From assembly GCA_965206285.1 (NCBI GenBank), contig OZ242205.1, positions 6,620,259 through 6,684,258 of the forward strand: 64,000 nt of DNA. The letters are read 5' to 3'. Below, in pieces: positions 1 through 64,000 of this stretch. Position 1 is the stretch's first letter; each line of letters starts with the position of its first letter. The stretch is from Vicinamibacterales bacterium. GTDB taxonomy: Bacteria; Acidobacteriota; Vicinamibacteria; Vicinamibacterales; UBA8438. A model generated the notes under the pieces. The model did no database searches and was not told the origin of the DNA. It saw only the letters and a list, made by a program, of their open reading frames with translations. The translations under genes and the position numbers were made by a program.

Positions 1-343
1 TCGGTTCTGTCCTCGGAGTCATCGGGTCTCTCCCTCCGGCTGCCGCCGCGCCGTCGGCTTCAGCACTTCTGCAACGCGGACTTCCGGAAAGCGTCACCGT
101 CAGTTCAAGTAGCGAGACGGCCGAGCGTCTGGCTCGACGCGGTTTCCCGGCAGTCGGCGTCCATCAATTCGAGCACCCGGCGCGCCCGCGCGGGTCGGTC
201 GTTCGGATGCAGGTAAACCGCAAGCTCGGTGCGCGCGTACTCGTCGAGCAGGACCGGGGGCCCTGCGGGCTCTGCGTGCGCGCGCTGGCCCGGCGCTGAT
301 CCCGGGGGTAAGCGGCCGGGCCGTCGATGTGATGGGGAAGGCG

Positions 344-625
344 TTACGCGGGCGGCCCGCGCGTCGGGTGGGTGGCGAGCGTCGAAGCGTAGCGGCTCCG
401 CCGGCAGCTCGGTGCGGCGGGGTGGGCCGCCAGGTCCGGCACGGGGGGCGCGGGCGCCGTCGTCGTCGTGACGGGGGAGTGGTGCCGGAGGCAGCAGATT
501 ACGCAGTGGTGATCGTCGCCACCGGCGTGCCCGTCATCATGGGCGTGAGAGACGAAGCCGGCCGCCAGCAGGGCGCACGCCAGCAGCAGCGCCACGAGAG
601 CGGTGGGCCGGCTCGGCTTCGTCAT
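344..625 (-). CDS. small membrane-anchored His/Cys-rich protein, DUF2946-like (paralog A)
   Basis: 93-aa ORF with strong GC3 bias. N-terminal hydrophobic anchor ALVALLLACALLAAGF, cluster HAHDDGHAGGDDHHCVICCLRHH, C-terminus ...HPTRGPPA. Clear paralog of 1765-2067. DUF2946 assignment is from memory of the CxxC + terminal R(A/G)PP pattern, not searched. Confidence 0.6.
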   Translation of the reverse strand: MTKPSRPTALVALLLACALLAAGFVSHAHDDGHAGGDDHHCVICCLRHHSPVTTTTAPAPPVPDLAAHPAAPSCRRSRYASTLATHPTRGPPA

Positions 626-677
626 GGTTCAGGCGTGTCGATGGTTGCCGTCTCGAGACAGGCGTTCGCGGACCCGG

Positions 678-1628
678 TCAGTCGAGATCGACGATGGTGA
701 TGGCGTTCCAGTTGTTCATCGGGATGAGCAGCCGGTTCCGCTTCGAGTCGTAGGCCATCGAGGCGGCGCTGGGGATGCCTGAGGCCACGACCTCGGCCTC
801 CTCTCCCGGGCGGATGCGCGAGACGGTGCCGATCCGGACGCTGGAGACGTACTTCGTGCCGTCGTCGAGAATCACCAGTCCGTCGTTGCCGCCGTCCACC
901 GCGTGCTCGGTCCTGACGAGCTCGCCGTCGGGCGAGAACGTGAGCACCGCGTTGTCGTTGACGTTCACGACGACGATGTTGCCGTCCGGGTCGAAGGCGA
1001 TGCCGTTGGGCCGGGCGAGCGGCGCTCCCTCGACGACGACAGACGCGTCACCGTCCGGCCCGATCCGGTACACGCGCCAGGTGCCGCTCTCCTCGGTCCC
1101 GGTCTGGGTGGCCCAGATGGTGCCGTCCTCGGCGACCTCGATGTCGTTGAAGCGCTGCGCGTCCTCGACGGCGACGCTGCCCCGCGGCTCGCCGCTCTCC
1201 ATGTCGAACCAGCGCACGACGTTGATGTCGGCCACGTACAGCAGGCCGTTGACGATGTCGCTGCCGAGCGGGTGGTTCAGCGTCAGGCCGTTCCGGTCGA
1301 CGCCGATCCACTTCAGCGTGTGCGCGCTGCCGTCGGGATTGATCAGCGAGATGTAGCCGTCGTTCGGGACGACGTCCTGGGCGATTCCGGCGTTGACCGC
1401 GACGTACAGGTCGCGGGCTTCGTCGTAGGCCATGCTCTCGGCGAATCGGAAGCCGCCGTAGGTCCGGGCGTTCGCCGACAGGTCGAGCGGCGCGCCCGCC
1501 ATGAAGGGCTGATCGGCCGCTTCCTGGGCCTGCGCCCGGGAGGCCGTCGCACCGGCGGTGAACCCGGCCAGCAGGGCGGTGGCGATCATGCATCGAGAAA
1601 CGAGCTGTTCTCCGCGAAGACGGGACAT
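678..1628 (-). CDS. secreted SMP-30/gluconolactonase/LRE-like six-bladed beta-propeller protein
   Basis: 316-aa ORF with signal peptide (IATALLAGFTAGATASRAQA). Repeated propeller strands (LYVAVNAG, LYVADINVV, DGTIWAT, NGIAFDPDGNIVVVN) typical of the SMP-30/LRE fold. Confidence 0.8.
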   Translation of the reverse strand: MSRLRGEQLVSRCMIATALLAGFTAGATASRAQAQEAADQPFMAGAPLDLSANARTYGGFRFAESMAYDEARDLYVAVNAGIAQDVVPNDGYISLINPDGSAHTLKWIGVDRNGLTLNHPLGSDIVNGLLYVADINVVRWFDMESGEPRGSVAVEDAQRFNDIEVAEDGTIWATQTGTEESGTWRVYRIGPDGDASVVVEGAPLARPNGIAFDPDGNIVVVNVNDNAVLTFSPDGELVRTEHAVDGGNDGLVILDDGTKYVSSVRIGTVSRIRPGEEAEVVASGIPSAASMAYDSKRNRLLIPMNNWNAITIVDLD

Positions 1629-1764
1629 GAGCTTCTCCTCCGATTCTTGGACGTTGAATCCGGGGCGTCGCCACGCGCTGGTGTATGTGCGTGCGCGCGC
1701 CGATCCGGACAGCCGGCGAAAAACGTGAGTGAGTGGGGTGTCGCAGGCGGATGCGACGAGGCGG

Positions 1765-2067
1765 TTACGCCGGCGGGCCGCGCGTGGGGCGGATGCCGAG
1801 AGCCGCGGCCCGTTCGCCGTCCGAGTGGACGGTCACGACGGCGTGGGCGACGAGATCCACTGGGAACGGTGCGGGCGCGCCGTCGGCTTCGACCCCCGAC
1901 ATGTGCCGGAAGTGACAGGCGTCGCAGTCCGCGTGACCGGCGGCCTGCGCGTCAGCGTCGTGCTCGTGGAACGCGACGCCCAACGGCACCAAGGCGAGCA
2001 CCACAAGCAGCGCGGCCACCATGACGCCCATCCGCTTCAACGGCACCATTCGCTTATTGGGCCCCAA
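1765..2067 (-). CDS. small membrane-anchored His/Cys-rich protein, DUF2946-like (paralog B)
   Basis: 100-aa ORF with hydrophobic anchor VMVAALLVVLALVPLGVA, HEHDADAQAAGHADCDACHFRH, APAPFPVDLVAH and C-terminus IRPTRGPPA. Aligns with 344-625 over H.HD..H..C..C..RH...APAP.P.DL.AH...PTRGPPA. Confidence 0.6.
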   Translation of the reverse strand: MGPNKRMVPLKRMGVMVAALLVVLALVPLGVAFHEHDADAQAAGHADCDACHFRHMSGVEADGAPAPFPVDLVAHAVVTVHSDGERAAALGIRPTRGPPA

Positions 2068-2507
2068 AACCGCGCCGAAGTCAAGCGCGTATCCATGGTG
2101 CGCGATCCTGATCCGGTACCGCGGGTAGTGGCTTCATTTGGAGTCATCCTCCGAAAGACCCCTGTCGAGACTCCTCTAGACCGGCGACAGCGACTACGTG
2201 CTCCTGCACGCCTGTGTGAAGCCGTGAGCAAGGCTACTGCCGGCCTCGTATCCCCTCATCGCGTCCAGCGTTCACGAGCACCCCGATCCGGCGGCCGGCG
2301 GCAGCACTCGTGCGCATGCGCATGGGCACGCCCGCGTTGCGGAGATCACGGGGCACGGGTCCCGAGCGCCTCCTGCCTGACGACTCGCACCCGTAACTCC
2401 CAGGTTCCGTAGCTGCGTCGACGCGCCGGTGGCGCGCCGGCGGTTGTGCTCTTCTTCATTTGGAGGGGGAGTCCCGGTGATAGATCCCGGGACCCTGAGC
2501 GAGATCC

Positions 2508-3272
2508 ATGAGCGAAGTTGTGACGATGGAGGCGCCGTCCGCGTCCGGGGCCGTCGCGCCGGCGCCGGTCCTCGAAGCGCGCGGGCTGTCCAAGCGGTAT
2601 GGCGACGTGGAGGCCGTCTCCAGCCTCGATCTCCGCGTCGGGCCATCGGAGATCTACTGCCTGCTGGGCCCGAACGGCGCGGGCAAGACGACCACCATTC
2701 ACCTGTTCCTGGGCTTCCTCGAGCCGACGGCGGGGAGCGTCCGCGTGCTGGGCCTCGATGTCGCGACGGCCCCTCTGGAGTCGAAGCGGCGCCTCGCCTA
2801 CGTCCCCGAGCAGGTCATGCTGTACCGCAATCTCAGCGGCCTCGAGAACCTGGAGTACTTCACCGCGCTGGGCGGCAGGGGGTCGCTGGCCCCGGAGCGG
2901 CTCACCGACATCCTCGTCGGCGCGGGCCTGCCCGCCGACGCGGTCGGTCAGCGCGTGTCCGAGTACTCCAAGGGCATGCGGCAGAAGGTCGGCATCGCCA
3001 TCGCGATCGCCAAGGAGGCCGGCGCGCTGCTGCTCGACGAGCCCACGTCCGGCCTCGACCCCAAGGCCTCGAACGAGTTCTCCGAGCTGCTCGAGCGGCT
3101 CAGGGACCGCGGCGTCGCGGTGCTGATGGCGACCCACGATCTGTTTCGCGCGAAGGAGACCGGCACCCGCGTCGGCATCATGCGGCACGGGCGCCTGGTC
3201 AACGAGATGAGCACGGACGAGATCGGCCACGCCGATCTCGAACGCATCTACCTGGAGCACATGCACGAGTAG
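2508..3272 (+). CDS. ABC transporter ATP-binding protein (ABC-2 type)
   Basis: Walker A GPNGAGKTT, signature-like YSKGMRQKV, Walker B LLLDEPTSGLD, H-loop MATHD. 254 aa. Confidence 0.92.
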   Translation: MSEVVTMEAPSASGAVAPAPVLEARGLSKRYGDVEAVSSLDLRVGPSEIYCLLGPNGAGKTTTIHLFLGFLEPTAGSVRVLGLDVATAPLESKRRLAYVPEQVMLYRNLSGLENLEYFTALGGRGSLAPERLTDILVGAGLPADAVGQRVSEYSKGMRQKVGIAIAIAKEAGALLLDEPTSGLDPKASNEFSELLERLRDRGVAVLMATHDLFRAKETGTRVGIMRHGRLVNEMSTDEIGHADLERIYLEHMHE

Positions 3273-3533
3273 GGGCCCGTCGCGAAACCCCGCGTTGCAC
3301 GGAGAGCGGCGAGGCGCCCGTGAGCTGAAGGGCGCCCGGGCAAGGAACGCCCGCCTGACACGGCGTGAGGAGGGCGATTGGGCATCTGTCACCGACGACC
3401 GACGGAGTCAGCCGGGCGCCTCGCGCTCGAATGCAGCGGGGCCTTTCGCCACGGGCCGGCAAGGCGGCAATCGGCGGTCGCAGCGCGAGCCTTGCGGTCG
3501 CGCGGCGGCGATTGCCGGGCAAAGGAGCCACCG

Positions 3534-3884
3534 ATGATCAAGCACATCGTCCGGAAGGAGTTCACCGACGTGGTCCGGGACGGCCGCTTCCGCTGGTGCG
3601 CGGCCCTGGTGGGGGCGCTGCTCCTGGTCTCGCTGGGACACGGCTGGGTCCAGGCGCGCCAGGCGCAGGAGGAGCTCGCGGCGGCGCAGGCCACCGCCCG
3701 CGACCACTGGGAGTCGCAGGGCGAGAAGAACCCCCATTCGGCCGCCCACTACGGCATCTACGCGTTCAAGCCCCGCCTCGCCCTGTCGTTCGTCGACGAG
3801 GGCGTGGACCCCTACACCGGCACGTCGGTGTGGCTGGAGGCCCACCGGCAGAACGAGCGCGTACGCCTCGCGGAGGTGGCGTAG
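3534..3884 (+). CDS. N-terminal-only fragment of a DUF3526-type ABC-2 permease (truncated)
   Basis: RBS AAAGGAG upstream of the ATG. MIKHIVRKEFTDVVRDGRFRW...NPHSAAHYGIYAFKP...WLEAHRQNE matches the N-terminus of DUF3526 permeases as I remember them. It stops after 116 aa, 2 nt before the next ATG. Confidence 0.5.
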   Translation: MIKHIVRKEFTDVVRDGRFRWCAALVGALLLVSLGHGWVQARQAQEELAAAQATARDHWESQGEKNPHSAAHYGIYAFKPRLALSFVDEGVDPYTGTSVWLEAHRQNERVRLAEVA

Positions 3885-3886
3885 CC

Positions 3887-5317
3887 ATGACCCTGCGCAC
3901 CGTCCTCCTGAACGAGTGGCGCCTCCTCGCGGCCGACCGGGCGCTGCGGGTCGTGCTCGGGGTCTTCGCCGTCCTCTTCGTCTACGCGCTGGCCAACGGC
4001 ATGGCCTGGGCGCGTTTCCAGGAACGGACGGTGGAGGCGGCGCGGACCGGAAACGCCGAGCGCGTCGAAGCCCTGGAGCAGGAGCTGGCCGACATCGCCA
4101 ACGGCGGGCGGCCGTCGTCGCCCTTCCGCGACCCCCGCGCCCCCAACGTCCTCGGCGGGGCCCGGGGCGCCCGCACCGCGGTGCTCGAGCCCGGGCCCCT
4201 GACCGCCCTGGCGGTGGGGCAGAGCGACCTCCTGCCGTACTACTACGACGTCAGCATCTACACCAACGAGGCGTCCTTCCAGCAGAACGGGGAGGTCGAG
4301 AACCCCCTCAACCTGATGGTCGGGCGCTTCGACCTCGCCTTCGGGACCGTCTACCTGCTGCCGCTGCTCGTTCTCGCCCTCAGCTACAACGTCCTCTCGG
4401 AGGAGCGCGAGCAGGGGACGCTGGCCCTGACCCTCTCGCAGCCCGTGTCGGCGCGCGACGTCGTGCTCGCGAAGCTCGCGTTCCGGGCGGTGCTCGTGGT
4501 GGGGCTGGCGGCGGCGGTCTCGCTGCTCGGCATCCTCGCCACGGGTGGCTTCGGCTCGCCCGGCCGGGTGCTCCTCTGGTGCGGGACGGTGACCGTGTAC
4601 GCGCTGTTCTGGTTCGCGCTCGCGGCGTGGGTCAACGGTCTGCGTCGGTCCTCGGACTGGAACGCCACGGTCCTCGTGGGGGCATGGCTCTTCCTCGTGG
4701 TGGTGCTGCCGGCCGCCGTCAACATCGCGGCGGGCCTGCTGCATCCGCTGCCGTCCCGCGTGGAGATGATCACGGCCCAGCGCGAGGCCTCGAACGACGC
4801 CGTCAACCGCCGCAGCGAGCTGCTCGCGCGCTACCTGGAGGACCACCCGGAGATGGCGGGCGGGGTGGTGGCCGAAGAGCCCGGCCTGGGCGCCCTCGCC
4901 TGGGCCGCCACCGACGCCGTGAACGCCCGCCTCGAGGAGGTGACGGCGGTGCACGACGCGCGCCGCGCCGACCAGCTCGCCCTGGTGCGCCGCTACCGCT
5001 TCCTGTCGCCGGCGCTCCTGGCCCAGGAGGTGCTCGTCGACGCGGCGGGGACCGGCGACGCGCGCTTCGCCCGCTTCCAGTCGCAGGTGCGCGCGTTCGC
5101 CGACGAGTGGCGGCAGTTCTTCGTGCCGGCGATCCTCGCCAGCGAGCGGATGGACGCCGGGGTCCTCCCCGACGTGCCGGTCTTCGGGTTCGTGGACGAG
5201 GGACCGGCCGACGTTGCCCGTCGTGCGGTCGTTCCTCTCTTCGTCCTGGGCGGACTGGTGGTGCTGGTGAGCGCCGGCGCCGCGGCCCGGCTGGGGCGCG
5301 TGCGCGGCGCGGACTGA
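3887..5317 (+). CDS. ABC-2 family permease, DUF3526-like
   Basis: 476-aa multi-TM ORF. SEEREQGTLALTLSQPVS motif typical of ABC-2 permeases, long periplasmic N-terminal loop, directly follows the ATPase. Confidence 0.8.
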   Translation: MTLRTVLLNEWRLLAADRALRVVLGVFAVLFVYALANGMAWARFQERTVEAARTGNAERVEALEQELADIANGGRPSSPFRDPRAPNVLGGARGARTAVLEPGPLTALAVGQSDLLPYYYDVSIYTNEASFQQNGEVENPLNLMVGRFDLAFGTVYLLPLLVLALSYNVLSEEREQGTLALTLSQPVSARDVVLAKLAFRAVLVVGLAAAVSLLGILATGGFGSPGRVLLWCGTVTVYALFWFALAAWVNGLRRSSDWNATVLVGAWLFLVVVLPAAVNIAAGLLHPLPSRVEMITAQREASNDAVNRRSELLARYLEDHPEMAGGVVAEEPGLGALAWAATDAVNARLEEVTAVHDARRADQLALVRRYRFLSPALLAQEVLVDAAGTGDARFARFQSQVRAFADEWRQFFVPAILASERMDAGVLPDVPVFGFVDEGPADVARRAVVPLFVLGGLVVLVSAGAAARLGRVRGAD

Positions 5318-5328
5318 TCTCCACGGCT

Positions 5329-5363
5329 GCCATGCCGGCTCGCCGGTTCCGGGCCGGCATGGC
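5329..5363 (+). terminator. GC-rich hairpin downstream of the permease gene
   Basis: Perfect 11-bp stem gccatgccggc / gccggcatggc with a 13-nt loop, 12 nt after the stop at 5317. No U-tract. Confidence 0.4.
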
Positions 5364-5727
5364 GGCCGAGGTGCGCACTGCTCATCGGTCCCCGCGCTCC
5401 TCGCAAGCAGAGACCTTCCGACGGGAGGGTTCGGTGCCGGGCGAAGCGGGCTTCAGGACTGCGTCAGGAACTCACGAGAAGCGCGTTCAGCCGACGGCCT
5501 GCCTCTCCCCGGCCCCGGTAGCCTGGCGCGGCTCGATCACGCGGGTCGAGGCGCGGCTCGACCCGGGCTGGTTCGTTCGTCTGGCGACCTGGTCGCCCGG
5601 ATGGCGCCGATGCCGGGCGGCACGTAATCCGGCAGTGCCTACTACGGGGCAGAATTCAAACTCCAGTCCAAAAGCGCAACATTCCGTCCGGACTCGATGG
5701 CTTACAGCGGTCTGTTCCGGAACAGCG

Positions 5728-6756
5728 CTACTCGACGCCTTCCATCAGGTATTCGACGAGCGCGGGCACGATGATGTCCGGCCGCTCCAGGTGCGGCACA
5801 TGGCCCAGCCCGGGAAAGAGCAGCGTGCGACCGTTTTCGTTCGGGACGGTGTCGGCCAACACCTGCATTCGCTCCTGGAAGACCTCCGCCGGACCGAGCA
5901 GCAGATCCTCGGCGCCCCCGAAGGCGAGCGTCGGCACGTGGATATGCGGCCAGTCGTAGACGACAGGGTCCTGGTAGAGCATCTGGCTGATGATCGCCTG
6001 CACCATGGCGAGGCGCGGAAAGTCGGAGCTGAGGGTCCACGACGAGCGGATGCGGGTGTAGAGCTCGAACTTGTCGTTCCAGGCCGACGCGTCGTGCCCG
6101 ACGTACCGGCTGAGGCTCCGGCGGGTGCTCTGGTAGTCGGTCTGCAGGGTCCGCTCGTAGATCTGATCGACCGGCGTCATCGGGCGATTGAACCGGTTGT
6201 CGGAGAGGCCGATGGGGTTGTAGATGACCAGCCGCTCGACCGAGTCGGGATACTGCGTGGTGAAGCGCGTCGCGAGCATGCCGCCCATCGAGTGGCCGAC
6301 CGCCATGACCTTGTCGATCCCCTCGTGCTCGAGGATGAGCTGCGTGTTGCGCGCCTGCGTGTTGAAGTTGTAGGGCGCGATCGGCTTCGACGATTTGCCG
6401 TACCCGATTTGGTCCGGGACGATGATGCGGAATCCGGCGTCGGTCAGCCCGTCGATGATGTCACCGAAGTAGAAGCCGCCGAAGTTGTTGCCGTGCATCA
6501 GCAGGACGACGTGGCCGTTGGCGGTGCTGGTCGGCGGGATGTCCATATAGGAGATGCGCACGTCCTGGCTGTAGACATTGATGTCGAGATACTTGCTCGG
6601 GGCCGGATACGGGCACTCGTCGCAGGTGATGCTGCCCGGCTTGATGTCTGTCGGCGTCGGTGCCGGCGGCAGAATGTCGCGACCTTGGGCGCCAGCGGCG
6701 GCCGCCACACCGAGAATCACGAGCACCGAGGCGAGTGTTCTGACATGAACGGGCAT
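5728..6756 (-). CDS. secreted alpha/beta hydrolase
   Basis: 342 aa with signal peptide. HGNNFGG oxyanion region, nucleophile elbow GHSMGG, C-terminal GLGHVPHLE catalytic His region. Confidence 0.88.
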   Translation of the reverse strand: MPVHVRTLASVLVILGVAAAAGAQGRDILPPAPTPTDIKPGSITCDECPYPAPSKYLDINVYSQDVRISYMDIPPTSTANGHVVLLMHGNNFGGFYFGDIIDGLTDAGFRIIVPDQIGYGKSSKPIAPYNFNTQARNTQLILEHEGIDKVMAVGHSMGGMLATRFTTQYPDSVERLVIYNPIGLSDNRFNRPMTPVDQIYERTLQTDYQSTRRSLSRYVGHDASAWNDKFELYTRIRSSWTLSSDFPRLAMVQAIISQMLYQDPVVYDWPHIHVPTLAFGGAEDLLLGPAEVFQERMQVLADTVPNENGRTLLFPGLGHVPHLERPDIIVPALVEYLMEGVE

Positions 6757-6867
6757 GGGTCCTACTCCCTGGTCTGGAGGTGTCGGTCAACGTACCATCC
6801 GGGGGCACGGGGACGAAAGTCCGCGGAAGACGGATACGGCAATCACCCCAATAATACAATACGACGC

Positions 6868-7045
6868 TCAGGATTTCGTGTGGGCGCCCAGGGCGTCCGG
6901 GTAGAGGTCGAGCCCTCCGAGGTGGAAGTAGATGGCGTTGCGGAAGCGCTCGCGATTGCGATAGCCGCAGCCGAGCCGCTTGATCCACTGGATCATCGAC
7001 AGCGCGATGCCCCGCTCCTGGCAGCGAGCCCCGAAGGCCAGCGAC
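6868..7045 (-). pseudogene. C-terminal remnant of an ISL3-family transposase
   Basis: Minus-strand translation ...MIQWIKRLGCGYRNRERFRNAIYFHLGGLDLYPDALGAHTKS* resembles the conserved ISL3 transposase tail (G(F/Y)RN.E.F..AIYFH.GGLDL). No upstream transposase body is present. Confidence 0.45.
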
Positions 7046-7464
7046 GTTACACGCCAACGCGGGCCCGCTGGCTTGTTGCGCCCGGCTGTACAACCACAGG
7101 AAGGCGCCCAGGGTGATCCTGTTGACTGCTCATTGCCAAAGGGGCGTCGGCGGCAGGAACAAGGGGAGGGCGAAGAGCAGGAGATAGACGAGGCACACGT
7201 GGCGTATCCAGCGGCTCCACTTGGATTCCGCTCTGACCGCGTTCAAATCCACGTCGCCTCTCCTCTCGACCGCGGGGGCGAAGCCCCCGGGCATGCGACC
7301 GCCACCCCTTCGTGCGCCGCATCTGGCCCGGTGACCGTCGTTCGAGGGGCCCTCTTCCCACAACCAACCGGCGCGCTTCACAAGGCCGAGGTCGGGCGGC
7401 GCCTCCTCCGCTCCACCGCGTACGCCGGGACCTGATGCGGCAGTCCGCGTAGCGGCCCGGCCTC

Positions 7465-9165
7465 CTACGCCGGATGCACCGTCCGTCCTCCGACCACCGT
7501 GCGCACGACGCCGATGTTCTTGATGTCGTCCGGGTCCGCGTCGTGCGGATCGCGGTCGAGGATGACGAAGTCGGCGAGCTTGCCGGCGGTGATCGAGCCC
7601 TTGTCCCGCTCCTCGTAGGATGCCCGCGCCCCGTGCAGCGTGCCGATGCGCAACGCCTCGTCCACCGTCACCCGCTGGCTGGCCCCCCACACCTGGCCGT
7701 CGAAGTCCCGGCGGGTCACCATGCTCTGGATCGCCATGAGCGGCTCGAACGGCCCCGGCGTGTAGTCGGAGGCCCCGGCCACCGGGATGCCGTAGTCGAG
7801 GAACGAGCGGTGCGCGAACATCCACTCCATCTTCGCGGCCCCGTACTCCCGCCACTTCTCGCCGTGGAAGTGGATGTAGGTCCAGAACGGAGTCGGGATG
7901 GTGCCGGTGTCCCGGATGCGCCGGAGCAGGTCGTTGTTGACGAGCGAGCAGTGCTCGATGCGGTGCCGGCGGTCGGGATGGGGCCAGCGGGCGAGGACCC
8001 GCTCGTAGGCATTCAGCACCATGTCGATGGTGACGTCGCCGTTGGCGTGGATGCCCACCTGCCAGTTGTGGCGGTGCGCTTCCTCGACGGCCTCGTGAAT
8101 ATCGTCCTGCGACATCGTCAGGATGCCGTAGTCGTCCGGCCGGCCCTCGAACGGCGTGCTCATCCGCATCGTCCGTTCCGAGGCGGACCCGTCGGCGCCG
8201 TACTTCACCCCGCCGATGCGCACCCACTCGTCCCCGAAGCCGGTGGAGATGCCGGCGTTGCGCAGGTCTCGGTACGGCCCGCGGATCATGGCGTAGACGC
8301 GGTGGCGCAGCTCGCCCGACTCGCGGGCGTCCTGGTAGGCGACGAGCCGGCCGCGGCTCGCCCCCGCGTCGTGGACGGTGGTGAGGCCGGCCGCGGTCAT
8401 CAGCCGCGAGATGTACGCCATCCCCTCGCGGCCGCGGGTGCGCTGCTCCTCCTCGGTCAGCTCCTCCCGATCGCCGACGGTGGAGAAGACGTCCCGGGCG
8501 TGCTCGGCCACCATGCCCGAGAGCTCGCCGTCGGGGCCGCGCGCGAACCGGCCGTCGGGCGGGTCCGGCGTGTCGCGGGTGATGCCGGCCAGCGCGAACG
8601 CGTGGCTGTTGAACCAGTTGGTGTGCCCGCCGCGGTGAGCCACGTTCACCGGATGGTCGGGCACCGCCTCGTCGAGGTGGGTCCGGTGCAGGGGGCCGTC
8701 GACGACCTTGGTGTCGTCGAACATGAAGCCCCGCACCCACCGGCCGGGCGGCGTGTCCAGGGCCTTGGACCGCAGGGCCCGCTGGATCTCGGCGACCGTC
8801 CGCAGGTTGGTGTTCACGCCGTAGAGCTCGTTCACGCCACCGGGGTGGGAGTGCGCGTCGATGAACCCCGGCGTGACGGTCATGCCTTCGGCGTCGATCA
8901 CGTCGGTGTCCGGACCGGCGAGGTTGCGCACGTCGTCGGCGCTGCCGACGGCGACGAACCGGCCCCCCCGGACCGCGAACGCCTCGGCCCGGGGCAGGGC
9001 GTCGTCCACGGTGTACACCCGGGCGTTGACTACCGCCAAGTCCGGTTGTCGACTCTCCCCCCGGTCGGGCTCCTGCGCGGCCGCGATCGGCAGGGCGCTC
9101 GCGCCGGCTCCGCCGGCCAGCACGGCGCCGAGGTTCAGAAATTCCTTGCGCGTATAGGTTGCCAT
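7465..9165 (-). CDS. exported amidohydrolase (Amidohydro_3 / YtcJ-like metal-dependent hydrolase)
   Basis: FIDAHSHPGG, VGIHANGD, RIEHCS and AGASDYTPGP metal-ligand motifs. N-terminus MATYTRKEFLNLGAVLAGGAGASA looks TAT/Sec-like. Start chosen at the ATG 9165 (upstream alternative 9207). Confidence 0.88.
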   Translation of the reverse strand: MATYTRKEFLNLGAVLAGGAGASALPIAAAQEPDRGESRQPDLAVVNARVYTVDDALPRAEAFAVRGGRFVAVGSADDVRNLAGPDTDVIDAEGMTVTPGFIDAHSHPGGVNELYGVNTNLRTVAEIQRALRSKALDTPPGRWVRGFMFDDTKVVDGPLHRTHLDEAVPDHPVNVAHRGGHTNWFNSHAFALAGITRDTPDPPDGRFARGPDGELSGMVAEHARDVFSTVGDREELTEEEQRTRGREGMAYISRLMTAAGLTTVHDAGASRGRLVAYQDARESGELRHRVYAMIRGPYRDLRNAGISTGFGDEWVRIGGVKYGADGSASERTMRMSTPFEGRPDDYGILTMSQDDIHEAVEEAHRHNWQVGIHANGDVTIDMVLNAYERVLARWPHPDRRHRIEHCSLVNNDLLRRIRDTGTIPTPFWTYIHFHGEKWREYGAAKMEWMFAHRSFLDYGIPVAGASDYTPGPFEPLMAIQSMVTRRDFDGQVWGASQRVTVDEALRIGTLHGARASYEERDKGSITAGKLADFVILDRDPHDADPDDIKNIGVVRTVVGGRTVHPA

Positions 9166-9415
9166 CGGACGTCCTCTGGCAGCCGGTAGCAGAAGGCTCC
9201 GCCGCATTCGACGGGCGATGCATCCTGCCTGGGCTGCGTTGTTCCGCGCAGCTGCGTTGCTCCGCGGTCATCCATACCGGGTGTGGTTCCTCGTCACGCC
9301 TTGTCGCCCGTGCGACAAGGCGGCCCCGCTGGCGCCCCCGCCGGTCCCGGTGCGACGCGGGGTTCGACCACGGGCGGCTCGCCGTCGCCGGAATGCGGGT
9401 CCGCCCCCCTGGTGA

Positions 9416-10858
9416 TCAGTAGTCGCCCGCGTCCAGCGACACCCGGATGATCTCCTCGTCGTTCCGCACCAGGACGTGGCGGTTGGCGAACGCGGGATGC
9501 GCCCACACCACGAGCCGATCGCTCTGGCCGTGGCGGAAGCGGGACCGGGAGCCGGCGCGGCTGCCGCCGTAGCCGGATCGCGACGTGGGGTCGATCAGGT
9601 GCGTGCGGTCGAGCTCGACGTAGCCGTCCGGCTCGAACCGGACGATGATGAGGTCGCCGTTCTCGTTGTAGACGAAGTAGCGATCCTCGTGCTGCACGAA
9701 GTAGGCGGAACCCCAGCGGTTGCGGTTGGTCAGCCCCTCGGCCTCCCAGAGCCGCTCTCCGGTGGCGGCCAGCAGGCCCCGCACCTGCCCGTGGCTGCCG
9801 ATGCCGTAGATGTAGTCGCCGATCACCAGCGGGGTGGTCATCACCGAGTGCAGGCCGGTGGCCTCGGCCACCTCGATGCCGCTGTCGAGCACCCGGCGGC
9901 TCCCGTCCTTCCACAGCGCCGTGGCGCCGGGCCGGTCGAGGTCGAGCCGCATCATCATCGAGCCGCTGTAGAAGCCCGAGATGAACAGATAGGAGCCGGC
10001 GTGGACGGCGTCGGCCACCGTCATGTTGGCCCGTCCCTCGAACGGCTCCTCCCAGTACACCTCGCCGGTGGCGGGGTCGAGCGAGGAGAGGCCGCGGGGA
10101 TGCCAGACGATCAGCTGGCGGACGCCGCCCGCCTCGATGATCAACGGCTGGTTGTAGCCCATCTCCGTCCGGCTCTCGATCGCCCGCCACACCTCGGCGC
10201 CGGTATGCTTGTCGAACGCCATCACCAGGGCGTCCGGTTCGCCGCCCACCAGGAAGATCGCGCGGTCGCCGTCGATGATCGGCGCGCTCGACGTGCCCCA
10301 GATCGGAATGCTCGTGTCGTACTCGGCGACCGTGTCCTTCTCCCAGAGGACCGCCCCGGTCGCCGTGTCCAGGCACAGGATGCGCCCGGTCGACCCGGTC
10401 ACGTAGACCCGGTCGCCGTCGACGGTGGGGGTGGCGCGGGGGCCGGTGGCGTAGGTGAACATGAGCATCCGGTAGGTGGTGGTCCACTCGTGGGTCCACA
10501 GCACCGCCCCGGTCTCCTCGTCGAGCGCGAGCAGGCGCTCGGTGCCGTCCATCGTTCGCGGCTCGGTCTCGACGTAGTCGAGCACGAAGACGCGGCCGTC
10601 GGCGACGGCGGGGCCGGCGTAGCCGCCATTGACCGGGGCCCGCCACTTCACGGTGAGCCCGGCGTCGGGGAACGCCTCGAGAATGCCGGTCTCGGTCCAG
10701 ACTCCCCGCCGCTCGGCGCCTCGCCATTGCGGCCAGTCCTTGGCCGACAGGCCGGACACCGCGGTCACGGCGAGCAGGCCGGCGATGAGAGAGGCGGCCG
10801 GTGCGTGGCGGCCGGTGCGCCTTCGACCGGGGCCGCGATGGAACGTGGATGGCTGCAT
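9416..10858 (-). CDS. PQQ-like (BamB-type) beta-propeller repeat protein, exported
   Basis: 480 aa with signal peptide. DWPQWRG start and repeated 'G..lW' / 'DG.v(y/f)v' blades (ETGAVLWTHEW, ATGAVLWEKD, HTGAEVWR, ATGERLWEAEG). Confidence 0.85.
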   Translation of the reverse strand: MQPSTFHRGPGRRRTGRHAPAASLIAGLLAVTAVSGLSAKDWPQWRGAERRGVWTETGILEAFPDAGLTVKWRAPVNGGYAGPAVADGRVFVLDYVETEPRTMDGTERLLALDEETGAVLWTHEWTTTYRMLMFTYATGPRATPTVDGDRVYVTGSTGRILCLDTATGAVLWEKDTVAEYDTSIPIWGTSSAPIIDGDRAIFLVGGEPDALVMAFDKHTGAEVWRAIESRTEMGYNQPLIIEAGGVRQLIVWHPRGLSSLDPATGEVYWEEPFEGRANMTVADAVHAGSYLFISGFYSGSMMMRLDLDRPGATALWKDGSRRVLDSGIEVAEATGLHSVMTTPLVIGDYIYGIGSHGQVRGLLAATGERLWEAEGLTNRNRWGSAYFVQHEDRYFVYNENGDLIIVRFEPDGYVELDRTHLIDPTSRSGYGGSRAGSRSRFRHGQSDRLVVWAHPAFANRHVLVRNDEEIIRVSLDAGDY

Positions 10859-11005
10859 GAACGACGCCTCCTCATGGAAAGAGCCCGTGATGGGGCTCCG
10901 CGCCGCGCCGGCGGTCGAATGCGGCGGGTTCCCGCCACGGGGTCCCGGCGGGGCGCGCCGCCGGGCCGCGGCGCAGGAACCGCGGCCCGGCGGGCGGACA
11001 CGCGG

Positions 11006-11443
11006 CTACTGGCCCAGATAGTCCTCGTCGCTCACCGGCCCGAGCCACTCCGTCGGGCCCTCGCCGCCGACCACGGTGAGCTGCACCATGTGCTCGTCCG
11101 GCGCCGCGCCGTGCCAGTGGACGACTCCGGAGCCCGCGTAGTAGGGCACCCCGGGCAGCATCTCCTGCAGCGCCTCGCCGCGCACCTGCGTGCGCCCGCG
11201 TCCCTCCTGGGCCATGATCACCTGGAACCCGCCGTGGCTGTGCCAGTTCGACCGCGCGCCCGCCTCGAACCGGAGCCGCAGGGCGCGGATGTCGGAGGCG
11301 TCCGGCCGCGACGGGTCGCCGCCGACGAAGTTGCTCTGGGCCGCGGTGATCGCGGTCGAGCCCTGTCCCAGCGTCCAGATCCCGAGCGCCGCGAGCACCA
11401 GGGCCAGCATCAGGGTGAACCGCGTGTCGATCCGTCGCGTCAT
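11006..11443 (-). CDS. membrane-anchored/secreted cupin domain protein
   Basis: 145 aa with N-terminal hydrophobic segment. Cupin motifs SNWHSHGGFQVIMAQEGRG and GVVHWHGA. Confidence 0.8.
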   Translation of the reverse strand: MTRRIDTRFTLMLALVLAALGIWTLGQGSTAITAAQSNFVGGDPSRPDASDIRALRLRFEAGARSNWHSHGGFQVIMAQEGRGRTQVRGEALQEMLPGVPYYAGSGVVHWHGAAPDEHMVQLTVVGGEGPTEWLGPVSDEDYLGQ

Positions 11444-11542
11444 GTCGTTCCCTCCTGTATAGAGTGGTCGTGTCGCGTAAACCGTATCACGCCCCAGCGG
11501 CGGGCATGCCCGGTCTGATCGGCCTCGACCCGCCGTCGCGCC

Positions 11543-12667
11543 TCACACGATCTCCGGAATGTACTTCTCGCGCGCCAGGTGCCAGAGCGAGGCGAGAAAG
11601 GCGGTCAGGGGGATGGCCAGGATCAGCCCGAGGATCCCGCCCAGGGCCGTGCCCCAGAAGAAGATCGCGACGATTATCGCCATGAAGTGCAGCCCGGTGC
11701 GCTGCCCCATGATCTTCGGGGTCAGGAACCAGCCCTCAATCTGCTGCACCACCAGGACCACCGCGACCACCAGCAGGCAGGTGAGCCAGCCGCCGTCCGT
11801 CTGGAAGAAGGCGATGGGGATGGCGACGGCGAGTCCGATCATGTTCCCGAGAAAGGGGATCACGTTGAGGAGACCCAGGGCGAGGCCGATGACGAATCCG
11901 TAGCGCAGGCCGACGAGGCTGAAGCCGGCCGCGAACAGCAGGCCCTGCAGAAACGCGATGATCAACTGGCCGCGGAAGAACCCCACCGTGATGTCCACGA
12001 ACTCGTGGAGCAGATAGCTCACGTCCTCGCGGGTCTCGGGCTTGAGGAACGGCAGCACGCGATCGGTGTCGAGCCGAAAGCCGGCGGTGAGGAACCAGGC
12101 GAAGTAGACGGGGGTGATCATCCAGGACAGGAGCGCGCCGAGCCCGCGGGCGACGCCGAAGCCGACAGTGACCGCCTGCACCCCCATCGTCTGGAGCCAA
12201 TCGAAGATCGCGGCCTGCTGCGCGATCGCGATCTCGCGCAGCCGGGCGCCGAGGCCCGACGACTCAAGCATCTCGCTGGCCTGCGGGAGCCGTTCCTCGA
12301 TCAGCGTGCGGGCGTCCGCCCACCACTGGGGCACCTGCGCGGCGAGGCCGACGATCTGGTCGATGGCCAAGCGACCGAAGAACGCCACGAAGATGCTCAG
12401 CGGCACGAGGGCGGACAGGAAGACGACGGCGACCGCCGCCGCCACCGGCAGCCGCCCCGTGCCGCGCAGCCAGTCGTAGTAGGGGCGGAACACGAGGGCC
12501 GCGACCCCGCCCACCGCCAGCGGCAGGAACACCCCCGAGAAGGCGCGGAGGAAAAGGGCGGCGAGCCATCCCAGGAGGCCGATGGCGAGCAGGATGACGA
12601 GGGCCGAGACGGTGGTGACGGCGGCCGCGATGGTGTTCGCCTGCCGGGGAGTGAGTTCGAGCGCCAT
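11543..12667 (-). CDS. AI-2E family transporter (PerM-like permease)
   Basis: Multi-TM ORF. FLQGLLFAAGFSLVGLRYGFVIGLALGLLNVIPFLG and VQQIEGWFLTPKIMG are typical AI-2E family blocks. Start set at MALELTPRQ. Confidence 0.88.
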   Translation of the reverse strand: MALELTPRQANTIAAAVTTVSALVILLAIGLLGWLAALFLRAFSGVFLPLAVGGVAALVFRPYYDWLRGTGRLPVAAAVAVVFLSALVPLSIFVAFFGRLAIDQIVGLAAQVPQWWADARTLIEERLPQASEMLESSGLGARLREIAIAQQAAIFDWLQTMGVQAVTVGFGVARGLGALLSWMITPVYFAWFLTAGFRLDTDRVLPFLKPETREDVSYLLHEFVDITVGFFRGQLIIAFLQGLLFAAGFSLVGLRYGFVIGLALGLLNVIPFLGNMIGLAVAIPIAFFQTDGGWLTCLLVVAVVLVVQQIEGWFLTPKIMGQRTGLHFMAIIVAIFFWGTALGGILGLILAIPLTAFLASLWHLAREKYIPEIV

Positions 12668-12759
12668 GGACGGTCTCGCGGGACTGCCCCGCATGATACA
12701 CGGAACCGGCGGAGCCCGGGCCGCGGCGGCGGGCTCCCGGGTGTCGAGAGGTTCGAGCC

Positions 12760-13215
12760 TCACGCACCCTGCTCGGCAAGGTGGCGGAAGTTCACGGCTG
12801 CGTTCGGGCTCTTGGACGAAGCCGCGACGAAGAGATCGAGGTCGACAGTGAGCAACGGCATTTCGGCCGAGGCGAGTTCCCAGAGTACGGCGTCGGTGAG
12901 CCCCAGTCTACGGAACACCGGGACGTGAGCAGCATCTGCACTCGCAACGCTCAATTCGGCGCTCTGCTCAATGATGCTGCGTAGTTCCGCCGAGAACCTA
13001 CCGTGCATGTCGCCAAGCAGGTTGGACGTTTCAGTAAGGGTATTCGGCGTCACGACTATCTGTTTGGCGGCTCCCATCACCCTGGTCAACAGGTCGTAGT
13101 CGTCGGCGGAGAAGGCCCTCACTCGGCGGTGCTTGCCAATCAAGTGCGGACTTGTTCTTCCAACGACAAACAGGACAAGCAGGTTTGCGTCGAGGATAAG
13201 GTGATGTGTGCGCAT
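12760..13215 (-). CDS. PIN-domain nuclease (toxin-like)
   Basis: 151 aa in a local low-GC patch. PIN acidic residues in context: ILDANLLV (D), TLTETSNLL (E), LGLTDAVL (D), LLTVDLDLF (D). Confidence 0.7.
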   Translation of the reverse strand: MRTHHLILDANLLVLFVVGRTSPHLIGKHRRVRAFSADDYDLLTRVMGAAKQIVVTPNTLTETSNLLGDMHGRFSAELRSIIEQSAELSVASADAAHVPVFRRLGLTDAVLWELASAEMPLLTVDLDLFVAASSKSPNAAVNFRHLAEQGA

Positions 13216-13224
13216 GGGCCCTTC

Positions 13225-13488
13225 CTAGTCCCCGGGAGGATTGCGGTGGGTCACCGACAGGACCTCCCCATTGCTGTCCCTGATGTTGACTACCTTGTAC
13301 GAGCGTTGTCTGGGGTTTGGAATGAGCGGCAGCGCGGTTCGAGCCCACCCGGGATAGAATCCAACAGTGACCTTCCACCTGGTTCCTTCGTATTTGATTT
13401 CCTCAAGGGCAACGTGATAGATGTCATCGTCGCCAAAGACATCCAGGACGTAGTCCTTGGCTGCCTTGGCAGCCTCCTTTGCATCCAC
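13225..13488 (-). CDS. small acidic hypothetical protein, upstream partner of the PIN gene
   Basis: 87-aa ORF ending 9 nt before the PIN start, in the same low-GC patch. No HTH/RHH/AbrB-like motif recognisable. Confidence 0.55.
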   Translation of the reverse strand: MDAKEAAKAAKDYVLDVFGDDDIYHVALEEIKYEGTRWKVTVGFYPGWARTALPLIPNPRQRSYKVVNIRDSNGEVLSVTHRNPPGD

Positions 13489-13912
13489 TTCAGTTCTCCT
13501 GTTTTTAAGCGCCAGGCACGCTGCGAGCCCCGTGCGTAGCCAACCCGCCGCAGCAGGTGCACGCCGCCCGCGGACGGCCGCGCCGCTCCATCATCACCAG
13601 AACCACGGGACGGGTCAACGGCCTTCCGGTCAAGCCGTTCGCCAGCGGGCGGGGTCAAGCGGCGGCGGCACTTCGGCGAGGCAGCCGGCCGCGACGTGGT
13701 TCGAGCCAACCGGGGTCCCCGGCAAGGTGCGGGTCCCCGGCAGGGTGCGGGTCGCCGGCGTTCGAGGCGGGCGGCGGGCGGACGGCGTCGGTCTGCACGT
13801 CGGGTCGGCCCGACGCGTCGGGCGGCGGGCGCCGCTTGCGCCAGACCCGGTTCGGGGCCATCATTGACGCGTCGAGAAACGCCGAGAAGACCCGTATCTG
13901 GAGGAGGGTGAC

Positions 13913-14926
13913 ATGAGCCGTCTATCTCTCGCCGTCGTGTCCGTCGTGCTCGCGGCGATGCTGGCGCCGGCCGCGGCCGCGGGCCAGCCGTCCGAAGCGC
14001 CGTCCTCGCCCCGCACCGCGTGGGGCGACCCCGACCTGCAGGGCATCTGGAACAACGCCACCCTGACCCCGTTGCAGCGCCCGGCGAACCTTGCGGACCG
14101 GGCGTTCCTGACGGAGGAGGAGGCGGCCGGTCTCGCGCAGCAGACGGTGGAGCGGAACGCCGATCTGCTGAACGCCCCCGCCCGGCGGGCCGAGGCGGGC
14201 GGCAACGTGGGGGCCTACAACAACTTCTGGATGGAGCGGGGAACGTCGGTGGTGCCCACCATGCGGACCTCGATCATCGTCGATCCGGAGGACGGCCGGC
14301 TGCCGCCCCTGACGCCGGAGGCGCAGAGCAGGATGGACTCGGACGAGGCGCGCCGGCTCGCGCGGATGCGCGGGGGCCAGGAGCCGGTCGAGACCTGGGA
14401 GCAGCTCGATCTCGGCGACCGCTGCCTCTGGTACCGCGGCATCCCGTCGTTCCCCACCGGCTACAACAACAACTACCACATCGTGCAGACGCCGGACATG
14501 GTGGCGATCCTGCAGGAGCACATCCACGATACCCGCTTCATCCCGCTCGACGGGCGCCCGCACGTGACGGGGAAGATCCGCCAGTTCGCCGGAGACTCGC
14601 GCGGCCGCTGGGAGGGAGACACCCTCGTGGTGGAGACCACCAACTTCAACGAGCACGCGTTCATCCGGAACTTCAACGGCAATCTCAGCACCGACCTCCA
14701 CGTCGTCGAGCGGTTCACCCGGCTGGGTCCCGACACCCTCGGCTACGAGTTCACGGTGACCGACCCGAACACGTGGACCCGGCCGTGGAGCGGGTCGCTG
14801 CCGATGTCGCGCCTCGACGGGGCGATGTTCGAGTACGCCTGCCACGAGGGGAACTACGGCCTGACCAACATCCTCGCCGGGAGCCGCGCGGCGGAGATCG
14901 CCGCGGCGCAGGAGACGGCGCGGTAG
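13913..14926 (+). CDS. exported protein of unassigned 'GDSRGRWEGDTLVV / EYACHEGNYG' family (paralog X1)
   Basis: RBS GGAGGAGGG and signal peptide. PRTAWGDPDLQGIW, GDRCLW, GDSRGRWEGDTLVVETTNF, VVERFT, FEYACHEGNYG. Homologous to 47541-48539, 57063-58052, 59298-60251 and the C-terminal part of 58225-59301. Confidence 0.85.
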   Translation: MSRLSLAVVSVVLAAMLAPAAAAGQPSEAPSSPRTAWGDPDLQGIWNNATLTPLQRPANLADRAFLTEEEAAGLAQQTVERNADLLNAPARRAEAGGNVGAYNNFWMERGTSVVPTMRTSIIVDPEDGRLPPLTPEAQSRMDSDEARRLARMRGGQEPVETWEQLDLGDRCLWYRGIPSFPTGYNNNYHIVQTPDMVAILQEHIHDTRFIPLDGRPHVTGKIRQFAGDSRGRWEGDTLVVETTNFNEHAFIRNFNGNLSTDLHVVERFTRLGPDTLGYEFTVTDPNTWTRPWSGSLPMSRLDGAMFEYACHEGNYGLTNILAGSRAAEIAAAQETAR

Positions 14927-14975
14927 CGGCCTGGAGACGAGAACCGTTCAACGCATCGAAGGGACAACCATCAGC

Positions 14976-16637
14976 ATGAAGACGACGTACCGCATGCTCG
15001 CCGCCGTCCTGACCGCCGCCGCCCTGCTCGCGCCCATTGCGCGGGCCGACGTGGCGTCGGTGGAGATCACCGAACGAAGCCCGATCGAGGACGGACGCGC
15101 GTTCGGCGACTCGGGCCCCTACGACCTGATCGCCGGCCGGGTCACGTTCGCGCTCGACCCCGCCGATCCCCGGAATCACGTCATCGTGAATCTCGCCCGC
15201 GCCCCCACCAACGCGGACGGGATGGTGGAGGCGACCGCCGACCTGCAGATTCTCGCCCCCGCCGACCCGGAGCGCGGCAACGGCGTGGCGCTGGTGGACA
15301 TCGCGAACCGGGGGCGTCTGAGCGCGCTCGGGTTCAACCGCGGCGGCCGCGGGCCGTACGGGGACGGGTTCCTCATGAAGGAGGGGTACACCGTCGTGTG
15401 GGTCGGCTGGGAGTTCGACGTGCCGGAGGGCCGGCCCATCCGCTTCGCCGTGCCCGCGGCGGACGGCAAGCCGGTCGGCGGGCTCGGCTTCGCCGCCATC
15501 CGCGACACCGCGGCCTGGATCAAGCACGACCCCGACGCCGTGGTGACGGCCGGGCACGCCCTCTCGTTCGGCTCGTCGCAGAGCGGCCGTTATCTGCGGA
15601 CGTTCCTCTACCTCGGCTTCAACACCGATACCGCCGGGCGGCAGGTCTTCGACGGGGTGATCCCGCACATCGCCGGGGCGTCCCGGCTCGACCTCAACCA
15701 GCCCGGCGCGACGCCGATCTCGCTGGGCATGTTCGACGCCACGTCGTTTCCCTTCGCCGACGCCGCCCTCCGCGACCCGGTGACCGGGGTCGTCGACGGC
15801 ACGCTGGGGAACGATCGGAGCCGGGAGAACCAGCCCCGCATCTTCTATACCAACACCGGCGTCGAGTACTGGGGCGGCGGGCGGGTGGCCACCCTGGTGC
15901 ACGCGACCCCGGACGGCGCCGCCGACGTCGACCTGCAGGAGAACGTGCGCTTCTACTTCCTGGCGGGAACCCAGCACGGCCCCGGCGCGTTTCCGCCGCC
16001 CGACCCGGGGAACCGGCAGGAGATGGGCAATCCGACCGACTACTGGTGGAACATGCGCGCGCTGCTGACCGCCATGAAGGACTGGGTCGTCGACGGGGTC
16101 GAGCCGCCCCCGAGCCGCCATCCCCGGTTCGCGGACGCCAACCTGGTGCCGCCGCGCGACATCGGGTTCCCGGCCATCCCGGGCGTGCGGTCGCCCGAGG
16201 ATCGCACCGGCGGCACACGCGTGAGTAATCCGTGGATGGCCGGCGCCGACGACGCCGGCGTGCCGTTGCCGATGTTCGTGCCCGCGGTCGACGCCGACGG
16301 CAACGAGACGTCCGGCATCCTGCATCCGGAGGTGGCGGTGCCGCTGGCCACCTACACCGGCTGGAACTTCACCCATCCGGACTCCGGCGACCCCGATACG
16401 CTGGTTTCCCTCGCGGGGTCCTACGTGCCGTTCGCGGCCACGCGGGCGGAACGCGAGGCGGCGGGAGACCCGCGGCCGTCGATTGAGGAACGCTACGCGT
16501 CTCGCGAGGAGTTCCTGGAGAAGGTCGAGGCGGTCGGGCACGCGCTGGTCGGCGACCGCTACCTGCTGGCCGACGATCTGCCGGCCATTCTAGACCGGGC
16601 CGGGAAGCACTGGGATCTGGTGACCGGCGAACACTGA
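14976..16637 (+). CDS. secreted alpha/beta-hydrolase-domain-like protein (family uncertain)
   Basis: 553 aa with signal peptide. GSSQSGRY nucleophile-like element and FLAGTQHGPG. Overall resembles large 'alpha/beta hydrolase domain' proteins (Abhydrolase_10-like, from memory). Confidence 0.7.
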   Translation: MKTTYRMLAAVLTAAALLAPIARADVASVEITERSPIEDGRAFGDSGPYDLIAGRVTFALDPADPRNHVIVNLARAPTNADGMVEATADLQILAPADPERGNGVALVDIANRGRLSALGFNRGGRGPYGDGFLMKEGYTVVWVGWEFDVPEGRPIRFAVPAADGKPVGGLGFAAIRDTAAWIKHDPDAVVTAGHALSFGSSQSGRYLRTFLYLGFNTDTAGRQVFDGVIPHIAGASRLDLNQPGATPISLGMFDATSFPFADAALRDPVTGVVDGTLGNDRSRENQPRIFYTNTGVEYWGGGRVATLVHATPDGAADVDLQENVRFYFLAGTQHGPGAFPPPDPGNRQEMGNPTDYWWNMRALLTAMKDWVVDGVEPPPSRHPRFADANLVPPRDIGFPAIPGVRSPEDRTGGTRVSNPWMAGADDAGVPLPMFVPAVDADGNETSGILHPEVAVPLATYTGWNFTHPDSGDPDTLVSLAGSYVPFAATRAEREAAGDPRPSIEERYASREEFLEKVEAVGHALVGDRYLLADDLPAILDRAGKHWDLVTGEH

Positions 16638-16641
16638 GGCA

Positions 16642-16696
16642 GTGCCGCCGCTGGCTCCGTTCGCGGGGTTCCGGCCCTGGGAGCCACCGGCGGCAC
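16642..16696. terminator. long GC hairpin between convergent genes
   Basis: gtgccgccgctggctcc ... gggagccaccggcggcac forms a stem of about 17 bp with one mismatch. It lies between the stops at 16637 (+) and 16764 (-). Confidence 0.5.
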
Positions 16697-16763
16697 CGCT
16701 GCTGGCGAGGAGGGATGCGATGCCGGTTGCACGCGGCGGGTCTCCCGGCCGCGGCCGTCCCGG

Positions 16764-17759
16764 TCAATCGGGATCTTCGAGCGAGTCGTAGAACTTGATG
16801 ATGTCGCCCCGGTCCTCCGATTCGTTGAAGGCCATCCCCGCCCGCGGGTGCTGGTTGAGGACCCCGGTCATCATGTACGGGTAGTCGAAGCCCCACTTCA
16901 GCGCGTCCCGCATCGGCTCGATATGGTGCTGAATGCAGTGCAGCACCGGGCGCAGCCGGAACTTCGGGTTGTGCAGGAAGCTCAGCAGCAGCTCCATCGG
17001 GCAGTTGCCGGCGCCCCGGCCCAGGCCCGCCATGCTCCCGTCGAGCCGGTTGGCTCCCTTGATGGTTGCCTGGATGGTATTGGCGAACGCCAACTGCCGG
17101 TTGTTGTGGGCATGCATCCCCACCGCCTTCCCGGCCGGCGCCGCGTAGCCCAGGAACGTATCCATGTAGCTGTCGATCTGCTCCGCGTACAGCGCCCCGA
17201 AGCTGTCGACGATGCAGATGGTGTCCGCCTCCGATTGCGCCACCAGGGCCAGCGCCTCGTTCAGCTCGCGGTCCGGCACCGTCGACAACGCCATCAGGTT
17301 CAAGCTCGTCTCGTAGCCCTGGTCATGGGCATGCTTGACCATGTCGAGGGCCAGCGGGATCTGGTGGATATAGGTGGCCACCCGGATCATGTCCAGGACG
17401 CTCTCCGATTTCGGCAGGATGTCTTCCCGGTAGTCGCTCTTGTCGGCGTCGGCCATCGCCGACAGCTTCAGCGTGGTCTCGTTGTCCCCGACTATCCGGC
17501 GGAGGTCGCTCTCGACGCAGTGCTTCCACGGGCCGAACTGCCCCGGCGGAAACTGCCGGCGCGAGTTGATGTACCCGATCTCCATGTAGTCGATGCCGCT
17601 CTCGACGCACGCCTGATACACCGCCTGCACCGTCTCGTCGCCGAACCGGTGGTCGTTCATCAGACCGCCGTCCCGGATGGTGCAGTCCAACACCTTGATC
17701 TCGGGGCGGTACGACACCCAATCGCTCGCAGGGCTCGCCTGCGGCTCTTGCTCACTCAT
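16764..17759 (-). CDS. HMGL-like aldolase / pyruvate carboxyltransferase-domain protein
   Basis: DCTIRDGG and MHAHNN metal-binding motifs of the DRE-TIM HMGL-like family. Start at MSEQEP (cat at 17757-17759). Confidence 0.85.
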   Translation of the reverse strand: MSEQEPQASPASDWVSYRPEIKVLDCTIRDGGLMNDHRFGDETVQAVYQACVESGIDYMEIGYINSRRQFPPGQFGPWKHCVESDLRRIVGDNETTLKLSAMADADKSDYREDILPKSESVLDMIRVATYIHQIPLALDMVKHAHDQGYETSLNLMALSTVPDRELNEALALVAQSEADTICIVDSFGALYAEQIDSYMDTFLGYAAPAGKAVGMHAHNNRQLAFANTIQATIKGANRLDGSMAGLGRGAGNCPMELLLSFLHNPKFRLRPVLHCIQHHIEPMRDALKWGFDYPYMMTGVLNQHPRAGMAFNESEDRGDIIKFYDSLEDPD

Positions 17760-17991
17760 CACGCGATTTCTCCTTTCGGGGCGATGGCGCGAAAGCCTCC
17801 CGCGCGCCACCGCCGCGTTCCCGCTCCCCGGAGCCTGCGCATCGGGGGACCCATGATCGTAGATCATCCGCGTGCTTTGCCGGAACGTCGGTCCGAAGGG
17901 GAGAGCGGGTCGTCAGGATGCGGCAGCTCGCAGCTCGCGCGGTGCGGGCCGGAAGTCGAGGCAGCGCCGGTCGGAGTTGCGGCGGCGCGGG

Positions 17992-18672
17992 TCAGAAATC
18001 CCGGCGGCGGGAGTAGAGGATCACGTGCATCGAGAGCACGTCCTTCCGCGGTACGACGCGGGCCGGATACTGGTGATTGTAGGATTCGAGCACGTAGCCG
18101 CCCCGGGTTCTTCGTACCAGTCGAATCAACCGCTCGTCCGGGACGAGCTGCACATAGGCCTCGTCGCCGTCCTGCACGCGGCGGCCGGGGGCGACGATCG
18201 CGATCGTGTGCGGCGGGTAGGCGGGGGCCATGGAGTCGCCGCGGACCCTGACCCCGTAGGCGTTCGCGTCGTCGACGTCGCGGGGACGCGGCACCCAGCG
18301 CTCGATGTTGCCGGGGGCCGGCGCGTTGCCCTCCCACGTGATTCCCGCGGGGGCGGCGGCGCCCTCCGCCACCACCGGAATACGGCCGGTCGCGTCGGTC
18401 CCGTAGTCGATGCGTCTCGGCTCGGCGTCGACGGCCTCCCGCTCCTCGCGGACCTGGTCGTAGTCGGGGTCCACCCCGTTGAGCAGCTCGTCGATGGAGC
18501 ATCGCAGGACCTTCGCCAGCTTGATCAGCGTCTGTGTCTCGAGGGCCCCGTACCGATCGTTCTCCCAGTCGGATACCTGCGGCTGCGGGACGTGCAGCCG
18601 GTCGGCCAGCGCTCTCTGGGTCGAGAGGCCCGCCGCCATGCGCAGTCGTTTGATGTTCTGGCCCAGCGACAC
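17992..18672 (-). CDS. CI/LexA-like repressor: XRE HTH + peptidase S24 domain
   Basis: N-terminal HTH LGQNIKRLRMAAGLSTQRALADRL and C-terminal VRGDSMAPAYPPHTIAIV (S24 Ser motif). Start placed at the GTG 18672 just before the HTH (TTG 18708 also possible). Confidence 0.8.
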   Translation of the reverse strand: MSLGQNIKRLRMAAGLSTQRALADRLHVPQPQVSDWENDRYGALETQTLIKLAKVLRCSIDELLNGVDPDYDQVREEREAVDAEPRRIDYGTDATGRIPVVAEGAAAPAGITWEGNAPAPGNIERWVPRPRDVDDANAYGVRVRGDSMAPAYPPHTIAIVAPGRRVQDGDEAYVQLVPDERLIRLVRRTRGGYVLESYNHQYPARVVPRKDVLSMHVILYSRRRDF

Positions 18673-18756
18673 GCCATACAGGGTAATGCATAGACCGTAC
18701 ACGTGCAAAAACGTAGTTCAATGGAATCAATACGTTAGCGTGAAGCCGAATAACGG

Positions 18757-18774
18757 TTGCGCGTATTAGCGCAA
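18757..18774. promoter_or_regulatory. candidate operator palindrome in the divergent repressor intergenic region
   Basis: Perfect inverted repeat TTGCGC-N6-GCGCAA, 20 nt upstream of the cro-like ATG. The surrounding AT-rich spacer carries several ACGT(A/T) half-site-like repeats. Confidence 0.4.
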
Positions 18775-18794
18775 TCACGTATATTTACGACACG

Positions 18795-19046
18795 ATGTTG
18801 AGCGCGGAACAGCTCGTCGCCCTCCGTGCGGCACCGGGCACCAATCGCGTCGCGAAGGCGATTGCTCTGGCCGGCGTGACGCAGGGAACCGTCGCAGCCG
18901 CGCTCGGGTTTCCCCAGCCCTACATCAGCGACGTCGCCCGCCACCGGTATCGGACCATAACCGTCGAGAATGCGAGAAAGTTCGCGCACTACTTCGGCTG
19001 CTCCATCGAGGACCTGTTCCCCTCCCCGCGGCCGGCGGAATCCTGA
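18795..19046 (+). CDS. Cro-like XRE-family HTH protein
   Basis: 83 aa, divergent from the S24 repressor. HTH AGVTQGTVAAALGFPQPYISDV...ARKFAHYFGCSIEDLF. Confidence 0.7.
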   Translation: MLSAEQLVALRAAPGTNRVAKAIALAGVTQGTVAAALGFPQPYISDVARHRYRTITVENARKFAHYFGCSIEDLFPSPRPAES

Positions 19047-19139
19047 CGCCCTGCAAGCCGGGGCCCTGGCGCGGCCGAGAGTGATAACCTGTCCGCGAGC
19101 CTGGGGCGGCCCGGGACCCCTTTTCGCGATTCCGCTCCG

Positions 19140-19817
19140 ATGTCCACGCACTCCGTCAGGCGCCACCTGCGGGTCGAGACCGCGGCCTACGACGCGGTGA
19201 TCCGCCGGTTCATTCCCGGCTACGAGACGATGATCGAGGTCGTCGCGGGGGCGCTTGCCGCTTCCGGTCCGGACCAGGTGATCGATCTCGGGGCCGGCAC
19301 CGGTGCGCTGTCCGAGGCGATTCTCGCGCACGGCGGCGCGCAGACGGTGGAGCTGATCGACGTGGATGCGGAGATGCTCGAGCAGGCCCGCCGGCGGCTC
19401 GAACGGTTCGGGGCACGGGTTCGCGTGCGGGAGATGTCGTTTCTGGCCCCGCTGCCGGGATGCGACGGCGCGGCGGCGTCGTTGGCGCTGCACCACATCC
19501 CCGCGATGGACGAGAAGCGGGCTCTGTACCGGCGGATTCGCGCCGCGATCCGGCCGGGCGGCGTCTTCGTGAACGGCGATGCGACGATGCCGGCGGACCC
19601 GGCGGGGCGGGAGGCCACCTACCGCGTCTGGGCCGAGCACATGATGGCGTGCGGCATCGACGAGGCGCGGGCGTTCGAGCACTTCGACGAATGGGCGGAC
19701 GAGGACACCTACTTTCCCCTCGACGAGGAGCTGGCGGCGATGCGGGCGGCGGGCTTCGACGCCGAATGCATCTGGCAGGAGGGTGCGATAGCCGTCGTGG
19801 TGGGACGGACCGCATGA
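19140..19817 (+). CDS. class I SAM-dependent methyltransferase
   Basis: Motif I VIDLGAGTGAL, motif post-I LIDVDAEM, GGVFVNGD. 225 aa. Confidence 0.85.
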   Translation: MSTHSVRRHLRVETAAYDAVIRRFIPGYETMIEVVAGALAASGPDQVIDLGAGTGALSEAILAHGGAQTVELIDVDAEMLEQARRRLERFGARVRVREMSFLAPLPGCDGAAASLALHHIPAMDEKRALYRRIRAAIRPGGVFVNGDATMPADPAGREATYRVWAEHMMACGIDEARAFEHFDEWADEDTYFPLDEELAAMRAAGFDAECIWQEGAIAVVVGRTA

Positions 19818-19896
19818 GCGCGCGCCGCCCGCGCGCCATGCCCGCACCCGTCGCGGCCCGGTTCGCGGCGGTGCGGGATGCGGTAGGATCTGCGGC

Positions 19897-20361
19897 ATGA
19901 TGAAATTGATGACGCCACGCATATTGATTGTCGCTACCGCGTTTGGAGCCTGCTCGCTGGCCTTCGCCGACGGTGCGAGCGGCCAGGTGACGATACCCGC
20001 GCCCGACGACGTCGCGGCCGCGCCGGCCGAGGCCGAATCCACCGCCTCCGGGCTGGCCTCCCGGGTGTTGCAGGCAGGGACGGGCAGCGCGAACCCGGGT
20101 CCGACCAGCAACGTGACCGTGCACTACACCGGTTGGACCCCCGATGGCCGCATGTTCGACAGCTCGGTCGCCCGGGGCGCCCCCGCGACGTTCCCCCTCG
20201 ACCGGGTTATCCGGGGCTGGACCGAAGGCGTGCAACTGATGGTGGTCGGCGAGAAGCGCAGATTCTGGATTCCCGCCAACCTCGCCTACGGCAACAACCC
20301 GGGCGGCGGCCGGCCGGGCGGCCTGCTGGTGTTCGACGTCGAGCTTCTGGCCATCCGCTAG
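19897..20361 (+). CDS. secreted FKBP-type peptidyl-prolyl cis-trans isomerase
   Basis: Signal peptide. VHYTGWTPDGRMFDSS, IRGWTEGVQLMVVGEKRRFWIPANLAYG, LVFDVELL. Confidence 0.9.
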   Translation: MMKLMTPRILIVATAFGACSLAFADGASGQVTIPAPDDVAAAPAEAESTASGLASRVLQAGTGSANPGPTSNVTVHYTGWTPDGRMFDSSVARGAPATFPLDRVIRGWTEGVQLMVVGEKRRFWIPANLAYGNNPGGGRPGGLLVFDVELLAIR

Positions 20362-20371
20362 GAGCTTGCGC

Positions 20372-20405
20372 CGTCGGGAGTTTCGCGTCAGCGAAACTCC
20401 CGACG
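20372..20405 (+). terminator. perfect 15-bp hairpin after the FKBP gene
   Basis: cgtcgggagtttcgc-gtca-gcgaaactcccgacg, starting 11 nt after the stop. Confidence 0.55.
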
Positions 20406-20532
20406 CGACCGCAAAATCGCGCCAGACCGGGAATCAGCGCCTGCGGCTCCGCTTGCCGCCCAACCAACCCTGCCGGGACTCTGCATCGTTTCCACGGGCA
20501 GAGCCCCGAGGGTTTCGGGAGAGAGAGGTTCC

Positions 20533-22236
20533 ATGGCCCGTCGACTCACATTCGCTTCGGCGTTGATCGCCGTCGTGCTCTCCGCCGCGGCCGCGGCGGC
20601 GCAGGTCGAGAGCTACACGCCGGTGACCGACGCGATGCTGCAGAACCCGGATCCGGCCGACTGGCTGAGCTGGCGGCGCACCCTCGACGGTCAGGCGCAC
20701 AGCCCCCTCGATCAGATCGACACCGGCAACGTCGGCGAGCTGCGGCTGGTCTGGAGCTGGGCGTTACGCCCGGGGTCGCAGCAGACGACCCCCCTGGTGC
20801 ACGACGGGGTGCTGTACATCGCGAATCCCGGCGAGATCGTGCAGGCGCTGGACGCCGCCTCCGGCGATCTGATCTGGGAGTACGAGCGGGGCGCCGAGGA
20901 GCCCGGCAACAGCTTCGGGGGACCGCCCCCTGGCCGCATGCACCGGAACATCTCGATGCACGACGACAAGATCTTCCTGAACACGGCCGATGCGCACGTG
21001 GTGGCGATCGACGCGCGCACCGGCGAGGAGGTCTGGGACGCGGACATCGACCAGGGGGTCGGCTACCAGTTCTCGAGCGGGTCGATCGTCGCCGACGGCA
21101 AGGTGGTGTCGGGGCTGACCGGATGCGGTCGCTATCGCGAGGAGAGCTGCTACATCGTCGGCCTCGACGCCGACACCGGGGAAGAGCTGTGGCGCACCTC
21201 GACCGTCGCCCTGCCGGGCCAGCGCGGCGGCGATACGTGGGGCGACCTGCCGCCGATGTTCCGGGCCGGCAGCGACTCGTGGATCCCCGGCAGCTACGAC
21301 CCGGTGACCCGGACCCTGTTCCACGGCACGTCGCAGGCCAAGCCGTGGGCCCGCGCCGTCCGCGGCACCGACGGAGATGCCCTGTACACCAACTCCACGC
21401 TGGCCCTCGACCCCGACACGGGGGAGATGAAGTGGTACTACCAGCACCTGCCGGGCGAGACCCTCGACATGGACGAGGTGTTCGAGCGCATCCTCGTCGA
21501 CTACGACGACCGGCGCTCGGTCTTCACCATGGGCAAGATCGGCGTCCTGTGGGAGATGGCCCTCGAGACCGGACGGTTCCGCAGCGCCCACGATCTCGGG
21601 TACCAGACGGTGGCGGACATCGATTCGGTGACCGGCCAGGTGACCTATCGCGACGGCACCATTCCGGTGATCGGCGAGGAGATCTACTGGTGCCCCAGCA
21701 CCGCGGGGTTCAAGAGCTGGCGCGCGATGTCCTATCACCCCGGGCTCGAGGCGTTCTTCATCCCCATCCACCTGAATTGCGAGACGGCGGTCTTCGGGCC
21801 GGTCGACCGGGTGGCCGGCGGCGGCGGCACGGGGCCGGTGCGCCGCACCAACCACCACCATCCCGACAGCGGCGAGCAGCTCGGCGAGTTCCTGGCGATG
21901 AGCATGCGCACCGGCGAGGTCATGTGGCGCCGCCGCTTCCGCACCCCCATCAACAGCGCCGCCCTCACCACCGGAGGGGGTCTGGCCATCGCCGGCGGCT
22001 GGGACCGCCAGGCGTTCGCGTTCGACGCGCGCACCGGGGAGACTCTGTGGGAGACCCGGCTGCCGACGTCGGTACAGGGATTTCCGATCACCTACGCGGT
22101 CGACGGGCGGCAGTATCTGGCGATACCGACCGGGATCGGCGGGGCGAGCTGGGGCGGCATGCTGCCCGCGGATCTGACGCCCGAGGTCCGGCGCCCCTTG
22201 GGGGGCAACGGCCTCTTCGTGTTCGCGCTGCCTTGA
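20533..22236 (+). CDS. PQQ-dependent dehydrogenase (quinoprotein alcohol-dehydrogenase-like), paralog 1
   Basis: 567 aa with signal peptide. N-terminal DAMLQNPDPADWLSWRRTLDGQAHSPLDQI typical of PQQ-ADH family. Eight-blade W-motif repeats (GDLIWEY, GEEVWDA, GEELWRT, GEMKWYYQH, GEVMWRR, GETLWET). Confidence 0.88.
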   Translation: MARRLTFASALIAVVLSAAAAAAQVESYTPVTDAMLQNPDPADWLSWRRTLDGQAHSPLDQIDTGNVGELRLVWSWALRPGSQQTTPLVHDGVLYIANPGEIVQALDAASGDLIWEYERGAEEPGNSFGGPPPGRMHRNISMHDDKIFLNTADAHVVAIDARTGEEVWDADIDQGVGYQFSSGSIVADGKVVSGLTGCGRYREESCYIVGLDADTGEELWRTSTVALPGQRGGDTWGDLPPMFRAGSDSWIPGSYDPVTRTLFHGTSQAKPWARAVRGTDGDALYTNSTLALDPDTGEMKWYYQHLPGETLDMDEVFERILVDYDDRRSVFTMGKIGVLWEMALETGRFRSAHDLGYQTVADIDSVTGQVTYRDGTIPVIGEEIYWCPSTAGFKSWRAMSYHPGLEAFFIPIHLNCETAVFGPVDRVAGGGGTGPVRRTNHHHPDSGEQLGEFLAMSMRTGEVMWRRRFRTPINSAALTTGGGLAIAGGWDRQAFAFDARTGETLWETRLPTSVQGFPITYAVDGRQYLAIPTGIGGASWGGMLPADLTPEVRRPLGGNGLFVFALP

Positions 22237-22381
22237 CATCTCTCGGCCGCCTCGTCCGAACCCGCCGCGCCAGGAGGGCACACCGACGGCGGCGTCCAGG
22301 GGGCGTCGTCGACCAGCAGGGTGCGCGGCGGGTCGGCCTCAGCAGCTCGGAGTACGGCCGGGACTGGCCGCCTGAGCGACA

Positions 22382-22816
22382 TCAATCGTGATCATCGGCA
22401 CGGACGCCGCGGACGGTCAGCCCGCGTGAAATGGCCGCGGTGGCTTGACGCTCGTCGTGCGTCCAGAACTCCAGTGGTTCCCCGTCGGCTGCAGCGGCCA
22501 GCAGCTCCGCCGTTGCTACGTGGATGGCATCGATCGCGCGGAGATTGACCGCGAACGAGCTCTTCGCCTGGTCGATGACCGTGCCGTCCACGGGCGCGAG
22601 ATCCGTCATCGCAAGCAGCTCGGTCAGCTCCTTGCGCTTGATGGCCGTCTCGGCATCGCTCAGGCGGCCGAGCAGCCGCTCACGATCAACGGCCCGGACC
22701 GCTTCGACCTCGATGAGTTGGGAGGACACCACATGGTCGCCGGCCAGCAGCGGCACCGACGGCCCGGGCTCAACGAACAGGACTCGGAGCACTGCGCTTG
22801 CGTCGACGTACTTCAC
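22382..22816 (-). CDS. vapC: type II toxin VapC (PIN domain)
   Basis: 144 aa with GTG start. PIN acidic residues YVDASAV, LIEVEAV, RAIDAIHVA, WTHDERQ. Confidence 0.8.
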   Translation of the reverse strand: MKYVDASAVLRVLFVEPGPSVPLLAGDHVVSSQLIEVEAVRAVDRERLLGRLSDAETAIKRKELTELLAMTDLAPVDGTVIDQAKSSFAVNLRAIDAIHVATAELLAAAADGEPLEFWTHDERQATAAISRGLTVRGVRADDHD

Positions 22817-23093
22817 CTGGATCCTCGCGGACGGCGCGGAGCGACGACTGGATATCCACGTGCCGCTCGATGGTGGATATCTTCAGAGCGCCCCAGTCCT
22901 GAGTCCCGCGCCGGAGCCGGCCCTCGCGCACCAGGCGGTCACGCCAGGAAAGCGGCTCCCCGTGAGCGGGCCCCAACTCGGCAATCGGGCCGTCCCGATC
23001 TCTGACGGTTATCCTCTCCCCACGGGAAGCCTGCCGCAGATACCGGCTCAAGTGGGACTTGAGCTCCGTGACCTTGATGGACTGCATGGCCAC
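22770..23093 (-). CDS. vapB: Phd/YefM-type antitoxin (VapB-like)
   Basis: MQSIKVTELKSHLSRYLRQASRGERITVRDRDGPIAEL is a typical Phd/YefM N-terminus. Its 3' end overlaps vapC by 47 nt. Confidence 0.7.
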   Translation of the reverse strand: MAMQSIKVTELKSHLSRYLRQASRGERITVRDRDGPIAELGPAHGEPLSWRDRLVREGRLRRGTQDWGALKISTIERHVDIQSSLRAVREDPGEVRRRKRSAPSPVR

Positions 23094-23117
23094 ATTTTAG
23101 GGCCATCATGGTCTTGA

Positions 23118-23378
23118 TCACCAAGGACGGAGGGCGGCCGCTCGACCGGTCTCGAGTGCGAGATGGGGTCTCACCCTTGGTTGATGGCATTCTCCCGTTC
23201 CCCCCGCTGAGATCTCCAGTCGTTCCGCCGTCAGCACGGCCGGTGCCGACGCCGTGGCAAGCCAGGTCACGGCGGCTGACAACGCGAGCCCGAGGACCGC
23301 AATCGCACTCCATAGAAACGTCAACTGGCGCCGAAACCGGAGCGGGCCGCTCGCCCCCGTCTGGTCTTGAGACTCCAT
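23118..23378 (-). CDS. possible small single-TM protein
   Basis: 86-aa tail of a long junk ORF, starting at an ATG. Hydrophobic helix LTFLWSAIAVLGLALSAAVTWLA. No homolog recognised and GC3 is only moderate. Confidence 0.25.
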   Translation of the reverse strand: MESQDQTGASGPLRFRRQLTFLWSAIAVLGLALSAAVTWLATASAPAVLTAERLEISAGGTGECHQPRVRPHLALETGRAAALRPW

Positions 23379-23552
23379 CAGCCGCGGTCTGCGCACGGGG
23401 GTGCCCGCGCTTGCCCCTTGCCGCAGCATGCCGTCGCATGCGATCTTCAAGGATGACCGTGCTGCACCGGGCTTGGCTCGGCGTTGCCGCGACAGTGGCA
23501 CTCGCCGGAGAGGCGAGCAGGTTGGCGGAAGCCCAACGGAACGGAGGCTGAC

Positions 23553-25319
23553 ATGCACCCCAGGTATCTCATTGCGCGAGGCGTTCCCGTCATCGTCGCG
23601 GCCCTGTCGATGCTGCCGCTGGCGCCGGCCCCCGCCGGTGCGCAGGCCGAGTCCCCCGCGTCGTTCGTCCCCGTCACCGACGCGATGCTCCAGGATCCGG
23701 CGCCGGGCGACTGGCTGACGTGGCGCCGCACGCCGGACGGCTGGGGCTACAGCCCGCTCGAGCAGATCGACACGGACAACGTCGGCGAGCTGCGCCTGGT
23801 CTGGTCCCGCGCGCTGGCCGCCGGCAGCCAGGAAGGGACGCCGCTGGCCTACGGCGGCGTCCTGTACATGCCGAACCCGAGCGACGTCATCCAGGCCATC
23901 GACGCGGTGACGGGCGACCTGCGGTGGGAGTATCGCCGCGACCTGCCGGGCGACATCGACGATTACGTCAACGGGTCGATGACCAACCGGAACATCGCCA
24001 TCTACGGGAACCGCATCATCGACACCAGCGCCGACAACTACCTGTACGCGCTCGACGCCGAGACCGGGCGGCTGGCCTGGGAGACGCAGATCCTCGACTA
24101 CCTGGTGAACCCCGCCCGGCACTCCTCGGGTCCGATCGTCGCCGGCGGCAAGGCGGTCTCCGGCCGAAGCTGCCGGCCGCACGGCGGGCCGGAAGCCTGC
24201 GTCATCACCGCCCACGACGCGACGACCGGCGACGAGGTCTGGCGGCGGCGCCTGGTGCCGGCGCCGGGCGAGCCGGGCGACGAGACCTGGGGCGGCGTTC
24301 CCTACGAAGAACGCGTGCACGTCGGGTCGTGGATGGCGCCCAGCTACGACCCGGAGCTGAACCTGGTCTACGTCGGGACGTCGGTCACGTCCCCGGCGCC
24401 CAAGTTCCTCCTCGGCGGCATCGAGAGCAACTACCTGTACCACAACTCGACGCTGGCCCTCGACGGCGACACCGGCGAGATCGTGTGGTACTACCAGCAC
24501 CTGAACGACCACTGGGATCTCGATCACCCCTTCGAGCGGCTGCTGGTGGACACCGCGGTGGCGCCGGACCCGGCGGCGGTGAGCTGGATCAACCCGCGGC
24601 TCGACCGCGGCGAGATGCGCAAGGTGCTGACCGGCATCCCGGGCAAGACCGGCGTCGTCTACACGCTGGACCGGGAGACGGGCGAGTTCCTGTGGGCGCG
24701 GCCGACGGTGACGCAGAACGTCATCAGCGCCATCGACGGCGCGACCGGCGAGGTGACGGAGAACGCGGAGCTCGTCTTCACGGCCGAGGGGCAGGAGGTG
24801 CTGACCTGCCCGACCTGGTTCGGCGGCAAGGACTGGGAGGCCGGCGCCTACAGCCCGCGGACCAACGCCATGTACATGCCGCTGCGCAACACCTGCGCCC
24901 GCATGCTCGCCACGCGCGAGGCGCGCATCCACTACGCGCTCGCGCTGCGCCACCAGCTCGCGCCGGGGACGGACCAGCTCGGCACGATCCAGGCGATCTC
25001 GGCCGAGACCGGCGCCACGGAGTGGCTCTACGAGCAGCGTGCGGCGACGATGTCTCTGGTTGCGACCGGCGGTGGGCTGGTGTTCGGGGGCGACGTGAAC
25101 GGGAGGTTCCGGGCCTTCGACGACGAGACAGGCGACGTGCTGTGGGAGATCAATCTCGGCTCGTCGGTCACCGGCTTTCCGATCACCTACGCAGTGGACG
25201 GCCGGCAATACGTCGCGGTGAGCACCGGAACGGCGGGCACCGCGTCGGGCTTCATGCGCCTGACGCCGGAGTTGCGGCCGAGCGCCGGCAACAACCTGTT
25301 CGTGTTCGCGCTACCTTAA
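23553..25319 (+). CDS. PQQ-dependent dehydrogenase (quinoprotein alcohol-dehydrogenase-like), paralog 2
   Basis: 588 aa with signal peptide. DAMLQDPAPGDWLTWRRTPDGWGYSPLEQI, W-motif blades, and the same C-terminal ...GFPITYAVDGRQY...NLFVFALP as paralog 1. Confidence 0.88.
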   Translation: MHPRYLIARGVPVIVAALSMLPLAPAPAGAQAESPASFVPVTDAMLQDPAPGDWLTWRRTPDGWGYSPLEQIDTDNVGELRLVWSRALAAGSQEGTPLAYGGVLYMPNPSDVIQAIDAVTGDLRWEYRRDLPGDIDDYVNGSMTNRNIAIYGNRIIDTSADNYLYALDAETGRLAWETQILDYLVNPARHSSGPIVAGGKAVSGRSCRPHGGPEACVITAHDATTGDEVWRRRLVPAPGEPGDETWGGVPYEERVHVGSWMAPSYDPELNLVYVGTSVTSPAPKFLLGGIESNYLYHNSTLALDGDTGEIVWYYQHLNDHWDLDHPFERLLVDTAVAPDPAAVSWINPRLDRGEMRKVLTGIPGKTGVVYTLDRETGEFLWARPTVTQNVISAIDGATGEVTENAELVFTAEGQEVLTCPTWFGGKDWEAGAYSPRTNAMYMPLRNTCARMLATREARIHYALALRHQLAPGTDQLGTIQAISAETGATEWLYEQRAATMSLVATGGGLVFGGDVNGRFRAFDDETGDVLWEINLGSSVTGFPITYAVDGRQYVAVSTGTAGTASGFMRLTPELRPSAGNNLFVFALP

Positions 25320-25340
25320 CGCTGGCGCTGGTCCGTGGCG

Positions 25341-25366
25341 GTCCGCATCTGTCCAAACATGCGGAC
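25341..25366 (+). terminator. hairpin after PQQ-dehydrogenase 2 / left edge of the island
   Basis: gtccgcat-ctgtccaaac-atgcggac, a perfect 8-bp stem 22 nt after the stop. Confidence 0.35.
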
Positions 25367-25498
25367 TCGAAAGCGTAAATTCCGGAAATAAACCATCTTT
25401 GGGGTCCGTGTCAGTCCGCGGCGGTCCGCTCCAATCCGGGGCCTGATTGTGGGCGTCACCGTGGGTGTACGATTTTCGGTCGAAAGGGGGCTGATTCA

Positions 25499-26647
25499 AT
25501 GGAAAGACTGACAGCCAAGCGGGCCGAGGCGCTGCGGAAGCCGGGCCGGTATCAGGCGGGCGACACGGTGTACCTGGTCGTGGCCAAGGGCCGGACGGGC
25601 AGGGTAAACAAGCGATGGGTTCAACGGCTTCACGTCCAAGGGAAGCGGCGCGATATCAGCATCGGCACGTACCCGGCCGTCACGCCGTCCGAGGCTCGGG
25701 AGCGGGCGCACGACAACCGCCTGACGGCGAAGCGGGGCGGCGACCCGTCCGGGCGTGCGTCGACCGTGCCGACGTTCGCGGACGTGTCCGCCAAGGTCGA
25801 CCAAGGGGGCCAGTGGCGCGGCCGGACCCGAGAGACGCGGCGGCGGACCCTGGCGCGGTACGCGGCGCGTCTCATGGGTCGACCCGTAGACGAGATCGAC
25901 CGGGCGGCCGTGCTCTCGGTGCTCGGGCCGGTCTACCGCGACAAGCCCGCGATCGGAAGGCTCTTGCGCGGTTGGGTCCGGGGCGTGCTCGCCGCGGCGC
26001 AAGCCCTCGGACATGTCGACGTGAACGCGGCGGGCGAAGTGATCGACGCGGCATTGCCGAAGACCCCGAAGACCCGAGAGCATCGGCGGGCGTTGCCGTA
26101 CGCGGACGTTCCCGCGGCGCTGGAGTCGGTCGAGGCGTCCGGGGCCGGTCCGGTCGTCAAGGCGGCGATCAGCTTCACGGCGCTGACGGCGGTACGGTCC
26201 AGCGAGGCTCGCGGGGCGACGTGGGGCGAGGGTCGACCTTGAGGCGCGGGAGTGGCGCGTACCGGCATCGCGGATGAAGAAGGCCGGGGCGGAACGTGGT
26301 CGGATGCGGCTGTGGGCGTGCTGGAGGGCATGAAGGCGCATTCTGACGGCGCGGCCGATTCGCTGATCTTCCCTGGCGTGGGCGGGCGGCCGCTCAACGG
26401 CGACACCTTGATCAAGGCGCTGCGGAGAGCGACGGGGACGGATGCGGACGTTCACGGCCGGTCGAGTTTCCGCACGTGGGCTGCGGAGCGGTCCGGGGCG
26501 ACAAGGGACGTGGCGGAGATGGCCCTTGCACACGTGGTCGGCGGGGCTGTCGAGCGGAGTTACGCGCGAAGCGATCTGTTCGACCAGCGGCGCGGGCTGA
26601 TGGACCGATGGGCCGCGTTCGTGACCGGCCCCGTGCCTACCCGGTAA
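25499..26647 (+). pseudogene. P4-type tyrosine integrase, frameshifted
   Basis: The N-terminal DUF4102-like part (LTAKRAEALRKPGRYQAGDTVYLVV...) ends at 26242. The catalytic C-terminus (HGRSSFRTWAAE...ALAHVVGG.VERSYARSDLFDQRR) continues in another frame (26252-26647). The junction ...ATWGE/VDLEAREWRVPASRMK is out of frame. Confidence 0.8.
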
Positions 26648-26689
26648 CACGCCTCCCGGTCGCCGCAAACGAACGCTCCCGCTGGTCGC

Positions 26690-27611
26690 CCAGGGCCGGC
26701 GGCGGCGTGCAGCCGTACGGCGCAGAAACCCGAGTCACCGCTAAGTGCGTTGCCGCGCTCCGCTCGTCGGGTCCGGTCCGCTCGTACTGCGGCGGCCGGT
26801 ACGCGCGCGGCCGCCTCGCGCGCATCGGCAGCCGGGCGGTCTCCCAGGTGACCAGCGCCGACGTGGCTGGAGATCCTGACGCCGATCTGGCCCGTTGAAG
26901 GTCCAGACGGCCGGGTGCGTGCGCCAGCGCATCAGCGCGTTGATGGAGTGGGCCATCACGATGAGCCTGCGCTCGGATAGTCTGTGCGACCGGCTCGGGC
27001 CGGTGCTCGGCAAGCAGAACGAGGTCGTGAGTCACATGCGGGCGCTGCCGCATCGGAACGTGGCGGCGGCGATCGCGAGGGTGCGGGCTTCGAACGCGGC
27101 CAAGGTCGTGAAGCTGGCGTTCGCGAGTTCGTGGCCCTGGCGGTGGCGCGGTGCAGCGAGGTACGCGGTGCACTATGGGACGAGATGGACACGTCGGCCC
27201 CCAAGTGTCGACCGTTCCGGCGCCGCGGATGAAGGTGAACCGCGAGCACCGGATCCCGCTATCGCCGGCGTGCTCCGGACATCCTGGACGCGGCGCGGAC
27301 GCTCGGCGCTGGCGCCGGCGCTCTCGTGTTCACGCTCGGCGACGGGGCGATGCTCGACGAGAAGGTGATTCGCCGGCCGCTGGAGCGGCTTGGAGTCCCG
27401 ACCGTGCCGCACGGCTTCCGGTCGTCGTTCTGGGACTGGGCGGCCGAGGGAGACGGATCACCGTCGGGAGGTCATCGAGGCGGCGCTGGCTCACGCGGTT
27501 CAGAACAAGGTTGAGGCCGCCTACGCGCGTGGTCGGCCTGTTCGGCCGTCGTTGGCGGCTTTGGACGAGTGGTCGGCGTACCTGGCTCCCGAACGCGGGA
27601 GGGCCGGTTGA
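26690..27611 (+). pseudogene. second P4-type integrase, N-terminally truncated and multiply frameshifted
   Basis: Integrase blocks are spread over three frames: IGSRAVSQVTSADV, VRQRISALMEWAITMSLRSD, HMRALPHRNVAAAIARVRAS, LAVARCSEVRGALWDEMD, MKVNREHRIPLSPA, HGFRSSFWDWAAE, ALAHAVQNKVEAAYARG. Confidence 0.7.
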
Positions 27612-27663
27612 GTCTAGTCATCCTCGCGGCCGTGCGGCAACATTGGAGAGAGGGCGCAGGAGA

Positions 27664-29017
27664 ATGACCCCGAGCTTCTACGTCAACGGCCATAGCTCGG
27701 ACGGCCACGGGACATCGAGCCGCACCACCGTTCATCGAGCCGATTGCTCGTGGGCGCTGCGCTACGGGGACAGCCCGAAATGGAGGGCCTTCGAGACCAT
27801 CAAGGAGGCCATCGCCTGGGGCGAGAGAACGCCGTTCCCGCTCAACTTCTGCGGGCAGTGCCTGCCGTTACGACGCCGAGAAGGGGAGTCGTTCGGGTCG
27901 AGAAGAAGAACTGTCCAGAGTGCAGATGCACTAGCCGGACCGGCGTCACCCCCGCCGTCAGGACCGGGTCCGTCCCACGGGAATCATCCCAACCCCGCCG
28001 CCGCCCCCCGCAGGGTGTCGATCCGCATCCCCCAGCACAGCTCCCCGGCCTTCAGGCGTGTCGGTTTGGCGTCGTTGCTGTTCGCCATCGCCCGGCCGCG
28101 GGACGCGAGAGCGGCAACGCTCCGACGGACGGCCATCAGGCTGACGATGTCCTCCGGGCCGCGGGAGATCCCGATGCGGAACATCCGTGCGGTCTCGCTG
28201 CAACGGCAATGGCCCTGGGCCGGCGTTCGCATCCGCACCGCCGGCGGCGACACCGTCGTGTCAGGACTCCGGCGCCGCGAGGCGGCTACGCTGGCCGCTG
28301 CGGCCGAGGAAGCGCGAATCACTTGGTGGCGTGAATTCCTGGTGGAACATGCGGACGCGCTGCGCGCCATCGATGTCCGACTGGCCGACCTGGAGGCGCC
28401 GCAGTCCTCCGTGCGCTCCCGCGCCTTCTCGTCGCTGGTCGAGGACGTACGGCGGGAGTCAACGTCGTTGCCGGACTGGTGGCCGGAGCAGCTCGAGGCC
28501 GAACCCGTCGCGAGGGCGGTGAAGCGCATCCGCGCGTTGCTGTCCAACCCGGAGGCGGCGCGTGAACGGGCGAACCAAATCTTCGCAATCGGTCGAATCG
28601 ACGCTCGGCTGAGCGAGCTCAAGGCACCAGAGAGCTACGTGCGGCACCGCGCGTTTGCGGCGCTCGTCAAGAAGGCCAAACGGGTGCCCTCGTCATTGCG
28701 AAAGTGGTACCCAGAGCAGGTGGACCCTGAACCCACCGTACAGGCACTGAACCGGGTCCGGTCATTCCTATCGGAGCCGGAAGCGGCGCGAAAGCGGGCG
28801 AACGAGACCTTCCTGGTCGGCGAACTTGAGCGCTCCCGCGGTTTCTTGGACTGCGTGGAAGAGCTTCCCCTTACGGAAGAGCAGCGCCGGGCCGTGTGCG
28901 TGGACGACGACCGCAATCTGGTGGTCGCTGCCGCCGGCAGCGGCAAGACGTCGATCATGGTGGCGAAAGCCGGCTGGATCGTCGAACGCGGCGACCGGCA
29001 GCCGGAGGACCTGTTGC
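27664..29017 (+). pseudogene. helD: helicase IV (HelD)-like gene, segment 1 (N-terminal region to Walker A), cut by IS21-family element
   Basis: ...PLTEEQRRAVCVDDDRNLVVAAAGSGKTSIMVAKAGWIVERGDRQPEDLLL matches E. coli HelD ...PLNPAQARAVVNGEHSLLVLAGAGSGKTSVLVARAGWLLARGEASPEQILLLAFG. The ORF leaves the helicase frame at the IS boundary. Confidence 0.8.
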
Positions 29018-29402
29018 TGTCAAGAGTCGCGAAGAACTGACGAATTCTCGACACTTGTCGACTCGCCCGGCTTCGCCCCCGGTCTTTTCGTGCAGATCTT
29101 GATCGAGAGGAAGATGACGGCTGTGGGCGCTGTGGGAACCGCGTTCTTCGCGGTTTCCAAGCTCCCTGTGGACGCGTTCTTTGCGTCCATGGGGGGCGGC
29201 GGCGTCCACGGCCCCGGCGCTGGCGGTCGGCACGGCGTTCGGGTAGCGTAGAGAGCGGACTCAGGCGTGGGGTGAGGGCCCGGTTGTGCCGACCGGACCC
29301 TCGTGACCGCCCCGAGCTCCGACAGACCGGGCCGGTCCCCGCTGTTTTGCCACGGTTCAGGCCCGTTGTCCAGTCGGAGACCGCCCCGCGCGCTCCGACG
29401 CC

Positions 29403-29798
29403 GTGGACCAGCCCCTCCGGCAGAAGACCTGTCGTCAGTGCGGCCGACCCTTCGCCATCTGCGCGGCGTGTGACCGCGGCCATGCCTACTGCACGCCGCG
29501 GTGCCGGGCGGCCGCCCGCCGCCGGGCGGTCCGGGCCGGGCGGTCCGGGCCGCTCGGGCCCTCCATCAGCGCAGTCCCGAAGGGCGCCTCGACCACCGCG
29601 ACCGGCAACGCGCCTACCGCGCCCGGCGCCGCGTGACGGATCACACTTCCCCCGCCCCCCGGCCGTCGGACAGACTCCCCGTCCCGGAACCCGCCCCGGT
29701 TCCCGCGCCCGCGCCCACGCGGTGTGTGGTCTGCGGCCGGCAGAGCCGGTGGCTGGTCCCGATGCCGGAGCCCGGCCGCGGTCGGAGGAGGAGGGACG
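29403..29798 (+). pseudogene. IS21-internal Cys-rich (zinc-ribbon-like) accessory ORF, frameshifted by a 14-bp tandem duplication
   Basis: CRQCGRPFAICAACDRGHAYCTPRC... continues in the +2 frame as ...QRSPEGRLDHRDRQRAYRARRRVTDHTS...CVVCGR. cgggcggtccgggc is repeated in tandem at 29523-29536 and 29537-29550. Confidence 0.5.
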
Positions 29799-31301
29799 AT
29801 GATCACGCCCGCGCAGCGCGCCGAGATCCGGCGCCTCTACTACGGCGAGCACTGGAAGATGGGCACCATCGCGGCCCAACTCGGCCTCCACCGTGAGACC
29901 GTCCGCGCCGCCGTCGAGGGCGAGTCGGTCGGCGTCCGCCGCGGCGCGTGCCGGCCCAGCGCCCTCGACCCCTACCTGCCGTTCATCCGCGACACCCTGG
30001 CCCAGTACCCCACTCTGCGCGCCACCCGCATCCACGAGATGGTCCGACAGCGCGGCTACCCCGGCTCGGTCATCCAGGTTCGCCGCCTCGTCGGCCGCCT
30101 GAGGCCCGAAACCGCCCGCACCGCCTACAGACGGGTCGTTACGCTGAGCGGCGAGCAGGCTCAAGTCGACTGGGGCTCCTTCGGCAAGGTCCGCATCGGC
30201 CGCGGCGACCGCGCCGTCTCCGGATTCGTCATGGTCCTCGGCCACTCCCGCGCCATGGCCGCCCTCTTCACCCTCGACCAGACCCTTGAAAGCTTCCTCC
30301 GCGGACACGTCGAAGCCTTCAAGGCCCTGGGCGGCGTCGCCCGCACCCTCGTCTACGACAACCTCCGAACCGCCGTCCTCGACCGCCGCGGCGCCGCCGT
30401 CCAGTTCCACCCCCGACTGCTCGAACTCGCCGGCCACTACCACTTCGCCCCCCAACCCTGCACGCCAGGACGGGGCAACGAAAAGGGGAAGGTCGAACGC
30501 CAGATCCAATACCTGCGGCACGCCTTCTTCGCCGCCAGGCCCTTCCGAGACCTCGACGACCTCAACGCCCAGTTCCGACGCTGGCGCGACGAGGTCGCCC
30601 ACCGGCGCCGCCACCCCGAACAGCCCGACCGCACCGTCGCCGACGCCTGGGCCGACGAGCGGCCCCGACTGCTGCCGCTCCCCGCCCATCCCTTCGAGAC
30701 CGAGCTCGTCCGCGCCGTCCGCTCCGGAAAGACCCCCTACGTCCGCTTCGACCGCAATCTCTACTCCATCCCCCACACCCACGTCCGAAAGCCCCTCACC
30801 CTCCTCGCCAGCGACACCCGCGTCCGCATCCTCGACCAACAGGTCGAACTCGCCCGCCACCGACGCAGCTACGACACCGGACAGGCCGTCGAAGACCCCG
30901 CCCATCTGGAAGGGCTGCTTGCCGCCACACGCCAAGCCAACGTCCACACCACCCGCGACCGACTCCGAACCGCCGTACCCGCCACCGCCACCCTCTTCGA
31001 GCGGCTCGCACAGCGCGGAGAACCCCTGCGCCCGAACGCCACCAGGCTGCTCGCCCTCCTCGACGACTACGGGCCGCAAGAGCTCGCCGCCGCCGTCGAA
31101 GACGCCCTCCGACGGGACGCCCTCGGCGCCGGCTCCATCACCCACATCCTCGAAACCCGGCGGCGGCGGCGCGGACTGAGACCGCCCCTCCGCCTCACGT
31201 TGCCCGACCGACCCGGACTGCGGGACGTCGACGTCCGGCCCCACGACCTGGAGACCTACGATGACCTCGGACAACACGACCCCGACGACGCTGGCGACTG
31301 A
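29799..31301 (+). CDS. istA: IS21-family transposase IstA
   Basis: RBS GGAGGAGGAGGG. HTH MITPAQRAEIRRLYYGEHWKMGTIAAQLGLHRETV. DDE core (QVDWG..., VYDNLRTAV, GNEKGKVE). Confidence 0.92.
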   Translation: MITPAQRAEIRRLYYGEHWKMGTIAAQLGLHRETVRAAVEGESVGVRRGACRPSALDPYLPFIRDTLAQYPTLRATRIHEMVRQRGYPGSVIQVRRLVGRLRPETARTAYRRVVTLSGEQAQVDWGSFGKVRIGRGDRAVSGFVMVLGHSRAMAALFTLDQTLESFLRGHVEAFKALGGVARTLVYDNLRTAVLDRRGAAVQFHPRLLELAGHYHFAPQPCTPGRGNEKGKVERQIQYLRHAFFAARPFRDLDDLNAQFRRWRDEVAHRRRHPEQPDRTVADAWADERPRLLPLPAHPFETELVRAVRSGKTPYVRFDRNLYSIPHTHVRKPLTLLASDTRVRILDQQVELARHRRSYDTGQAVEDPAHLEGLLAATRQANVHTTRDRLRTAVPATATLFERLAQRGEPLRPNATRLLALLDDYGPQELAAAVEDALRRDALGAGSITHILETRRRRRGLRPPLRLTLPDRPGLRDVDVRPHDLETYDDLGQHDPDDAGD

Positions 31302-32076
31302 CCTCCGACGCCTCGGACTCAACCGCACCGCCGAAGACCTCAACGACCTCATCGCCGCCGCCACCCGCAAGCGATGGAGTACGACCGCGCTGCTCGAACA
31401 CATCGCCGCCGCCGAGCTCGAAGAACGACAGCGCCGCAGCGTCGAGCGCCGACTCGCCAGCGCCCGGCTGGGACGCTTCAAGCCCCTCGCCGACTGGGAC
31501 TGGAACTGGCCCACCACCCTCGACCGGCCAGCACTCGAACGCATCCTCACCCTCGACTTCCTCGCCCGCGGCGAGAACGTCATCCTCGTCGGCGCCCAGG
31601 GTCTCGGCAAGACCATGCTCGCCAAGAACATCGCCCACCAAGCCATCCTCGCCGGGCACTCCGCCCTCTTCACCACCGCCGCCGACCTCCTGCTCGACCT
31701 CAGCGGGCAGGAGACCGCCCGCGCCCTCGAGCGACGCCTCAAGCACTACACCCGGCCCGCGCTGGTCGCGATCGACGAGGTCGGCTACCTCGCCTACGAC
31801 GCACGCGCCGCCGACCTCATCTTCCAGCTCGTCAGCCGCCGCTACGAGCACCGCTCCCTGCTGATCACCACCAACCTGCCCTTCAAGCGCTGGGACACCG
31901 TCTTCCCCAACGCCTCCTGCGCCGTCGCCCTGATCGACCGCCTGACCCATCACGCCGAGATACTCGTCATCGAGGGCCAGAGCTATCGCCGCCGCGAGGC
32001 CGAGCTCACCCATCAGCAGCGTGGCCGCAAACGTCCGTCCCGCAAACGGGCATCCGTCAACGGCGGTCAGCCGTGA
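31261..32076 (+). CDS. istB: IS21-family helper ATPase IstB
   Basis: Walker A GAQGLGKTMLA, Walker B LVAIDEVGY, LITTNLPF..W. Overlaps the istA 3' end. Confidence 0.92.
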   Translation: MTSDNTTPTTLATDLRRLGLNRTAEDLNDLIAAATRKRWSTTALLEHIAAAELEERQRRSVERRLASARLGRFKPLADWDWNWPTTLDRPALERILTLDFLARGENVILVGAQGLGKTMLAKNIAHQAILAGHSALFTTAADLLLDLSGQETARALERRLKHYTRPALVAIDEVGYLAYDARAADLIFQLVSRRYEHRSLLITTNLPFKRWDTVFPNASCAVALIDRLTHHAEILVIEGQSYRRREAELTHQQRGRKRPSRKRASVNGGQP

Positions 32077-32131
32077 GCGCCGTCGATGACCGCGCAGAAA
32101 ACGTCATTTTCGGGAGCTCGGCAACAGTTGC

Positions 32132-33895
32132 TGCTCGCCTTCGCGGGTACCGCCCGCGACGAACTTGAGCAGCGCGTCAAACAACGCCTTGGCGCGAGGG
32201 TGGCCGGGGCGGTGACCTCGCAGACGTTCCACTCCCTGGGGCTCTCGATCATCGGGGAGGTCGAGCGTCGCCGCCCCGCACTCGCGAAGGTGGCGGAGGA
32301 CCGCAAGGCACTGCTCGACCTGCTGAACAGCATCATCGCCGAGCTGCAAGGCCACCCCCGGTACGGCCATGCGCTGATTCGGTGGCTCGCGTACGATGCC
32401 ACGCCCTACCGTAGCGAGCACGAGTTCCGGTCACAGGGCGAATACTGGGACTACATCCGCAATCGGGAGATCCGGTCCCTGAAGGGGGAATTGGTCAAGA
32501 GCTTCGAGGAGTGCTACATCGCAAACTTCCTCTACTTGAACGGGGTGAGCTACGAGTACGAACGCCCCTACGAGCACGCCACCGCGACCGCGAGGAAGGT
32601 CCAGTACAAGCCCGACTTCTATCTGCGCGACGCGGGAATCTACATCGAGCACTTTGCGCTATCTGAGAACGGAGACACGCCGCCATTCATCGACCCGGCC
32701 AAGTACACGGCGGAGCGGAAGTGGAAGCTGGAACTCCACGCGAAGCACAGCACGACCCTCATCGAGACTTTCAGCCACGAACAGGCGGCCGGCCAGCTGA
32801 GGGAGCGTCTCGCCGACAAGCTGCGCGCCCACGGCGTGGCGCTGAACCCGATTCCCACGGAAGAGATATTCGAGGTGCTCAACGAGCAGGGACGGGTGGA
32901 GCCGTTCAGGCAGCTGGTGGCCACCTTCCTGCATCATTTCAAGGGTGCCCGCCTGACTATCGAGGCGGTGGAAGGACGGGCCTCCGGGAAGCGCGACGGC
33001 GGCCGTAGCGAGGCGTTCCTACGCGTGTTCCGCCCGATCTTCGAGCGCTACGAGGCGAAGTTGGCCGATGCCGGCGAGATCGACTTCCACGACATGATCA
33101 ACCGCGCGACGGACCACGTGACCGCCGGGCGTTACCGCAGCCCCTTCGGCTATATCCTCGTCGATGAGTTCCAGGACATGTCCCCAGGCCGGGCGGCGCT
33201 GCTGAAGGCGCTCCTGGACCAGTCACTCGACGCCCAGCTCTTCGCGGTCGGCGACGACTGGCAGGCGATCTTCCGTTTCGCGGGATCGGACATCGCTATC
33301 ATGCGAGAGTTTGAGGAACACTTCGGCGCAGGGGCGCGCACCGATCTGGAGACGACGTTCCGATGCTCGGACGGCCTCTGTGACGTGGCCACCCGCTTCG
33401 TGCTCGGCAAGCCCGCGCAGATCGTGAAGAAGGTGCGTCCCGTCCGGCGCGTGGACGGGCCCGGCGTCTGGATCGGCGGGGACGGCGTCGGCCCCCCCCT
33501 GCGAGAGGCGCTCAACCGGATCACGACCGAGGCCGCCCAGACGGAAGGCCGGCCGAGGGTCCTCCTGCTCGGGCGGTACAGGCACCTGATGCCGGACATG
33601 GGACCGCTGCGGCGGAACTATCCGAGCCTGGATCTTGCCTACCAGACCGTGCACACCGCGAAGGGTCTGGAAGCCGACTACGTCGCGGTGCTCGGCATCT
33701 GCGCAGGCCGGTATGGGTTCCCGACCGAGATCACCGACGACCCGCTGCTTGACCTGGTACTCGCCGCGCCCGAAGAGCACCCGAACGCGGAAGAGCGTCG
33801 GATCTTCTACGTCGCCCTGACGCGCGCCAAGCGGCGGACGTACCTGCTGGAGGAGGGAGGGCCACGCTCGGCTTTCGTTGATGAACTCCTGCTAG
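32132..33895 (+). pseudogene. helD: helicase IV (HelD)-like gene, segment 2 (UvrD-type helicase core), cut by IS1182-like element
   Basis: LAFAGTARDELEQRV...TFHSLGL..., ILVDEFQDMSPGRAALLKAL, LFAVGDDWQAIFRFAGSD, TTFRC, TVHTAKGLEADYV, EERRIFYVALTRAKRR are UvrD/HelD motifs Ia-VI. Confidence 0.85.
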
Positions 33896-35475
33896 GAGTC
33901 TGCGCCGTAGAAACCGGGATGCGACAATTGTAGAAGAGCCTGACGACGAAGGGACTTGATGTCGACGACATTCCGCCGCTACGCACCGGAGCAATCGCTG
34001 CTGTTGCCGCCGGATGTACGGGAGTGGTTGCCGGAGGGTCACCTGTCGCACCACATCAGCGATCTGGTGGACGGGCTGGATCTGACGGCGTTCTACGCGG
34101 GGTACGAGGGCGACGGGCGTCGCAACGCGCCGTATGAGCCTCGGATGCTGGTGAAGGTGCTGCTCTACGCCTACGCGACGGGTGTGTTTTCGTCGCGTGG
34201 GATTGCGCGGAAGCTGGAAGAGGACGTGGCGTTCCGGGTGCTGGCGGCGGGCAACTTCCCGCAACACCGGACGATCTGCGAGTTTCGGCGGCGGCACCTG
34301 GACGATTTCAAGCAGTTGTTCGTCGAGGTGGTCGGTCTGGCTCGCGAGCTGGGCCTTGCGCGGTTCGGGAAGCTGTCTGTCGACGGGACGAAGGTGCGCG
34401 CGAACGCGAGCAAGCGCAAGGCGATGAGCTACGGTCGGATGCAGGAGGAGGAACGGCGTCTGTCCGGCGAGATCGACGAGCTGTTGCGGGCGGCGGACGA
34501 GACCGACGTGGCCGAGGACGTGCGGTTGGGGCCGGAGGTGCGGGGCGACGAGTTGCCGGCGGAGTTGCGTCGGCGGGAAGATCGTCTGGCGGCGATCCGG
34601 GCGGCGAAGGCGCGTTTGGAGGTGGCGCAGCGGGCGGCGGACGACGCCCGCGGACGGCAGGCGGGCCAGGCTCGAAACCCGAAGGGGGGACGACCGTACA
34701 AGCGGGCGTATGGCGAGCCTGACGAGAAGGCGCAGAGCAACTTCACGGACCCGGAAAGCGGGATCATGAAGACGGGCAACGAGGGCTTCCAGCAGTGCTA
34801 CAACGCGCAGGCGGCGGTGGACGCTGAGCACCAGTTGGTGGTGGCGACGGATGTGACGGCGAACGCGAGCGACCAGGGCGGTCTGCCGGTGTTGCTCGAC
34901 GCGGTCCAAGAGCGGTTCGACGCGCAGCCGGAAACGGTGCTGGCCGACGCGGGGTACTGCAACGAGCGGGACTTGACGGAGCTCGAAACGCGGGGTGTTG
35001 ACGGGTATGTGGCGACGGGCCGGGAGGACAAGAAGGTCGCCGCCCGTAATCTGAAGAAGCATCCGGCGACGGGTCGCATGGTGGAGAAGCTGTCGACGCC
35101 GGCGGGCCGGGCGGTGTATGCGGAACGGAAGTGGTTGTCGGAGGCGCCGTATGGCTGGATCAAGCACGTGCTGGGCTTCCGGCGCTTCAGCCTGCGTGGA
35201 CTGGCGAAGGTGCGGGGCGAGTGGGACTTGGTGTGCCTGGCGGTGAACGCCAAGCGCCTGCACCTGCTGATGGCGGCGTAAAAGGGGTGGATCTTGCCTT
35301 CCGTGACCGAGAATGGGGTGCAAATCGCGGCGTTTGGAGCGGTGTACGGCCTGTTCTCGGTTCGCGCCGCCGGTTGGTCGAAAATCACCTGCTCGGCGAC
35401 CGGCAGAATACGCCTTGACGCCGCGCGTCACGACGCAAACCGCCGGGTTTCGCGAATTTCCTACGGCGCAGACTC
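33896..35475 (+). mobile_element. IS1182-like (IS5/IS1182 superfamily) insertion sequence, 1580 bp, flanked by CTAG
   Basis: The first 16 bp of the terminal inverted repeats match exactly (GGAGTCTGCGCCGTAG; L ...AAACCGGG, R rc ...GAAATTCG). CTAG is at 33892-33895 and 35476-35479. Single transposase ORF. Confidence 0.85.
33959..35281 (+). CDS. IS1182-family transposase (DUF772 + DDE)
   Basis: LLLPPDVREWLPEGHLSHHISDLVDGLDL, YEPRMLVKVLLYAYATGVFSSRGIARKLEEDVAFR, SVDGTKVRANAS, LADAGYCNE. Confidence 0.9.
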   Translation: MSTTFRRYAPEQSLLLPPDVREWLPEGHLSHHISDLVDGLDLTAFYAGYEGDGRRNAPYEPRMLVKVLLYAYATGVFSSRGIARKLEEDVAFRVLAAGNFPQHRTICEFRRRHLDDFKQLFVEVVGLARELGLARFGKLSVDGTKVRANASKRKAMSYGRMQEEERRLSGEIDELLRAADETDVAEDVRLGPEVRGDELPAELRRREDRLAAIRAAKARLEVAQRAADDARGRQAGQARNPKGGRPYKRAYGEPDEKAQSNFTDPESGIMKTGNEGFQQCYNAQAAVDAEHQLVVATDVTANASDQGGLPVLLDAVQERFDAQPETVLADAGYCNERDLTELETRGVDGYVATGREDKKVAARNLKKHPATGRMVEKLSTPAGRAVYAERKWLSEAPYGWIKHVLGFRRFSLRGLAKVRGEWDLVCLAVNAKRLHLLMAA

Positions 35476-35479
35476 CTAG

Positions 35480-35823
35480 CGATGCTAGCGGGCGGCCGGG
35501 TCGACACCTTCGGCTTACCGAATGGGCATGATCCGCACTGCCCCGAATGCAGGAAGGGGCACCTCGTGCTGCGGACGAGTCAGGGCGGCCGGTTCTACGG
35601 CTGCTCCAACTACCCCTATTGCGAGCACAAGCAGTCGCCGTGTCCCAACTGCGGGCGAGGACTGCCGGTGCGGGACGGGGAAACCGTCCGATGCCCTGAG
35701 TGCGGACAGCAGGTCGCGGGCTGCCATCGGTGCGACGGGTGGCTCGGGCGAAAGGAGGGGAAGTACGGATCGTTTCTGGGCTGTTCCAACTGGCCCACAT
35801 GCGAATTCACCAGTGCGATCTGA
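35480..35823 (+). pseudogene. helD: helicase IV-like gene, segment 3: C-terminal topoisomerase-type zinc ribbons
   Basis: CPECRKGHLVLRTSQGGRFYGCSNYPYC and CHRCDGWLGRKEGKYGSFLGCSNWPTC (zf-C4_Topoisom pattern). In frame with segment 2 once the IS and one CTAG are removed (DELLLAMLAGG...). Confidence 0.8.
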
Positions 35824-36147
35824 CGCCACTTGAGCCCAGGACGTTGACGTGCAGCTTGCCGGTCCCGACCTGGGGACAGCCTGCGAGACGCCGCGGCCGA
35901 GGTGAGGGCGGCGCTGGCCGGGTACGCCGGCGTCTACGGCATCGCGGGCTCGTTCCGGGCGGGGAAGGCGGGGCTGTAATCGGTTTCTGGTTCATACCCG
36001 TGACGGGACGGCATCGCGGGCTCGTTCCGGGCAGGCGGAGATGCGGAAGGCGGAGATGCAGCTCGGCATCCGGCCCGCGGCCGAGACGCTCGGGCTGACG
36101 CTCCAGGACCCAGACGGTCGGTCTGCCGTCCTCGGAGTTCCAGCGGA

Positions 36148-36975
36148 CTAGTGCGCCGCCTCGGCCGCCCGCATGTGCGCGATCCTGCCGGCTATCTTGC
36201 GGGCCTGCCGGGCGCCCTTGAGGAATTCCACTACGGGATCGGGGTCGTCTCCGGGGTTGGCGGCCTCGGCTTCCGGTCGGCCGGTGAGGCGCCTCACGGC
36301 CGCGGCCGCGCCGGGGATGTCGTCTCCATCGTCGTGGCCGGCCGCCTCCAACAGCCACGCCTCGAACGCGGCCGTCCTCTCGTGCATGCGTGAGAGGTGC
36401 TCTCCGAGGGCGGTGCTCGCCGGCCTCGGGTGCGGGAGCTCGGGATCCTCGTTCAACCGTCGGTGCCACACGAAGGTGAGCGCCTCGTGTAGCGAGTCCA
36501 CGGCGGCCTCGGCCTCGTCTCCGGATACCGCGGTCCTCTCTTTCGCCTTGGCTGTGTGGGCCAGTTGCCTGTTCCGCCATGTACGCAGTGCCTCGTTTGC
36601 GGCGGTGGCGGTGCGGACGAGCCGCTCGATCTCCATCTTGAGGTCGGGCTCGTCCGCGAACAACCTTGGGAGCGCCTTGATGGTGACTGTTCTCTTCGTG
36701 TTGTCCGTCAACCGGCAGGCGGCGAGGACGATCGCCTCGACCAGCAGGTTCCGGTACCGGTTCTGGAACTCCGTTGCGACGGCCCACACCGGAATCATCG
36801 GGGGGTCGTCGCCCCCGAACCCGTTCTTGAGGTCGTGGAAGCACATCCGCAGGTGGAGGTACTCGGCCCACAGCCATGCGAAGAGGTCGCCGTCCTCGTC
36901 GCCGAGGAAGGTCTTGATCTTCTTGAGCAGGGCTTCGTCGAGCTTCACCCGTGGGAATATCTCGGTCTTCGTCAT
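36148..36975 (-). CDS. HEPN-domain protein, AbiU2-like (abortive-infection-type)
   Basis: RBS AAGGAG before ATG 36975. 275 aa, helical. RNRQLAH (Rx5H HEPN motif) in ...ALRTWRNRQLAHTAKAKE. N-terminal region resembles AbiU2-type HEPN proteins (from memory). Confidence 0.6.
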   Translation of the reverse strand: MTKTEIFPRVKLDEALLKKIKTFLGDEDGDLFAWLWAEYLHLRMCFHDLKNGFGGDDPPMIPVWAVATEFQNRYRNLLVEAIVLAACRLTDNTKRTVTIKALPRLFADEPDLKMEIERLVRTATAANEALRTWRNRQLAHTAKAKERTAVSGDEAEAAVDSLHEALTFVWHRRLNEDPELPHPRPASTALGEHLSRMHERTAAFEAWLLEAAGHDDGDDIPGAAAAVRRLTGRPEAEAANPGDDPDPVVEFLKGARQARKIAGRIAHMRAAEAAH

Positions 36976-37347
36976 CCTCTGTCTCCTTGCGCTCTTTCGA
37001 GCGGCTCTAGGGGTGGGGAACGGTCTTGAGCCCGGCACCGGCGCGGGCTGGCTCGTCGAGGTCAACCGGCCCGCGCTGCCGCCGGCTTACACCCTTGCCG
37101 CGCGGTCGGTCCTCGACGGCGTGCAGCAGGCCTGGTGCGTCATGACCCAGGACGTCCGGCCGTTCGACTCCTGCATCCCCATGCCTTGACGGCGATGTGC
37201 GGGCGCAGGCGGTCTGGCACGCGTTCGATGGTCTCGGGCGGGCCGTCGCCATGACCGAAAACGGCGATTAAGCACCGCAGGTTTTCGGAGGCGTTGCCCG
37301 GGCCGTGGCCCGCGACGAACTGGACCCGTCCCCAGGCCCGGCGTTAA

Positions 37348-38828
37348 CAGCCCGTGGAAGAAGTCTATTCGCTGAGCCGACCTGTTCAGGCGGCTTGGCG
37401 ATGAGCGATTGAGCCGACCAGCCCCGCTGGCGTCCATTGGAAGTCCCAAGAGGCCGTCAGACGCCCCCAGAGCGCGGTCAGGCGAGCGATCAGTCCGCAA
37501 ATGGCCGAAAGAGCCCGCCCCTGCAGGCTCCGGGGCGTGCCGACGCCGGTCAGCCGGCGCAGCAGCAGTCCGAGGTTGCAACCGGCCGCCTGGATGAGCA
37601 CCCGCTTGCGCACATTCTCGTGGCCGCGCACCCACACTCGCCGCAGCCCCCCGGTCTCGTACTGGTGCGCGAAAGGCCGCTCCACCAGCTCCCCGCGACG
37701 GCGTTGAAGACGACGGCCTCGGTCGCCGCGAATACGCCGACGGTTCCCATACAACGCCTTCTGCGCAGCACGTTTCCCCACCGGCGTCTCTCCCGTCTTC
37801 TTGTCCTGCCAACAGCGCCGACCCCGCTCCGGCTCCGAGACGTAGCTGCGAACCCCAATCTCGTCGAGAGCCACCAGCGTCGCGTCGCTGTGGTACCCCT
37901 TGTCGGCGACCACCTCTTCGACCTCCGCACCGGCCGGCTGCACCGCCTCGACCTGCTCAGCCGCCATCGTCAGCGTCTCCGGCAGCGTCGCCGAATCGCC
38001 CTCCGACGCATCCTGCACCGTCACCGAGAGGATGGCGCCCGTCTCCATGTCGACCCCGTGCTCCGCCTTGTGGGCCAAGTGCGTCCGACCGTCCTTCATC
38101 TTTGCGATCTTCGCGTCCGGGTCCTGCGGAGACTGCCACTCCTTGTTCGACGTCTTCCTGTCCTTCCGGGACCGGTCAAACCGCGCCAACTCCGCTCGCG
38201 TCGGCGTCTCAATCCCCGATGCCTTCGCCAGCTGACGCACGAACGCCTCGTACGATTCCCCGGTATCCCGCCGCTCGATGCTCCGCATCGCCGCGTTCGC
38301 TTCCAGCGTCGTCGCATCGACGCCGACCGTCTTCCCCTGCACCAGACCCGCTCCCGCCAACCGTTCCAGCACCCACGTGAAAACCGCCACGTGCGTTTCC
38401 ACGTCGATCAGACGCCGCGTGCGCGACAGCGTCGAGTGGTTCGGCGGCGCCTCGGTCACGTCCAGGTCCAGGAAAGCCCGCAGGCTCAGAGAATCCGCGA
38501 CCCGCCACGCAATCCCCCGCTCCGACGACAGACCCTCGAAGTAGCCGATGAACAGCAGCCGGAAATACCGCCCAGGACGCAGACTCGGGCGCCCCAGCCG
38601 CGACGCGTAGAACACCGCGCACAACCCCTCCACAATGGCATCGAATCCGGCCTCCTCCAGAACCCGGTTCAGCCGTTCGAAAAAGGGATGTCCCGCGCTC
38701 GTCGGAAGGTCCGCTGTGGTCACCCACATCGGCGACGGCTGTCGCGCCGCCGGCTTCTTGCCCATTGCCATGCCGCCAAGTCTACGCCACTCCGTCGACT
38801 CCGATCTATCGACTTTTGCCACAGGCTG
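37348..38828 (-). mobile_element. IS5-family-like insertion sequence, copy 1 (1481 bp), 4-bp duplication TTAA
   Basis: Ends are CAGCCCGTGGAAGAAGTC / rc CAGCCTGTGGCAAAAGTC. TTAA at 37344-37347 and 38829-38832. About 98-99% identical (by eye) to copy 2. Confidence 0.85.
37386..38771 (-). CDS. IS5/IS1182-superfamily transposase (DUF772 + DDE), copy 1
   Basis: HPFFERLNRVLEEAGFD, RPSLRPGRYFRLLFIGYFEGLSSERGIAWRVADSLSLRAFL, PNHSTLSRTRRL, GVDATTLEANAA, VADKGYHSD. Confidence 0.9.
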   Translation of the reverse strand: MAMGKKPAARQPSPMWVTTADLPTSAGHPFFERLNRVLEEAGFDAIVEGLCAVFYASRLGRPSLRPGRYFRLLFIGYFEGLSSERGIAWRVADSLSLRAFLDLDVTEAPPNHSTLSRTRRLIDVETHVAVFTWVLERLAGAGLVQGKTVGVDATTLEANAAMRSIERRDTGESYEAFVRQLAKASGIETPTRAELARFDRSRKDRKTSNKEWQSPQDPDAKIAKMKDGRTHLAHKAEHGVDMETGAILSVTVQDASEGDSATLPETLTMAAEQVEAVQPAGAEVEEVVADKGYHSDATLVALDEIGVRSYVSEPERGRRCWQDKKTGETPVGKRAAQKALYGNRRRIRGDRGRRLQRRRGELVERPFAHQYETGGLRRVWVRGHENVRKRVLIQAAGCNLGLLLRRLTGVGTPRSLQGRALSAICGLIARLTALWGRLTASWDFQWTPAGLVGSIAHRQAA

Positions 38829-38832
38829 TTAA

Positions 38833-38933
38833 GGACAGTGACGGAAATTACCTTGCCGCGTGCCAAGCGCCTGAAACGGTGGGAAACGGGTTGCGCCCAG
38901 GTGCAGTTGGCAACTTTATATCGATCGCTGTCC
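38833..38933. repeat. 101-nt hairpin-like repeat element, copy A
   Basis: GGACAGTGACGG...ACCTTGCCG...AGTTGGCAA...ATATCGATCGCTGTCC. Gap-free alignment to 49566-49666 gives 74/101 matches by my count. Nested inverted repeats GGACAG(T)GA/TCGCTGTCC and TTGCC/GGCAA. Confidence 0.6.
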
Positions 38934-39168
38934 TAACTAAGGACGCTCGCATCGTGCGGCTGGAGTTCTGCCACGTCGAACAACAGCGACTACCTCTAGC
39001 GAGGCTCCGCCTCAGACCGACGAGGCATGTAGGCCTCGGCGTCTGCTTACGTTGGAAGTGGACTCCGACCGCTGCTCCAGCCGCGGCGTGAAGCCGCCTT
39101 CATGGTCGCCCGGAGGCGATGGTGGCCGTAAACTGGCCGGTGAGGAGCCCATCGACCGGAGTCCGACC

Positions 39169-39220
39169 ATGAAGGTAGCACGTTCCGTCGCCGAGGCGTT
39201 GGCAGAGCACACGACCCTGA
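39169..39220 (+). pseudogene. 5' end of a conserved hypothetical gene interrupted by IS5-like copy 2
   Basis: MKVARSVAEALAEHTTLT| is followed by the IS. It joins in frame to LECIDRMYLNVYVP... at 40716. Confidence 0.65.
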
Positions 39221-40711
39221 CAGCCCGTGGAAGAAGTCTATTCGCTGAGCCGACCTGTTCAGGCAGCTTGGCGATGAGCGATTGAGCCGACCAGCCCCGC
39301 TGGCGTCCATTGGAAGTCCCAAGAGGCCGTCAGACGCCCCCAGAGCGCGCTCAGGCGACCGATCAGTCCGCAAATGGCCGAAAGAGCCCGCCCCTGCAGG
39401 CTCCGGGGCGTGCCGACGCCGGTCAGCCGGCGCAGCAGCAGTCCGAGGTTGCAACCGGCCGCCTGGATGAGCACCCGCTTGCGCACATTCTCGTGGCCGC
39501 GCACCCACACTCGCCGCAGCCCCCCGGTCTCGTACTGGTGCGCGAAAGGCCGCTCCACCAGCTCCCCGCGGCGGCGTTGAAGACGACGACCTCGGTCGCC
39601 GCGGATACGCCGACGGTTCCCATATAATGCCTTCTGCGCAGCACGCTTCTCCGCCGGCGTCTCTCCCGTCTTCTTGTCCTGCCAACAGCGCCGACCCCGC
39701 TCCGGCTCCGAGACGTAACTCCGAACCCCAATCTCGTCGAGAGCCACCAGCGTCGCGTCGCTGTGGTACCCCTTGTCGGCGACCACCTCTTCGACCTCCG
39801 CACCGTCCGGCTGCACCGCCTCGACCTGCTCAGCCGCCATCGTCAGCGTCGCCGGCAGCGTCGCCGAATCGCCCTCCGACGCATCCTGCACCGTCACCGA
39901 GAGGATGGCGCCCGTCTCCATGTCGACCCCGTGCTCCGCCTTGTGGGCCAAGTGCGTCCGACCGTCCTTCATCTTTGCGATCTTCGCGTCCGTGTCCTGC
40001 GGAGACTGCCACTCCTTGTTCGACGTCTTCCTGTCCTTCCGGGACCGGTCAAACCGCGCCAACTCCGCTCGCGTCGGCGTCTCAATCCCCGATGCCTTCG
40101 CCAGCTGACGCACGAACGCCTCGTACGATTCCCCGGTATCCCGCCGCTCGATGCTCCGCATCGCCGCGTTCGCTTCCAGCGTCGTCGCATCGACCCCGAC
40201 CGTCTTCCCCTGCACCAGACCCGCTCCCGCCAACCGTTCCAGCACCCACGTGAAAACCGCCACGTGCGTTTCCACGTCGATCAGACGCCGCGTGCGCGAC
40301 AGCGTCGAGTGGTTCGGCGGCGCCTCGGTCACGTCCAGGTCCAGGAAAGCCCGCAGGCTCAGAGAATCCGCGACCCGCCACGCAATCCCCCGCTCCGACG
40401 ACAGACCCTCGAAGTAGCCGATGAACAGCAGCCGGAAATACCGCCCAGGACGCAGACTCGGGCGCCCCAGCCGCGACGCGTAGAACACCGCGCACAACCC
40501 CTCCACAATGGCATCGAATCCGGCCTCCTCCAGAACCCGGTTCAGCCGTTCGAAAAAGGGATGTCCCGCGCTCGTCGGAAGGTCCGCTGTGGTCACCCAC
40601 ATCGGTGACGGCTGTCGCGCCGCCGGCTTCTTGCCCATTGCCATGCCGCCAAGTCTACGCCACTCCGTCGACTCAGGTCGACTCCGATCTATCGACTTTT
40701 GCCACAGGCTG
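39221..40711 (-). mobile_element. IS5-family-like insertion sequence, copy 2 (1491 bp), 4-bp duplication CTGA
   Basis: Same ends as copy 1. CTGA at 39217-39220 and 40712-40715. 10-bp extra segment near the right end relative to copy 1. Confidence 0.85.
39259..40644 (-). CDS. IS5/IS1182-superfamily transposase, copy 2
   Basis: Differs from copy 1 by a handful of substitutions (e.g. PQDTDAK, LPATLTM, QPDGAE, ETPAEKR). Confidence 0.9.
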   Translation of the reverse strand: MAMGKKPAARQPSPMWVTTADLPTSAGHPFFERLNRVLEEAGFDAIVEGLCAVFYASRLGRPSLRPGRYFRLLFIGYFEGLSSERGIAWRVADSLSLRAFLDLDVTEAPPNHSTLSRTRRLIDVETHVAVFTWVLERLAGAGLVQGKTVGVDATTLEANAAMRSIERRDTGESYEAFVRQLAKASGIETPTRAELARFDRSRKDRKTSNKEWQSPQDTDAKIAKMKDGRTHLAHKAEHGVDMETGAILSVTVQDASEGDSATLPATLTMAAEQVEAVQPDGAEVEEVVADKGYHSDATLVALDEIGVRSYVSEPERGRRCWQDKKTGETPAEKRAAQKALYGNRRRIRGDRGRRLQRRRGELVERPFAHQYETGGLRRVWVRGHENVRKRVLIQAAGCNLGLLLRRLTGVGTPRSLQGRALSAICGLIGRLSALWGRLTASWDFQWTPAGLVGSIAHRQAA

Positions 40712-42202
40712 CTGACCCTGGAGTGCATCGACCGGATGTACCTCAACGTTTACGTGCCCTTGCTTCAGAGGGCCGCGGGGGCGGCGTACTTCTTCCGCAA
40801 GATGCGGGGCGCGGCCGTACCGTCCTCGGCTCTGATGGCCCCCATGACCCAGCGCTTCGTCGACGCCATCAAGAGCTTCGCCGCCCGCAACCGGATCGAG
40901 ATCGTGACGTTCCGCCGCGGCGAGCGCAAGGACGACCGTACCCGGCAGTACCTCCGCCGGTGGTCCGGCGGCGAGGGCGTCCTCTACATCGGCAAGGCCC
41001 AGGAGAAGGCGAAGGTGGTACGCACCGAGCGCCGCCACGACCCCGCCACCGGCGACACCTACCCGTGGCTGGCCGCCTCGACGGCGATGGTCAACCAGTT
41101 CTACTTCTACGCCGTCGACGACGACTTCGGCCCGTTCTTCTTGAAGTTCTGCTCGTACTTCCCCTACAACGCCAAGCTGTGCATCAACGGGCACGAGTAC
41201 CTCAAGCGGCAGCTGACGAAGCGGGGCATCGCCTACGAGTCGCTCGACAACGGAATCCTGCGCTGCTCGGACCCCGAACGCCTGCAGCGTCTGGCCGACG
41301 GGCTGACGGCGGCGAAGGTCGACGCGCTGCTGCGCAAGTGGCTGGCCCGCCTGCCCCACCCCTTCGCGGCCTCCGATCGTCAGCAGGGCATCCGCTACGA
41401 CGTCTCGATTCTCCAGGCCGAGTTCGCTCTGACCCAGGTCTTCGACCGGCCCGCGCAGGGGCGGGTCTTCTTCGAGGAGGTGGTGCGCGAGAACCTCGAC
41501 ATGGGTCGGCCCGACCACGTGCAGTTGATCTTCGACCGGCGCGTCAGCCGGCGCACCCCCTCGCGGTATCGCACCCGCGTCATAACCGACGGAGTCATCC
41601 CGTCGCTGCACGTCGACTACAAGCACTCGCGCATCAAGCAGTACCACAAGGAAGGGCGCGCGCTGCGCACCGAGACGGTCATCAACGACACGTACGACTT
41701 CGATGTCGGCCGCCGGCTGAGGAACCTCGATGATCTGAAGAAGATCGGCTTCGCCGCCAACCGACGCCTGCTCGGCGTCCAACGCCTCAGCCACGACTGC
41801 ACCCTCGGCGCCGACGTGCTCGACGAGCTGCACCGTCCGGTGTGCATCGACGGCCAACGCGCCTCGGCGCTCCGCTTCGGCGACCCGCGGGTGCAGAGCC
41901 TCTTCGCCTCCCTGCTGCGGTTCGACCTGCTGCCGCAGGGCTTCCGCAACCGGGACCTGCGCGAGACGGTGGCGGCGCTCTGCGGGCTCTCGCCCGACGA
42001 CTACGGCCCGGGCCGCATGACCTACGACCTGCGCCGGCTCCGGCTGCGGGGCATCATCGAACGGATTCCCCGCACCCAGCGGTATCGACTCACCGCCGAG
42101 GGGCTGTGCGTCGCCCTCGCCTACCACCGCACGCAGGCGCGAGTTCTGGGTCCCGTCGTGTCCGCGACCCCTCGACGGGGAATCGACCACGCGCCTGCGT
42201 GA
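40712..42202 (+). pseudogene. body of the conserved hypothetical gene interrupted by IS5-like copy 2
   Basis: About 495 codons after the IS: LECIDRMYLNVYVPLLQRAAGAAYFFRKMRG...FYFYAVDDDFGPFFLKFCSYFPYNAKLCINGHEYLKRQL... Good coding statistics. Function not recognised. Confidence 0.7.
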
Positions 42203-42527
42203 AGCCGTGGCCCTCTACGATCGCGAGGTCGACCGGGCCTGGAACGGACGGGCCCTCGCCGCGTAAACCGTGGATCACCGAGAAATGAAGCTACAGAATG
42301 CCTTGACCCCAGAACTTGACTCAACTGTAAAGATCACGCCTGTTCAAGGAATCTAGAGGAGGCCGGCGGGCGCCAGAAGGCGCGACCCGATCGTTCAAGG
42401 CACGAGTTTTGCTATCCTCGTCTTGGCTGGAGCTGCGGAGCGACAGCATCGGACACGAGGTGATCAGATGGAGGAAGGAAGCGGAAACGCGCCTTCAGCG
42501 CTGTGGGGCAGGCTGCGATGAAGAAGG

Positions 42528-43502
42528 ATGATGATGATGAGTACGACCAGCCAGGGCTTGACAGTTCTCGCGCTTCTCTCGATCGTCCCCGTGGGGGTCG
42601 GGGCGCAGGAGGATAACGAACTCGATCGCTTCATGGCGCGGGTCCTGGAACAGCAGGGGCAAGACGCCGCGCGCCGTCTGGACTACGTGTTTGACGAGCG
42701 GGCGGAGGGTCGCATGACGGGGCCGGATGGCGACATGATGATTCCGCGCGACTACACCTGGTACGCGCGTGATGGTGTCTTCGTGCGTAGTCCGATACGC
42801 GTCGCCGGCGTCTCGATCGGCGCGGAGGAGCGTAGGGCGTACGAAACCGTTTGGTTGGAAAGCGAGCGGCAGCGGCGGACACGCCGCTCCTCGGCCCGTG
42901 AGGGGGACGCGGAGGAACCCGTCTCGGCGGATGACGCACTGATGTTGCATTGGATGTTCAGCGGCTTGGCGCAGGAGGCGGCGCAGGCGGCTTCCGACTC
43001 GGGCGACAACGAGGTTGAATCGCGTTTCGTTGCCTTCGCTTTCGTGGATATCCTGTTTGAATCCGGAAACTACTATCTGGTGGGACGAGAGACGCTGGAG
43101 GGCCAGGATGTCCTGCGCATCGAATACTACCCCGAGCGGCTCGCACCGAATTCCGGCGACGACGACCAGTCGGAGGGCGACGCCGAGATTGATGCGGGAA
43201 TGAGCAAGACCCTGCGCGTGACCCTGTGGGTCGATCCCGCTCAGCACCAGATCGTGCGCTACTCGTTCGACAACCTCGGTTTCGCGTTCATGCCAGGGCG
43301 CTGGATGTTCAGGCTGGAGGACGTTACCGCGTCGATGTCGATGCGACAGCCGTTCGCGGGCGTCTGGCTGCCGGCGCAGATTGAAGTGCGCATGGTGATG
43401 TGGCTGGCCACGCGCAAGTACGAGTTCCGCCTCGTCCGGACGTTCGCCAACTACCGGGAGGCGGTGACGGGCGGACGTGTGCTGGTTCCCGAGCCACGAT
43501 GA
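42528..43502 (+). CDS. exported hypothetical protein (possibly LolA-like fold)
   Basis: 324 aa with signal peptide, acidic, in a lower-GC patch. Its stop overlaps the next start (ATGATG at 43499). Confidence 0.65.
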   Translation: MMMMSTTSQGLTVLALLSIVPVGVGAQEDNELDRFMARVLEQQGQDAARRLDYVFDERAEGRMTGPDGDMMIPRDYTWYARDGVFVRSPIRVAGVSIGAEERRAYETVWLESERQRRTRRSSAREGDAEEPVSADDALMLHWMFSGLAQEAAQAASDSGDNEVESRFVAFAFVDILFESGNYYLVGRETLEGQDVLRIEYYPERLAPNSGDDDQSEGDAEIDAGMSKTLRVTLWVDPAQHQIVRYSFDNLGFAFMPGRWMFRLEDVTASMSMRQPFAGVWLPAQIEVRMVMWLATRKYEFRLVRTFANYREAVTGGRVLVPEPR

Positions 43503-44744
43503 TGCCGCTTCGGTCTCACGGCGTTGCGGCGTGGGCGTGCGTCGGAGTAATCGGTGCAATGCTGTCGCCGGGCGCGGTTGTCGGCGCCTTCGGCGCGCTG
43601 GTGGCGACGGAAACGGTTGTCGAGATTCGGATACACGGCAACAACTCCGTACCAGACGAGGAGGTGCTGGAGCTCGCCGGCATCGCGGTGGGCGACTTCG
43701 TTGACAGCGCGGAGCTGGATGCCGTTGCCCGCCGGCTGGCGACCAGCGGTCGTTTCGAGGCGGTCGAAGTCCACAAGCGTTACCGGTCGCTGACTGCAAC
43801 AGACAAGATCGCGTTGATGATCGTGGTGCGCGAGCGACCGCGGCGGCTCGACCGGTTGATGTTCACGCCCATCTTGCGCTACGACGAGGGGTACGGCATT
43901 AGCTACGGTCTGGGCTTCAGTCTCGTTGATACCCCGGGGCAGGGCGGCCGGGCCTCCGTTCCGATGACCTGGGGTGCCGACCGTCGTACGGCGTTCGAGG
44001 TGGAGCGTCCGTTCGGAAGCGAAGCGGTCGGTCGCCTGCGCGGGGGCGGGTCGTCCGGCCGGCGGGTGCATCCGCACTTCGAGGTGGAAGACCGCCGGTC
44101 GCGGGTGTGGGGTGGCGTCGAGCGCCGTCTGGCGTTCGGCGTGCGCGCCGGGGCGGAGGCGGCATGGGAGGAGGTCGTCTTCGGGGAGCTGACGGATCGG
44201 CTGACGCGGGTGATTATCGTCCTGGAGTACGACAGCCTGTCCGGCATGTTCCCGCGCGACGACGTGAAGCTGCACGCCGCGGTCGAGCGGCTGTCGGTCG
44301 CCGGGCACCCCGCGGCCATCTTCCGGCCGCGCGTCGATGCACAGGCGTTCAAGGGCGTCGGCGGACAGGCGGTCCTGGCTGCGCGCGTGCTGTTATGAAG
44401 GCGCCTCGGCGCCGCTGCCGCCGTACGAGCGATCGCTGCTCGGCGGCCTGGGCACGCTGCGCGGGTGGGAGTTCGGCGCGCGGGTGGGCGATCGTCTGCT
44501 GGCGGCGTCGATCGAGCTCCGCCTGCCGCTGAGTTCTCCCCTCGCGACTGGCAAGACGGGGTTCCTTCTCTTCTACGACACGGCTGCGGTCTGGAACGAC
44601 GGATCGGTGCGTGAGCAGTGGCTGAAGGGGGTCGGAGTCGGCGTGTTTCTGGACCTTCCGGTGATCGGCAGCGTGCGGTTCGACGTCGGCCACGATCTGC
44701 GGGGAGGGGTGGTGGTCCACAGCGTGGTCGGCTTCGGCTTCTGA
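43499..44744 (+). pseudogene. small Omp85/BamA-family outer-membrane protein (one POTRA + barrel) with a frameshift near 44390
   Basis: POTRA-like VVEIRIHGNNSVPDEEVLELAGIAVGDFVDSAELDAVARRLATSGRFEAVEV. The barrel continues in another frame (YEGASAPLPPYERSLLGGLGTLRGWEF...) and ends in VVGFGF (aromatic beta-signal). Confidence 0.65.
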
Positions 44745-45046
44745 AGGTCCGCCTTGGCTAGCCGGCCGGCGGCGGAGCTTCGAGACAGCTGCCGGACGCG
44801 CACGAAGAAACCGCGGATGCCGGGGCCGTCCCGGGATCTGTCGCCTCGATGAGTCTATCCTTCGCGCTGCCAGAATAGCGTCTGCGCGGCTCCGATTCAG
44901 GCAAGAGGGCCTGCCCGCCTGGAAGACAGGCCCTTCTCGGTTGTGGAGACGCATGAGGTATCGAGGCCGGCAGATTCCGCCTGCCGCGCGACCCGGCGGA
45001 AAGTCCCGCGCCGGTCGGCGGCGCAGGCTCCCGGGCTCCGCCGTTG

Positions 45047-46174
45047 CTACTGCAGCGGCGGGTCCGGCCTCGGCATCAGCTCGGTGAACGACGCCTCTTC
45101 CAGGCGGTCGAAGCGTTGCGTGTGTCCCCGCACGTTGTCGGCGCCGTACCAGGTGCCGTTCGAGTCGACCGAGAACTGGTGCAGCTCTCGGAACGTGCCC
45201 GGACCCTCTCCTTCGAGGCTGAACGTGAAGAGCCGGTTGCCGTTCACGTCCAGCTTGATCATCTTGGGGGGCATGTTGTCCGCCACCCAGACGTCGTACC
45301 CGCTGACGTAGATGTCGTTCGGGAAGTCGAAGTCGGGCCAGGTGCCGATGGGCGAGATGTTCGGGTGATACCACACCGACCGGGTCGTCTGGTTGAACAC
45401 CTGCACCCGGTCGTTGTTCCGGTCCGCGACGTAGATGTTGCCTCGGACGTCGGCGGCGACCGCGTGCACGCCGTCGAACTGTCCGCGGCCGCTGCCCTTC
45501 ACGCCCCAGTGGGTCACGTAGTTGCCCTCGGCGTCCAGCTTCACCACGCGCGAGTTGTCGAGGCCGTCGGCGACGAACATCGTCCCGTCCTCCAGGAACG
45601 CGATGTCCTGGGGGCGTCCGAAGTGCGTCTCGTCGTCGCCGCCCACGCCTTCCTCGCCGAGCGTCATCAGCAGCTCGGAGCCGTCGTTCGAGAAGGCGTA
45701 AATGACGTGCTTCGTCTCGTTGACCACCCACACCCGCCTCTCCGGGTCGTAGGGGCTGATGCGGATCTTGTGGGGGCCGTTGGTGCCCTCGAACAGCGAG
45801 TCCCACTGGGTCCAGGACTCGATCAGGTTGCCGTCGCCGTCGACGGCGAAGATGCTGTTGCGCCAGACCCGCTGGCCCTCCTCGGGCCGCAGGGCGTTCA
45901 GGCCGATGGACCCGACGAAGCCTTCGAAGCCGGGGGGCACCGGGTCGGGAAGCCGGAACTCGCCCCGCTGGGTGATGAAGATGCGGTCCGGCGACTCGGC
46001 GAACACCCCGGAGTGGGAGCCCCAGGCGAAGCCGGCCTCGGCGAACGGCTTCATCCACCCGTCGACGATGTTGTAGGGGCTCTCGCCGACGACGAGGCGC
46101 TCCTGCAGGGACGCCGGTCCGGCCACGAGGCCGGCGCCGACCATGACGGCCAGGACGAGAACAGACGTGCGCAT
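45047..46174 (-). CDS. secreted NHL-repeat six-bladed beta-propeller protein (copy 1)
   Basis: RBS GGAAGGA and signal peptide MRTSVLVLAVMVGAGL. NHL repeats (GRGQFDGVHAVAADVRGNIYVADRNNDRVQVF, FGRPQDIAFLEDGTMFVAD). Confidence 0.88.
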   Translation of the reverse strand: MRTSVLVLAVMVGAGLVAGPASLQERLVVGESPYNIVDGWMKPFAEAGFAWGSHSGVFAESPDRIFITQRGEFRLPDPVPPGFEGFVGSIGLNALRPEEGQRVWRNSIFAVDGDGNLIESWTQWDSLFEGTNGPHKIRISPYDPERRVWVVNETKHVIYAFSNDGSELLMTLGEEGVGGDDETHFGRPQDIAFLEDGTMFVADGLDNSRVVKLDAEGNYVTHWGVKGSGRGQFDGVHAVAADVRGNIYVADRNNDRVQVFNQTTRSVWYHPNISPIGTWPDFDFPNDIYVSGYDVWVADNMPPKMIKLDVNGNRLFTFSLEGEGPGTFRELHQFSVDSNGTWYGADNVRGHTQRFDRLEEASFTELMPRPDPPLQ

Positions 46175-46356
46175 GGTGATCCTTCCGATCCAGTTGACGT
46201 GCAGGTCGTGGAGATACTCGACGTCATCGAGCGGGACGTCATCAAGCGGTATGAGTGGCTTGGCGGCCGTCACGGTCCTACAACGGCGTGATATCGGTTG
46301 GCGCGGACCCGGCGGGGAGCCCGCGCCGCCCCGCAGCGCGGACTCCCCGCCCGCGG

Positions 46357-47481
46357 CTATTGCAGCGCCGGGTCCGGCCTCGGCATCAGCTCGGTGAACG
46401 ACGCCCCTTCCATCCGGTCGAACTTCTGGGTCCGACCCATCATGGTGTCGACCCCGTACCAGGTCCCGTTCGAATCGACCGAGACCTGGTGCAGCTCGCG
46501 GAACTGGCCCGGACCGTCGCCTTCGAGACCGAAGGTGAAGAGCTGGTTGCCGTTCACGTCCAGCTTGATCATCCTCGGCGGCCGGTTGTCCACCACCCAC
46601 ACGTCGTACCCGCTGACGTAGATGTCGCTCGGGAACTCGAAGCCGGGCCACGTGCCGATGGGCGAGATGTTCGGGTGGTACCACACCGACCGGGTCGTCT
46701 GGTTGAACACCTGCACCCGGTCGTTGTTGCGGTCGGCGACGTAGATGTTGCCGCGGACGTCGGTGGCGACCGCGTGCACGCCGTCGAACTGGCCCCGGCC
46801 GCTGCCGTTCACGCCCCAGTGGGTCACGTAGCTCCCCGCGGCGTCCAGCTTCACGATGCGGGAGTTGCCGCTGTCGGCGATGAACATCGTCCCGTCCTCC
46901 AGGAACGCGATGTCCTGCGGGCGTCCGAAGTGCGTCTCGTCGTCGCCGCTGACGCCTTCCTCGCCCAGCGTCATCAGCAGCTCGGAGCCGTCGTTCGAGA
47001 ACGCGTAGATGACGTGCTGCGTCTCGTTGACCACCCACACCCGACGGTCCGGGTCGAAGGCGCTGATCCGGACCCTGTGCGGGCCGTTGGTGCCCTCGAA
47101 GAGAGAGTCCCACTGCGTCCAGGACTCGGTCATGTTGCCGTCGCCGTCGACGACGAAGATGCTGTTGCGCCAGACCCGCTGGCCCTCCTCGGGCTGCACG
47201 GCGTTGATGCCGATGGACCCGACGAAGCCGGCGAAGCCGGCGGGCAGCGGATCGGGCAGCCGGAGCTCGCCGCGCTGGACGATGAAGATGCGGTCCGGCG
47301 ACTCGGCGAACACGCCGGCGTGGGAGCCCCAGGCGAAGCCGGCCTCGGCGAAGGGCTTCATCCAGTCGTCGACGACGTTGTAGGGGCTGTCGCCGACGAC
47401 GAGGCGCTCCTGCAGGGAGGCGGGTCCGGCCAGGAGGCCGGCGCCGACCATGACGGCCAGGACGAGAACAGACGTGCGCAT
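46357..47481 (-). CDS. secreted NHL-repeat six-bladed beta-propeller protein (copy 2, tandem duplicate)
   Basis: About 85-90% aa identity (by eye) to 45047-46174, including the signal peptide. Confidence 0.88.
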   Translation of the reverse strand: MRTSVLVLAVMVGAGLLAGPASLQERLVVGDSPYNVVDDWMKPFAEAGFAWGSHAGVFAESPDRIFIVQRGELRLPDPLPAGFAGFVGSIGINAVQPEEGQRVWRNSIFVVDGDGNMTESWTQWDSLFEGTNGPHRVRISAFDPDRRVWVVNETQHVIYAFSNDGSELLMTLGEEGVSGDDETHFGRPQDIAFLEDGTMFIADSGNSRIVKLDAAGSYVTHWGVNGSGRGQFDGVHAVATDVRGNIYVADRNNDRVQVFNQTTRSVWYHPNISPIGTWPGFEFPSDIYVSGYDVWVVDNRPPRMIKLDVNGNQLFTFGLEGDGPGQFRELHQVSVDSNGTWYGVDTMMGRTQKFDRMEGASFTELMPRPDPALQ

Positions 47482-47540
47482 GGTGATCCTTCCTTTCCTC
47501 CTCTTCTCTCCCCTCTTCTCTCCGTGATCGCTTTGTCGGG

Positions 47541-48539
47541 CTACCGCGTTCCCTCGACCGGCTGCGTGTTCAGGCGCCGGGCGCCGGCCAGGATGCCTGG
47601 CAGCCCGTAGTTGCCCTCGTGGCAGGCGTACTCGAACAGCGGGCCGTCGGTGCGCCGGAAGGGAATCGCCGCCGTCCACGGCCGCGTGTAGTTGTTCGGG
47701 TCGTCGATGGTGAACTCGTACATCACCGTGTCCGGGTCGATGCGCGTGAAGCGCTCGACGAGCTCGGTGTCCTTGGACGAACCGCTGAAGTTCGTCGCCT
47801 GCCGGAAGTTCCGGGTCTCGACGATCAGCGAATCGCCCTCGTAGCGCCCGCGGGAGTCGCCGACCCACAGGGGTATGTCGCCGTGCTCGGGGTCGCCGAC
47901 CGGGATGATCCGGGTGTTGTGGATATGCTCGTTGAGTATCGCCACGTACCCCGGCGCCTGCAGGATCATCACGTTGTTGTTGTACGAACCCGGCCGCATC
48001 GGAGGGCCGGAGTTCGATCCCATCAGGCAGCGGTCCCCCAGGCTGCGGTCGGTGTAGTGGTCCCCGAACCCGTTGCGCAGGTTCAGCCGCCGGATGCGGT
48101 TCGCCTCGTTGAACTCCGCGGTGTAGGGAATGCGCCCATTCGGGGGATCGACGACGAGCGACGTCCGCTTGTCGCTGGTCAGCTCGATGCCGCGCTCGTA
48201 CCAGAACTCGTTGTAGGACAGCACCCCGCCCTCGGACCGGGACTGATAGCCGGCGCTCGGCGCGCCGGTCTCCGGATCGAAGAGGTCGCGGTTGAGCCGC
48301 GTCCGCTCCGACGCTTCGAAGGCCGCCGCCTCCTCGGGAGTGAGCGTCGCCTGCTCGCCCAGGACCTCGGGACGCTGCAACGGGGTGAGGGTGCGGAACG
48401 TGAACACCCCGGAGACGTCGGGGTACTCGGCCGGCAGGGCGGTCGCCTTCGGGCCGTCCGGGGCCTGCGCCGGCGCCGGGAGCGGCGCGAGCAGGAGTGC
48501 AAGGATCGCGAACGATCCGGCCAGGCGTCTTGTCGTCAT
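47541..48539 (-). CDS. exported protein of the 'GDSRGRWEGDTLVV / EYACHEGNYG' family (paralog X2)
   Basis: RBS GGAGG and signal peptide. GDRCLMG, GDSRGRYEGDSLIVETRNF, LVERFT, FEYACHEGNYG. First gene of an X2-NHL-NHL same-strand array. Confidence 0.85.
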   Translation of the reverse strand: MTTRRLAGSFAILALLLAPLPAPAQAPDGPKATALPAEYPDVSGVFTFRTLTPLQRPEVLGEQATLTPEEAAAFEASERTRLNRDLFDPETGAPSAGYQSRSEGGVLSYNEFWYERGIELTSDKRTSLVVDPPNGRIPYTAEFNEANRIRRLNLRNGFGDHYTDRSLGDRCLMGSNSGPPMRPGSYNNNVMILQAPGYVAILNEHIHNTRIIPVGDPEHGDIPLWVGDSRGRYEGDSLIVETRNFRQATNFSGSSKDTELVERFTRIDPDTVMYEFTIDDPNNYTRPWTAAIPFRRTDGPLFEYACHEGNYGLPGILAGARRLNTQPVEGTR

Positions 48540-48961
48540 GGGTGGCCTCCGATGGTTGCGTGGAACTTCTTGCGCGCAAGCCGCCGCGGCGCGGGTCAGG
48601 GACGCCCCGACGGCGTGTACGACACCAATCGTCAGGTGCCGATCCTATCGCCGGATGGCGCGGGGTTCAACGATTCCGGCCCGGGATCGGCGCGCGGTGG
48701 TTGCGTCCGGTCCGTACCGTGGGCGATCATGCCGGTGCGCCGCGAGTCGTCCGGATCGCGCCGCGGCTTGGCCGCCCGCGGGTTCGCGTCGCACCGAGCG
48801 GTGAGGTGCCCGGCCGACGCGGCGCGGCGACGGAGCACATCGGGCCGGGCGACGCAGTCGGACGGGATGCATCGCGGCTCGAATGCCGGGGCCGATCGTC
48901 ACGGGCGGCCGGGAGGGCGGGGGCGGCGGTGGGGCGCACTTCTCCGAGGAGGGTTCGCGCA

Positions 48962-49483
48962 ATGAAGAGACATGGTGTCGCGCGGTGGTGGCTCGTCCCG
49001 GTCGCGGCGGTCGCGGGCGTCGCCTGGATCGGGCTGTCGGAAGCGGCCGCCCAGCCGAGCGACAGGAACATCTCGGCCGGGCGCCGGCTGTACCACCAGA
49101 AGGCCGACTGCCAGGCGTGTCACGGGTGGTCGGGCGACGGCGTGAAGATGGACAACCAGGCGCCGGACGGGGCGAACCTGCGCGAGAGCGGCCTCGGCCG
49201 CGAGCAGCTCGTCTTCGTCATCAAGTGCGGGCTGCCGGGCCGGGAGATGCCCGCGTTCGACCGGCTCGCCTACACCGACGACCGCTGCCTCGGCCGGACC
49301 CGGCGCGACCTCGAGCGCATGGGCCTGAGGCTGCCGGAGCCGGGCGCGACCCTGCAGAACCGGGAGGTCGAGCGGCTGGTGGACTTCCTGCTCGCCAAGG
49401 TCGTCGGTCAGGGCGACATGAACCGCGAGCGCTGCATCGACTTCTGGGGCGAGGAGGTCGACGTGTGCAACACGTTGCCGTGA
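48962..49483 (+). CDS. membrane-anchored/secreted class I cytochrome c
   Basis: Signal/anchor WWLVPVAAVAGVAWIGL. Heme motif CQACHG and distal ligand region GREMPAF. Confidence 0.8.
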   Translation: MKRHGVARWWLVPVAAVAGVAWIGLSEAAAQPSDRNISAGRRLYHQKADCQACHGWSGDGVKMDNQAPDGANLRESGLGREQLVFVIKCGLPGREMPAFDRLAYTDDRCLGRTRRDLERMGLRLPEPGATLQNREVERLVDFLLAKVVGQGDMNRERCIDFWGEEVDVCNTLP

Positions 49484-49565
49484 GCCTGTCGGCGGCGACG
49501 CACCGGTGCCCTCGTCGCGCCTGGCCACGCGGGCGTCCCGCGGCCGGCTGGCTCTTGGGCGGCAA

Positions 49566-49666
49566 GGACACCGACGGAAGTCACCTTGCCGTGTGGTAAG
49601 CCCGCGAGACCGGAGAGAGCGGGCTGCGCCTGGATGTAGTTGGCAATTCCATATCGGTCACTGTCC
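49566..49666. repeat. 101-nt hairpin-like repeat element, copy B
   Basis: Same length as 38833-38933 and the same conserved blocks (GGACA..GACGGAA, ACCTTGCCG.GTG, GCGCC, AGTTGGCAA, ATATCG, CTGTCC). Lies in the cytochrome c / VOC intergenic region. Confidence 0.6.
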
Positions 49667-49769
49667 TGACCGGTCTTCGGTGCAACACCAGGTTTCGACA
49701 CGGGTTCCTGCGGACGGCGGACACCCGGCCCGGCGCGGCGTCCGGGCCCCCAATGTGAGGAGAGGCGGC

Positions 49770-50354
49770 ATGAGTGACGTCATCGAAGGGCTGGTGCGGC
49801 GGTTCGAGGGCGGCGGGATGACCCGCCGGGAGCTGGTGGTGGCGTTGTCGGCCGTGGTGGTGGCCCGCTCGGCGCCCGCGGCGGCGCCGGCCGCGCAGGC
49901 CAACGCGGCGCCGATTCCCGTCACCACCCTGAACCACGTGACCCTGACCGTGTCGGACGTGCAGCGCTCGGTCGAGTTCTATCAGCGGGTCCTCGGTCTG
50001 CCCCTGGTGACCACGCAGGGGACCGAGGCCGACTGGTCGGCGGCCGCGGTGCCGGTCCTCGGCATCGGAGACGGCCCGCAGTTCATCGCGTTCGGGCGGG
50101 GCTCGACGCCGTCCATCAATCACTACTGCCTGGGCATGGAGGGGTTCGACGCCGCCGAGGTGGTCGACCGGCTGGCCGCGCACGGCATCACCGCGCGGGT
50201 CCGGCGGCGCGCCGACTCCGATCCGCCGGCCGAGGAGCTGATGTTCAACGACCCGGACGGCATTGCCGTCCAGCTCCAGGACGTGAGCTACTGCGGCGGG
50301 TCGGGGGCCCTCGGCGACCTCTGCGATCCGGACGACCGCCCACGCGACCGTTGA
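49770..50354 (+). CDS. VOC-family (glyoxalase/bleomycin-resistance/dioxygenase) protein with TAT-like leader
   Basis: MTRRELVVALSAVVVARSAPAAA leader. LNHVTLTVSDVQRSVEFYQRVLGL, INHYCLGM, FNDPDGIAVQLQ. Confidence 0.8.
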   Translation: MSDVIEGLVRRFEGGGMTRRELVVALSAVVVARSAPAAAPAAQANAAPIPVTTLNHVTLTVSDVQRSVEFYQRVLGLPLVTTQGTEADWSAAAVPVLGIGDGPQFIAFGRGSTPSINHYCLGMEGFDAAEVVDRLAAHGITARVRRRADSDPPAEELMFNDPDGIAVQLQDVSYCGGSGALGDLCDPDDRPRDR

Positions 50355-50367
50355 TGGCGGGAGGGCA

Positions 50368-50778
50368 GTGATGGGTCGTCGAATCGGCGCGGTCGTCGCG
50401 GGGCTGGCGGGCAGCGTGGCCCTGATCATGGCGGTGCAGGCGGTGGGTACCTGGCTGTACCCGCCGCCTCCCGGCACCGACTTCACCGACCCCGAGGTGG
50501 TTGCGGCGCTGATGGCGCAGATACCGCTCGGGGCGCTGCTGATGGTCGAGCTGTCCTACGCGGCGGGCAGTCTCGGCGGCGGCGTCATCGTACGGCTGGT
50601 GAGCCCGGGTCGGGCCACGGCCCTCGCCGTCGTACTGGGCGGGCTGCTCACCCTCGCCGGCTTCGCCAATCTCGCCGCCATCCCGCATCCGCTCTGGTTC
50701 GGCGTCCTGTCGACCGTGACCTACGTGCCCTGCGCCGTCCTCGGCGCCGCCGCGGCGGCGCGCCTGCGTTCGGGGTGA
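50368..50778 (+). CDS. small integral membrane protein
   Basis: 136 aa with four predicted hydrophobic helices and good GC3. No family recognised. Confidence 0.6.
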   Translation: MMGRRIGAVVAGLAGSVALIMAVQAVGTWLYPPPPGTDFTDPEVVAALMAQIPLGALLMVELSYAAGSLGGGVIVRLVSPGRATALAVVLGGLLTLAGFANLAAIPHPLWFGVLSTVTYVPCAVLGAAAAARLRSG

Positions 50779-50907
50779 CCACGCGTACGAGCCTCGGCGC
50801 CTGCCGTCCGCGCCGCGGCCGGCGCCGAGGACAGCGTCGACGCATTTGCCCCTGACGAGAGGGGGTCGCTAGAATAGCTGTGCCGCCTTCGGCTGCGGTG
50901 AGGGAAC

Positions 50908-51408
50908 ATGCCCCTGCAGAACGGTTCTCAAATCGAGCTTCCGCTCATCTTCACCTGTCGCGATCTCGTATACGGCACCGGAATCCTGGCCGAAATACGC
51001 GTCCGCGGGCGCGTGCTCGCTGTCACGGAGCAAGACGGCGTCTGGATGTACGGGGTCAACCCGGGCGGTCTCGCCGCCTCGGGGGCAACCATACCGGAGG
51101 CCCACGCCGCATTCCGGCGGTCGTTCAGGGCGGTGTTGTTCGACATCGCCGAGGACGCGTCGAGCTTCGATGATTTCGCTGCCCGGACGAGGGAGTTCGT
51201 CAACGAGGCCAACGCACCGGTGGAAGCAGCGTGGCGGGAGGCCGTCGAGGCCCACCGCGCCAATCGCTTCCTCTTGGGAACCGCTGCTCGCGACATGGAC
51301 AGGCTGCCTGCCGAGACCCCCATCTCCATCGACGTCGTACTGAAGACGCAGGCTGACTTCACGACGGCCCTCAACGAGCTCGATCAGGAGCCCGTTCTCG
51401 CGGCATAG
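50908..51408 (+). CDS. hypothetical protein with HicB-like N-terminal fold (putative antitoxin)
   Basis: RBS GAGGGAA, lower-GC patch. DGVWMYGVNPGGLAASGATIPEAHAAFRRSFRAVLFDIAE resembles the HicB/UPF0150 core. The next ORF starts 2 nt after its stop. Confidence 0.5.
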   Translation: MPLQNGSQIELPLIFTCRDLVYGTGILAEIRVRGRVLAVTEQDGVWMYGVNPGGLAASGATIPEAHAAFRRSFRAVLFDIAEDASSFDDFAARTREFVNEANAPVEAAWREAVEAHRANRFLLGTAARDMDRLPAETPISIDVVLKTQADFTTALNELDQEPVLAA

Positions 51409-51410
51409 GC

Positions 51411-51665
51411 GTGTCGTCCTTCTCCACCGTCCGGTTCAAGGACATTCGCCGGATGCTTGACCAGTGCGCTCCCGGGGCGGCCATCGAGAAGAAGAAGCAC
51501 AGGCACTGGGTTCGCTACGGTGGGAAGACCTACCCCGGGCTTCCTCTCGGGCGTCACGGCAAGCGAGAGAATCCCGAGATCGAGATCGGACACGTCCGTC
51601 AACTGATTCGCTACTTGGGAATCGATGAGGAATGTGCCCGACAGGCCATACCTGCCCTGGGATGA
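51411..51665 (+). CDS. HicA-like toxin candidate
   Basis: 84 aa with GTG start. FKDIRRMLDQ...KKHRHWVRYGGKTYPGLPLGRHG...EIEIGHVRQLIRYLGI follows the HicA pattern (His, G, lP.H, i..g.v..i...Lgi). Confidence 0.5.
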   Translation: MSSFSTVRFKDIRRMLDQCAPGAAIEKKKHRHWVRYGGKTYPGLPLGRHGKRENPEIEIGHVRQLIRYLGIDEECARQAIPALG

Positions 51666-51741
51666 CCGCGTCACCCGGCCGTTCCCCCAACCCTCAGCGC
51701 CCCGTTTCGCGTGACTGTCCCCGCCGGGCCCCGGCGGATGC

Positions 51742-52737
51742 TCAGAAGACCGCAATCGGGTTGAGCGGCGACCCTGTCCCGCCCTCGACGGGGATCGGCC
51801 CGGCCGTGAGCATGAACTCCCACCGGTTCTCGCGCGCCGCGGTCTTCGCGAGCGCCTCGAGGTCCATGTTGTCGAAGATGTTGGTGCCGAAGCCGGCGAT
51901 CAGCATCGTATGGACGGGCTGGGTGACGCCCTCGACCAGCGACGGCATCACGTCGGTGGCGGCGTCGCTGCCCACGAACGCCACGCCGCGCTCCTTGATC
52001 CAGGGGAGCACCGACGCGTGCAGGCCGGCGCTGTTGCCCGACACCTGCCAGGGGCCGAGCTCGGCGCGGCGCGCCCACCGGCCGGTCCGCACGAAGATCA
52101 CGTCGCCCGGCGATACCGTGACGCCGGCCATCTCCTCCCACGCCTCGATGTCCTCGACGTAGATCGGCGTCTGCGGCTCGAGGTACGGCACGCCCTCGAG
52201 GCGGGGGAAGTCGAGGAGGATGCCGCGGGTGACGATGCCCTGCTTCAGGTTCTGGATGCCGAGCCTGCCGCATCCCTCCGGCGTGCTCGCCGACGGCGGG
52301 ACGTCGTTGTAGAGCCGGTCGTTCCAGATGAAGTGGCAGAGCGAGTCGATGTGGCTGACGCTGTAGCCGTGATAGGTGAACTCGTAGGTGTCGCTGCGCA
52401 GCGATCGGCCCATGGTGTGGTTGAACGACGCGTCGGGGTTGTCCACCTCGGGGTCCGGCATGGGGTTGTGCGAGAGCGACACGGTGATGCCACGCCGGAC
52501 GAGGCCCGCCGCCTCGCGGGTCTTCTCCGGGGTGATCAGGTTCATGGTGCCCAGCTCGTCGTCCGCCCCCCAGCGGCCCCAGTTGTTGATCTCCTGGAAC
52601 ATCGCGTCGAACTCCGCCACGTTCCGGGGGGTGCGCGGCTCCTGCGCGTGGACGAGGACGGCGGTGGCGACCGCGATGGTGACCGTGCCGGCGAGGGCTC
52701 CGAGTCGGACGAATGGGGTTCCGGTCCTGGGTGTCAT
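51742..52737 (-). CDS. secreted cyclase-family protein (kynurenine-formamidase-like), paralog 1
   Basis: Signal peptide. YHGYSVSHIDSLCH (HxGxxxxHxDxxxH-type motif), GDVIFVRTGRW, FVGSDAATD. Confidence 0.85.
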   Translation of the reverse strand: MTPRTGTPFVRLGALAGTVTIAVATAVLVHAQEPRTPRNVAEFDAMFQEINNWGRWGADDELGTMNLITPEKTREAAGLVRRGITVSLSHNPMPDPEVDNPDASFNHTMGRSLRSDTYEFTYHGYSVSHIDSLCHFIWNDRLYNDVPPSASTPEGCGRLGIQNLKQGIVTRGILLDFPRLEGVPYLEPQTPIYVEDIEAWEEMAGVTVSPGDVIFVRTGRWARRAELGPWQVSGNSAGLHASVLPWIKERGVAFVGSDAATDVMPSLVEGVTQPVHTMLIAGFGTNIFDNMDLEALAKTAARENRWEFMLTAGPIPVEGGTGSPLNPIAVF

Positions 52738-52836
52738 CTACGTGCTCTCCCGAGTTGGCTTGCCGGTGATGCCGATACGGGCACTATGCTAACGCGACCC
52801 GCCCCGAGCGAGCGGAACGCGCCGCGCCAGGACCGC

Positions 52837-54126
52837 TCAGAGTCCGGCCCGCAGGCGCTCGACGGCGACTTCGAGGGTTTCCATCGATCGGCAGAACGCG
52901 AACCGGAGATAGCGGTTTCCTTCGTCGCCGGTGGCGTAGAAGTTGTCGCCGGGCACCGTCGCCACCCCGACGCTCTCGACCAGATGCGTAGCCGCCTCGG
53001 TCGGCGACATCTCCGCCAGCGCCGGCACGGTGCGGTAGTCGGCGAAGAGGTAGTAGGCGCCCTCGGGCGGGGTCACCGTGAAGCCGACCGCGCGCAGGCC
53101 GGCGACGAGCAGATCGCGTTTCCGGCGATAGTCGCCGGCGATGCCGTCGAAGAACGTCCGCTCCTGGCGCAGCAGCGCCACCGCGCCCTTCTGCAGCGGC
53201 GTCGGCGCCTGCACGACGAGGTTGTCGTGCACCGCGCGCAGCCGCCGGGTGTACCGCGGCGGGGTCAGGACCCAGCCGATGCGCCAGCCCGTCGCGCGCC
53301 CGGTCTTCGAGATCGAGTTCACCACGAGGGTGCGTTCGGCCATTCCGTCGAAGCTCGGCAGGAACAGATGGCGGTGGCCGTCGAAGGTGATGTGCTCGTA
53401 GATCTCGTCCGTGATCGCGAGGAGATCGCGAGTCCGGCACAGCTCCGCGATGAACGACAGCTCGTCCCGGTTCAGCACCTTGCCGGTGGGGTTCTGCGGC
53501 GTGTTCACGATGAACGCCTTGACCGACGGATCGGAGGCGACGGCGCGCACCTCGTCGCGGTCGAGCCGCCACGCGCCGGCGCCGCGGTCCTCGCGCAATG
53601 TCACGAACCTCGGCACGAGCCCGAAGATCGCCGCCTGCGACGGATAGAGCTCGTGGCAGGGCTGCATCACCACGACGCCGTCGCCCGGCTCGAAGAGCGC
53701 GCAGAACGCCGCCGCCATGCCTTCGCTGGCCCCGAGCACGACGGTGATCTCTTCCTCCGGATCCGGCCGGCGCCCGTAGAGCCGGTCTGTGTAGTCCGCG
53801 ATCGCGTGCCGCAGCTCCGGGAGCCCGAACGGAAACGAGTACTGATTGAACTGGTCGCGCGGGTTCCGCACGCCCGCCAGCAACTCCTTCACGGTCAGAT
53901 CGAGCGCCGCGCGGTCCCCGGCGCCGTGCGCGGCCAGCAGGTCGCGCACCGTCATCGATTCGATCCGCGCGAGGCGTTCTTCCGTCCCGCCGAGCATCGC
54001 CGCGACCCCGCTCCACACCATGTCGTACACCGGCGCCTCGTCGGTGAACCCCTGCGAGAGATTCACCGCCCCGTGCTCGATGGCGAGCCGGGTCATCCGG
54101 CGAATCAGGGTTTCCTCGACGTCCAC
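52837..54126 (-). CDS. class I/II PLP-dependent aminotransferase
   Basis: RBS GAGGGAG + GTG start. NLSQGF, NQYSFPFGLPELRHAIADY, IVNTPQNPTG, ITDEIYEHI, SISKTGRATGWRIGW (PLP Lys), RFAFC. Confidence 0.88.
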   Translation of the reverse strand: MDVEETLIRRMTRLAIEHGAVNLSQGFTDEAPVYDMVWSGVAAMLGGTEERLARIESMTVRDLLAAHGAGDRAALDLTVKELLAGVRNPRDQFNQYSFPFGLPELRHAIADYTDRLYGRRPDPEEEITVVLGASEGMAAAFCALFEPGDGVVVMQPCHELYPSQAAIFGLVPRFVTLREDRGAGAWRLDRDEVRAVASDPSVKAFIVNTPQNPTGKVLNRDELSFIAELCRTRDLLAITDEIYEHITFDGHRHLFLPSFDGMAERTLVVNSISKTGRATGWRIGWVLTPPRYTRRLRAVHDNLVVQAPTPLQKGAVALLRQERTFFDGIAGDYRRKRDLLVAGLRAVGFTVTPPEGAYYLFADYRTVPALAEMSPTEAATHLVESVGVATVPGDNFYATGDEGNRYLRFAFCRSMETLEVAVERLRAGL

Positions 54127-54518
54127 CCGTGCTCCCTCACGCGCCGTTGTGGCCGACCGGGTCGCGACGGTCCATCGTAACCGGAAGCGCGTGCAGGGCG
54201 TCCCAGTCGCCGCTCGCCGACCGGAACGGATCGCGCACCACGCGGATTCCTGCGCCGATGCACGCGCGGCGGGAGGTCCTCGACCCGCGTGGCGCCGACG
54301 AGTCCATGGAGGCGCCCGGCGGGACCCTCCGAAGCGCCGGAGAGCATCGACCGGGTGCTCGGCCGGTAGCGGAAGCCGTGGTTCAAGACCTGATGATGCC
54401 GGCGGCCGTCGCACCTGGGCTGTGTCACCCGTCCCCCGCAGGAGGGCGGTTGACATCGGTGTGGTCCGACAGTAGCGTGACGAGAGCCGACGACGGCTCA
54501 AGTGGGGAGGGGACGCAC

Positions 54519-55298
54519 ATGAACGTGGATCGACGCAAGTTCTTCGCATCGGTGGGCGGGGCGGCGGCGGTGGCGGCGATGGGGCACGAGGACCGGGCCG
54601 AGGCCCTCGAGCACTACATGACGGATCGGCTCGATCGTCGCGTCGGGCTTGCGGAAGCCGCGCAGGCGTCGGCCGAGCTCCGGGTGCCGCGCGGAACCGG
54701 CAACCTCTACAAACCGACCGCGAGCGGCTTCGAGCCGATGCCCGACAAGCCCACGCTGGTCGACTTCTTCGAGCGCCGGTTCGCCCCGGCCCGCCATGTC
54801 CTGCAGAGCGCGAACCGGGCCGTCGAGACCGGTCAACCGGAGCGCACGGTGTTCGCGTGCCTCCTGCACGACGTGACCCAGAACCTGATCAAGGCGGACC
54901 ACGGCTACTGGGGTGCGCAACTCTTCGCCCCCTACGTGGACGAGCGCGTGGCCTGGGGGATCAAGTACCACCAGGCGTTGCGGTTCTACGCGGACGACTC
55001 CGTCGGCTACGAGTATCCCGACATGTACAACCGCATCTTCGGGGTGGACTACGAGCCGGACGAGTACATCAAGCAGGACTACGAGTTCGCGCGGAACCAC
55101 CGGTACTACATGGAAGCGCGGCTGGTCACGGTCAACGATCAGTACGCGTTCGACGAGGGCCAGCGCGAGATCGGGATCGAAGAGTTCACCGACGTCATCG
55201 GCCGGCAGTTCAAGCAGCCGAAGGAAGGGCTGGGGTACGACAACAGCCCGGTCGCCCACATGTGGCGGTCGATCATCAATCCGGATCGGCCGTTGTAG
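54519..55298 (+). CDS. TAT-exported HD-domain-like protein
   Basis: RBS GGGGAGGGG. Twin-arginine leader MNVDRRKFFASVGGAAAVAAMG. FACLLHDVTQ (HD motif) and KYHQALRFY. 259 aa. Confidence 0.7.
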   Translation: MNVDRRKFFASVGGAAAVAAMGHEDRAEALEHYMTDRLDRRVGLAEAAQASAELRVPRGTGNLYKPTASGFEPMPDKPTLVDFFERRFAPARHVLQSANRAVETGQPERTVFACLLHDVTQNLIKADHGYWGAQLFAPYVDERVAWGIKYHQALRFYADDSVGYEYPDMYNRIFGVDYEPDEYIKQDYEFARNHRYYMEARLVTVNDQYAFDEGQREIGIEEFTDVIGRQFKQPKEGLGYDNSPVAHMWRSIINPDRPL

Positions 55299-55569
55299 CC
55301 GTCGCGAACGGATGGTGCACGTGGGGTCCGGCTCCGGCCGACCCCGCGGCGCCTGCGGTAGATCGGCGGACAGGCTTTGGGGGCGACGGCCGTCTCGGCG
55401 CCGTCTGGCTGCTTTACCGTTGCCGCGGAAGCAGCTGCGAGGCACCAGGAGACGGGGCACCGGGACGGTCGCGGACCTGGGTCGTTTACGCGGCCCGTGC
55501 GGGCAACCGGGGGGCTCGACCAGGCCGCGGTCCGGCACCACGCCCGGCCGGGAGAGGGAGTCGAGGCAC

Positions 55570-56565
55570 ATGAAGGACTGTCGAATCTGGATAGCGGCGG
55601 CGGGCTTGCTGGCGGTGGGTCTCGCGACGCTGGCGCCGCCGGTCGGAGCGCAGGCCGCGCGCGAGGTGACGGCGGAGACGGTTGCGCAGTGGATGACGGA
55701 GCTGTCGAACTGGGGCCGGTGGGGCGACGACGACGAGATGGGCGCGCTCAACCTGATCACACCCGAGAAGCGGCGGGCGGCGCTGGCCCTGGCCACGGCG
55801 GGGGTGTCGGTGTCGCTCTCGCACAACTACCTCACCGAGCGGGCCCTCGACGCCACCTCGCCGGTCGGCTACGAGATGCTGGGACCGGACCGCCCGGGGC
55901 CGTTCCGCAGCGACCGCTACACGTTCGCCTACCACGGCTACGCCCACTCGCACATGGACTCGCTCTGCCACATGATGCACGACGGGCGGATGTACAACGG
56001 CTACGTCCGCGACGACGAGGTGACGGCGGGGGGCTGCGCGAAGCTCGCGATCATCAACTTCAAGCAGGGAATCGTCACCCGCGGCGTGCTGCTGGACATC
56101 GCGCGACTCAAGGGGGTGGACTATCTCGAGCCGGGCACGCCGATCTACGTCGAGGACCTCAAGGCGTGGGAGCGCGAGGCGGGGGTGACGGTCGAGCCGG
56201 GGGACATCCTGTTCGTCCGGAACGGCCGCTGGGCCCGCCGGGCCGAGTTCGGAGCGTGGGAGACGGGGCGCGAGTCCGCGGGGCTGCACGCCTCGGTCGC
56301 CCCGTGGCTGCGCGAGCGGGGCGTGGCGATGCTCGGCGCCGACGGGACCAACGACGTGCTGCCGTCGGGGGTCGAGGGGGTGACGCAGCCGATCCACCAG
56401 CTCACGATCGTCGCGATGGGGATGCCGCTCTTCGACAACCTCGACCTCGAGGCGGTGGCGGCGGAGGCGGCGCGGCAGAACCGGTGGGAGTTCCTGCTGG
56501 TGGCGGCGCCCCTCGCGATGGACGTCGGCACCGGCTCGCCGCTCAACCCGCTGGCGATCTTCTGA
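55570..56565 (+). CDS. secreted cyclase-family protein (kynurenine-formamidase-like), paralog 2
   Basis: Signal peptide. YHGYAHSHMDSLCH, GDILFVRNGRW, MLGADGTND. About 60% identical (by eye) to 51742-52737 and in inverted orientation. Confidence 0.85.
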   Translation: MKDCRIWIAAAGLLAVGLATLAPPVGAQAAREVTAETVAQWMTELSNWGRWGDDDEMGALNLITPEKRRAALALATAGVSVSLSHNYLTERALDATSPVGYEMLGPDRPGPFRSDRYTFAYHGYAHSHMDSLCHMMHDGRMYNGYVRDDEVTAGGCAKLAIINFKQGIVTRGVLLDIARLKGVDYLEPGTPIYVEDLKAWEREAGVTVEPGDILFVRNGRWARRAEFGAWETGRESAGLHASVAPWLRERGVAMLGADGTNDVLPSGVEGVTQPIHQLTIVAMGMPLFDNLDLEAVAAEAARQNRWEFLLVAAPLAMDVGTGSPLNPLAIF

Positions 56566-56595
56566 TGGAGGTGCGGCGGGGTCGTGCCGGCATCG

Positions 56596-56772
56596 TCACT
56601 GATTCCGCGGCGGGGTCGAGTCGCGACCGGTGATGGCGTCGCGCAGGCCTACCAGCAACCCCTCGACGCGGGCGAGTCGTTCGCCCCGCAGCCGCACGTG
56701 CGAATCCATCCGGAACACCAGGGACGCGATTCCCACGCCGACGCCGACTACCGTCCATGCTTCGGGAGTCAT
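56596..56772 (-). CDS. possible 58-aa single-TM protein
   Basis: Hand translation: MTPEAWTVVGVGVGIASLVFRMDSHVRLRGERLARVEGLLVGLRDAITGRDSTPPRNQ*. It is below the ORF-track length cutoff and has no recognised homolog. Confidence 0.25.
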   Translation of the reverse strand: MTPEAWTVVGVGVGIASLVFRMDSHVRLRGERLARVEGLLVGLRDAITGRDSTPPRNQ

Positions 56773-57062
56773 CGTTCATGTACCTCTGCGTCCGCCGTCC
56801 TGCCACAAGACGTCGGCAGGAGCGATCACGCCGATGTATCAGGTTAGCAATTTCTGACACGTGCATCCACCAGCGATTCCGGTCGAACCGTGGTTGCGCC
56901 CGTCATGCCGGGATGGACGCCACACAGCGATCACAAGGGAGCAAGGACCGTGCCGTCTGCTGGCGTCTCGGCCGGCATCAGGTACGCTGGGGAGCCTTCT
57001 TGCCGCGCGGAGGCTGCCCGGGCCGGCTATAATCAGGCTCGCGTCACATCAGGAGGAAAGCC

Positions 57063-58052
57063 ATGAATCATCGAATGCTCGCCGCGGCCGGGAGCCTGGC
57101 CGTGCTGGTCGTGTTGTCGGCGCCGGTTTCCGTGTCGGCCCAGAGTGAGGCGGAGGCGCCGCGGACGCCCTGGGGAGCCCCCGATCTGCAGGGGGTCTGG
57201 GACTTCCGGACGATCACGCCCTTGGAACGTCCCGAGGAGCTCGGCGATCAGGCGTTCCTGACCGCGGAGGAAGCAGCCAATCAGGAACAGGAGGTCGTGG
57301 AACGGAACGCCCGGTTGTTGAACGAGGCGGCGCAGCGGACCGAGGCCGGAGGCAACGTCGGCGCCTACAACAACTTCTGGATGGACCGGGGCACCCGGAC
57401 GGTCGGAACCCGGCGGACGTCGCTCATCGTGGACCCGCCGAACGGGCGCATTCCGCCGTTTTCGGAAGCGGGGCAGGCGCGGGCCGACGCGCGGGCCGAG
57501 TACCGGAGCGAGCACCCCGCCGACTCGTGGGAGGATCGCAGCGTGGGCGAGCGTTGCGTGCTCGGGTTCAACTCGGGACCGCCGATGGAGCCGCGCGCCT
57601 ACAACAACCACATGCAGCTCTTCCAGACCGCCGACCACGTGGTGATTCTCAACGAGATGGTCCACGACGCGCGCATCATCCCCCTGGACGGCGGCGCGCT
57701 GGCGGAAGGGGTGACCCAGTGGATGGGAGACTCCCGCGGGCGCTGGGAGGGCGACACCCTGGTCGTCGACACGACCAACTTCTACAACAAGAACTCGTTC
57801 ACCGAGCGCTACGGGGCGACGGCGGCGATGACCCTGCAGGAGCGCTTCACGCGGGTCGACGCCGAGACGCTGGTCTACGAGTTCACGGTCGAGGACTCCG
57901 CGACCTGGACCTTGCCCTGGACCGTCGAGGTGCCGATGATGCGCTCGGAAGATCAGGTGTGGGAGTACGCGTGCCATGAAGGCAACTACGGGATGGACGG
58001 CATTCTCGCCGGCCACCGCGCCGAGGAACGCGATGCGGCGCAGGACCGGTAG
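57063..58052 (+). CDS. exported protein of the 'GDSRGRWEGDTLVV / EYACHEGNYG' family (paralog X3)
   Basis: RBS AGGAGGA and signal peptide. PRTPWGAPDLQGVW, GERCVLG, GDSRGRWEGDTLVVDTTNF, LQERFT, WEYACHEGNYG. Confidence 0.88.
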   Translation: MNHRMLAAAGSLAVLVVLSAPVSVSAQSEAEAPRTPWGAPDLQGVWDFRTITPLERPEELGDQAFLTAEEAANQEQEVVERNARLLNEAAQRTEAGGNVGAYNNFWMDRGTRTVGTRRTSLIVDPPNGRIPPFSEAGQARADARAEYRSEHPADSWEDRSVGERCVLGFNSGPPMEPRAYNNHMQLFQTADHVVILNEMVHDARIIPLDGGALAEGVTQWMGDSRGRWEGDTLVVDTTNFYNKNSFTERYGATAAMTLQERFTRVDAETLVYEFTVEDSATWTLPWTVEVPMMRSEDQVWEYACHEGNYGMDGILAGHRAEERDAAQDR

Positions 58053-58224
58053 GGGACCACGCGCCGGCACGGCGCGGAACGCGGCGGGATTGGCAGGGCG
58101 GGAATCGGCGCCGCGGGGCGGCGCTTCCCGGTCCAGGAGCCTGCGCCCTGGAACGGTGCAGACTCCGGGCGGGGTTGGTGGGGCGGCAATCGGAGCCGGA
58201 GGCGGCGATTTTCGGGCCAGGGCC

Positions 58225-59301
58225 TTGCGCGGGTTCCTGGCCGTCTGCATCGCGGCCGTCGTCCTGAGTCCCGCCGTTTCCGCGGCTGCGGCCCAGGACC
58301 ATCCCGGCGCCGAGCCCTACCAGCGCGTGTGCCAGTTGTGCCACGGGGCGGGGGGGCGCGGGGACATCGCTCCGGGGCTGGTTCCCCTGGGTTACGACGC
58401 CGAGTATGTGCTGGCCGTCGTGCGCGAGGGCTACAGCCAGATGCCCCCGATCTCGACGCGCGAGCTGACCGACGACGAGGTGCGGCAGGTCGTCGGCTAT
58501 CTCGATGCGCTGTCCGGCCCGCCGGCCGAAGCGCCGGCGAGCACCGCGGCGGCGACCGCTTCCGCGGCGTCCGCACTCGAAGCCGAGCAGCCTCCGGCCG
58601 GCGCGTCCGGCTACGACGGACCCCGGACCCCCGAGGGGCAGCCCGATCTGAACGGCTTCTGGCAGGTGCTGAGCTCGGCGGCCTGGGATATCCGCCCCCA
58701 CAACGCACAGGACGGCATTCCCGCCGGCCTCGGGGTGGTCGAGGGGGGCGGCATCCCCTACCAGCCGTGGGCGGCCGAGCAGCAGCAGGAGAACTACGCG
58801 AACCGGCTGACCGCGGACCCGGTGCGGCAGTGCTATCTGCCGGGGGTGCCGCGCGTCACCTACATGCCGTTTCCGTTCCGCATTCTGCAGACGCCGGACC
58901 ACATGGTCATCACCTACGAGTTCGCCCACGCGGTCCGCATCATCTACACCGACGGCAGCCCCCATCCGTTGCCGAACGACTTCTGGATGGGCGACTCGCG
59001 CGGGCACTGGGAGGGCGATACGCTGGTGGTCGACACCACCCACTTCAACGGGCGCACCTGGCTCGACGCGGCCGGCAACTTCCACAGCGAGGCCCTGCAC
59101 GTCGTCGAGCGCTACACCCCGATCACCCCGTATCACATCGACTACGAGGTCACTCTCGAGGACCCTGACGTGTTCACCCGTCCGTGGACGATGCGCATGA
59201 CGCTGTACCGCCGGATGGACCAGGGTCTGCAGATTCTCGACTACGACTGCGTCGACCATCTCCTGCAGGCGGCGGTCGAGCAGGAACAAGGAGACAGATG
59301 A
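58225..59301 (+). CDS. exported fusion: class I cytochrome c domain + divergent X-family domain (X4)
   Basis: Signal peptide (L)RGFLAVCIAAVVLSPAVSAAAAQ. CQLCHGAGG...YSQMPP, an Ala/Pro linker, then PRTPEGQPDLNGFW, RQCYLPG, MGDSRGHWEGDTLVVDTTHF, VVERYT, DYDCVDH. Start uncertain (TTG 58225 or GTG 58156). Confidence 0.75.
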   Translation: MRGFLAVCIAAVVLSPAVSAAAAQDHPGAEPYQRVCQLCHGAGGRGDIAPGLVPLGYDAEYVLAVVREGYSQMPPISTRELTDDEVRQVVGYLDALSGPPAEAPASTAAATASAASALEAEQPPAGASGYDGPRTPEGQPDLNGFWQVLSSAAWDIRPHNAQDGIPAGLGVVEGGGIPYQPWAAEQQQENYANRLTADPVRQCYLPGVPRVTYMPFPFRILQTPDHMVITYEFAHAVRIIYTDGSPHPLPNDFWMGDSRGHWEGDTLVVDTTHFNGRTWLDAAGNFHSEALHVVERYTPITPYHIDYEVTLEDPDVFTRPWTMRMTLYRRMDQGLQILDYDCVDHLLQAAVEQEQGDR

Positions 59302-60251
59302 TGAGCGCTCGACGAGCCATCGGCGCGGCGCTGCTTCTCGCGTTGGCGGCGGCGCCCGCCGCCGCGGGCCAGGACGGCGACTACGAGCCCCCGCGCACGC
59401 CGTGGGGCGACCCCGACTTCCGCGGCCACTATCTGCCCGGCCGGTCCCAGCCGATGGAGACCCCCGCGAACGCCTCGTGGCGCCCGCCGGAAGGCGCCAG
59501 CCTCGGGCAGGGAGCGGCGTTCTCCCGGTTCTTCGAGCCCGACCCGGACGCGCCGCCGCGCCCCGGGCGCGTCACCCGGCCGATGGTCGTCGACCCGCCT
59601 GACGGCCGCATTCCGCTCCAGCCGTGGGCGTCCGAGCGCCGGGGCGAGGTGATGGCGCGGCAGGACGAGCTCGAGCATCTCGACCCCCGGGTCAAGTGCC
59701 TCCCCGCGGCCCTGCCCCGCGCGCACCTGCCGGTGGGCTACAACACCTACCAGATCCTGCAGGTCCCCGGGCACGTCGTCATCCTCTACGAGTGGAACCA
59801 CCACTCGCGCTACATCCCCCTCGACGGCAGCCCCCACCCCGACCCCGAGATCCGCCTCGGCATGGGCGACTCGCGCGGCCGCTGGGAGGGGAACACCCTG
59901 GTCGTCGACGTGACCAACTTCACCGCGAACACGTGGCCGGTGGGGCACGGCGCGCCCCCCGAGGGAGCCCCGGCGAGCGCCCTCGCCACCGGGCACGGGG
60001 TGTTCCACAGCGGCGACCTGCACGTGGTCGAGCGCTTCACCCTGGTCGACGACGACACCATCCGCTACCGCGTGACCATCGAGGACCCCGAGGTCTTCAC
60101 GCAGCCGTGGACCATCGAGTTCGACGCGCTGCGGCGGGCCCCGGACGACCACATGCTGTTCGAGTACGCCTGTCACGAGGGCAACGGGCGCAACCTGTCG
60201 CTCATGACCGGCGCCGACCTCGAGGACATTCGGGTGAACCCCATAAGGTAG
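59298..60251 (+). CDS. exported protein of the X family (paralog X5)
   Basis: ATGA start/stop overlap with the previous gene, and signal peptide. PRTPWGDPDFRGHY, VKCLPA, GDSRGRWEGNTLVVDVTNF, VVERFT, FEYACHEGNG. Confidence 0.85.
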   Translation: MMSARRAIGAALLLALAAAPAAAGQDGDYEPPRTPWGDPDFRGHYLPGRSQPMETPANASWRPPEGASLGQGAAFSRFFEPDPDAPPRPGRVTRPMVVDPPDGRIPLQPWASERRGEVMARQDELEHLDPRVKCLPAALPRAHLPVGYNTYQILQVPGHVVILYEWNHHSRYIPLDGSPHPDPEIRLGMGDSRGRWEGNTLVVDVTNFTANTWPVGHGAPPEGAPASALATGHGVFHSGDLHVVERFTLVDDDTIRYRVTIEDPEVFTQPWTIEFDALRRAPDDHMLFEYACHEGNGRNLSLMTGADLEDIRVNPIR

Positions 60252-60255
60252 ACCG

Positions 60256-60678
60256 ATGCGAAAGACTGCAACCTCGTTTCTGGCCCTGGCCGGCGCCGTC
60301 ATGCTGTTGGCGCCGGCCGGATCGGTATCCGCGCACCATGCCTTCTCGGCCGAGTTCGACGCCAACCGGCCGTTGCAGCTCACGGGCACGGTGGCGCGCA
60401 CGGAGTGGATCAATCCCCACTCGTGGATTCACGTCGACGTCACCGCCGACGACGGTGCGGTGACGACCTGGGCGATCGAGTGCGGCGCGCCGAACTCGCT
60501 GATGCGGCGCGGGCTCAACAAGAACTCGATCCCGGCCGGCACCGAGTTGGTCATCGACGGCTTCGGGGCCAAGGACGGTTCGAACACCGCGAACGCGCGC
60601 GACATCACCTTCCCCGACGGGTCGCGCTTCTTCGTCGGGTCGTCCGGCACCGGCGCGCCGTACGAACGCAACCGCTGA
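60256..60678 (+). CDS. DUF6152-like small exported protein (predicted mature N-terminus HH...)
   Basis: Signal peptide ...PAGSVSA|HHAFSAEFD. TGTVARTEWINPHSWIHVDV and GAKDGSNTANARDITFPDGS match my memory of the DUF6152 family. Starts 4 nt after X5. Confidence 0.75.
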   Translation: MRKTATSFLALAGAVMLLAPAGSVSAHHAFSAEFDANRPLQLTGTVARTEWINPHSWIHVDVTADDGAVTTWAIECGAPNSLMRRGLNKNSIPAGTELVIDGFGAKDGSNTANARDITFPDGSRFFVGSSGTGAPYERNR

Positions 60679-60725
60679 GCCGGCCGGCCTGCCGCAGCCG
60701 CGTGCGGCGGCCGCGAGTAGTCGTG

Positions 60726-61484
60726 ATGCAGAATCGGTACGTCGGTGACGTGGGAGACTTCATAAAGTAAGGGCTCCTGCGGGCGATCCGAGGATTGACT
60801 GGCAAGGGCACGCTCGACAGAGCGCTCAGTGCTCCCGGTTTCGACGCGAAGCCCCTGGGAGTCGCATGGTACTTGCACCCCGACGCAGGGCCGGCTGGTG
60901 ACGGTCGCCACACCGCATACCTCAAGGAACGGGAGGAGTGGCGACATCTTGACCCTGAGTTGTTCGATACCCTGAAGAAGCTGATCGGTGCCGGCACTCG
61001 CAGGGCGGTCAAGACCATCCAGGAGTCGGGCATTCTCGGGGATGCTGTTTTCGCTGGTGATCCTATCGACATCGCAAGGGTCAGAGTTCGGGAACGTGAG
61101 CAATGGCGACACCAGTGGTTTCGCCGTATCCAAGACCAGCTCGTCGACTGCGACATCGTCTTTGCCGACCCGGACAACGGGCTCGCCCTGGACGATCGCT
61201 TCCGGGCGGCAAGACAGGTAGCGGCGAAGCGAATACCGCTCGCCGAGGCGGCAGCGCTCGCCGAAGGACGAACCGCCGTGATCTACCACCACAACAGCAG
61301 GCGCCGCGGTGGCCATCTCGGCGAGATTCGGTGGCTGAAGGACCACCTGCCGGGCGGCACGATTGCCTACTACTGGCGCCGTGTGAGCAATCGGACGTTC
61401 TTCGTCATCAATCCAACCGACCAAGTCCGCCGGCGAGTCCTTGAGTTCGTGAACCGATGGGGAGACCGGGGCCAGTTGGTGTGA
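60726..61484 (+). pseudogene. hypothetical protein gene with in-frame TAA at codon 15
   Basis: ATG 60726: MQNRYVGDVGDFIK-TAA(60768-60770)-GLLRAIRGLTGKG... continues in the same frame into the 229-aa ORF 60795-61484 (DIVFADPDNGL, VIYHHNSRRRGGH, FFVINPT). Confidence 0.55.
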
Positions 61485-61559
61485 TTTGATTCCCTTCAGT
61501 CCGAGAAGGTTCACGTGTCTCCGCGGCGTGAGGTGCGGACCTCTTGCGATCAACTCAGG

Positions 61560-61954
61560 CTATGACGGGTCGGTCGGGGCGTATCGGACGTCCCAGATTC
61601 GAAGCAGCTCGCGGCATCCATCGTCGAAACTGCGGGTGAAATCGACTATCTGCATCTGCGGAAGGGTCCAGGACAATTGGTCGTAGGCGCACGCTCGATG
61701 CAGCACGGGAGCGATGCGTCCTTCGAACCGGTCCTGCTGGAGGGCGTACAGCCCAAGGCGTCGGGAGAGAGAACGACGACGAACCAGTCGCAACGCTGGA
61801 GCGCTCTGCCGATCTCGTCGTGCCACTGCTGGGCGCCGCGGATGTCGGTGTCGCTGTACCAGACCGGAACGCGATGGCGGCGCAGAACACCCACCAGCCA
61901 ATCGACGAACGCCTGATCCTTGTGCGAATGTGAGACGAAGACTTCGGTCGGCAC
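61560..61954 (-). pseudogene. TIR-domain protein gene, frameshifted/internally deleted
   Basis: MPTEVFVSHSHKDQAFVDWLVGVLRRHRVPVWYSDTDIRGAQQWHDEIGRALQRCDWFVVVLSPDAL is a TIR N-terminal half. The C-terminal half (LYALQQDRFEGRIAPVLHRACAYDQLSWTLPQMQIVDF...) is in another frame from about 61770. Confidence 0.7.
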
Positions 61955-62195
61955 GCGTGCAGATTACCTGCGCAGGCTCAGGTCCGGCCGAGGAGCGCAT
62001 CGGCGATGGGCTTGACTTCGGGATCGCCGGTTTCCGGGTTCGGCAGATCCACCCAGGGCAGCTTTCGGACTATCCAGGGAATCTCGCCCGTCGGAAGCTG
62101 CTCGCGGCCACCGACGGCGACGGGAATCAGTCGGTTGCTGTAGCTCTTCGAACCCAGCGCTGGCAGTCCGGCTGGCAGTCTGAAGCGGATCAGCG

Positions 62196-62600
62196 TTGCG
62201 GCGCCGGGAGACGGCGGCCCTGCTGACGGAGCTCGGCGCCAACACGAAGCTCGGCATCCCCGGGACCGTGCAGGAACGCCTGCGAGACGAGCCGCTCACC
62301 GTCGCCACCGACCAGCTCGCGCGCGATCACCGGGAGACCGAGGACACTCTGCCGGTCTGGGGCCGGCGCGCCAGCGACGCGCGCCGCACCACCAACACAT
62401 GGAAGGACCGCATCCGCGCCCAGGGGGTGTTCAACGACGACACGCGCAACGCCAGCCCCTACCGCCGCGTGAAGCTGGTCATGGACTGGACTACTGGTGC
62501 GCCCTTTGGTTCTGGCCGATCCGCGAAGCCGACCGGTTGCCCGACAGGGACGAGTTCCTCAACGAGATCTCGCTGGTGCTGACCGGCTCCAGGTCAGCGG
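62196..62600 (+). pseudogene. fragment resembling the central region of a large defence-type DNA methyltransferase
   Basis: ...SPYRRVKLVMD / (frame shift) / YWCALWFWPIREADRLPDRDEFLNEISLVLTG. The (A/M)D.WCA..FWP...LP.R.EF block is one I associate with type IIG/BREX-like methylases (memory only). There is no methylase catalytic domain nearby. Confidence 0.3.
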
Positions 62601-63073
62601 CGCGCCATTCGGCGGCGCCGCGTCGCTCGATGCCGTGGGATGAGGCTCCCCTGCGAGTAGACGATTCGGGTGTAACGCGCCGATTCTCCCACGAGGGATG
62701 GCCGTCGGCCTGAGCCATGTGTCCGGGTCGGCGGCCGACGGTGATGGAGACCGGCATGAACCCGCGTAGAGGGCGCAGCAGCGTCTGGATCCTGGCGATG
62801 CAGTCGTCCCGGGCCTGTGGGGATCGAGCCGCCAGCTCGCAGCTGATGATGAAGCGCACTGGGCCTCCGTTGTGACGGCCCGATTCTACACGGGCGTGCC
62901 GGCCTGGGGTGCACTTCTCGCGAAGTACGGCTGGGCGAGCCTGGCGGAGTCAAACCCTCCCTCACCGGGGCCGCTTTTGTGGTACGTTTGTGCGAGACTC
63001 GAAGACCCGTGGCCGCCCCAGTCCTCCCCTCGCGGTAGAGACGTCGGCGGTCGGAGACCTGGAGACCCGCGTT

Positions 63074-63574
63074 ATGGCCGCAGTCCTCACGCCCGATGTC
63101 CGAGAAGCCATCTGGGCAGCCTTGCTGCACAGCGCGAGGTGGGAGCGCTACTACGGAATCCTCGCCAGCCGCAGCGTGTGGATCGAGCGCGCCGTGCGGT
63201 TCATCCTGATCGCCTCTGCGATGGGCGGCGTCGTGGCCCTCATCGATCGGCTTCCGCCAGGGACCACTGTGGTCTTCGGCGCCGGCATCGGTCTCGCAGT
63301 GGCCCTCGACGTCACTCTCAGGCCCGGCCGTGACGCGATCGTCTACGCGATCATTCGAGACGAATGCCATCGGTGCAAGATCGAGCTCGACATGCTGTGG
63401 CGCCAGGCCCAGCACCAGCAGCTGGAGAGGAGCGAGGCTGAGCGGCGGCTGAGCGAGCTGAGGAGCGCCCTACACAACGTCACGGTCCGGGACGCCGGAC
63501 CGCTCTACGACAAGATCAACAGAGCAGCTACTGCTGCCGTGTTCGTCGAGGCGAAGACCGGACGTGTCTCGTAG
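63074..63574 (+). CDS. 2-TM hypothetical protein (SLATT-like architecture)
   Basis: RBS GGAGAC. 166 aa: helix (ARWERYYGILASRSVWIERAVRF), TM1 ILIASAMGGVVALI, short loop, TM2 VVFGAGIGLAVALDVTL, then a coiled C-terminal region. Confidence 0.45.
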   Translation: MAAVLTPDVREAIWAALLHSARWERYYGILASRSVWIERAVRFILIASAMGGVVALIDRLPPGTTVVFGAGIGLAVALDVTLRPGRDAIVYAIIRDECHRCKIELDMLWRQAQHQQLERSEAERRLSELRSALHNVTVRDAGPLYDKINRAATAAVFVEAKTGRVS

Positions 63575-64000
63575 GCTCAGCGCGGGAGGCCCACCCGTCC
63601 CGCCCGACATGCCGATGCCAGCTCCGCCACCTCCACCGGAGCCGCCAGCTCCGCCAGCTCCGCCTGAGTCTTCCAGACCCGAGGGGGCGGCGGACTCCCC
63701 AAGGGACTGACCGCGGATGACGACTTCGGCGAGAGCGCGCGCCGCAGCCTCGGAAGCAGTCCATGAACGAGAAGCGGGCCGGGATCGCGCAAGCAGGGAA
63801 GGCGCTGTCCCGCGTCAGGCTGCCGGGGGCGTAGGCCACAATCCCGCTGGCACGCTCTCGTGCTACCGGACCTGCGCGCCGCCATGACTATCACCGACAT
63901 CTTCTTCCGCATCTGCGCCAGTTCGTGCGGGTCCGTCACGCGCTGGCCGGGGCCGGTGCGCTCGGCGCCTCGCTCGGCAAGCTGCTCGGCAACAGGCATG

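Follow-up and report, generated by a model that had tools for sequence, protein, structure and literature searches.

What do four neighboring genes for exported proteins do in a Vicinamibacterales bacterium, three of them encoding copies of one domain (X) that is annotated as "hypothetical protein" in every source? Our preferred answer, tentative and given a probability of roughly 40%, is that they belong to a periplasmic metal/heme redox module, either a metallo-redox enzyme or an electron-transfer unit.

The genes lie at positions 57063 to 60678 of the window (the whole 64,000-nucleotide stretch that was analyzed). As an earlier note on this DNA had described, all four open reading frames are present on the + strand, and each product has a signal-peptide-like N terminus (basic n-region, hydrophobic core, and small −3/−1 pair, assessed by eye). 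The features of the locus, and two further X genes of the window, are as follows.

57063..58052, + strand: X1, an exported full-length X-family protein (329 aa), paralog upstream of the core module
58033..59301, + strand: cX2, with signal peptide, class I cytochrome c, Ala/Pro linker, and short-type X domain
58297..58503, + strand: cytochrome c domain of cX2, mono-heme class I (CQLCHG, distal Met in YSQMPP; PF13442)
58618..59298, + strand: short-type X domain of cX2, aligned with X1 and X3 (HMM positions 127-307 matched)
59298..60251, + strand: X3, an exported full-length X-family protein (317 aa)
60256..60678, + strand: DUF6152 protein (140 aa; PF19649)
13913..14926, + strand: further full-length X paralog (337 aa; 53% identical to X1)
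47541..48539, − strand: further full-length X paralog (332 aa; 44% identical to X1)

A strong ribosome-binding site read from the sequence (AGGAGGA, 57050 to 57056) precedes X1. The start of cX2 is ambiguous (ATG 58033, GTG 58156, or TTG 58225); the gene caller used ATG 58033, and the signal peptide is N-terminal only with GTG 58156 or TTG 58225, either of which would leave a gap of 100 to 170 nt after X1. The ATGA overlap of the cX2 stop and X3 start (59298 to 59301, with AGGAGA ahead) and the 4-nt gap between X3 and the DUF6152 gene (before 60256) were both read directly, and X3 is predicted to be translationally coupled to cX2 via the overlap. Counting X1, cX2, and X3, the window holds five X genes. 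The one at 13913 to 14926 lies 50 nt upstream of the gene for an exported Abhydrolase_10 protein (14976 to 16637), and the one at 47541 to 48539 is followed after 59 nt by two NHL propeller genes in tandem and is divergent from a separate cytochrome c gene (48962 to 49483).

The X domain (~300 aa) recurs in X1, cX2, and X3 at a level of similarity that, judged by tblastn within the window, is far above chance (X1-X3, 3e-34; X3-X2, 1e-38; X1-X2, 2e-23). The motifs by which paralogy had been proposed were all recovered in the alignment of the X copies (PRTPWG.PD, a conserved Cys, GDSRGRWEG(D/N)TLVVD, VVERFT, and EYACHEGN versus DYDCVDH). In full-length X, an extensive and conserved wrap makes up the N-terminal part (PRTPWG.PDL, DPPDGRIP), and a helix region with CHEGN lies at the C-terminal end. 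The short type in cX2 has kept PRTPEGQPDL, the barrel motifs, and the two cysteines but not the middle insert or the CHEGN C terminus. The note could place X in no characterized family, and database searches agreed: the window's X proteins matched nothing in Pfam or NCBIfam, no consistent weak Pfam match emerged among 85 diverse members, and PDB sequences gave nothing by phmmer or profile. The family is very large, with about 9,900 clusters at 50% identity, yet has no annotation. The two cysteines of X are both kept in 497 of 508 sequences, and Q155, E165, R171, E245, R246, Y257, and D263 are near-universal polar residues; an obvious metal site common to all X proteins is lacking, as His168 and His293 are each kept in just some 80% of sequences. 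In being large, lineage expanded, and exported, with a subset that carries an N-terminal cytochrome c module, X resembles the planctomycete PSCyt/PSD-DUF1501 proteins, to which it has no sequence relationship and from which it differs in domain composition, size, and taxonomic home. Genes of the PSCyt/PSD-DUF1501 type adjoin X genes in genome L090.

Structure prediction and Foldseek searches, which the note had proposed, gave a confident AlphaFold2 model for X3 (pLDDT, 86.2; pTM, 0.85). The model shows the C-terminal half as an antiparallel beta-barrel of the calycin (FABP-like) type, with conserved Arg and Tyr on barrel strands. The likeness to FABP-type calycin barrels is only remote, as the best PDB matches (FABP/CRABP; E, 1.6e-3; TM, 0.44 to 0.50 by target and 0.23 by query) are nonsignificant; X also differs from calycin barrels in its size, wrap, and CHEGN region, and none of the 85 members has a lipocalin or YceI Pfam match. 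X shares two features with YceI, of the YceI-cytochrome b561 pair: a periplasmic location and genetic linkage to a cytochrome. The barrels might instead be non-redox, lipocalin/FABP-like periplasmic binders that supply substrates or cofactors, such as a carboxylate-bearing molecule, to neighboring exported enzymes, with DUF6152 as an accessory and the cytochrome fusion as a lineage-specific add-on. FABPs hold carboxylates in an Arg-Arg-Tyr clamp, which the Arg and Tyr of the X barrel strands recall, and these ligand-binding barrels are the sole structural resemblance of X. Varied exported enzymes are encoded directly downstream of X genes (Abhydrolase_10, NHL propellers, a GH39-like protein, and PQQ dehydrogenases), and X paralogs are many per genome (four in L090 beside the five of this window). 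We nevertheless consider such carriers unlikely, given the weakness of the Foldseek matches (E above 1e-3) and because they leave unexplained both the repeated independent association with c-type cytochromes and the strict pairing with a protein that has a conserved His-His N terminus.

To see how far this pairing is conserved, 80 DUF6152 loci were taken from GTDB genomes and surveyed. Of these, 67 have a same-strand X gene whose end lies <400 bp upstream of DUF6152, and 78 have an X gene within 6 kb; short and full X occur together in 52, full only in 10, and short only in 10. The tightly packed cX2-X3-DUF6152 arrangement was found repeatedly across Acidobacteriota. Adjacency of X and DUF6152 (D) also occurs, at 25 to 36% identity, in Alphaproteobacteria (cultured Sphingomonadales and Sinorhizobium), with a 4-nt overlap of X and D in Novosphingobium humi and the orders X-D-X-D in Sphingobium TomTYG65, D-D-X in Croceibacterium, and D-X-DUF6644-DUF6644 in Sinorhizobium mexicanum. 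The co-occurrence across genomes that the note had raised is thus borne out, while its "four-gene operon" was too broad: X1 is specific to one lineage, being found with the other three only in the six genomes most closely related to this one. The core that is conserved has three members, namely, cytochrome c-short-X, full-length X, and DUF6152, with X1 outside.

Genes for PQQ dehydrogenases lie within 6 kb in 32 of the 80 loci. They also surround X1-type orthologs, which in L090 and L092 have cytochrome c genes around them as well and no DUF6152, and three PQQ dehydrogenase genes lie in the window, each >30 kb from the module; the association may reflect the general density of PQQ genes in these genomes. 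Expanded exported families (PQQ, NHL, cyclase, amidohydrolase, and X) crowd the window, which, with X1 as a lineage-specific neighbor, is what would be expected if the locus were a chance run of paralogous exported genes without joint function. This is extremely improbable and already contradicted by the conservation data, namely, the immediate same-strand adjacency in most loci and its persistence across phyla at about 30% identity; overlapping start and stop codons and the existence of a protein with short-X and full-X in one chain (P0129, 528 aa) argue against it as well.

The cytochrome c module and Ala/Pro linker that had been noticed in the middle gene were both found, the former matching PF13442 at CQLCHG...YSQMPP (E, 1.5e-12; 48 bits versus a cutoff of 27). 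For this domain, the top NCBIfam match was SorU (29.5 bits versus a family cutoff of 100), and the best PDB sequence matches were QcrC, CcoP, PchC, and SorU. SorU and PchC (the cytochrome subunit of p-cresol methylhydroxylase) are small class I cytochromes c that act as electron acceptors of periplasmic dehydrogenases; the cX2 domain is likewise of class I but scores far under the family cutoffs, and it is covalently joined to an X barrel rather than docking on a molybdo- or flavo-enzyme. Orthologous cytochrome-X fusion genes encode 326 to 340 aa. The fusion is lineage specific, occurring in 21 of the 80 loci; 43 have no CxxCH gene within 6 kb, and Candidatus Multivorans-type loci hold short-X, D, and full-X without a cytochrome. 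These counts weaken the proposal of a role for the family in periplasmic electron transfer. In its favor, a different, class-II-like cytochrome c adjoins DUF6644 membrane proteins in Bryobacterales and Novosphingobium (a cytochrome c with a C-terminal CxxCH lies beside DUF6644 pairs in eight acidobacterial loci and N. humi), and the heme links of X/DUF6152 are of three independent kinds: fused, DUF6644 adjoining, and a separate gene by an X gene of the window.

The last gene of the module encodes a DUF6152 protein, as suspected (PF19649; E, 6.8e-31; 106.7 bits). Cleavage most probably falls between VSA and HHAFSAEFD, so that the mature chain would start with His-His, as the note had proposed: conservation begins exactly at His27, after a variable signal peptide ending in AxA, and the invariant residues are found from H27 on. 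The His-His start holds in >80 acidobacterial and 10 proteobacterial homologs, down to 25 to 36% identity. NPH is conserved in all homologs seen and an Asp likewise family-wide; Cys76 and His59 are lost in Proteobacteria. The AlphaFold2 model (pLDDT, 70.7, moderate; N terminus, <50) has the order beta1-beta2-beta3-helix-beta4-beta5 and looks like a small, OB-fold-like beta protein, with nonsignificant best Foldseek matches to SSB, PriB, and Mop/ModE (E of 0.03 or weaker).

This predicted fold tells against the analogy with histidine-brace copper proteins that had been drawn from the N-terminal His, and the analogy is not supported as stated. Taken in full, it would make DUF6152 a copper center of the LPMO, CopC, or PmoB kind and the module as a whole a copper oxygenase, with the fused cytochrome feeding it. 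The His in every homolog examined, the NPH His and the Asp as further possible ligands, the heme domain fused to a partner protein, and the monooxygenase, oxidoreductase, and peroxiredoxin genes that adjoin the module in Sphingobium are all in keeping with such an enzyme. We judge it improbable all the same, as all known brace proteins share an Ig/cupredoxin sandwich, those in the PDB have no sequence or profile match to DUF6152, and most loci lack a cytochrome.

A module for metal acquisition or trafficking is possible, although we are doubtful of it. In such a module, DUF6152 would act as a metallochaperone of the periplasm, much like CopC or the OB-fold protein CusF, and pass metal to DUF6644 or to the barrels of X; the part of the cytochrome would be limited to shifting the oxidation state of the metal. 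CopC-CopD and YcnI-YcnJ are periplasmic copper proteins with an N-terminal His ligand and a membrane-protein partner. DUF6152 is similarly small and exported, with the predicted N-terminal His and the conserved Asp and second His family-wide, and in Proteobacteria and Bryobacterales it adjoins small multipass DUF6644 proteins; in Cupriavidus and Azospirillum it lies directly beside a single DUF6644 membrane protein without an X gene, resembling the binder-plus-membrane-partner layout of CopC-CopD. Unlike CopC and YcnI, to which it has no sequence relationship, it is modeled as OB-like. DUF6644 has weak Pfam hints of DUF2214 (2 of 10 members; best E, 0.0015) and CopD (1 of 10; 0.024), but its profile gave no hhalign match to the CopD protein of Escherichia coli, YebZ (probability about 1%, 19 columns). 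No DUF6644 gene occurs in the window, whose module has two X barrels and heme in place of a membrane partner. CusF, a periplasmic OB-fold Cu(I)/Ag(I) metallochaperone, is likewise a small barrel, and a metal site on the barrel face of DUF6152 is plausible if the model is right. CusF binds through two Met, a His, and a Trp, and no Met is conserved in DUF6152; CusF is encoded in an RND efflux operon, of which there is none here, and was not among the best 50 Foldseek matches of DUF6152. TonB-dependent receptor genes beside the module in Croceibacterium, Sphingobium, and 10 of the 80 acidobacterial loci would suit metal uptake but are frequent in these genomes regardless. Neither a metal-responsive regulator nor a riboswitch was found beside the window's module, and the universal X residues are Gln, Glu, Arg, Tyr, and Asp rather than His, Cys, or Met.

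We return to the redox module as the preferred reading, every functional step of which we infer, since no component has a characterized relative. Short-X and full-X would form a heterodimer, each X with a structural disulfide between its two cysteines, and the barrel would bind a polar, probably anionic, small molecule. DUF6152 would coordinate a metal ion through Asp35, His55, and the N-terminal amine/His-His, placed on the face where OB folds usually bind their ligands. The c-type heme, fused in the window's module and separate elsewhere, with DUF6644 membrane proteins, would connect this site with the respiratory chain by passing electrons between the two. In the soil and marine bacteria that carry them, the barrel proteins and DUF6152 probably make up an extracytoplasmic complex that contains metal and heme. 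If the redox reading is true, the module belongs to a periplasmic oxidative toolkit, along with the PQQ dehydrogenases, cytochromes c, and NHL propellers encoded around X genes.

The four plus-strand open reading frames (ORFs) described in the earlier note were all present in the window as claimed. Two are copies of an unannotated exported domain of about 300 aa (X), one is a cytochrome-X fusion (cX2), and one encodes a DUF6152 protein.

57063–58052, + strand, ORF X1 (329 aa)
Ending at 59301, + strand, ORF cX2, the cytochrome-X fusion
59298–60251, + strand, ORF X3 (317 aa)
60256–60678, + strand, ORF for the DUF6152 protein (140 aa)

Reading the DNA directly, we found a strong ribosome-binding site (AGGAGGA) 7 nt 5' of the X1 ATG, an ATGA (59298–59301) in which the TGA of cX2 overlaps the X3 ATG and which is preceded by AGGAGA, and a DUF6152 ATG placed 4 nt after the X3 TAG. 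Signal peptides were assessed by eye, and the N-termini of all four proteins were Sec-signal-like (basic n-region, hydrophobic core, small −3/−1 residues). The start of cX2 is ambiguous: the longest ORF runs from 57976, the gene caller picked the ATG at 58033, and a start at GTG 58156 or TTG 58225 is needed for the signal peptide to be N-terminal. Because orthologous fusion genes encode 326 to 340 aa, a late start is favoured, which leaves a gap of 100 to 170 nt downstream of X1. An Rfam scan for riboswitches (56000–61500) returned no match, and a promoter/terminator scan around the module was uninformative. A GC-rich inverted repeat (GCCGCA...TGCGGC, without a T-run) lies directly 3' of the DUF6152 stop at 60679–60720 and may be the end of the transcript; it was not reported by the consensus terminator scan.

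Linkage was examined in 80 DUF6152 loci from GTDB genomes (Vicinamibacterales, Bryobacterales, Thermoanaerobaculia, Holophagales, Candidatus Multivorans, and one gammaproteobacterial MAG). The association of X with DUF6152 was borne out: a co-oriented X gene ends <400 bp upstream of DUF6152 in 67 of the 80 loci, and in 78 an X gene lies within 6 kb. Beside such adjacency, chance clustering of the module genes is exceedingly improbable. The adjacent X genes were of two types, a short form that stops before CHEGN (as in cX2) and a full form resembling X3; both occurred in 52 loci, the full form only in 10, the short form only in 10, and neither in 8. Only the six closest genomes (loci L005–L007 and L009–L011) have an X1-type gene beside the trio; elsewhere, orthologues of X1 type were found among genes for PQQ dehydrogenases and cytochromes c without DUF6152 nearby. 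The conserved core therefore comprises three genes, and the four-gene unit proposed earlier has to be narrowed to exclude X1.

Our preferred reading, held tentatively (probability about 40%), is that exported short X, full X, and DUF6152 act together, with DUF6152 probably metal-bound and c-type haem probably the electron link. The metal would sit at an N-terminal His-His/Asp/His site of DUF6152, and the haem would tie the module to electron transfer.

The three X domains of the module aligned over their full length at 36 to 39% identity, and every X motif quoted in the earlier note was present in that alignment. X domain pairs within the window gave tblastn E values of 2e-23 to 1e-38, and window tblastn located two further X genes.

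13913–14926, + strand, X gene
47541–48539, − strand, X gene

A full HMMER scan over 1.84 billion representatives (clusters at 50% identity) found 9,856 X clusters at E ≤1e-3 and 3,804 at 1e-10, and every source that names X labels it "hypothetical protein." Pfam and NCBIfam searches with the module's proteins gave no match for X. Among 85 diverse X members searched at E up to 5, there was no consistent Pfam match and none to the lipocalin, FABP, or YceI families; Dioxygenase_C, seen in 3 of the 85 (E 0.09), was rejected as noise. Searches of PDB sequences (phmmer and profile) were empty. The statement that X cannot be placed in a characterised family thus holds in Pfam, NCBIfam, and PDB sequence searches.

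The X3 model (AlphaFold2, 85-sequence input alignment; pLDDT, 86.2; pTM, 0.85) has eight consecutive antiparallel strands at 151–280 plus N-terminal strands, and its conserved N-terminal segment PRTPWG.PDL exceeded pLDDT 95. Foldseek against the PDB returned nothing at E ≤1e-3; the best matches were FABP/CRABP barrels (E 1.6e-3 or weaker; probability, 0.97 to 1.0; target TM, 0.44 to 0.50; query TM, ~0.23). Since matches this weak are the best for X3, we regard X as a new family whose core, judged from the model, may be at most a remote calycin-type barrel: the calycin superfamily is defined by an 8- to 10-stranded antiparallel meander barrel, and X3 has an eight-stranded run in the model with non-significant Foldseek matches. 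It is unlikely, when these barrel matches are weighed with the haem proteins repeatedly recruited to the module, that the X barrels are non-redox ligand carriers.

Residue conservation was counted over 508 X sequences. C134 and C292 were both present in 497, a pattern that suggests a C134–C292 disulfide. Q155, E165, R171, W196, E245, R246, Y257, D263, and W271 were essentially universal, and H168 and the His of CHEGN were kept in only ~80%. Two candidate functions were discarded, namely EYACH as a single-cysteine haem-attachment motif (its His is ~80% conserved and is missing in short X and in the 528-aa X protein P0129) and His168 plus His293 as a universal X metal site (kept in only ~80%). 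Among longer X proteins, no Pfam domain was found except a doubtful methyltransferase tail, and none carried CxxCH. The sole useful find among them was P0129, in which a short X is followed by a full X in a single chain, a Rosetta-stone hint suggesting that the two forms work as a pair. Extra N- or C-terminal regions without a Pfam match occurred in P0200 (1–280), P0241 (~330–505), and P0234 (1–300), and two of these appear to share one kind of small beta-rich module.

The last protein of the module matched PF19649 (DUF6152) at 106.7 bits (E 6.8e-31; gathering threshold, 27 bits), with residues 18–111 aligned to profile positions 3–95 of 98; sequence and profile searches of PDB sequences were empty. 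Across 28 close homologues the signal peptides vary, yet always end in a small-x-small cleavage motif, and residues from H27 on are nearly invariant. The sequence A/HHAFSAEFD (slash, predicted cleavage) occurred in 82 of 82 homologues from 80 genomes, a set biased by retrieval partly via the HHAFSAEFD motif; the unbiased test of the N-terminus was tblastn against plasmids. In ten proteobacterial DUF6152 proteins (25 to 36% identity), the conserved part starts with A/HH in all ten (HHSFAMFD, HHSYSMFD, HHSTGAFY, HHGWSTYD, and HHGWGGYE being the starts seen). NPH is kept in nine and replaced by APH in one; the acidic residue is likewise kept in nine, with Tyr in Sinorhizobium (HHSTGAFY), and Cys76 and His59 are unconserved. 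On this proteobacterial conservation, the hallmark of DUF6152 is His1-His2, an acidic residue ~8 positions on, and the NPH His. The corresponding candidate metal ligands, H27, H28, D35, and H55, are kept family-wide. The expectation that the mature protein begins with His stands as a prediction, with AxA/HH in all homologues and conservation starting exactly there, and this conserved N-terminal His is still the most striking single feature of the module.

The DUF6152 model (AlphaFold2) is of moderate confidence (pLDDT, 70.7), and its strand order (beta1-beta2-beta3-helix-beta4-beta5) is that of an OB-fold. No Foldseek match in the PDB reached E ≤1e-3; the neighbours were OB domains only (SSB, PriB, Mop/ModE, and lysyl-tRNA synthetase; E 0.03 or weaker), with no brace protein among the matches. 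In this model the hallmark residues would fall where beta1 begins and within the beta1-beta2 loop, on the face that OB-folds usually use for ligands. The N-terminal His had earlier invited an analogy to histidine-brace proteins (LPMO, CopC, PmoB, and YcnI), which bind Cu via both the amine and the imidazole of the N-terminal His and via a second His. That analogy failed at the level of fold, the model (of moderate confidence) being OB-like rather than an Ig/cupredoxin beta-sandwich, and a specific histidine-brace copper oxygenase is accordingly improbable for all the conservation of the His. An OB-like fold as in CusF is plausible from the model, with CusF absent among the Foldseek matches listed; CusF has a Met/Met/His (+ Trp) Cu(I) site on its OB barrel, whereas DUF6152 has no conserved Met.

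Class I cytochrome c in cX2 was confirmed (PF13442; E 1.5e-12; 48.1 bits against a cut-off of 27), as was the Ala/Pro-rich linker C-terminal to it. Haem attachment is predicted from the CQLCHG motif, with the distal Met in YSQMPP, and the nearest named relatives (NCBIfam and PDB sequences) were QcrC, CcoP, PchC, and SorU. A class I cytochrome fused to X was found in 21 of the 80 DUF6152 loci, all from the Vicinamibacterales group closest to the window. Haem proteins have been recruited in at least three separate ways: as this fusion, as a class II-like cytochrome accompanying DUF6644 (a membrane protein family of other lineages), and as a separate class I cytochrome divergent from an X gene. 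Redox function is argued mainly from this repeated recruitment. A redox partner is not universal, because a CxxCH gene of any kind lay within 6 kb in only 37 of the 80 loci. The proposed role in periplasmic electron transfer is thus upheld in part, by the recruitment of haem and not by a partner common to all loci. Metal trafficking without catalysis, in which the candidate DUF6152 ligands would handle metal only, is a possible if doubtful alternative. The separate class I cytochrome gene lies in the window, divergent from the X gene at 47541–48539.

48962–49483, + strand, separate exported class I cytochrome c (CQACHG; PF13442, E 3e-7)

The X-DUF6152 pairing is likewise present in cultured Alphaproteobacteria. 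In Novosphingobium humi the order is GH39-like, X, DUF6152 (4-nt overlap), and TetR; divergent genes encode two DUF6644 membrane proteins and a small cytochrome (C-terminal CxxCH). Sphingobium TomTYG65 has X-DUF6152-X-DUF6152 beside two DUF6644 genes and a TonB-dependent receptor; Croceibacterium atlanticum has DUF6152-DUF6152-X followed by a TonB-dependent receptor; and Sinorhizobium mexicanum has DUF6152-X-DUF6644-DUF6644. In Cupriavidus and Azospirillum, one DUF6644 gene directly follows DUF6152 and there is no X gene. The TomTYG65 locus (L095; plasmid AP027331.1, 292521–308928) is flanked on one side of the doubled unit by monooxygenase, oxidoreductase, and peroxiredoxin genes and on the other by the TonB receptor, tauD, and ssu sulfonate-utilisation genes; this context might hint at what induces the unit, for example sulfur limitation or oxidative stress.

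A DUF6644 pair occurred in 11 of the 80 DUF6152 loci, in 8 of these with a lipoprotein-like class-II-type cytochrome c; no DUF6644 gene was found in the window. DUF6644 proteins share a single invariant His, a conserved DLRL.G stretch whose Arg never varies, and a GR motif. DUF6644 was considered as a candidate CopD homologue; weak Pfam matches were to CopD (1 of 10 members; E 0.024) and DUF2214 (2 of 10; E 0.0015), and hhalign of the DUF6644 profile with E. coli YebZ was negative. Paired DUF6644 with a small lipoprotein-like cytochrome (C-terminal CxxCH, cytochrome c'-like) appears as a second conserved set with DUF6152 in other lineages.

L093, 4888–6381, DUF6644 and cytochrome set
L095, 9680–10698, DUF6644 and cytochrome set
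L098, 8415–9471, DUF6644 and cytochrome set
L050, L051, L052, L054, L061, L066, L069, and L077, further loci with the set

A bolder reading, to which we give little weight, makes DUF6152 a new mononuclear Cu/redox-metal OB-fold centre with a brace-like His-His in a new periplasmic oxygenase/oxidoreductase family. An X-barrel heterodimer would hold the substrate, and electrons would arrive via the fused class I cytochrome c or via DUF6644 and the class II cytochrome c. Soil and marine Acidobacteriota would carry this family in abundance, and cultivable Sphingomonadales and rhizobia would have it too.

Around DUF6152, PQQ dehydrogenases were common (47 genes in 32 of the 80 loci), followed by NHL propellers (18 loci), DUF5916/CBM9 proteins (18 loci), cyclases (10 loci), and TonB-type outer-membrane proteins (10 loci). 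Because their positions and orientations vary and such families crowd the window itself, we read these neighbours as context rather than specific partnership, the surroundings amounting to a periplasmic oxidative and hydrolytic toolkit. We do not claim a specific PQQ-dehydrogenase partner, given the varied positions and orientations, the PQQ-dense genomes, and the lack of any such gene within 30 kb of the window module. The window also holds the following features.

9416–10858, − strand, PQQ-type beta-propeller dehydrogenase
20533–22236, + strand, PQQ-type beta-propeller dehydrogenase
23484–25319, + strand, PQQ-type beta-propeller dehydrogenase
14976–16637, + strand, exported Abhydrolase_10 (PF20091), 50 nt after the X gene 13913–14926
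29724–31301, Mu-type transposase
32086–33933, + strand, UvrD-type helicase, defence-like
33956–35281, third DDE transposase
36148–37065, − strand, AbiU2-type HEPN, defence-like
37386–38822, − strand, IS copy (DUF772 + DDE_Tnp_1 transposase)
39259–40746, − strand, IS copy (DUF772 + DDE_Tnp_1 transposase)
45047–46174, − strand, exported NHL-repeat gene (six-bladed propeller)
46357–47481, − strand, exported NHL-repeat gene (six-bladed propeller)
51742–52737, − strand, exported "putative cyclase" (PF04199)
~55600–56565, + strand, exported "putative cyclase" (PF04199)
61646–61954, − strand, short TIR-domain ORF (102 aa), defence-like, just downstream of the module

The three PQQ-type genes lie within 16 kb, and two PF01011 proteins among them are 43% identical. 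The Abhydrolase_10 gene illustrates X genes directly upstream of varied exported enzymes, and the tandem NHL pair (86% mutual identity) follows the X gene 47541–48539 at a distance of 59 nt. The IS copies (98.7% identity over 1416 nt) belong to a mid-window mobile-element island that coincides with strong GC-skew swings at 30 to 42 kb. Between the two cyclase genes (products 55% identical to each other), close upstream of the module, lie an aminotransferase gene and one whose product has a Tat-like RRxF leader and a weak HD-domain match (E 0.007).

Searches of open-access PubMed Central papers and bioRxiv preprints turned up no mention of DUF6152, DUF6644, or either Pfam accession, the only two matches concerning DUF2214, and none of the curated libraries searched (Pfam, NCBIfam, and PDB) contains X. 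As no characterised system resembles the module by sequence or structure, we rate it as new in kind, a rating that reflects missing knowledge and not a demonstrated mechanism.

X is among the larger protein families missing from Pfam, NCBIfam, and the PDB, with several copies in these 64 kb. Vicinamibacterales, Bryobacterales, and related Acidobacteriota, abundant groups of soil, sediment, seawater, and sponges, have it among their exported proteins. X can now be linked with DUF6152 and c-type cytochromes, and with DUF6644 in other lineages, so that separate "hypothetical proteins" become one conserved module. Conserved hypothetical clusters are common; this one is unusual in its huge unannotated family, its His-His on an unexpected fold, its repeated recruitment of haem, and its cultivable hosts. 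Its presence in cultivable, genetically tractable hosts (Novosphingobium humi, Sphingobium, and Sinorhizobium mexicanum) makes it testable, and Azospirillum brasilense Sp7 offers a tractable host for the DUF6152-DUF6644 pair. A His-His metal site on an OB-fold, if true, would add a new scaffold to the few N-terminal-histidine metal centres.
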